In this document: positions 1-20,000 of the stretch, one piece after another | Numbering within the stretch: position 1 is the first letter of the stretch | Layout of the letters: each line of letters starts with the position of its first letter | Source of the DNA: Psammoneis japonica | Taxonomy: Eukaryota | Direction of reading: 5' to 3' | Assembly (NCBI GenBank): GCA_008632985.1 | Contig: QPGO01000021.1 | Coordinates: 740,980-760,979, forward strand | Length of the DNA stretch: 20,000 bases | The notes under the pieces: generated by a model | The model's input: only the letters and a program-made list of their open reading frames with translations | Told to the model about the DNA's origin: nothing | The model's database searches: none | Program-made: the position numbers and the translations under genes

Positions 1-520
1 CGGTCATTTTCCCACTTGAAGGAGGCGAGGGACCAGCAACTTTTTTCTGGCACCAGCGCGCCTCCTGTTGCTCTAACCCCTCCTTCCCAACAATTGGACA
101 TTTCTTGAATCTCCGTTAGAACATCCTCGTGCGTTGAGTCACAGGTGCCTGGAAAGCATGGGAGATCTGCATCATCGACGAAAGTGCAACACACATGGTG
201 GTGCACGTTCTTGGAGATCGGTGTTGTCACCCGAATGCCGCAACCCTCGGCTTTGAGCACGTTAATTGTTGGTGTGCTTGCAACGAGCCAAATGGCAGGT
301 GCAGCTCCATGGCCTTGAAAGATTCCTTGCAATGGGATCTCCATGGCACCGCATGGTTCTGCTGAGTCTCCGCATGCTGTTCTCACGCAATGCTTCATCT
401 GTGTGAGTGTTCCGATCATCATGAAGACCTCATCTTCTCCAGCTCCAAACCTTCTCATGCAAAGGGCAGCTGCCGCATGTGGGATTCGATCACAGCACGA
501 TTTGGCATCCGCACTGCATG
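1..520 (-). pseudogene. Reverse transcriptase domain of ORF2 (fragment)
   Basis: Manual minus-strand translation gives CSADAKSCCDRIPH (~518-477; family form SxDAKSCYDRI), PLQGIFQGHGAAPAIW (~336-290), the catalytic FVDDADL (~183-163) and WEGGVRATGGALVPEKSCW (~89-33). This frame is missing from the ORF track because it runs off the window. Confidence 0.93.
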
Positions 521-660
521 TTCATCCACTCCCAGGGGAATGACGCATGTTCCCTCCAGCACTCTTTTCGCGGCCGGGGAGTCCGAGTTGCAGCCAAAAT
601 CTTGAAGGAGAGGCGTCTTCATGAATGGGACAGTGCACTGACTTGTCTGAGTTTGTCCAT

Positions 661-770
661 TGCAGTGTGCATGCAGACAAAAGGTCATTTTTGTCACGCC
701 CTTTGTGACATTTAAAGGCTGTGACACGTCGCCGTGATGCATTGACTCTTGTCAGCAGCTGTGTGTTGCA
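661..770 (-). repeat. 3' LTR of the miniature element (110 bp)
   Basis: Ungapped alignment to 1004-1113 shows 11 mismatches, all transitions. It is preceded on the minus strand by the polypurine tract. Confidence 0.9.
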
Positions 771-924
771 CTCCTCCCCATGTGTCACGCGTCCATGCGG
801 CTCTTCACCAACGTGCACTGACACTGCACGGTTTTGGCGGAACAGTGTGGGTACGTGCGAAGGAACACACAGAACTGCACAGAGTTTTACGCGTTCGACA
901 GTGATCAACGTTGCTGCAGACAAC

Positions 925-999
925 TCCCACTCAGGGTTTCGAACCCCTGGCCTCCTGCCTGATGGTTGCCGGTGCGATGAACCACTCCGCTGTGAATTC
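925..999 (-). promoter_or_regulatory. tRNA-like segment with RNA polymerase III A-box and B-box inside the miniature element
   Basis: The minus strand has CAGCGGAGTGG (992-982; A-box TRGCNNAGYGG with the first T as C) and GGTTCGAAACC (945-935; B-box) within a CAGGG...CCCTG stem, 36 nt apart. The acceptor and anticodon stems do not form well, so this is not an intact tRNA. Confidence 0.6.
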
Positions 1000-1003
1000 A
1001 CAA

Positions 1004-1113
1004 TGCAGCATGCATGCAGACAAAAGGTTGTTTTTGTCACACCCTTTGTGACATTTAAAGGCTGCAACACGTCACCGTGATGCATTGGCTCTCATCAGCA
1101 GCTGTGTGTTGCA
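1004..1113 (-). repeat. 5' LTR of the miniature element (110 bp)
   Basis: Direct repeat of 661-770, with TGCA...TGCA termini. Confidence 0.9.
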
Positions 1114-2691
1114 CCATGTCTCGAACGTCCTTTGCCTTTGCGTGCTTCTTCCATTCCCTCTTTCGTTGAGAACACCTTGTCCACCCCGTTGGGTCCTGGT
1201 GCTGTGACCGTTTGGAGTGCCCGTCAGGGTTTGCCCGTCACTCTTTTGATGCGTCGGAACATTCTCTTTTGTCGGCAGCTGTGCCGAACAATTCGTTCCT
1301 CTTTTTCCTGGGTCGTGCCGTTCTCTTCTGCTCGTTTTGCGCACCGGATCTTAAACTCCTCTTGCCAAAGCTTTGCAGCTTGCTTCTTGAGTTTGCAGTG
1401 TCTTTTCATTGCCAGCTTGTGTTCTTCTGACACTTGGTGTGGTCAGAGCAGCAGGGCGTCCATTCTTCCAGTGCACTGCATTCGCCTGTTGATGATCTTC
1501 ATGCTTGCTCTCCGAAAATGGTGCAGCTCATGCACTGGTCTCCATGAGTGAATCTCTTTCCTCGCTTTGTTGATGACGTTGCTAGATTCCACCTCGTTCA
1601 TGTGCAGTTTCCGGCATTTTGCTTTTGCTTCTAGCCTGATCTGATGATTTGTTTGGAAGAGCCGCTCGCATTCTTGTTGTTCTGCAAGGCCAAAGTCGTC
1701 TGAGTTTTCCAGTCGAACAGCTCTTCGTGACAAATCATGCTTCAGAATTTGCGTTGCCACGAGCTGAACGTGCTTCTTCACCACCTTTGGATCGTTCAAT
1801 TTTCCTGCCAGTTGGTCTGAGATGGTCTCAGAAAGTTTTGGTGGGTTGAAACCCAGAGCGCTTGGTTTCGAAACATCAGTCCATGAGAGGCGATGATCGG
1901 AAGTACACAGTCGAAGTCACCAAAGCCAGTCATTCCTGCCTTGGTCACTTCCAAGGCGGGCGACACAAGAATTGCATCAACCGGAATGTCAGACCGGTTC
2001 TTGTTGCATGTTGCCACTGCTGGAAGATCCGGATGCGCAGATTTCAATGCGTTGATGAGGTGAAGCGACCCATGCCACGCAACAAAGGTTGACCCTCGGA
2101 CTTTTTCATTGAAGTCACCTCCAACTGCTGTGAGGTCTCCCTCTGCCTGCCATTCCTCAATGTGGTTTGCCAAGTCTTCTGGCACCGCTCGTCGTGGACA
2201 GTGCAGATCATTCTTTGAAAGAAGACATGTTTCTTGTTGGGAGTGTGCTCTGCCTGGATTGGCGTGGTTGTCCCCAACCGGTCGGCAAATTGTGACGATT
2301 CTTGTGTGCATTCCTGATTTGCCTCGAAGTCTTGCCCATGTCCATCTGCCTGGTCCCGTCGGGTCGTTGCCACTGGAGGTCAGGTGGTGGTTGACATGCC
2401 TTGTTGGCAGATGTCCTGCACCCCGTGCTGCCTCTTGTTTTCTGTTGAGCAGTGTTCGTTGGTTGTGACAAGAGAGCCATGTTTTGACAGACTTCTCCAC
2501 CGGTCTCTCCATTGCTCATGTTTCGGAATTCGCTTGAAGTTCAAGTTGATCTCTGTCAAGCCCATGATGTCAGAATGATGTTCTGTGATCCAATTCATCA
2601 TTCCTTTGTGTTTGTCCTCAGAAGAAAGTGATGCTGGTGGCCCACCAACATTGTGAAAAGCCACTCTGATGGCGTTGTGTCGTTTCATCAA
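1114..2691 (-). pseudogene. N-terminal part of ORF2: apurinic-like (EEP/APE) endonuclease plus linker, frameshifted
   Basis: Motifs spread over several frames: IRVAFHNVGG, DIMGLTEINLN, DPTGPGRWTW, RIVTICRP, GGDFNE, VDAILVS, SDHR (~1900-1889), followed by NDPKVVKK and KCRKLHM. Confidence 0.88.
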
Positions 2692-2899
2692 AGTGTTGTC
2701 ACCCCAAGCCTCATCCAGTTGACGACTGGTAGATTCTCGATTGACGTCCTCCTTTTGCGGTTGTCGTCGTGACTGCTGAGGATGGCAGGGATTGGGGATC
2801 CTGGCCCGCTCCCTTGGCCTGAGAGCTGGGATGGTGGTCTTCCAGGTCTCCTGGTTTGGAGTCCTTCTGGGCCGGACCAGTGTCTGGATCGTTCGCCGC

Positions 2900-5070
2900 T
2901 CATGGCTTTTCTAATTCTTGAATTGGCGCTTCACTCATTTCCTGCACCTCCTTTAGTTTTGCTTGGGTTGAAGGCGTTGTTTTGATGGATGCATCTTCCT
3001 CTTGTTCACATTCGTGGTGGTTCTCCAGATTTGCGAAGTCAAAGTTTGCCAAACGTTTCGTGACAGATGTGTGCTGTGTGTCGTCATCCTCATTCCTGAG
3101 ATGACCCACAGATTCCACATCAGCTGCTTGAGCCAGTTTTGCAGCAACTTCCTGTGCTGCTGCAGGTGGACCTTGTGCTCCATTCTGTCCGCTTGCATCT
3201 TTCTGAGCGTTGGCATCAGAGGACTTCCATCTGTCTGTTCCTTCCGTTTGTGCTTGCTCATCAGTCCACTGCTCCTCCATGCCCCGTGGGTCTTCCTCGA
3301 TCACATCTGACAACAATTCACCATCTTTAGATGTTGTGAGTCCAGTTTCTGGATCACACTCCGCATTCTCGTACATGGCAATCCCTGCAGCTGTGAACCA
3401 TGGTTCTGCGGATGCGCCGCAGACATGCAAACATTCCGGAACAATGTTGTTTGTCATTTGTGAGACTTGATCCACAGATTTTCTTGGGAATGTGATGACA
3501 TGATCGTTCGGCCTGTTCCACTTGACATCCAAGTGATGGATCAATGGAATGCACTTGTCCGGTTTGGCAGGGTCCGGCATTCGTTTCTGCATCAGATGGT
3601 GTCGCAGAGCTGTCTCTCCACCAGCGACTCTTGTCTTTTGGTCCGGGTTGTCAAGAAAGCCGAAATCAAGTTGTCCAATGACTTTCTGACAAAAGAAGTG
3701 TTGTCGTTTTTGAAGCTTGTCGATGTTCTCCTTGGTTTTGTCTGAGGCATGTTGCATGGTGGAGTTCAAGCAGCATGGAACAAAGCGCAGTTCGAGTCCA
3801 AGAACTTTTTTCCAAGCTCCTGCCCTCCACAGTCGTTCCGCTGCAAGTTTGACTTTGTGCGCTTTGCTGGACTCAACAATGATGTGGAGAGCTTCCGGGT
3901 TCTTGTCCGGCGTGTTTCTGTTGAAGGTGGGTCGTTTTCCGTCCCTTCCTGCAATGGATCTCCATTGAATTCCAAGACTGTCGTAGTCTCTGCCCAAGCC
4001 AAGAGCTTTGCTGAATTGTTTGTGCAATGTCCGCTTGCTCATTGTTTTGGTGCTTTGATGTGACCATCCAACACATTCAAAGCGCGTCAATTGACACGGC
4101 ATGGGGTTGCGTCCAATGGAGAATTTACCCATTTCCATGTCTGCAACCATCCCTGAGAGTTGCGAGCCGCAGTCTGCCACAGTTCTAAGATTGCAGTCTT
4201 CTGACACCTGGACGAGTCAAAGTTGGCAGCACATCGTGTGTTCGGCGTTGACTCTTGGGTTCAGGCAGTCTGCCCCCAGGAAGGCACTTGGAATTTCTCT
4301 TTCTTTTGCCAAACCTTCCGGAATGTCTTCTGGAGAAGTGACATCACCAAAGGCATCTTCTGGGTCAGGATCCCATGTGCCGATTCTAACATCTTGTCCA
4401 AGTGTCTCCTGCACTGTCGTGAAGGATTCTCGCAGGATGGAGGACACTGCTTTCAGAGGTTTTTTGGATGGTGGAATGGTCAGAAAGGCGTTGTGGCGTA
4501 ACTGACACCAAGGAATTCCTTCAGTTTGATTGGTGGCTTCTGTTTCTTGTGGTGTGTCAGTCTGCTGTGACTCCCCAACATTGGCTTCTTCCCCGATTTC
4601 TTCATCTTGCAGTGTGTCGGTTTGCTGCGAAGCCTGTTCATTCATCTCTCCTTCATTTTCTTTGTCTGATTCTGCAGAGTGATTCTTGCTTGTGAGTTGT
4701 TGAAGGGCATCTTCATTGGAGGATTCTTCACACATGTGGTCTTCTTCCGTGATTGCAATTTCTGCCGGAGTGATTGTTTTTGATTTTTCCTCCTTTTTGT
4801 TTTTCCTGCTTCGCGCAAAGGGTTTTTCATCGTCAGGTGTGAGTTCCCCCTCCTTGTTGTTGTCTTCCTTGGTGCATGAATTTTGCGCAGAGTTTGTGCG
4901 AGAGTTTTTTTTTTTACGGTCATCTGTTCATTGTTCTCGTTGTTTGTTTCCTCGTTGTGAGATCTTTCGATCATTTCATTCATTTGTCCTTTGCCCTTTT
5001 TCTTTTTGTCTCCTTTGCGTGGAGAGGTGTTTTTCTTTCCGCCGGTGCTTCTGCGTTTTGTGCCTGCCAT
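2900..5070 (-). pseudogene. ORF1 of the retrotransposon (basic N-terminus, acidic low-complexity tract, ~435-aa core), frameshifted
   Basis: Three consecutive minus-strand ORF pieces (5070-4642, 4735-4217, 4207-2900) lie directly upstream of ORF2 on the same strand. No catalytic motif was recognised, so the call is positional. Confidence 0.65.
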
Positions 5071-7930
5071 TGTGCCATTTTTTTAGCTTGTTGTTTGCAC
5101 GCACGTGCGAGTTGTGAGGCATGCAAATTTCATTCTCATGCAGATGTCAAAGCATGCCTCAAGAAGAAGGACAACAACAAGCCACATCGGGGCCAACTGA
5201 GCAGAGGAAGAGCACACTTCGCTGCCCAATGACTCGGTGACAAAAACTCTGCAAAGAACAATCCTTTGCAACAAGATGATGGGCAGAGTTGCGTCAAACA
5301 CAAAAGGCAGAACGCAAATGCAGCGAGTCAACGCTGCCATTGCCGTGCTGCCACGACCTGAACAAGTGAGACCTTCGGTCGGCAACTGACACGATTGTCA
5401 GATTGAACATTCACAACACTTCGTTGCACTGCTGTCGAGGGAACACATGCGTGTCTGCTGCTGATCCCATCCAGCTCTCTGGAGCGTCTGCTTGAAAATC
5501 GAAGGCTCATTTTAAATGGGAGACTGCCGCACCCACACAACTGGCGATGCTAAAGACTTCAGCCTGCCATCACCGTGCTTCGGACATTTTCGATCGGCTT
5601 CAGGCCATGTCTTCAGGCACTGCGTGCCTTCAGACATGTCCTTCTGTCCTCGGCCGGTGACGGTCGGCTTCAGTCGTCACTCTCGCCAGTCATTTGCAGG
5701 AATGACTTGTGTTGGTTCATCGTTTTTGCATCATGTGATGTTTGCAATGTGTGAGATTGGTTGTCTTCTCGGGGCGGTCGTCTTCGTCGCCTTTCGCGTC
5801 ACTGACCACACCATCATTTTGTGTCGTTTGCTCGGACTGCAAATCCGATTGGGTCTGTGCCTCTTGCAGCTCATGGCACATTTCCTGCGGAACCCATCAG
5901 TTGTTGGACTGACATTGTTGTTCGCAGCGCTGTGCATTTACAACACAGATGAAAAAGCAAACCCACGAAACGACACCGCGATCGAAGAGGCCGTCACCAT
6001 TGACAATGGCGTCTTCCAGCGGTCCCACAACAAGAATGCATCACCACCCATGCGACCAGCCAGCACGACGACTGCTCTGGCGGCATGCAGACAGTGGTCT
6101 GTTGCTCAGTCAGTGCGAGAGCCATTGAGTGTGCTGTGCATTCACAGATGTGTTCAGGTCTTTCATCTGTGATGTGGGTTCAGGTGCTGTGTGAACAAGT
6201 CCATGCTGATGGCAAGGGGCGGGGTGCAAGGGTGCCGTGCTCAGGGCCCGGCACAAAGCCGCTCCTCTGGGTGCCTCCTTTCCATGCTGGAAACAAGTGT
6301 GCCACTCATGAGGACTCATTTCTTCAAGCTTCAGAGTCAACCACAGCAGATGTGTCCCCCATCTTCATGTTCTTGTGGAGAACCTCGTCTTGGCTGTGGG
6401 TCGATGCGAGGCACATTTCTGCACACCCACGAAAGAAGTTACGATCTTCCAACACAATTTCTCTCCCAACAGAGCCAGCAACAAATGGCACCTGATTGGA
6501 ACAACAACAGGGTCCTTTGGTGCTCACACTCATCTTGCTGCACAGCAACTCTCTGCTGGCTCGAAGCTTCAGAGCGGCGCCCTTGACTGCTGCAGCAATG
6601 TGGGTCCAAGACTCTGCAGAAATTGCTTGGGTGCACCTGACTGCTGCCTTGTTTTGGTGAGTGCAGCTGCCAAAAAAGCCACCAAAAGCCCAGCAGCACA
6701 GGGTTCCTTGTTGGTGGAGAGCCGCGGGTGGAGATTTGCTCGCTTGCGTCACAAATGTGGCAAATGAAGTAATTTCAGATGCACACAACATTTCATTCAA
6801 GGGATTTTGTTCTGGAACGTGCATTCGCCGAAAATCTTGAGGCACCCTTTTTGCAATTTAGAAAGTTCAATGTCGACTTTTAACACCGGGTTTTTTGAAA
6901 GCTTCATCTGTGAACAGAGAGGAACTGAATCTCAACCTCTGACAATGAAGTTTGTTTTGAATCACCATCACAAACAGAGAAACAATGCCACACATTGGGG
7001 GCAAATCTCCACCGGTGGAGATTTGCTCCCAATGAGTAAATGCACGTGGCACACTTTGCGCAGATTGCACACTGTGTGACATTTTTTTGCTGTGTTCATT
7101 GTGTTGTTGCAAAAGTGCATGACACGTCACACATCCTCAAGTGGAGCAAATGAGATTTGCTCCCCTGGTGGTTGAAAGGTCAAGAGCCAGGCTGGCAGAC
7201 TTGGCAAGAAGCTTTGCACAATTCTTGCCAACACAAAGAGGAAAATCTTCTGGTGCTTTGATGGCCAAACATCCTCTCCCACTGCCTTTGACAATGTGCT
7301 TGAAGCCGCCTGTCTTTTTTCTGGAACATTGGTCGCAAAGCGGCCCTTGCTCAGCTCGGCACACAGCGCGCCTCTTTTTGTTGATCACAGTGTGTGTTGG
7401 TGGGTGCATCTGCAGCCAGTGTGCCATTAACTTCAACAGGCAGTTCGACACTTAGAGAAGAAAGCATGTTTGCCAGAGGAAAGGGCTCCTCTGTCTTTTT
7501 GTTTGTTCTTGTGTGGAGGTTTGCCACACGCTGGCTCTGCTCATTTGCAAAACAACGCTGTGAGCTCTGATCAGTCAAGAGCAAAGCAGGTGAGATTTCA
7601 AAGCCACTGCAAACTGTCTTTGTCTTGTTTCACACTTTGAATTTTCATGGTGTGTTGGGGTGCAGGGAAAGCGGGGAAGTCATGCTTGCTTGGCTGAGAA
7701 GGTTGTCCAAGCAGCAGGATGGCTTGCAAGCATTGGGGCCCCAGGGAGCTGCGTGGTGTGATGTTCTTTTTCGTTTTTTGTGCAGTGCCTGGAAACACAT
7801 TGCAGAGCTTTTGATCAATCATTCAGCGCAGTTCGCGGTTCGTGTTCGCGGATCGTCGCGTCGCATGCTTTTTCTTTTGAGCACCAATGACTCTGTGCGG
7901 TCAGTTTGTCTGTCATTTGGCACCCGCGGG
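5071..7930. mobile_element. Unclassified, TpA-depleted probable repeat/transposon-derived DNA (may include the LINE 5' UTR)
   Basis: Same compositional signature as the LINE, no recognisable protein, and contains short repeated motifs and palindromes. Confidence 0.45.
6993..7034. repeat. 42-bp palindrome (21-bp arms, one mismatch, no spacer)
   Basis: CATTGGGGGCAAATCTCCACC|GGTGGAGATTTGCTCCCAATG read directly from the sequence. Confidence 0.9.
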
Positions 7931-8003
7931 CATACTGTAGTGTTGTTTCGAATGTGGAATGAATTCCCGATCTCTACTCTCTAGTAGCTCTGCTACCGTA
8001 GAT

Positions 8004-8027
8004 AGAGAGAGAGAGAGAGAGAGAGAG
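8004..8027. repeat. (AG)12 microsatellite
   Basis: Perfect dinucleotide run. Confidence 0.95.
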
Positions 8028-8434
8028 CTGTTAGGCAACAGCAACGAATTTGGTCCCGAGTCTTTTCAGAGTTGTTTTCTCATCACAATGTGTTGGGAGC
8101 TGTAACGTCGTGGATGACTTTTTGCACTCGGGTGAGGAGTCACACCCTTTGCTCTGCAAACAACTTGCTAGAGGTCGAGAAGCATCAATGAGAGCTAGAG
8201 AGGGTACATTCATGCATTTGTTTAGGTCTTTCATGTAAGATATGCGTTCAGGTGTAAATAACTCCGTGACATCGACTACAGATAAGGAATGGAGGGCACA
8301 TACCTGGATCCATAAACCATTTCTATACTGTTTTCTCTCCGCGGTGAACCGGTGCCTTTGGCTCATCCAAGAGGGTAAAGCTTATAATCTGAGTTTCTGG
8401 GATACGTGATGGCCCCAAAGCCAAGAACTCTTTT

Positions 8435-9310
8435 TTAGCAATATAGATCTTCAGCCCACGCCTGCTTGACTCGTGGGTCGAGGTTCGACAATTGGTTCAG
8501 TCTCTTTTCTATAAAGTCGACATTCCCCTCCTCTTCCGATTTCATTTCAAGTGGCGCTTCGAAACGAACATGCATTGAAGCCACGCTCAATTTCTTACGC
8601 ATGGCATGTACAATAGGGACCAACTGAGCATCGTATGAATCACCTCCTTTATAAGAGGTCCACAGGTTGGCATGTTTGGCCTTGAACGAAAGCGGGCCAA
8701 AATGCCAGTCAATGCGTGGAAGAATGTGCTTGGCATTGTCCATTTCCTCTTGGATACCCGCGTCAAACACAGGCAAGCTGAAATTCAGTTTTGTAAGTTC
8801 CTTCTTTGTGACAGCATCTAAAAACAGATTGCCATACATTTCCGAGTGAAATTGTTCACACGGATAAGTCTCCTGAAACAGAGACAAAGACCGATACGGA
8901 ATAATCACATCTTCGCTTCGTTCTTGAACGCCACGCCAATGATGCACCATGTTTACTTTCTCGGGTTCTTGCCAGCACAAAATCGTATCTTCTCTGACTC
9001 CAAGTAGACCGCTCGCGATCTCTGCGGCCTCTCGCAGAGCCGCGCCCTTTTTCCCCTTTGCCGTCTGGCGTTGAACTAATGCCCCAGAAGACAAGAGCTG
9101 ATTGTGCACCTCGTCACTGGGAGAGCCGTCCACCACCACAACTGCAGTCCCATTAGTTCGGCACTCTGCCAGCATGTTCATACACATCTGGAATCGAATG
9201 TCGGCGGTAGACTCATAACGTGTGACGGTGAAAATCAAGTAGCCACGAGACTTAATAAGCTGCTCCAAAGATTCCGGGGTAGTGCTCATGACGATGCAAG
9301 TCCGTTGCAA
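8435..9310 (-). CDS. Uncharacterised GT-A-fold (nucleotide-diphospho-sugar transferase-like) protein, 291 aa; start could be Met at 9289
   Basis: Intact single-exon ORF with normal amino-acid composition. It has VVVVDGSPS (GT2-like VVDDGS), GKKGAALREAA (GKGxA-like) and LCWQEPEK at the position of the DxD motif. Confidence 0.7.
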   Translation of the reverse strand: MQRTCIVMSTTPESLEQLIKSRGYLIFTVTRYESTADIRFQMCMNMLAECRTNGTAVVVVDGSPSDEVHNQLLSSGALVQRQTAKGKKGAALREAAEIASGLLGVREDTILCWQEPEKVNMVHHWRGVQERSEDVIIPYRSLSLFQETYPCEQFHSEMYGNLFLDAVTKKELTKLNFSLPVFDAGIQEEMDNAKHILPRIDWHFGPLSFKAKHANLWTSYKGGDSYDAQLVPIVHAMRKKLSVASMHVRFEAPLEMKSEEEGNVDFIEKRLNQLSNLDPRVKQAWAEDLYC

Positions 9311-9702
9311 TGCTGTAAGGTAGCTTCAAGACGTCCGAAACGAATGTTTCTCGGGTTGCTGTCATCGCCTCGCTCTCGCTCGCTCCTCTTGGAAATCTTC
9401 GATCGGATATCTGGAGGATCTGGAGGACTTCCTTTTCCTAGTGTTCTCTCTCTTTCACTATACGTTTGTATTAACATCTTATAGGAAGACCTCGTTTCTG
9501 GAGCTATCACAGAACGCAAAACGACGATAGAAAAAGCAACATCAATCCTGATGACAGAACCAGCCTGAAACTCCTATTTGCTTCTGTGTTTCTTTTAGGG
9601 GATGTGTCAACGGAAGGAAACAGCGTGCACTGTGGCTTATTGCAGCTATAGTCATCGATTTTGTTCGCCGTTTTTAAAAAAGAAAACGTTGCACCGTAGG
9701 AC

Positions 9703-12700
9703 ATGAGGATGACACCCACTGGTCACAGTCAAAGGCGATTGCCTTTGGAAGGACGATTCTTTGCTCGGTCTCATGAGCTCAGCCGAATACGTTCGTGTCT
9801 CGATTCCGAGCCTTCAGGGGTAAAAGTTGTGCTTGTTTCAGGCTGTAGCGGTGTCGGAAAATCTAGATTGCTTCGTGCCGCTCTAACTTCGAGTACCCCT
9901 CGATTGATTGGATGCGCAAAGTTTGACTCGCGGTTTGCTCCGTTGGAAGCCATTCAAGACTGTGTTGTCGACATTGTTCGAAAGATCCAAGCGAATGAGG
10001 CCCTTTTGCATTTGATTCGTCAGCGACTTGGAGATAGCATGGAAGATGAGCACAAAGACATGTTGATGTCTGTGATTCCAGAAACGAGGGCTGTGCTTCA
10101 GTTCGAAACAGATGAAGAGGAAAAGACGAATGAGGAGAGGTCGGTAGCCCATACCGGTACAATGAGCAATAGTAAAGAAAACATGCTGCAGCTTCAAATG
10201 GCCCTGAAGGCCTTCTTGTTTGCAGTGGCTGGATTTGAGAAGGTTGTCCTTTTACTTGACGATCTTCAGTGGTGTGGTCAAGATTCCTTTGATGTTATCT
10301 TGTCTGTGTTTACAGAGCCAAATGCCTCCAATATGGTGCTTTGTGCGTCGTATCGGGATAACGAAATCAGGAGTGAGCTAATAATGTTTATGAACAAGCT
10401 AACAAACTCTCTACCATCACCGGCGATTTGCTCTGTGAGTCTGAAAGCCTTCGATGCAGCGTCCATCAATGACATGATGGCTTCCCTTCTAAATGCTGAC
10501 TCTAACGAAGAAACGTCCAACCTTGCCGGGATCATTCATCAACGCACCGACGGGAATATTTTTTTTGTAAGGCAGTTTCTTGAAGAGTTACAAAGAGAAG
10601 GGCTTCTCCGGTACAACTTCATTGCTTCTAAATGGGAATATGACGTACAACAGATCCAAGACAAAACAGCTCTCTGCGAGAACATTGTTCAGATCGTCAC
10701 TAAAAGAATCCATCGATTAGACCCGCCCATCCGGGATATCTTAAAGCTACTTGCCTGCTTTGGATGTCGGAGTAATGCTTCGACCTTGGAAATGTGTCAA
10801 TCGGTCTTTTCTGAAATCTCGAATACGGGTGAGCTACTTCAAGTGGCATGTACCCAAGAGCGTCTACTGGACGATCTTGGAAATGGATGGTATAAGTTCA
10901 GTCACGACAAAATTCTCGAATCTGTCAAGTCCATGCTACCTACTGGAGAGGAGCTCAATAAGCTACACTGGGATATCGGGATGTTCCTATTTGACGCTCT
11001 TGATGGTGCAACCACAGATCGCGACCGCCTTCGTTTCATGTGCGCGGACCAGATCAACTTGGGCGGAGCTCGTTTCGTCGAGGGAGAAAAGCATCGTGTT
11101 CAGCTTGCCAAGCTCAACTTGGACGCTGCCAAGTCGGCGTCGAGGCTATCGGCGTTCCATCCAGCTTGCAGATACTGCCAAGCTGGAATTGACATTCTTG
11201 GAGAGAACATGGCCGGTTCTTTGAACGTCGCGCTCGACTTGTATGTTCACTTTGCCGAAATGCTGTTTTGTTGTGGTGATATGACCCGAGCGAGAGAATA
11301 TTGTGACAAGATCTTTGCATCTGGGACACTGGAGCACAAAGTCCGATGCTACGTGACCATGTTGCAAATTCTCTTGTCAGAGGCAAAGAATCATGATGTT
11401 GTCGACTTTGGGTTACGGGCTTTGAAAGCACTTGGCGAAACCGTACCCCCAAAGCCCAACAAACTTCAAGCCCTCTATAGCTACAAGATAATGGCAAAAA
11501 TGCTGAACGATTCCACTCCTGAAGATATCCTCAGCTTGCCGATCATGAAAGACCCTGGAAAGGCCGCGCGTACTGAAATTTTGTTGGCTATGGTGATGCC
11601 TATCGTTCATCTCGCAATGACCAATTTGTATACGGTAGTGGTTGAGCGGATGCTAAGTCTAACCTTTCAGTACGGGTTGACAACCGCAGCCCCTGAGGCC
11701 TTCGCCATAGCAGGAGCAGAAGTCATTGCACACCGAAATGATCTTAAGCATGCATATCAGCTTGGGAAGCTGGCCGTTTCCTTGGCGGATCGACTGAAAG
11801 CAACGAGTGTCAAAGCAAAGGTATATATGTGGACTAGCGCCTTCACGCAATGGTGGATGGAGCCGCTTGCTCACTGCCTTGAATCAGCACTGAAAGGCTA
11901 TCATGCTGGACTTGCTGTTGGCGATCAGCATTACGGCTTTCATTGTATTTCAGCGTATGCTCTAACGTACGGATACTCGGGAATTCCGTTGTTACCTCTT
12001 CTTGATGATCTTGATAAATATGGTCAGCAGATGATTGATTATGGACAGTTCATGGTCTTGTTTTGCATCATTCCCATGTGGCAGTTTGTCTTGAATCTTT
12101 GTGGGAAATCTGACTCGCCGCTTGATATGTCTCGAGGCTACGCTCTCGACAAGCAGAAGCTGGCGGGGAACGAAGAGAGGATTGGAGAACAAGCTTGTTG
12201 GTCATTTCTGATGCAGTTGTGCTTTTACTTTGATGACATCGAGAAGGCTAGTGATCTCTCCCACCGGCTCAACGTCTAGACATCGGATTTGCGAGAGCCG
12301 AAGTGTTTTTCCCTGCCAGAGTATTCTTTTTCTCCCTAATCGCGATTGAGCAGTTCCGTCGCACAGGAAAGCGAAAGTTCAAGTTGGAAGCGAAGATGCA
12401 TGTGGAGCTGATAATGAAATGGATAAAGCTCGGTGCGAAAAATTTGGTGCACAAAGGTATGATCCTTCAGGCTGAGATGGACTCGCTTACTTCAAAAGAC
12501 CCTCATGTCGTTCGATCAAAGTACGATAAGGCATTTTCATGCGCCACGAGGAGTGGCTTTTTGCAAGATGGAGCTCTCGCGTGTCAACTTGCGGCTTCTT
12601 TTTGCAAGAAGGTGTTACCAGACTGCATGAACCAGTATGTTGTAAAAGCGTGGGAGCAGTGGATGGAGTGGGATGCGATTGCAGTGGCAAAGCACCTAGA

Positions 12701-12848
12701 AAAAAAGTATGCTGGCATTCTTGGTAGCACCAAATTGATCCGGTTGGGTGATCAAGGCTCGCTTCTTGGGAGAAATGGATTTCGGAGTCGTTCCCGTTTT
12801 TCTGAATCTGCTGCTAAGAAGCATGAGAAGTTGAACTATGGACCTTAA
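9703..12848 (+). CDS. STAND-class P-loop ATPase (AAA_16 / COG3899-like) with helical TPR-like C-terminus, copy 1; one frameshift at ~12269
   Basis: Motifs are FFARSHE, Walker A GCSGVGKS, Walker B VVLLLDDLQW, SYRDNE, TDGNIFF, YKFSHDKI and LAKLNLDAA. ORFs 9703-12279 and 12303-12848 are joined by restoring one base (CGGCTCAACG versus CGGCTTCAACG in copy 2). Confidence 0.88.
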
Positions 12849-13376
12849 GGCTGCTCCTTTTTGGTCGATGTTCCCGAGAGAGACAAACATCCAGTCATAA
12901 GGATCTTCTAGTGGTGGATGGCCGCCATCGAGACCAAATGTCCAAAACCGCAAAAGAGACAGTCAGCATTTCTTGGTAACGTTGAACCTTTCAGCTTTCA
13001 CGAGTAGGGAGTGAAGAGCTCTAACTCGGTCCTGTCCTTTTCCTAGAGTGTTCTCTCTCTTTCACTACTAGTTCTGTATTACCATCTCATAGGAAGACCT
13101 CCTTTCTGGAGCTACCTATTACAGCCAGAACAACGCGCAACTATCTCGCACGCAACTCGCAACAATCCGCAGAGGTCTCGCAGAAGATCAGATCACCGCG
13201 ACGACGGTCCTTTGCACCCACATCCTCTAGCTAGCGGTATTTGCTTCTGTGTTTACTTTTAGGGGATGAGTGAACAGAAGGCAACAGTGTGCACTGTGGC
13301 TTATTGCAGCTATGATCATCGATTTCGTTCGCCGTTTTTAAAAAAGAAAACTTCGCACCGAAAGACCTAATAAAGA

Positions 13377-16300
13377 ATGACACCCGCTGGTCACAGTCAA
13401 AGGCGATTGCCTCTGGAAGGACGATTCTTTGCCCGGTCTCATGAGCTCAGCCGAATACGTTCATGTCTCGAGTCCGAACTTCAGGCGTAAAAATTGTGCT
13501 TGTTTCAGGCTGCAGTGGTGTCGGGAAGTCGAGATTGCTTCGTGCCGCTCTGACTTCGAGTACCCCTCGATTGATTGGATTCGCAAAATTTGACTCGCGG
13601 ATTGCTCCGTTGGAAGCCATTCAAGACTGTGTCGTTGATATTGTTGGAAAGATTCAAGCAAATGAGAATCTTTTGCATTTGGTTCGTCAGCGACTTGGCG
13701 ATAGCATGGAAGATGAGCAGAAAGACATGTTGATGTCTGTCATGCCAGAAACGAGGGCTGTACTTCAGTTCGAAACGGATGACGAAGAAAAGAAGCAAGA
13801 TGAGAGGTCAATGACGAAGACTATTAGCAGCAATAAGCAAAACATGCTACAGCTTCAAATGGCCCTGAAGGCCTTCTTTTCACGGTAGCTGAATTTGAGA
13901 AGTTGTCCTTTTACTCGACGATCTTCAGTGGTGTGGTCAAGATTCCTTGGATATTATCTTGTCTGTGTTTACAGAGCCAAAGGCCACCAACATGGTGCTT
14001 TGTGGGTCGTATCGGGACAACGAGATCACGACTGAACTAAAGACTTTTATGAACAGCATGTCTGACTCTCTAGCATCGCATGTGATATGCTCAGTGACGC
14101 TGAAGGCCTTCGATCCAGCAGCCGTCAATGACATGCTGGCTTCGCTTTTGAGTGTTGACTTGAAAGGAGAAACGTTCGAGCTAGCGAATGTCATTCATCA
14201 GCGCACCGATGGGAATATCTTTTTTGTGAGGCAGTTTCTTGAAGAGTTACAACGAGAAGGGTTTCTTCGATACAACTTCATGACCTCTCAATGGGAATAT
14301 GACGTGCAACAGATCCAAAACGAAACGGCACTCTGCGAGAACATTGTTCAGATCGTCGCTCAAAGAATCCATCGACTAGACCCGCCCGTCCGGGATATCT
14401 TAAAGCTACTTGCCTGCTTTGGATATCGGAGTAATGAATCGACCTTGGAAATGTGTCAATCGATCTTTCCTGAAATCTCGAATGTGGGCGAGTTACTTCA
14501 AGTGGCATGTACCCAAGAGCATCTACTGGACGATCTTGGAAATGGATGGTATAAGTTCAGTCACGACAAAATTCTCGAATCTGTCAAGTCCATGCTACCT
14601 ACTGGAGAGGAGCTTGATAAGCTACACTGGGATATCGGGATGCTTCTTTTTGGCGCTCTTGATGGTGCAACCATAGATGGTGACCGCCTTCGTTTCATGT
14701 GTGCAGACCAGATCAACTTGGGCGGAGCTCGATTCGTTAAGGGAGAAAAGCATCGTCTTCAGCTTGCCAAGCTCAACTTGGACGCTGCCAAGTCGGCGTC
14801 GAGGCTATCGGCGTTCCGTCCAGCTTGTCGATACTGCCGAGCTGGAATTGACATTCTTGGAGAGAATGTCGCCGGTTCTTTGCATGTTGCGCTGGACTTG
14901 TATGTTCACTTTGCTGAAATGCTGTTTTTGTTGTGGTGATATGACCCGAGCAAGAGAATACTGCGACAAGATCTTCGCGTTTGGAACACTGGAGCACAAA
15001 GTCCGATGCTACGTGACCATGTTGCAAATTCTCTTGTCAGAGGCAAAGAATCGTGATGTTGTCGATTTGGGGTTACGAGCTTTGAAAGCACTTGGCGAAA
15101 ATGTACCCAAAAAGCCCAACAAGCTTCAAGCTCTACATAGTTACAAGAGAACAACCAAAAGGCTGAACGATTCCACTATTCAAGATATTCTCCTCGTACC
15201 GGTTATGAAGGACTTCGTCAAAGCGGCTTGTATTGAAATCATGCTTGCAATGGAGTTACCTATAGTTCATCTCGCAATGATCAATTTGCACACAGTGATT
15301 GTTGATCGAATGCTAAGTCTCACTTTCCGTCATGGATTGACTACTGCAGCCCCTGAAGCCTTTGCAGTAGCAGGGGCGGACGTCATTGCACAGCGAGACG
15401 ATCTCAAGAACGGATACCAGCTTGGGAAACTAGCTGTCTCCTTAGCGGACCGACTAAAAGCGACAAGTGTGAAGGCAAAAGTTCACATGTGGTTCAGTGC
15501 TTTCACTCAGTGGTGGGTGGAGCCGCTTGCCCAGAGTCTCGATTCTGCTTTGAAAGGTTACAATGCCGGACTGGCGGTCGGCGATCAACACTACGCGTTT
15601 CACTGCATCACTGCCTACACCACTGCCTACGTCTATTCGGGCATTCCGCTGTTACCTCTTCTTGATGATCTTGATAAATATGGCCAGCAGATGATTGACT
15701 ACGGGCAATTTATGGTCTTGTTTTGCGTTATTCCAATGTGGCAGTTTGCCTTGAATCTTTGTGGGAAATCTGACGCGCCGCTTGACATGACTCGAGGCTA
15801 CGCCGTCGACAAACAGAAGCTGGCGGGAAATGACGAAAAGATTGGAGAACAAGCTTGTTGGTCATTTCTGATGCAATTGTGCTTTTACTTTGATGACATC
15901 AAGAAGGCCAGTGATCTGTCCCAACGGCTTCAACGCCTTCAAATAGGAATTACACGGGCCGAAGTGTTTTATCCGACAAGAGTGTTCTTTTTTTGCCTTA
16001 CTGCGATCGAGCAGTTTCGTCGTACAGGAAGGCGAAAGTTCAAGCTGGAAGCGAAGAAACATATGCGGCAGATTACGAAATGGATAAAGCTCGGTGCGAT
16101 CAATTTAGTACACAAAGGAATAATTCTTCAAGCCGAGATAGACTCGCTAACTTCAAAAGACCCTGTTGCCGTTCGATCGAAATACGACAAAGCGATTTCA
16201 TGTGCCACCCGGAGTGGCTTTTTGCAAGATGGAGCTCTCGCGTGTCAGCTCGCAGCATCGTTTTGCAGAAAGGTTCTGCCAGACTCTATGGAACAGTACG

Positions 16301-16521
16301 TATTCAATGCCCACGAAAACTGGATGGCCTGGGACGCAATTGCAGTAGCACATCACCTTGAAATGAAGTATTCTGACATCCTTGGCGACAAGGCGAGCTT
16401 ACGTTTGATGCGATCGGGCAATGAAGCTTCTCAGAAGCGTGGATGCAGCGGATTCCGAAGTCGCCCCCGCTTTTCCGAATCTGCCGCTAGGAAGCATGAC
16501 CACTTAGACTACGAGAAGTAG
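13377..16521 (+). CDS. STAND-class P-loop ATPase, tandem paralog (copy 2); four 1-bp indels
   Basis: ATG at 13377 gives MTPAGHSQRRLPLEGRFFARSHEL, collinear with copy 1 through to the stop at 16521. Indels relative to copy 1 are at ~13479 (-1), ~13880 (-1), ~13902 (-1) and ~14927 (+1). No in-frame nonsense codons were seen once these are corrected. Confidence 0.82.
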
Positions 16522-16799
16522 TGGTTGGCTCGTTGATCGGAAAAGGTGCCAGATCCTTGTAGTGCTTTAGGAATAGTGCGGGAGTCAGTGTTTTATCGTC
16601 GAGGCAACGATGAGGCGCTACAACGTTGCCACGTCGTCTCTTTTGCACATCGTCAAGGCACTATATAACTGGCCAGAATCCATCATGCCTGAAAAAGGTT
16701 CCTTGCGCCCACATTAATAGACATAATAAGTAATTGTTTGCTACAATAATGGAAACGATGGAGTGTACACACTCACACAAGACGCATTCTATAGAGCAC

Positions 16800-19105
16800 C
16801 TACAGTTGCCCTTTCTTGTATTGAATAAACCTTGACGCATTCAGCGCGGTCTCCTTCCACTGTTCCTTGTCCTGCGGAGTGCCACCGCCGCCACTGATTC
16901 CTTTTTTGAATGGAGGTAAAGTCCGCTGAAAGTTTCCCAGCACATCCAGCGAGACAAAGACGTCCGCATGAACGTCATCTTCACCATAAATGTCCATGAG
17001 AGCATTGAACGCTTCGCTCTGAACCATGGTGGACGAGGATGCCAAGGATGTCAAAAGAGCAGAACAAACCTTGGTGTTGACTTGTGTGGAATGCGTCTCG
17101 GAACCGCACAAGATTCCCAGCATACTCGCTGCGTCGCGTGTAGGAATGGATAATTTGCGTTTTGCAGCAAGGACACGAGGAAATCCAAATGGTCTTGTTC
17201 GATCTGGGAACGCAACACGGGCCGCGTCCTTTGTGCCACCACCATGGCGCTGCTGATACCCTCCAAAACTCCGTCAATCGATGCCACGGACGACACCGAC
17301 AAGAGCGCCTGTAGGCACTGCACAAGTTCGTTCCACACGGCAATCGGATCCGACGACCGCCACGAGGGCAAATTGGCAATGCAGTTTCCGATGCAACCAC
17401 CACACTTGGAAATCAAATCGGCGACCTCCTGCATCACATAAAGCGGGACGATATTATTCTCGTTTGGTTGATGAGGCGAACAGAGATTCTTCAACAAGAC
17501 GACAAGACCATCGGCGAGTCCCTCTTGTACAAGAATGTCCGCAACGGCTTGGTCCAAGGGATGCATCTCGAGTTGCTCTTGTTGTTGGTCCGCCGCGCCT
17601 TGTTGCGCCGCCAAGAGTTGCGCCTCTTGTGTCGGTCCCCAATCGTCTTCCTCCATGGCGTCTTCCATATCCACGGATGCATTGTCAATACTATCTTCTT
17701 GTACCAAGCTACCCGTCAAATTTGCCGATATCTCTAGTGACAAGTGCAAGGGTAGCAGAGCCGAATGCCACGCCTGTCGAGCCTTGTCCATGCTTTCTCG
17801 GCAATCCTTGTTGGATTTTGCTTCGTCTTGCTGCATGGGTTCGTCGTCCTTGTCAATCTTCATTTCACCACCATTGTCCATATTATTTGCGTCTTGCTGT
17901 TTCCCTTCACCTTCTCCAGCAATTGCCATTTTTTGACTAATTTCCTCCTTGGCTTGTTTTTGACGCCTTGCAATCAATCTCGCAGGTTCTTTGCGCCGAT
18001 TGACCGTTTCAATCACTTGCTGCTCCAAAGCGTCGTCGGCCTGTTCCTTTTTATAAGCCTCTCGTGTTTGCACAATATTGGCAATCAATCCTTGTGCCGT
18101 CTCCTTATCGTAGGTTAGGTGATTCTTTAAGAGTGGAACGACAGACGCTTGAATTTGGTTTTGAAGAATTGAAATCAACTCGGATCGAGCAGAGTCGTTT
18201 TCATGACTACACAATACCATTTGACGAATCGACACGAGACATCCCGCGGCATGAAGTTGTGCGGGTGGAGTCAGCTTGTTGTTGCTGCTGGAATGATGAC
18301 AAGATGACACCAAAATATCAATTCCATGTCGAAACGTCGAGCCGTCGTTGTGCATCATCCATGCCTCGAGCAGATCCATGTTATCGTCCAAGGCGGAATG
18401 CAAGGTTCGAACGGCATACACCGTCACGTCTTGGGTCCATTCCAACATCATCTCGTCGCTGTCATCATCTTCTTGTTGTTGCTGTACAGCCTTGCTTTGC
18501 CTTCCGCTCAATTCCTCTTGTCCCAATACTAAAAACTTGACAAGCATCGTGACAAATTCTGTAGGCTTGGCCATGATGCGCTCTAAAGCAAGAGGATTGA
18601 TTTCGACTAGAGCACAGAGTGCGTGTAGGCATTGAACCGTGACGGCCCACCAATGATGAAGCCGTTGTTTTGACCGTTTGTTGGATGCAGTATTATCTTT
18701 TGCAGACGTAGAAAGCGCCGCCAGACATTGTTCAAGTCGACTCATCAAGACCACCGTCCATCCGGCCGTCACGTCGTTGTTGCTACTGCTGCTATTGCCG
18801 TAGTACGACACATAATTGGCACAACACCCGGCAGCCGCTTGCGAGCATTCCAAATCGGAATCCATGACGCGTTCCAATACGACTTGAAGAACTTGACTGG
18901 ATATTTTGTAGTCCTTGGAATGCCCGAGTTGAATGGGATGAAACAGCGTCGTGGCGAGCGCCGACAGGGCACCGTGACGAACTTGTGCGTTGCCATGACG
19001 GAGTTTTTTAATCAAGGATGATGTCGTTGTTGCAGAATCATTATTGTTGTTTTGTTGTTGTTGTTTGTTATGACGGTTCCTACGACGACGGCCCTGTTTT
19101 CCCAT
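16800..19105 (-). CDS. HEATR3: HEAT/ARM-repeat protein, HEATR3/Syo1 (symportin-1)-like; one frameshift near 17155
   Basis: The N-terminus is basic (MGKQGRRRRNR, ATG at 19105) and is followed by VRHGALSALA and ERVMDSDLECSQAAAGCCANY, with acidic insertions. C-terminal SEAFNALMDIYGED and ETALNASRFIQYK resemble the HEATR3/Syo1 C-terminus as I recall it. One extra A in GCAAAT joins ORF 19180-17051 to the frame of 17123-16800. Confidence 0.72.
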
Positions 19106-19550
19106 GGTTGATTTTTTGTTCTCTGGAGTGAAAAGATCTGGGATAAAAAAAATGAGTGGCGCAAAAAAGTTGTGGCGCAAAGATCGGCAGTCTTTGCGTC
19201 GACCGTGTCGGAGGGAATTTTCCGCAATTCACTTGTATTCGGATCTATATAACATATTGAATTTTCAATTTTCTGTAGACTTGCAGTATCTTTCGGTTTC
19301 AGTACTGAAATCCTGTAGAATCTACGGCCGCGCATGTCACGGGATGAGAATGAAGAGTCGCGGCCACGAACGAACCTGGAACCTGGATGACCTTCCCGCT
19401 GTCATTGCTTGTTAGTGGAAAAGGTCACACTCCACGATACACAGGAGTCTCTATTAGGTCGCTCCACGATACATTGGAGTCTCTATTATTGCTTTGTCTC
19501 GCGCGCCGCAACAACACAACGCACCACAACAACACATGCAAGCTGCCACC

Positions 19551-20000
19551 ATGATGATGTCTGAAGAGCAAGCCGAAAAAGCCGAAGAGCTTCAGGCTTC
19601 TCGGTTCCCCGCATGGACCGCACTCATGATTTTCTCGTGTGTCGCCTTGATTGCACACACGACAACCGATTACGTCGATGACAGTTCGTCTGAAAAGTGG
19701 GTCACGTCGGTGTGTGCCATTTCACTGGGCATTTCCTTTTGTGCCATGGTGGCACACTTTGTACCCTCATCCAACTTTGTGGGAGAACCCGCTGAAGGTG
19801 GTGGTAAGGCAGCTTGCAGTCTGAATCGCATCATTCACATTCGTTTCTTTTTCATTAGAGTTCGCATCCGCAACACCGACAGCACCAACATTGCTCTCTC
19901 ACAATTTCACAACATGTCATCTTACCTTGCCGTTATTCTCTCTTTTGCCAGTCGCCTTCTTCATTATAATTTTCTGGGCAGCTGGTTTGCCGTCATTATG
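19551..20000 (+). CDS. Multi-pass membrane protein of unknown function, 5' part; exon 1 19551-19803, intron 19804-19951, exon 2 19952->20000
   Basis: Start context is GCCACC-ATG (in-frame upstream ATG at 19536). Exon 1 encodes MMMSEEQAEKAEELQASRFPAWTALMIFSCVALIA...KWVTSVCAISLGISFCAMVAHF...EGG. The donor is GTAAG and the acceptor is pyrimidine-rich ...TTTTGCCAG. The spliced frame continues as the hydrophobic VAFFIIIFWAAGLP. Confidence 0.72.
   Translation, partial: MMMSEEQAEKAEELQASRFPAWTALMIFSCVALIAHTTTDYVDDSSSEKWVTSVCAISLGISFCAMVAHFVPSSNFVGEPAEGGGKAACSLNRIIHIRFFFIRVRIRNTDSTNIALSQFHNMSSYLAVILSFASRLLHYNFLGSWFAVIM

Follow-up and report, generated by a model that had tools for sequence, protein, structure and literature searches.

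A chromosomal domain nearly emptied of TpA around a broken non-LTR retrotransposon in Psammoneis japonica: evidence for DNA-level TpA hypermutation

The window analyzed here, a stretch of 20,000 nt, carries at its left end the remains of a mobile element. On the minus strand, positions 6–2784 correspond to the broken ORF2 of a non-LTR retrotransposon, containing an endonuclease and a reverse transcriptase (RT). Matches to an ORF2 profile, built from 18 intact homologues of 1555–2191 amino acids, appear in profile order between 2784 and 6 (E values from 4.7e-24 to 6.1e-72), placing the endonuclease and then the RT in one ORF2. This arrangement fits a LINE-type element with an apurinic-type endonuclease. 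The element may belong to the Ambal clade, the label given to it in the initial annotation. According to the accessible text of PMC12803021, LINE/Ambal elements have been annotated in a diatom genome. The ORF2 copy is damaged by frameshifts and stops, and profile positions 610–764 are missing, leaving a gap of 155 residues.

The N-terminal, apurinic-type endonuclease part of ORF2 (1910–2784, minus strand) lies in two frames that overlap at 2422–2485: profile positions 8–124 match 2784–2422 (E 4.7e-24), and positions 106–295 match 2485–1910 (E 1.8e-58). A phmmer search with the minus-strand translation of 1796–2515 returned 1102 proteins at E≤1e-3, and the sole Pfam match on ORF2 was a sub-threshold hit to Exo_endo_phos (E 0.0048). 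The middle part (1098–1904, minus strand; profile 296–566, E 2.3e-49) extends from the end of the endonuclease, with its SDHRLSW motif, through the linker, and its translation contains in-frame stops. ORF2 is then broken by a rearranged block (545–1118), which contains direct repeats at 658–771 and 1001–1114 (89% identity) and a short ORF2 fragment at 497–667 on the minus strand, where 667–497 gives a second match to profile positions 556–610. The summed contig depth over 601–1200 is 68,000–80,000. For a tRNA-like string within 771–1001, ARAGORN reported nothing, and Rfam gave nothing at E≤1 on 400–1300. The RT core (6–545, minus strand; DAKSCCDRI to FVDDADL, including the FVDD motif) matches profile positions 764–944 (E 6.1e-72), is 37% identical to an 1886-residue protein with PF00078 (P0001; E 9.8e-30) and continues past the left edge of the window.

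Upstream of ORF2 lies an ORF1-like region (3265–4510, minus strand), defined by tblastn matches to sequences found upstream of ORF2 in related loci. The two minus-strand ORFs used as queries, 2900–4216 and 4217–4927, matched locus L047 (5.6e-40 and 6.3e-12, respectively) and locus L046 (5.2e-38 and 1.6e-10). Neither a Pfam family nor a match in a word-based protein search was obtained for this ORF1-like sequence. Beyond it, 5100–7932 has no identified coding content and was not identified as mobile; of 14 further ORFs compared with Pfam, the nine inside the TA-free domain described below gave no match. Further to the right, the plus strand carries a STAND/AAA_16 NTPase gene duplicated in tandem (9430–16499), with copies at 9430–12826 and 13035–16499. 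The flank also includes a gene for a eukaryotic SYO1/HEATR3-like protein.

The left part of the window (1–7932) is nearly devoid of the dinucleotide TA. Only 33 are present, where 472 are expected (observed/expected ratio 0.07), and the ratio is between 0.05 and 0.08 in each segment of this domain (0.08 in 1–2800, 0.07 in 5001–7200 and 0.05 in 7201–7932). In the flank (7933–20000) the ratio is 0.51. The products of transitions at TA are correspondingly in excess: TG occurs 856 times versus 593 expected and CA 687 times versus 398 (ratio 1.73), gains of 263 and 289, respectively. CpG is also depleted in the domain, with 315 CG versus 500 expected (0.63, versus 0.97 in the flank), so that part of the TG and CA excess derives from CpG decay. 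The two losses differ greatly in extent, 439 TA (93%) versus 185 CG (37%) being missing. G+C content is 0.502 in the domain and 0.475 in the flank.

The left edge of the domain lies beyond the window, and the right edge is sharp. TA is absent from 7454–7932 and then occurs eight times within 7933–8003; this boundary, visible in the TA positions and the sequence at 7933–8030, is followed by a (GA)n run. The domain overshoots the element's ORF1-like 5′ part by about 2.8 kb, into DNA without a match to the element (TA ratio 0.05–0.07 in 5100–7932). Depth was read from Logan contigs of one sample (run X1). Summed contig depth is 3600–4270 over 6601–7200, and one contig of 2812 nt, at a depth of 55.9, spans 7122–9000 and joins 7201–7932 to the normal flank; the single-copy status of 7201–7932 is read from the k-mer depth of this one contig. 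The erasure thus follows the domain and not the element. A candidate pair of mutated and unmutated sequence across the boundary, 6117–6205 and 8190–8268 (89 bases, 67% identity), was rejected as too weakly similar.

Scarcity of TA is not a family trait. Among 80 related loci the TA ratio ranges from 0.48 to 0.89 (median 0.72), versus 0.08 in 1–2800 of the window. Nor is the erasure triggered by duplication, for which the tandem NTPase pair serves as an internal control. The two copies are 82.4% identical over 3483 columns and are not TA-erased, the TA ratio in those kilobases being 0.39–0.58. Their 509 differences comprise 51 of TA versus TG or CA, 79 of CG versus TG or CA and 210 transversions, and carry no TpA signature.

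The direction of change was read from the codons of ORF2. The initial annotation had proposed that restoring TA at ten sites would repair conserved endonuclease and RT motifs. All of the motifs quoted there (SCCDRI, NVGGPP, DPTGPGRW, GDLTAVGGDFNE, SDHRLSW, AHSQQ, TICRP, FGC and GTC) are present on translation of the minus strand, where they fall in three different frames, and the codons are those claimed: TGT at 494, TGC at 592, 547 and 2287, CCA at 2353 and 2640, ACA GCA at 2131/2128, TCA at 1886 and CAC at 2245. The ten sites were scored in 151 homologues aligned to the profile of the 18 intact ones. Tyr occupies the position of the window's Cys in TICRP (145 of 147, Cys in 1), of the second Cys in SCCDRI (21 of 25, Cys in 0) and of the Cys in GTC (14 of 29, Cys in 1) and FGC (12 of 32, Cys in 0), and that of the His in HSQQ (87 of 148, His in 9). 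Leu replaces the final Pro of DPTGP (127 of 146) and NVGGP (52 of 88) and the final Ser of SDHRLS (80 of 124), and Ile replaces the Thr of GDLT (91 of 150), the residue of the window being absent in all four cases. The predicted residue is thus the commonest at nine of the ten sites. At the tenth, the Ala following GDLT, the predicted Val (41 of 150) is second to Ile (92), so that here the claim of a family-typical residue holds in a weaker form; Ala is again absent. At all ten sites the window's own residue is absent or rare among the homologues.

A broader test used all conserved columns, defined as those in which a residue is kept in at least 12 of the 18 homologues (174 columns, 43 of them mismatched in the window). 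Reversion of TG or CA to TA, in one or two such steps towards the consensus residue, explains 14 of the 43 mismatches (mean of shuffles 3.29; none of 2000 shuffles reached 14), with ancestral residues taken from homologues 25–45% identical, in place of sister copies or a consensus of the element's own family. The same test on 29 intact relatives gave 31 of 911, and at most 10% in any one of them (Fisher p = 9.7e-10 versus the window). A CG ancestor, by comparison, explains two of the 43 (mean of shuffles 1.33). Twenty-seven of the 43 mismatches are single-step changes, comprising 14 of the TpA type, two of the CpG type, three other transitions and eight transversions; these transversions and the 16 multi-step mismatches show that ordinary decay is also present in ORF2. 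At a looser threshold (at least 9 of 18) the TA rule explains 30 of 108 mismatches, versus a shuffle mean of 7.42 (0 of 2000 reaching it). A control rule assuming an AT ancestor was also above its shuffles (12 of 108 versus 2.66), and eight of these 12 are ATA codons shared with the TA rule. Counts of profile-score gains above 1 bit showed the same order, with 52 of 289 non-synonymous reversions to TA, 22 of 261 to CG and 43 of 955 other transitions; these counts were used in place of the mean score change, which is dominated by stop-creating reversions.

Tyrosine is found at none of the 747 aligned window positions, versus 2.6% in the homologues. The 15 Tyr columns carry nine Cys, four His, one Met and one Ser in the window, and no Arg, while other residues are mostly retained (Trp 10 of 12, Asp 15 of 17, Pro 19 of 21, His 6 of 6). 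The view of the initial annotation that the ancestor had TA and not CG is therefore borne out, both by the Tyr, Leu and Ile of the homologues at the quoted columns and by the 14 versus 2 of the 43 mismatches.

Both strands are affected. At the threshold of 9 of 18, A>G changes on the coding strand number 16 and T>C changes 15, and at 12 of 18 the two are seven each, with no sign of the strong strand bias that would have contradicted the earlier reading. The 31 events of the looser set form 21 runs and are finely interleaved (shuffle P for 21 or fewer runs, 0.97). Strand-coordinated clusters were not found among them, and the 14 events of the stricter set form five runs (P = 0.077, not significant). 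Tyr>Cys exceeds Tyr>His by nine to four (binomial p = 0.27), a small sample in which a mild strand bias is still possible. The balance between strands, together with the 2.8 kb or so by which the domain outruns the ORF1-like part, argues against editing of a single RNA template, as had been suggested from the strands.

The erasure depends on the neighbouring bases, ATA and TAT contexts being emptied and TTAA hardly depleted. None of the 33 surviving TA of the domain stands in ATAN or NTAT, versus 210 of the flank's 424 (P = 1.6e-10), and TTAA makes up 7 of the 33 survivors versus 12 of the 424. In addition, copies have mutated independently. TG-versus-CA doublets account for four of the 12 differences between the direct repeats 658–771 and 1001–1114. 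Between the window and other contigs of run X1, among 40 of the 1489 difference rows, six such doublets were seen in 34 events; by themselves these doublets do not separate a TA from a CG ancestor, and in eight events among the same 40 of 1489 rows the contigs have CG where the window has TG or CA.

Taken together, these observations support a post-insertion, DNA-level hypermutation of TpA to TpG or CpA, and a process of this kind, acting after the LINE had inserted, very probably turned nearly all TA into TG or CA across a domain of at least 7.9 kb. The non-LTR retrotransposon would have inserted first, and the mutational process would have acted afterwards on the chromosomal domain containing it. 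On either strand, the base altered would be the A of TpA, an A:T pair becoming G:C. TA reads the same on the two strands, so such an activity would strike both equally, and one strike would remove the site on the other strand. A self-complementary target struck once would convert Tyr to Cys or His and never to Arg, interleave the changes on the two strands and yield similar gains of TG and CA. Targeting would follow the domain, which here has lowered CpG, and not sequence duplication as such; silent chromatin may be the targeting cue, and genome defence the function.

Several known systems resemble this signature in part. RIP (repeat-induced point mutation), a process of Neurospora and other fungi, converts C to T mostly at CpA, creates TpA and is triggered by duplication. 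It likewise produces dense, dinucleotide-specific transitions on both strands of transposon DNA, destroys its ability to encode proteins and can extend into adjacent sequence. In contrast to RIP, the direction here is opposite, TA falling to 0.07 of expectation while CA rises to 1.73 and G+C increases, and the tandem pair at 9430–12826 and 13035–16499 is unaffected while 7201–7932, on a single contig of depth 55.9, is TA-free. RIP was accordingly rejected, as neither its CpA>TpA, A+T-enriching direction nor its duplication trigger was found. CpG decay of methylated transposons would also raise TG and CA and lower CpG (0.63 versus 0.97), but it does not remove TA, and it predicts Arg ancestors at the Cys and His sites, where the homologues have Tyr.

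So far, targeted A:T>G:C hypermutation of DNA has been described only in a single 2026 preprint, in one chlorarachniophyte. Mettrop et al. (bioRxiv 10.64898/2026.01.13.699255) report, in the accessible text of the preprint, that integrated NCLDV and virophage DNA of Bigelowiella natans undergoes hypermutation specific to TpA. Of 231 mutations that mutation-accumulation lines acquired in two integrated viral regions, 230 were A>G or T>C, all at TpA; the region undergoes episodic rises in de novo mutation rate of about 1000-fold, and an ADAT2-like DNA adenine deaminase is the candidate enzyme. The signature of the window matches that of B. natans in its A:T>G:C changes at TpA, in its TpG and CpA products on two strands and in its confinement. 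The B. natans changes are confined to foreign or mobile DNA in normal surroundings; here the flank is likewise normal, although 5100–7932 was not identified as mobile. Copy number is needed in neither case, the NCLDV region being single-copy and the tandem gene pair of the window being spared. Reverse transcriptase and DDE domains are, moreover, over-represented among the low-TpA coding sequences of B. natans, as far as the preprint's accessible text describes them. The two cases differ in degree and in target. Erasure is near-complete here (TA ratio 0.07, versus 0.45 in the NCLDV region) and affects a LINE and its neighbouring DNA in another algal lineage, and the flank preference seen here (ATA and TAT gone, TTAA spared) has no counterpart named in the main text of the preprint. 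By analogy with the proposal of Mettrop et al., the chemistry may be that of an enzyme deaminating DNA adenine to hypoxanthine.

A passive process with no dedicated mutator is an unlikely source of the signature. A modified base at TpA in silent chromatin (oxidised thymine, for example 5hmU/5fU, or methylated adenine) could miscode or be misrepaired, and so erode like methylated CpG. The lowered CpG of the domain (0.63 versus 0.97) is what methylated silent DNA would lead one to expect, the signature tracks a sharp-edged domain and not a repeat unit, and the flank preference suits a modifying enzyme with sequence specificity no less than a deaminase. However, the TA loss of 93% is far above the CpG loss of 37%. 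The B. natans mutations, moreover, arose as bursts seen in 11 of 15 lines, at rates of about 1e-7 to 2e-6 per site and generation according to the preprint's accessible text, and such bursts look regulated and unlike steady chemical decay.

Deaminases that act on single-stranded intermediates also inactivate retroelements through clustered transitions with a neighbour-base preference. APOBEC3 causes G>A on cDNA and ADAR A>G on RNA, marking one strand and the element only. In the window, by contrast, both strands are equally marked and adjoining DNA is affected too. Hyperediting of the A-to-I kind by an ADAR-like enzyme, acting on the element's RNA ahead of reverse transcription and delivering a copy mutated on arrival, is therefore very improbable, even though the target is a retroelement and ADAR favours U before the edited A (Mettrop et al., 10.64898/2026.01.13.699255, in its accessible text). 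Editing of sense RNA would give A>G confined to the element, while 15 of the 31 changes are T>C interleaved with A>G, the TA-free domain exceeds the element by the 2.8 kb of unmatched DNA, and copies differ by TG-versus-CA doublets. The template-editing explanation was rejected on these grounds. Long-read basecallers can miscall modified bases, and run X1 may derive from the same sample as the window's assembly, yet errors of basecalling or assembly at modified TA sites, or mere base composition, whether of the element family or through CpG decay, can practically be dismissed, since contigs rebuilt from that run reproduce 2008–2564 and 2538–3155 with 0 differences, the element also bears frameshifts, stops and the 155-residue gap, the 80 relatives retain TA at 0.48–0.89 of expectation, and CG ancestors explain two of the 43 mismatches.

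The preferred reading, DNA-level hypermutation of TpA after insertion, has consequences for annotation. Loss of Tyr codons and of TAA and TAG stops lets long but spurious ORFs appear in each of the six frames, and the window contains 92 ORFs of at least 80 amino acids. TA-erased regions also evade homology-based transposon annotation, as illustrated by the sub-threshold Pfam result on ORF2. With the codon-level test, the direction of change can be read even when sister copies are lacking, and any enzyme put forward as a candidate will have to show the flank preference.

Full-text literature searches returned no account of such a pattern in diatoms or other stramenopiles, and the accessible text of PMC2806351 and PMC9998398 makes no mention of one. 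The latter, within the same limits, describes diatom DNMT4 enzymes as related to fungal RID. As a tentative proposal, an ancient mutator dedicated to genome defence may be common to diatom-like algae and chlorarachniophytes, a possibility we consider serious but rather short of probable. Such a mutator, either a DNA adenine deaminase or another activity that modifies bases to equivalent effect, would be directed to domains of silent chromatin and not to repeats as such. It would read 5′-TA-3′ with a 3′-neighbour preference of T > C/G > A, nearly sparing TTAA, act on both strands to near-exhaustion of its sites and halt at a chromatin boundary (here 7933). Its role, in this proposal, would be genome defence. 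That the same signature occurs, near saturation, in a retrotransposon of another algal lineage suggests a defence widespread among eukaryotes, or a by-product of silencing, that rewrites mobile DNA. If the shared mutator is real, it would constitute a counterpart of RIP, opposite in direction, across the SAR supergroup.

The broken ORF2 of a non-LTR retrotransposon is encoded on the minus strand at 6-2784. In a phmmer search, 1102 proteins matched the translation of 1796-2515(-) at E≤1e-3, and the reverse transcriptase piece at 3-521(-) matched P0001, a homologous protein of 1886 aa that carries PF00078, at 9.8e-30. A profile built from 18 homologues (>1500 aa; Tyr content 2.2-3.5%) matched the three minus-strand frames of the window in order: profile positions 8-124 at 2784-2422, 106-295 at 2485-1910, 296-566 at 1904-1098, 556-610 at 667-497 and 764-944 at 545-6, all on the minus strand. 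Profile positions 610-764 are absent, and a rearranged block (545-1118) stands in their stead. The ORFs at 2900-4216(-) and 4217-4927(-) are similar to DNA located 5' of ORF2 in two related metagenomic loci, L047 (5.6e-40) and L046 (5.2e-38), and the element therefore extends to ~4500-4900. Its single Pfam match, to Exo_endo_phos, was sub-threshold (E 0.0048); the element would escape detection by Pfam alone.

In the block that interrupts ORF2 (601-1200), contig depths in sequencing run X1 sum to 68,000-80,000, versus about 56 for single-copy DNA. Two direct repeats (658-771 and 1001-1114) lie in this block, as does a string near 930-990 that resembles a T-arm. The block may represent a very abundant short, SINE-like repeat, but neither ARAGORN nor Rfam gave a match.

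The initial annotation had proposed that restoring TA repairs conserved motifs of this ORF, and every motif and codon it quoted was confirmed in the window. At each of the ten sites, few or none of the 151 homologues that were aligned to the profile carry the window residue, and at nine of them the predicted residue is the one most often found: Tyr at TI[C]RP (145/147; Cys in 1), SC[C]DRI (21/25; Cys in 0), [H]SQQ (87/148; His in 9), GT[C] (14/29; Cys in 1) and FG[C] (12/32; Cys in 0); Leu at DPTG[P]GRW (127/146; Pro in 0), SDHRL[S]W (80/124; Ser in 0) and NVGG[P]P (52/88; Pro in 0); and Ile at GDL[T] (91/150; Thr in 0). At GDLT[A], the predicted Val (41) was second to Ile (92).

The same pattern was apparent in a set of 174 profile columns with agreement in at least 12 of the 18 homologues, where the window matched 131 and mismatched 43. 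Fourteen of these mismatches regain the consensus residue via TG/CA to TA; the other 29 require a CG step (2), another transition (3), a transversion (8) or several steps (16). When consensus residues were permuted among the mismatch columns in 2000 rounds, the mean was 3.29 and no shuffle reached 14. At a looser threshold (9/18), the TA rule accounted for 30 of 108 mismatches (mean 7.42; 0/2000), while the CG rule remained at chance (5/108 versus 3.33; 434/2000 shuffles). An "AT-ancestor" rule, applied as a control, likewise scored above its shuffles (12/108), but 8 of the 12 were ATA codons already covered by the TA rule. As an empirical control, 29 of 80 related metagenomic loci, those carrying an ORF ≥1700 aa, were examined in the same way: TA reversion accounted for 31 of 911 mismatches, ≤10% at any locus (Fisher p 9.7e-10 versus the window).

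Tyrosine, absent from all 747 aligned window positions (2.6% in homologues), provides a view of the direction of change. The 15 columns in which Tyr is commonest now hold nine Cys, four His, one Met and one Ser, while Trp (10/12), Asp (15/17), Pro (19/21) and His (6/6) are largely retained. In Tyr-column cells, the 29 control loci keep Tyr in 133 of 174 (Cys or His in 3), and the window in none of six. The absence of Arg from the Tyr columns counts against a CG ancestor and indicates that the two halves of one TA were not both hit, as expected, since a first hit would destroy the TpA context for the opposite strand. The TA ancestor proposed in the initial annotation is supported.

Both strands were changed, as the initial annotation had also stated. 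The inferred coding-strand A>G and T>C changes numbered 7:7 in the strict and 16:15 in the loose set and were interleaved (21 runs in 31 events; P = 0.97 for a run count this low or lower), and Tyr>Cys versus Tyr>His was 9:4 (p = 0.27).

The depletion extends well past the element. Across 1-7932, 33 TA were observed versus 472 expected from base composition (obs/exp 0.07), with TG (856 versus 593) and CA (687 versus 398) in similar excess (263 and 289); the ratio was 0.07 in 5001-7200 and 0.05 in 7201-7932. In the flank (7933-20000), obs/exp was 0.51 for TA and 0.97 for CG. Because TAA and TAG were lost, long spurious ORFs occur in all six frames of the domain. Its edge is sharp: no TA occurs across 7454-7932 and eight lie within 7933-8003, and right after comes a (GA)n microsatellite (7993-8034, ~70 bases beyond the edge), where run X1 contigs seem to be cut. 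A single run X1 contig (depth 55.9) joins 7201-7932 to normal flank. A second repeated stretch, 6601-7200 (summed depth 3600-4270), is as TA-free as the rest of the domain and gave no protein-family match.

Surviving TA was never in ATA or TAT context in the domain (0/33 versus 210/424 in the flank, P = 1.6e-10), and 7 of 33 lay in TTAA (12/424 in the flank). If the domain was once flank-like, this loss and survival would indicate that the A of TpA was hit most readily before T and least readily before A.

Individual copies were mutated independently. Of 12 differences between the two internal repeats (658-771 and 1001-1114), eight form four TG-versus-CA doublets. Between the window and other run X1 contigs, 34 events (from 40 of 1489 difference rows) included six TG-versus-CA doublets, seven cases of TA and eight of CG opposite TG/CA in the window, and one of CA opposite TA. 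In the ORF1-like part, Tyr codons are left at 3372 and 3984 (plus-strand contexts GTAC and GTAG); at 3984 other contigs carry CA, and sister copies were therefore hit at sites that the window copy escaped.

Duplication was not the trigger, since a tandem STAND/AAA_16 NTPase pair in the flank (9430-12826 and 13035-16499; 82.4% identical over 3483 columns) shows just 51 TA-type changes among 509 differences, versus 210 transversions. The first copy is a single 859-aa ORF; the second, split into three (13445-13888, 13899-14939 and 14677-16521), may thus be a pseudogene. Further along, a SYO1/HEATR3-like eukaryotic gene (16800-19228, minus strand) comprises two overlapping ORFs (17051-19228 and 16800-17273), which suggests an intron or frameshift between them.

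Among other explanations, CpG decay is present as well (315 CG versus 500 expected in the domain, a moderate lowering that suggests methylated, silent chromatin) but is unable to remove TA. An assembly artefact is countered by run X1 contigs, from a run that is possibly the assembly's own source, which give 2008-2564 and 2538-3155 with no differences. Sense-RNA editing, already disfavoured in the initial annotation, can neither produce T>C changes, which make up half of those inferred, nor mark TA-free DNA outside the element (5001-7200, 7201-7932). Low TA as a family trait is ruled out by the 80 related loci (obs/exp 0.48-0.89, median 0.72, versus 0.08 in window 1-2800). In the lowest two of these, L049:359-1986 and L059:1540-4806 (0.48 and 0.49), CG is likewise low (0.59, 0.64), TG is high (1.44, 1.59) and ORFs are short (205, 490 aa); they may be copies from other organisms that were mildly affected.

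A precedent exists in mutation-accumulation lines of Bigelowiella natans, where two integrated viral regions gained 231 mutations, of which 230 were A>G or T>C, all 230 at TpA, at rates ~1000-fold over background and in only some lines; an ADAT2-like DNA adenine deaminase was proposed (Mettrop et al., bioRxiv 10.64898/2026.01.13.699255). The main text of that preprint mentions neither wider sequence context nor diatoms, and our full-text literature searches found no description of TpA hypermutation in diatoms or other stramenopiles. The evidence supports reading this domain as clearly recording, at the coding level, TpA>TpG/CpA hypermutation that followed insertion and affected both strands throughout the domain; we infer its chemistry and targeting. 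This kind of hypermutation, described once, is thus seen here in another lineage and close to saturation.

Follow-up and report, generated by a model that had tools for sequence, protein, structure and literature searches.

The first 7.9 kb of the window (the whole 20,000-nt stretch of DNA analysed here) is almost devoid of the TpA dinucleotide, and the deficit ends abruptly, which raises the question whether TpA was never abundant in the elements that lie there, was lost through editing of their transcripts, or was erased by mutation of the DNA itself.

Extent and composition of the TpA-depleted block

By dinucleotide count, positions 1–7930 contain 33 TA (observed to expected ratio, O/E, 0.07), compared to 424 (O/E 0.51) in the flank at 7931–20000. 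The hand counts of the initial annotation (3 TA and 29 CG in 1–600, 33 TA in 1–7930 and 28 TA in 8041–8640) all matched the recount exactly. The rho value of TA is 0.05–0.16 across all eight 1-kb windows of the block, and approximately 88–92% of the TAs in the block are estimated to be gone. The left end of the block lies outside the window, whereas its right edge was placed at 7930 by a likelihood change-point scan; the stretch 7454–7932 is free of TA, and normal TA density resumes at 7933.

The products expected from the loss of TpA are enriched in the block, with O/E of 1.73 for CA (1.17 in the flank) and 1.44 for TG (1.21 in the flank). When compared, on the element sense strand, to a family baseline of 80 related elements drawn from metagenomes, only TA, CA, TG and, slightly, AT fall outside the range of the family, the small AT deficit being the expected product of ATA and TAT erasure. 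In contrast, AA, TT, AC, AG, GT and CT all stay within this range, in agreement with TpA specificity. Relative to the family median, the sense strand has an excess of 111 CA and 129 TG and a deficit of 181 TA and 98 CG. CpG is also affected: the count of 29 in 1–600 was correct, but the description of CpG as plentiful in the initial annotation needs to be qualified, given an O/E of 0.63 in the block vs 0.97 in the flank (0.71–0.76 in the block once the C and G gained via TA loss are corrected for).

Mobile elements inside the block

The block consists of clustered dead mobile elements, namely, a non-LTR retroelement, a very-high-copy short repeat nested in it, and further nested or adjacent repeats. 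A non-LTR reverse transcriptase (RT) core piece on the minus strand (3–545) runs off the left end of the window, beyond which the 3' part of the element falls; tblastn of full-length relatives maps to 545–3. This piece aligns to a large family at 42–56% identity, with 1,988 relatives recovered at E≤0.001 (56% identity for the best one). The RT piece of the window itself yielded neither a Pfam match nor a PDB sequence match; over the aligned stretch, the RVT_1 domain is matched by 5 of the 10 full-length relatives, 2 of these above the curated cut-off. The RT is interrupted at 658–1114 by the short repeat (approximately 771–1004), which is located between 114-nt direct repeats (D1; 658–771 and 1001–1114, 89% identity), has loose ends at 771 and 1004 and reaches a word depth of 67,020, compared to 56–62 in unique DNA. 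The ORF2 linker and the N-terminal RT region follow on the minus strand at 1119–1901, as detected by tblastn of three relatives (P0038, residues 308–567, P0039 and P0041) at 28–30% identity. Next to them, tblastn of residues 3–303 of the relatives locates an APE-type endonuclease (EN) domain (1913–2805, minus strand) which is split between two frames, the break lying near 2420. The window sequence shows a weak Exo_endo_phos match in this region (E 0.0048, below the cut-off); the same domain is matched by 3 of the 10 relatives, one of which (P0047) is above the cut-off, with its residues 38–276 corresponding to positions 2805–1913. By these similarities, the main element is a broken minus-strand non-LTR retroelement with APE-type endonuclease and RT domains.

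Upstream of the EN domain, the ORF list includes ORF1-like reading frames on the minus strand (2900–5082, comprising 2900–4216 and 4217–4927/5082), for which no match at E≤0.001 was found among proteins of 240–767 aa. The region 5101–7337 consists of further TA-free repeats of unassigned kind (depth 91–3,541), including a high-copy segment at approximately 6671–7337 and a 48-nt palindrome (I1, 6990–7037); the two ORFs tested in this region have no Pfam match. The terminal 0.6 kb of the block (7338–7930), with only 2 TA (O/E 0.06), is present at single-copy depth (55.9) and is carried across the edge by one contig spanning 7122–9951. The edge at 7930, crossed by a read-derived contig, is common to the LINE, the nested repeat and the single-copy-depth DNA. 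No candidate deaminase gene was detected within the 20,000-nt window, in agreement with the earlier impression that the responsible gene is not evidently encoded there.

Strand symmetry, sequence context and the possible chemistry

A mutational origin of the TpA loss at the level of DNA seems very probable. Under the scenario that we propose, elements integrate, and a DNA-level mutator subsequently turns TpA into CpA or TpG on both strands. The adenine 3' of T would be deaminated in DNA (A to I, read as G) by a candidate ADAT2/TadA-like or other deaminase-fold enzyme, which might be directed to foreign DNA that is silenced and probably methylated at cytosine. This process could be of the same kind as the one described in Bigelowiella natans (Mettrop et al., bioRxiv 10.64898/2026.01.13.699255, 2026). 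If the mutation indeed occurred in DNA, adenine deamination has an even or slightly better chance of being the underlying chemistry; the scenario as a whole, combining a DNA-level mutator, its targeting and adenine deamination, we consider moderately likely.

Both strands appear to have been affected about equally. At the tyrosine positions that are conserved in related elements (see below), 4 Tyr to Cys replacements (sense A>G) are observed vs 3 Tyr to His replacements (sense T>C), and among one-step codon changes, TA>CA and TA>TG account for 7.0 and 6.3, respectively. With relatives of only some 50% identity, the codon-level spectrum is noisy: more than one step is required for 30 of the 73 differences, and the largest class among the 43 one-step changes is transversions (19.2), with TA-type changes contributing 13.3 of the 23.8 transitions. 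The context of the loss is distinct. None of the 33 surviving TAs is found in an ATA or TAT context (P about 1e-10), and the order of loss by 3' neighbour is TAT > TAC ~ TAG > TAA. The loss is confined to TpA, most complete in TAT and ATA, and sharply bounded. ADAR, TadA and fungal TAD2/3 are not known to favour a T on the 3' side of the edited A: a 3' U is disfavoured by ADAR, and the tRNAs on which ADAT acts have U33 before A34 but no U after it.

The same observations could be accounted for by a TpA-specific process that acts on thymine in DNA, for example one in which a TET/JBP-type dioxygenase converts T in ATA to 5-hydroxymethyluracil (5hmU) or to a base-J-like product, which mispairs with G (T to C), or else by a specialised repair or polymerase error. 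Given that TpA is self-complementary, T to C and A to G changes give identical products, and the symmetric CA and TG gains along with the ATA/TAT effect equally suit a thymine flanked by adenines. Furthermore, 5hmU can mispair, and TET/JBP genes travel with transposons. We nevertheless consider this alternative unlikely, since nothing observed here speaks for thymine chemistry in particular. The version that involves polymerase eta and WA motifs, suggested in the initial annotation, predicts a loss of ApA and is disfavoured: AA shows no deficit, its O/E being 1.29 across the block and 1.12 for the element sense strand, within the family range of 0.90–1.30.

Adenine deamination could also have occurred in RNA, through A-to-I editing of the transcript by an ADAR- or ADAT-like enzyme with a 5' U preference, the edits being fixed by reverse transcription. 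The main element is a retroelement, and known A-to-I editors favour a 5' U, as also noted in the Discussion of the B. natans preprint (Mettrop et al., 2026). However, a non-LTR element copies sense RNA only, so that RNA editing predicts sense A>G alone, whereas sense T>C is as frequent; because both strands are about equally affected, sense-RNA editing by itself fails to explain the loss. Moreover, the depletion passes the borders of the element into the nested repeat, the other repeats and the single-copy-depth DNA, with a single edge, and the targets in B. natans are DNA-virus inserts, one of which is transcriptionally silent (Mettrop et al., 2026). RNA editing is thus largely refuted by the strand symmetry, and we regard it as very unlikely.

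Comparison with related elements

An origin even less probable than RNA editing is intrinsic composition, i.e., avoidance of UpA/TpA by selection in this lineage (for RNA stability, nuclease avoidance or codon use). TpA is mildly low everywhere, including the host flank (0.51) and the 80 related elements (O/E 0.35–0.86, median 0.69). However, none of the 80 comes near the level of the window: none has a TA O/E below 0.3, and none contains a 1-kb window below 0.2. In 41 full-length relatives, Tyr makes up 1.26–3.4% of the residues (median 2.61), compared to 0–0.5% in the ORFs of the window. The ORF1 frame (2900–4216, minus strand) contains 2 Tyr (0.5%), as the initial annotation had it; the abundance of His and Cys that was also ascribed to ORF1 is clear for the EN piece (6.2% His) and for the RT piece (8.1% Cys, with Tyr at 0%) but not for ORF1 itself.

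In an alignment with 150 relatives, considering columns with at least 15 aligned sequences and at least 50% consensus, the window retains none of the 9 conserved Tyr, compared to 9 of 10 Trp, 16 of 18 Asp and 26 of 33 Gly. The replacements (alignment A1) are Cys encoded by TGY in 4 cases, His encoded by CAY in 3, Met in 1 and Ser in 1; for example, a Tyr of the EN domain that is conserved in 98% of the relatives is replaced by Cys (TGC) at codon 2287. Thus, tyrosines of the catalytic domains have been lost mostly to the one-step products of TpA mutation, contrary to what intrinsic composition predicts. Among 147 RT segments, two or more Cys/His at Tyr columns are found only in the window (4 of 5) and in P0051 (3 of 4), whereas 130 segments have none. 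Furthermore, the loss does not act at the protein level, given that TA is equally scarce in all three codon phases of the upstream ORF1-like frames (2, 2 and 3) and in the non-coding or unassigned part of the block (5101–7930, O/E 0.06); the unrelated repeats of the block are as depleted as the retroelement, and TA is present at the same sites in other copies (see below). For the wider element family, intrinsic composition is refuted by these data. Given the relatives with normal TA and Tyr content, the complete replacement of the conserved Tyr and the copies with TA, the TpA loss is, on the evidence of sequence comparison, mutational and not intrinsic to the element family, and the changes apparently arose after integration rather than being inherited from the family. 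The proposal that transposon DNA had its TA turned into TG or CA, on either strand and nearly to saturation, is supported by the O/E of 0.07, the Tyr to TGY/CAY replacements and the TA in other copies.

Copies of the elements in sequencing reads

Contigs assembled from a public run, possibly of the very sample behind the assembly, contain 85% of the 31-letter words sampled from positions 1–10000. In the contigs of this run that hold the sequence, other copies have TA at no fewer than 6 sites where the window has TG or CA, the differences being unpolarised. In the short repeat, T accounts for 90% and 74% of the depth at positions 806 and 809, respectively, where the window has C, i.e., TA vs CA. 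One of the surviving TAs of the window (3984) is CA in other copies. Among the 40 differences listed out of 1,881, 7 are CG-type and 6 are TA-type, and six CA/TG double differences could go back equally to CG or to TA. The contig over 7122–9951 differs from the window by 7 letters. Indels between the assembly and the reads are also observed, namely, an additional A after 13899 and an additional C after 2420. These two indels suggest imperfect polishing, but a sequencing or assembly artefact, e.g., base-modification miscalls at TpA in long reads, is extremely improbable because, with several hundred miscalls over 7.9 kb, hardly any words would be shared, and the Tyr to Cys/His codon pattern and the sharp edge are unlike random miscalls.

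Relationship to known systems

There is one earlier report of a TA-specific mutator, a 2026 preprint on a different alga, which describes TpA to TpG/CpA hypermutation of integrated viral DNA in B. natans, measured in real time (Mettrop et al., 2026); hence the remark in the initial annotation that no such pathway was known has been superseded. According to the preprint, 230 of the 231 mutations in two integrated viral regions of mutation-accumulation lines are A>G or T>C, with the GC-biased ones all at TpA, TpA-depleted coding sequences are enriched for RT, EN-RT and DDE domains, and an ADAT-type deaminase is proposed as the enzyme. The two cases share changes from TA to CA and TG only, on both strands, in local blocks of foreign or mobile DNA, as well as a long-term scar of TpA depletion and CpA+TpG gain, with RT and EN-RT genes among those depleted. 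By the cluster rule of the preprint (rho TA ≤0.43 and CA+TG ≥1.52 in three consecutive 1-kb windows), applied with a rho formula that may differ from the original, a cluster is detected at 5001–7999, with 8 of the 8 windows passing the TA threshold and 5 of the 8 the CA+TG threshold. Unlike in B. natans, where the target is a giant-virus or virophage insert with TpA O/E of 0.45 in the NCLDV region, the target here is a non-LTR retroelement/repeat cluster near saturation (0.07), and the process is known from its sequence scar alone. The TAT > TAC ~ TAG > TAA order and the CpG loss are seen in the window, whereas no neighbour preference is found in the B. natans account as far as the sections drawn on here extend. 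Given that no host protein of the window has a relative above 59% identity, the organism appears to differ from B. natans. The window looks like a second, near-saturated case of TpA-directed hypermutation, in another eukaryote.

It is tempting, albeit tentative, to suggest that TpA-directed A:T to G:C hypermutation is a wider eukaryotic genome defence, occurring in two or more distantly related protist lineages, that permanently erases mobile DNA where chromatin domains are silenced and cytosine-methylated; its context preference, unlike that of ADAR, TadA or fungal TAD2/3, might then point to a novel adenine deaminase that acts on DNA, or to an enzyme that modifies thymine, with targeting machinery of its own. 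If so, this type of hypermutation would not be a quirk of one chlorarachniophyte.

By analogy with vertebrate APOBEC3 editing, the process would be a deaminase-style hypermutation directed against retroelements; however, APOBEC enzymes deaminate cytosine in the reverse-transcription intermediate, on a single strand (G to A on the plus strand), whereas here A:T pairs are changed on both strands and beyond a single element. ADAR hyper-editing, ADAT2/3 and TadA share with the proposed mutator the A to I chemistry and U or T 5' of the target, but these are RNA editors by default, and TAT is the most completely erased context here. Amphioxus ADAT2, as cited in the B. natans preprint, is reported to edit DNA.

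Fungal RIP similarly inactivates mobile DNA through permanent dinucleotide-specific transitions in sharply bounded blocks. RIP is repeat-triggered and premeiotic, and acts as C to T mainly at CpA, thereby creating TpA, whereas here TpA is destroyed and G+C increases. RIP is rejected as the source of the pattern, given that it would raise TpA and lower CpA/TpG; the initial annotation correctly noted that the pattern (TpA at 0.07, CpA/TpG up) is the opposite. A duplication trigger, a feature of RIP, would be compatible with most of the block, which is multi-copy (depth 4–7x or far more), but the loss may not be repeat-restricted, as the initial annotation described it: the preprint on B. natans gives its main hypermutated region as single-copy (Mettrop et al., 2026), and the terminal 0.6 kb of the block is TpA-depleted at single-copy depth.

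TpA Depletion and Its Boundary

The TA dinucleotide has been almost erased from positions 1–7930 of the window (hereinafter, the block), which retain 33 TA at an observed/expected ratio (O/E) of 0.07, versus 424 TA and an O/E of 0.51 in the flank (7931–20000). The hand counts that first drew attention to this region (3 TA in 1–600, 33 in 1–7930 and 28 in 8041–8640) are all reproduced, and a likelihood change-point scan places the edge of the block at 7930; indeed, 7454–7932 contains no TA at all and normal density resumes at 7933. An (AG)n microsatellite is located at 8000–8029, about 70 bases outside this edge. The depletion is accompanied by elevated CpA (O/E 1.73 in the block vs. 1.17 in the flank) and TpG (1.44 vs. 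1.21). The initial annotation described CpG as plentiful, and its 29 CG in 1–600 are confirmed; nevertheless, CpG is underrepresented in the block as a whole (O/E 0.63 vs. 0.97 in the flank) and, when corrected for the C and G gained via TA loss, still reaches only 0.71–0.76.

Among stop triplets, the block contains 15 TAA and 10 TAG compared to 173 TGA and, because TAA and TAG are almost gone, long open reading frames are found in all six frames. Such TA-free blocks thus yield long spurious ORFs, and genome annotators should learn to spot them.

Composition of the Depleted Block

The recognizable genes of the block belong to a broken non-LTR retroelement on the minus strand, which comprises, in its reading order, ORF1-like frames (5082–2900), an apurinic-type endonuclease in two reading frames (2805–1913), a linker with the N-terminal region of the reverse transcriptase (RT; 1901–1119) and the RT core (545–3), which continues past the left end of the window. 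A search with the RT piece yields 1,988 relatives at E ≤ 0.001; identity to the best of them is 56%, and 41 of the best 150 exceed 1,500 aa. No relatives of ORF1 (2900–4216) were detected at the same threshold among proteins of 240–767 aa. A Pfam search at E ≤ 0.001 with the window ORFs tested and the three closest full-length relatives did not detect RT or endonuclease domains and gave only a weak zf-RVT match. In a lenient Pfam scan, RVT_1 was matched by five of 10 full-length relatives (two above the curated cut-off), Exo_endo_phos by three (one above) and zf-RVT by five (none above), all at consistent positions. Sequence searches of the PDB, whether started from the RT profile or from P0038, a protein relative of this RT, gave no matches at E ≤ 1, and the structure predicted for the RT piece by AlphaFold is too poor for fold comparison (mean pLDDT 58.6). 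Two contigs assembled from the reads of a public run carry an extra C behind position 2420 (111.7 of 145.7 depth), the exact point of the endonuclease frame shift; this frameshift may be private to the window copy or an assembly error.

The RT is split by a very high-copy short repeat (approximately 771–1004, within 658–1114), with a word depth of up to 67,020 compared to 56–62 for unique DNA. The repeat is bordered by direct repeats of 114 nt (658–771 and 1001–1114, 89% identical), possibly a long target duplication. Scans of the window for tRNAs and Rfam families gave no match, and hence there is no sign of a tRNA origin for this repeat. Further repeats occupy 5101–7337 (depth up to 3,541). 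The second high-copy segment, at 6671–7337 (depth 3,541), includes a near-perfect palindrome of 48 nt at 6990–7037 and the motif GGAGATTTGCTC, repeated at 6722–6741, 7009–7028 and 7152–7167. The terminal stretch of the block (7338–7930) is of single-copy depth, contains only two TA, and is linked to the flank by one contig crossing the edge.

Mutational Origin of the Depletion

Four independent lines of evidence point to mutation, rather than intrinsic composition, as the cause of TA loss. The family to which the element belongs is not TA-poor: in 80 related elements from metagenomes (RT 42–51% identical), TA O/E ranges from 0.35 to 0.86, with a median of 0.69, and none contains a single 1-kb window with TA O/E below 0.2. 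The encoded proteins bear a corresponding scar, with tyrosine accounting for 0–0.5% of the residues in the element's ORFs, compared to 1.26–3.4% in full-length relatives and 1.3–2.7% in the host proteins of the window. At conserved Tyr columns, defined as those where a minimum of 15 relatives align and 50% or more of them have Tyr, the window retains none of nine, with replacement by Cys (TGY) in four, His (CAY) in three, and Met and Ser in one each; retention at other conserved columns is high (9/10 for Trp, 16/18 for Asp, 26/33 for Gly). Thus, the RT motifs KSCY, HxIRTAYGDS and VGYAFVDD of the consensus read KSCC, HCVRTACGDS and VCCTFVDD in the window. Among 147 RT segments, at least two Cys/His at Tyr columns are found only in the window (4/5) and in P0051 (3/4), with one in 15 of the remaining segments and none in 130.

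P0051, a Logan-derived protein of 184 aa that is 52% identical to the RT piece of the window, is the only one of the 146 relatives with Tyr-to-Cys/His erosion like that of the window. Tyr loss in four short relatives, detected in an earlier retention analysis in P0038 coordinates (4–6 columns), was considered as the same scar and rejected: each has at most two Cys/His, which we interpret as substitutions of the lineage, and that analysis is superseded by the cleaner RT-only alignment.

The depletion does not follow the coding content of the block. TA is equally rare across the three codon phases (e.g., 2/2/3 in ORF1), and O/E is 0.06 in 5101–7930, the part without recognizable genes, so that the loss does not occur at the protein level. 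At the codon level, the comparison with the family covers 242 conserved columns with 73 differences, 30 of which require more than one step; the other 43 comprise 19.2 transversions, 7.0 TA>CA, 6.3 TA>TG, 3.5 CG>CA/TG and 7.0 other transitions. Transversions form the largest class, and the spectrum is noisy because the relatives are only about half identical.

Candidate Mechanism and Neighboring Base

Considerations of chemistry suggest that the adenine next to a 5′ T would be deaminated to inosine by a DNA-acting enzyme with a deaminase fold. The chief alternative is a modification directed at thymine and giving T>C. The surviving sites reveal a strong neighbor effect: none of the 33 block TAs is in the ATA/TAT context, versus 49.5% of those in the flank and 48.5% of those at the 80 related loci (P approximately 1.6e-10 and 3e-10, respectively). 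Survival relative to the related loci, counted on both strands and sorted by the 3′ neighbor of the target A, is 0 for TAT, 0.08 for TAC, 0.11 for TAG and 0.23 for TAA. By symmetry, this effect is equally readable as a thymine flanked by adenines, and it is thus compatible with the thymine-directed route as well. A 3′ U is not known to be a favored neighbor for ADAR, TadA or the TAD2/3 editors of fungi, nor is A34 of tRNAs known to be followed by U. Candidate enzymes can be tested biochemically against this hierarchy of neighboring bases.

CpG decay is active in the block too, as indicated by the differences among copies in the same organism. Read-derived contigs of one study cover the element at 4–7x unique depth; this run, which confirms the window sequence, is possibly the assembly's own sample. 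In the 40 of the 1,881 contig-versus-window difference rows on which the comparison rests, six have TA in other copies against TG or CA in the window, which is the fourth of the lines pointing to mutation, seven have CG against TG or CA, and six are CA↔TG doubles, compatible with ancestral CG and ancestral TA alike. In the high-copy repeat, T accounts for 90% and 74% of the depth at sites 806 and 809, so that the family majority is TA and the window copy has CA; conversely, the surviving window TA at 3984 is CA in other copies. These differences are unpolarized. CpG decay is unable to remove TA.

In the block, TA has been specifically converted to CA and TG, on both strands, after integration and within a bounded region, with an estimated 239–357 events in 7.9 kb, i.e., 88–92% of the original TAs. 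Among all dinucleotides, only TA, CA, TG and, marginally, AT have values beyond the range found in the 80 relatives. Relative to the family median, the sense strand has an excess of 129 TG and 111 CA and a deficit of 181 TA and 98 CG, so that gains (240) and losses (279) are roughly balanced. Only the sense RNA of a non-LTR element is copied, and RNA editing prior to integration would therefore yield A>G on the sense strand alone. We consider this explanation largely refuted because A>G and T>C are equally frequent on that strand, both in the Tyr replacements (four Y>C and three Y>H) and in the one-step codon changes (6.3 TA>TG and 7.0 TA>CA); moreover, the depletion crosses the borders of the element and stops at one sharp edge.

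The polymerase-eta WA signature, a candidate in the initial annotation, is argued against by the lack of AA depletion.

Relationship to TpA Hypermutation in Bigelowiella natans

The inference that TA is converted to TG or CA in transposon DNA was sound, but the accompanying statement that no such pathway had been described does not hold. A full-text literature search for the same signature in diatoms and other organisms yielded a single relevant work, on integrated viral DNA in B. natans (Mettrop et al., 2026; bioRxiv 10.64898/2026.01.13.699255). According to this preprint, two integrated viral regions accounted for 231 of the 302 nuclear point mutations in mutation-accumulation lines, A>G or T>C changes made up 230 of these 231, and all GC-biased mutations of these regions were on TpA, at a rate of approximately 6e-7 per site per generation, about 1000-fold over background (Mettrop et al., 2026). 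The preprint also lists 324 TpA-depleted coding sequences enriched for RT, EN-RT and DDE domains, and 124 genomic clusters that are TA-poor and CA+TG-rich, describes the main target as single-copy, and puts forward an ADAT2 homolog as the agent (Mettrop et al., 2026).

All eight 1-kb windows of the block reach the TA threshold of the preprint and five of the eight reach its CA+TG threshold, although the CA+TG version of rho used here may differ from that of the preprint; three consecutive windows reach the latter threshold, which makes a cluster under its rule. By that rule, the block resembles the B. natans case in being local, TA-poor and CA+TG-rich; unlike it, the block is probably from another organism, involves a retrotransposon and short repeats rather than viral inserts, and is near-saturated. 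We therefore classify the block as the second case, here close to saturation and affecting different targets in a different organism, of a phenomenon for which only one preprint has so far been found.

By extension of the direct measurements in B. natans, the process would be ongoing and regulated. We further propose that a chromatin domain that is silenced and probably methylated, and not repetition as such, determines the targeting: a CpG deficit coincides with the block, the components of the block share one edge, the stretch of single-copy depth is erased as well, and the main B. natans target is single-copy (Mettrop et al., 2026).

If real, this second example, in another eukaryote, would indicate that the process is able to reach completion, that its targets include retrotransposons and short repeats besides viral inserts, and that its phylogenetic range may be wide. 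For cytosine, fungal RIP and APOBEC are established cases of context-specific mutagenesis programmed against mobile DNA; evidence for an adenine/thymine counterpart comes from one 2026 preprint on one alga. A naturally occurring adenine deaminase that acts on DNA at a defined motif would also be of interest for base-editing technology.

Host Genes and Minor Features of the Flank

The flank encodes a glycosyltransferase-2-like protein (8435–9310, minus strand) and a SYO1/HEATR3-like protein (17051–19108, minus strand; PF25567 in relatives), both apparently intron-less. The former has no relative above 59% identity, with named matches in stramenopiles (51, 49, and 45%), a haptophyte (49%) and Euglena (44%); the latter has none above 40%, and its sole named relative found is from a diatom (30%). 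With nothing nearer than 59% and 40% identity, public protein data cover the host organism poorly. The searched collection includes NCBI, JGI, MMETSP and EukProt sources, where any organism with a public proteome would be expected to match at close to 100%; the host is therefore probably not B. natans but a microbial eukaryote absent from these sources, perhaps a stramenopile. Two 500-base windows of the flank, 17001–17500, which overlaps the SYO1-like gene, and 19501–20000, are mildly TpA-poor (O/E 0.29 and 0.28; CA+TG 1.31 and 1.54), both far from the level of the block. Read depth is higher in 19344–20000, so that a repeat may start there.

Between the two genes, there are two tandem STAND NTPase paralogs (9703–12848 and 13463–16521) that combine AAA_16 with a long helical C-terminal part; an atlas look-up, a coarse hint, places the STAND NTPase closest to clusters that occur most often in diatoms. 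The second paralog is in three frames. Read-derived contigs have an extra A behind 13899 within it, and therefore at least one of the interruptions may be an indel introduced in assembly and not a lesion of a pseudogene. The two paralogs are joined in some contigs, from 11439 to 15229 and from 15482 to 11842.

Follow-up and report, generated by a model that had tools for sequence, protein, structure and literature searches.

A mini LTR retrotransposon within a LINE-like element

The window, i.e. the whole stretch of 20,000 nt of Psammoneis japonica contig QPGO01000021.1 analysed here, carries one non-autonomous mini LTR retrotransposon (TRIM) that sits inside a LINE-like element, as well as an interrupted alpha/beta-hydrolase gene, a dispersed repeat and a host-gene region (Table 1). 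The TRIM shows two direct terminal repeats of 110 bp with TG...CA ends, is shorter than 1 kb (453 bp here, mostly 446-449 bp elsewhere) and lacks coding sequence. With regard to the 4-6-bp target site duplication (TSD) of such elements, 4 bp are identical in 66 of 85 elements and differ by one mismatch in six more, and a 5-bp duplication was seen in none. The element probably reads on the minus strand, its orientation being set by the purine tract at 771-779; no primer-binding site was recognisable by sequence inspection. The motifs at 935-992, which by eye and from the general consensus we take to be tRNA-like A and B boxes, gave no ARAGORN or Rfam match that would assign a tRNA identity; a T-arm-like hairpin folds within this segment, and the whole-segment z of -0.31 versus shuffles is not significant. 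The search for an autonomous partner gave a sole candidate, with LTRs 6.7 kb apart, which is a TRIM split by another insertion. A TRIM copy (C3, L115:1637-8006) is interrupted by a 6.4-kb TA-poor insertion, the frames of which look by eye like those of a tyrosine-recombinase retroelement and gave no Pfam match.

Table 1. Features of the window, with positions counted from its first nucleotide
Feature	Position	Strand	Remarks
Host LINE-like retroelement carrying the TRIM	1..5114	-	Total length 8,048 bp, of which the first 2,933 bp precede the window; ~18-bp TSD, short-repeat tail; TA O/E 0.098
TRIM, left copy of the 4-bp TSD	657..660	.	Identical to 1114-1117
LTR (3' LTR if the element reads minus)	661..770	-	Doublets 666-667, 686-687, 722-723, 750-751; CpG 697-698, 730-731; orientation inferred from the purine tract
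Putative polypurine tract adjoining the LTR	771..779	-	Visible in the sequence; reading from general LTR-element anatomy
TRIM internal region, non-coding, 233 bp	771..1003	-	A few bases longer than in most copies; TA sites erased as in the LTRs
Presumed tRNA-like B-box (935-945) and A-box (982-992), perhaps an RNA polymerase III promoter within the element	935..992	-	By-eye motifs, general consensus
LTR (the element's probable 5' LTR)	1004..1113	-	Doublets 1009-1010, 1029-1030, 1065-1066, 1093-1094
TRIM, right copy of the 4-bp TSD	1114..1117	.	Matches 657-660
Interrupted alpha/beta-hydrolase gene, upstream part	5115..5535	-	TA-erased on this allele only; 21 of 22 contig 237 TAs read CA or TG, accounting for 21 of 24 differences
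MITE-like repeat of ~465 bp, dispersed and TA-poor, containing hairpins	6722..7187	.	About 39 other places at 79-88 % identity among the matches listed; inverted repeat 6990-7037
Host-gene region spared by the process (control)	7930..20000	.	Includes an 84 % identical tandem gene duplicate

Helenus/TRIMp3 TRIMs have tRNA-derived promoters within their LTRs according to the accessible part of Kojima 2024 (PMC10886601), in which no diatom or stramenopile is mentioned. The element described here resembles them in its size below 1 kb, two LTRs, purine tract, lack of coding sequence and tRNA-like A/B boxes, and its 4-bp TSD is that of animal Helenus, whereas the boxes are internal here and not in the LTRs, and a clear primer-binding site is missing (PMC10886601).

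A gap-free alignment of the two LTRs of the window shows 11 differences over 110 positions (6, 7, 26, 27, 38, 62, 63, 71, 85, 90 and 91), all of them transitions, while alternative offsets (999-1010) give 76-89 mismatches each. This bears out the first-pass annotation, which had described 11 indel-free transitions including four reciprocal TG/CA doublets and two CG/CA differences, all present as stated; the eleventh difference, A/G at position 85, was missing from its description. By site class, eight differences fall on TA sites, two on CpG, one next to a TA site and none elsewhere.

The surrounding DNA falls into two parts, i.e. positions 1 to about 7,900 with a TpA O/E of 0.05-0.16 per kb (CpG 0.43-0.88), and the gene-rich part from 8001 with a TA O/E of 0.34-0.64 per kb. 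The ends of the LINE-like element were read from the empty allele, and four other copies of it continue across 659/1119 without a TRIM. It gave a weak endonuclease match, below the cut-off (PF03372, E 0.0048), and no Pfam match for a reverse transcriptase, and is probably LINE-like in class. Downstream, 7190-7930 is TA-poor on both haplotypes and gave no repeat match among the best 40 of 139 candidates; the TA-poor block stops sharply near 7930, and spill-over from the 6722-7187 repeat is possible. The tandem pair at 9575-16499 consists of STAND/AAA_16 genes, of which the second copy has its frame in pieces and a normal TA content.

Ancestral TA and mutation after insertion

A 23-nt LTR motif matched the genome 372 times, compared with no match for a reversed control, which suggests some 180 elements; searching the 91.4-Mb genome with the DNA of the TRIM gave about 40 near-full copies among the best 40 of 321 candidates. 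In a first family set of 29 elements and 58 LTRs (L014 being left out as a duplicate of L013), 258 of 264 differences between LTR partners were transitions, the four doublet sites read TG or CA except for seven instances of TA and one of CG, and true CG sites were still CG in 53-55 of the 58 LTRs. Using TA at one doublet as a search pattern pointed to 29 places, including a near-unmutated copy on contig 9 (L033/L116) that holds 35 TAs and whose LTRs differ at one site. The reference is this real copy and not a built consensus. The main set comprises 78 of 85 distinct elements, the reference itself being left out along with six that are truncated, gappy or strongly diverged; since it includes copies picked for a TA, TA retention is overstated.

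Each doublet had been proposed to derive from a TA mutated on opposite strands in the two LTRs. The contig 9 copy indeed holds TA at all four doublets (26-27, 62-63 and 90-91 in both LTRs, 6-7 in one) and CG at 37-38 and 70-71, and the check suggested at the time, i.e. whether unmutated copies hold TA or CG, came out in favour of TA, with CG occurring only three times at the four sites across 156 LTRs. Among the 2496 reference TA sites in the 78 copies, TG was read 1197, CA 874, TA 387, CG 14 and other states 24 times, whereas the 1716 reference CG sites read CG 1523, TG 94, CA 84 and other 15 times. In 33 copies from the LTR-motif list, TA survives at 126 of 1034 sites and CG at 632 of 718, corresponding to a TA:CpG loss-rate ratio of 16.5, and eight of the nine copies without CpG decay or transversion retain just 2-10 of 32 TAs. 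The copies form a graded series from 35 TAs to one.

Two parts of the first-pass annotation did not stand. The TGCA...TGCA ends had been expected to revert to TGTA...TACA, but the contig 9 copy has TGCA...TGCA as well, positions 3-4 are CA in 146 and positions 107-108 TG in 154 of the 156 LTRs, and TGCA ends already obey the TG...CA rule. The two CG/CA differences, which it had listed beside the doublets, are ordinary CpG decay, with CG found at these sites in 109 and 143 of the 156 LTRs.

Evidence for the timing is given by the LTR partners. At TA sites mutated in both partners (75 pairs), these agree in 419 of 657 cases, compared with 395 by chance and 657 if the changes had been inherited. 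Therefore, about nine tenths of the changes arose separately after insertion; as concordance lies slightly above chance (permutation p 0.014), roughly a tenth may have been inherited from the donor or homogenised. Both TG and CA occur in 151 of 151 LTRs with at least four mutated sites. DNA transposons, which move without an RNA step, are affected too, i.e. ten of 16 piggyBac-type transposase matches lie at a TA O/E of 0.18 or less, the other six being not erased (0.37-0.56). Taken together, the independence of the partners, the involvement of both strands and the erased DNA transposons point to change in the chromosome after insertion, as the first-pass annotation had held and as the family, DNA-transposon and allele comparisons support.

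The flanks of the contig 9 copy are already erased (1 and 0 TA per 500 bp). Considering that an unmutated copy sits in erased flanks, erasure recurs and lags behind insertion. None of the 85 TRIM target duplications contains TA or shows a reciprocal TG/CA pair, which suggests that the TRIM mostly landed in already erased DNA. A contig from sequencing run X1 spans the site of the unmutated TRIM (L116:4731-5217) and represents either an allele without the insertion or another, related copy of the repeat that flanks it; that insertion may therefore be hemizygous and recent.

Allele comparison and mutational signature

Contig 237 matches positions 5,649-20,000 of the window at 99.06 % identity, with no substitution in 13,000-20,000, and would, judged by its sequence, be either a second haplotype or recently duplicated DNA. 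The LINE-like element is missing from it, leaving an empty site with an ~18-bp duplication. The hydrolase gene (PF00561; E 9.4e-7 for the uninterrupted copy) is of low copy number, with only a 77 % identical paralogue elsewhere (among the best 40 of 85 candidates). Over 2.4 kb, the empty allele has 96 TAs, of which the insertion allele shows 80 as TG or CA and keeps 14; one TA change runs in the opposite direction, and 26 of 126 CpGs have decayed on the insertion allele. At 67 aligned sites, the paralogue has TA at 35 and the state of the insertion allele at four. Tyrosines in the main frame drop from 13 on the empty allele to one on the insertion allele.

The loss of TA from one allele indicates that non-repetitive DNA was mutated in cis. 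The intact allele lies between two erased blocks and is itself unerased. In the control region, the two haplotypes show no TA to TG/CA change and 421 TA/TA matches, and the spared 3.2-kb tandem duplicate (9.6-16.5 kb) retains 62 TA/TA sites with seven reciprocal doublets. One-allele erasure and a spared tandem duplicate argue against the sensing of homology. At this single locus, the trigger could be the loss of transcription after gene disruption and not spreading from the insertion. Upstream of the intact hydrolase gene on contig 237 (L145:3902-4259), we also observed a dispersed repeat of ~358 bp with intact TAs that is absent from the window haplotype; found in about 40 places at 82-100 % identity, it is young and offers a second family for a time series.

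In the hydrolase alleles, A>G reaches a per-strand frequency of 0.42 when T precedes; for A outside TA sites, it is 0.011 with a preceding C, 0.002 with G and 0.0012 with A. The following base matters as well (TAC 0.53, TAT 0.50, TAA 0.28, TAG 0.27), with TAY changing about twice as often as TAR. In the 78 TRIM copies, 2071 of 2496 TA sites are changed to TG or CA, alongside a minor class of CA and TA-adjacent changes, and TTTAAA mostly resists change (kept in 65 and in 72 of 78 copies). YTAR contexts dominate the TAs surviving in erased DNA; the context ratios for these residual TAs take gene-rich DNA as baseline, which inflates the TAA and TAG ratios. An A following TA is changed in 60 of 203 cases when TA became TG, in 14 of 209 when it became CA and in none of 204 when TA was kept, and a T preceding TA shows the mirror pattern. 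Same-strand choice is in excess at a distance of 2 nt (z 7.3) and in deficit at 3 nt (z -4.4), effects that can reflect context change or tandem events. No strand coordination was found at 4 nt or more, and processive coordination was rejected. Strand choice nevertheless differs between LTR site 78 and internal site 123 at equal local context, so that context does not explain everything. TA retention and CpG decay are correlated negatively (Spearman -0.36).

Sequencing reads touch on the same signature. In run X1, which may be the source sample and hence non-independent, A>G is seen at 14 and T>C at 20 places, compared with six others. A 177-nt RNA contig from run X5 (depth 3.3) keeps six of its covered TA sites and changes one, and the four contigs of run X3 mostly keep their TAs, both being too thin as support or as proof of transcription; the pieces of run X2 are 31-mers or flank and uninformative.

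We are highly confident about the direction of the change, its post-insertion timing, its occurrence on both strands, its independence of reverse transcription, its allele specificity, its speed exceeding that of CpG decay and its preferences, i.e. TA far above CA and CA above AA/GA, TAY above TAR, with frequent tandem TAA to TGG changes.

Candidate mechanisms, related systems and LTR dating

We consider it fairly probable that the locus as a whole, a TRIM within a LINE-like element, reflects a post-insertion, locus-targeted process that would convert TpA to TpG or CpA in the chromosome, site by site and on either strand, the base change being A:T to G:C at the A of TpA. Targeting would follow silenced, TE-containing chromatin in cis and not sequence homology, and would reach retroelements, DNA transposons and the insertion-broken host gene allele while sparing a near-identical intact copy. 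Whether the agent is a TadA/ADAT-type enzyme recruited to CG-methylated chromatin, which would deaminate adenine in DNA to hypoxanthine that is then fixed at replication, we regard as an evenly balanced matter. The purity of transitions, the preference for a 5' T and a 3' pyrimidine and the short tandem events fit deamination of this type, and the accompanying CpG decay fits CG-methylated chromatin. The natural substrate of TadA is UACG and evolved TadA forms prefer TA (accessible part of PMC12265680), and DNMT5 methylates and silences diatom TEs (accessible part of PMC9998398).

The genome holds 27 C5-methyltransferase matches; several of those on C297, C301, C10 and C28 are clustered and carry internal stops, and are possibly TE- or virus-borne. 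Enzyme profiles were searched with PF00383 (nine matches) and PF14437 (five), which found low-copy deaminases of ordinary types without expansion, and with PF12851 (TET/JBP), which had no match in this genome and was silent in the control genomes too. TadA-like and ADAT2-like genes are present, the latter being of a universal housekeeping type. In the alignment, the TadA-like protein retains Asp where DNA-active variants carry Asn according to the accessible part of Mettrop et al. (10.64898/2026.01.13.699255).

Several other explanations have to be weighed against the cis-acting conversion of TpA. Ordinary deamination of an ancestral CpG accounts for the two CG/CA differences and for the decay of about 10 % of the real CG sites, but as the origin of the doublets it has next to no probability, since CG is almost never found there, the unmutated copy has TA and real CGs are mostly intact. 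RNA or cDNA editing by an APOBEC- or ADAR-like activity during retrotransposition, i.e. before integration, could draw on the slight excess of concordance between LTR partners and on the plus strand holding more TG than CA (1197 versus 874). The single LTR pair of the window is insufficient to exclude such editing; the family, DNA-transposon and allele comparisons exclude it, as every LTR is mutated on both strands and erasure extends to DNA transposons and a host gene, the host-gene allele refuting it as the main route, which makes it extremely improbable. As far as the available text goes, APOBEC editing of LTR retrotransposons is a deaminase-like hypermutation with dinucleotide preference as well, but one that acts C-to-U on cDNA before integration, is more than 10-fold strand-biased and is absent from DNA transposons, none of which applies here (Knisbacher and Levanon, PMC4866542). 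A homology-sensing 'reverse RIP', in which duplicates would be recognised by pairing and then mutated, agrees with the erasure of every repeat family examined; it is nonetheless very unlikely, given a low-copy host gene erased on one allele next to an untouched near-identical partner, an 84 % identical tandem duplicate that retains its TAs and an unmutated copy in a family with 372 LTR matches.

Since any A>G change reads as T>C on the complementary strand, adenine lesions, thymine lesions and polymerase errors look alike at the sequence level. Under the same targeting, translesion polymerases of the Pol eta/iota type could introduce errors when filling repair patches at methyl-CpG mismatches in heterochromatin. 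Pol eta-type WA hotspots are known from antibody genes; TA counts as such a hotspot whichever strand is read, TA loss goes together with CpG decay, and the tandem TAA to TGG changes (60/203 versus 0/204 when TA is kept) could be tandem misincorporations. Such patches begin at deamination mismatches (accessible part of PMC7884765). We nevertheless judge this route unlikely, as WA includes AA, which away from TA changes at 0.0012 compared with 0.42 for TA, as repair patches should leave some of the same-strand coordination that is absent at 4 nt or more, as copies without CpG decay are already erased and as transversions at TA are near absent (24 'other' among 2496). Modified thymines occur in repeats of some protists, and oxidised T (5-hydroxymethyl- or 5-formyluracil) at TpA of silenced DNA would mispair with G and yield T>C, inseparable by sequence from opposite-strand A>G; without a TET/JBP match in this genome, and bearing in mind the equally silent control genomes, we hold a thymine lesion to be improbable.

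The erasure can be compared with RIP of ascomycetes, in which dense dinucleotide-specific transitions arise in repeats after insertion, spill over to neighbouring DNA and inflate LTR divergence, as is the case here. However, RIP is C-to-T at CpA and makes TpA from CpA/TpG, is triggered by homology and mutates both duplicates, whereas here TpA is destroyed (O/E 0.05-0.16, window 1-8000), i.e. the direction is opposite, one allele is mutated, a tandem host duplicate is spared and strand coordination along a copy is lacking. A closer parallel is B. natans, where TpA-restricted hypermutation of integrated NCLDV and virophage DNA is described in the available part of Mettrop et al. (10.64898/2026.01.13.699255); there it was measured de novo in two viral inserts at a rate about 1000 times background and in some lines only, TpA is partly depleted (rho 0.45), and ADAT2 was proposed without proof. 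Both systems confine A>G/T>C to TpA, on both strands of chromosomal DNA, in foreign or silent regions, and in B. natans TE domains are also enriched among TpA-poor coding sequences. In contrast to this rhizarian with its viral inserts, a diatom-like stramenopile is affected here, with near-complete loss (O/E 0.05-0.16) that extends to LTR, LINE-like and DNA elements and, allele-specifically, to a host gene, and with secondary CA changes, tandem TAA>TGG changes and CpG decay alongside (10.64898/2026.01.13.699255). The matches of a protein search that agree with a diatom-like lineage included a diatom (Trieres) and a pelagophyte. A sparing of genes as in B. natans holds here except for the disrupted hydrolase allele, and the graded series of TRIM copies is compatible with an ongoing process of that type.

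No report of TpA loss in diatom TEs was found in the open-licence PMC and bioRxiv literature; new here are the unmutated family member, the independence test on LTRs, a host gene erased on one allele only and the tandem signature. To our knowledge, no natural enzyme system has been established that deaminates adenine across silenced genomic DNA. TpA erasure may serve genome defence, and it is tempting to speculate, at somewhat less than an even chance, that diatoms, together with B. natans and possibly a large part of SAR, possess an adenine DNA editor guided by chromatin, i.e. a dedicated TadA/ADAT-type enzyme that would deaminate TpA in double-stranded DNA across a silenced domain in cis, broken host genes included. 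If so, this would amount to natural adenine base editing of genomic DNA, and to a defence with polarity opposite to RIP and a different trigger; the enzyme, if found, would be a natural adenine editor capable of acting on double strands. The locus provides a test bed, with an unmutated copy, a graded series and a base-level context signature, and the allele pair separates cis-chromatin targeting from homology sensing.

There are also practical consequences. LTR partners differ on average at 10.9 of 110 positions (75 pairs), i.e. about 10 % overall, compared with 24 of 2,619 (0.9 %) at non-CpG C/G columns, in agreement with the earlier expectation that LTR divergence overstates age. It was rejected as a clock, since LTR distance is unrelated to CpG decay in the internal region (rho 0.15, p 0.20). 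In such genomes, dates based on LTR divergence are inflated about tenfold and no longer track age, majority-built repeat libraries will give TG/CA at sites that were TA in the mobile form, and the TA content is a simple marker of silenced or dead alleles.

Finally, in nine of the ten least-mutated copies (L055, L043, L058, L049, L040, L045, L059, L106, L097 and L050, several of them picked for a TA), the LTR beside the tRNA-like boxes, i.e. the 5' LTR, had lost more TAs than the other; a promoter-side start of silencing, a barrier or mosaic copies could account for this excess.
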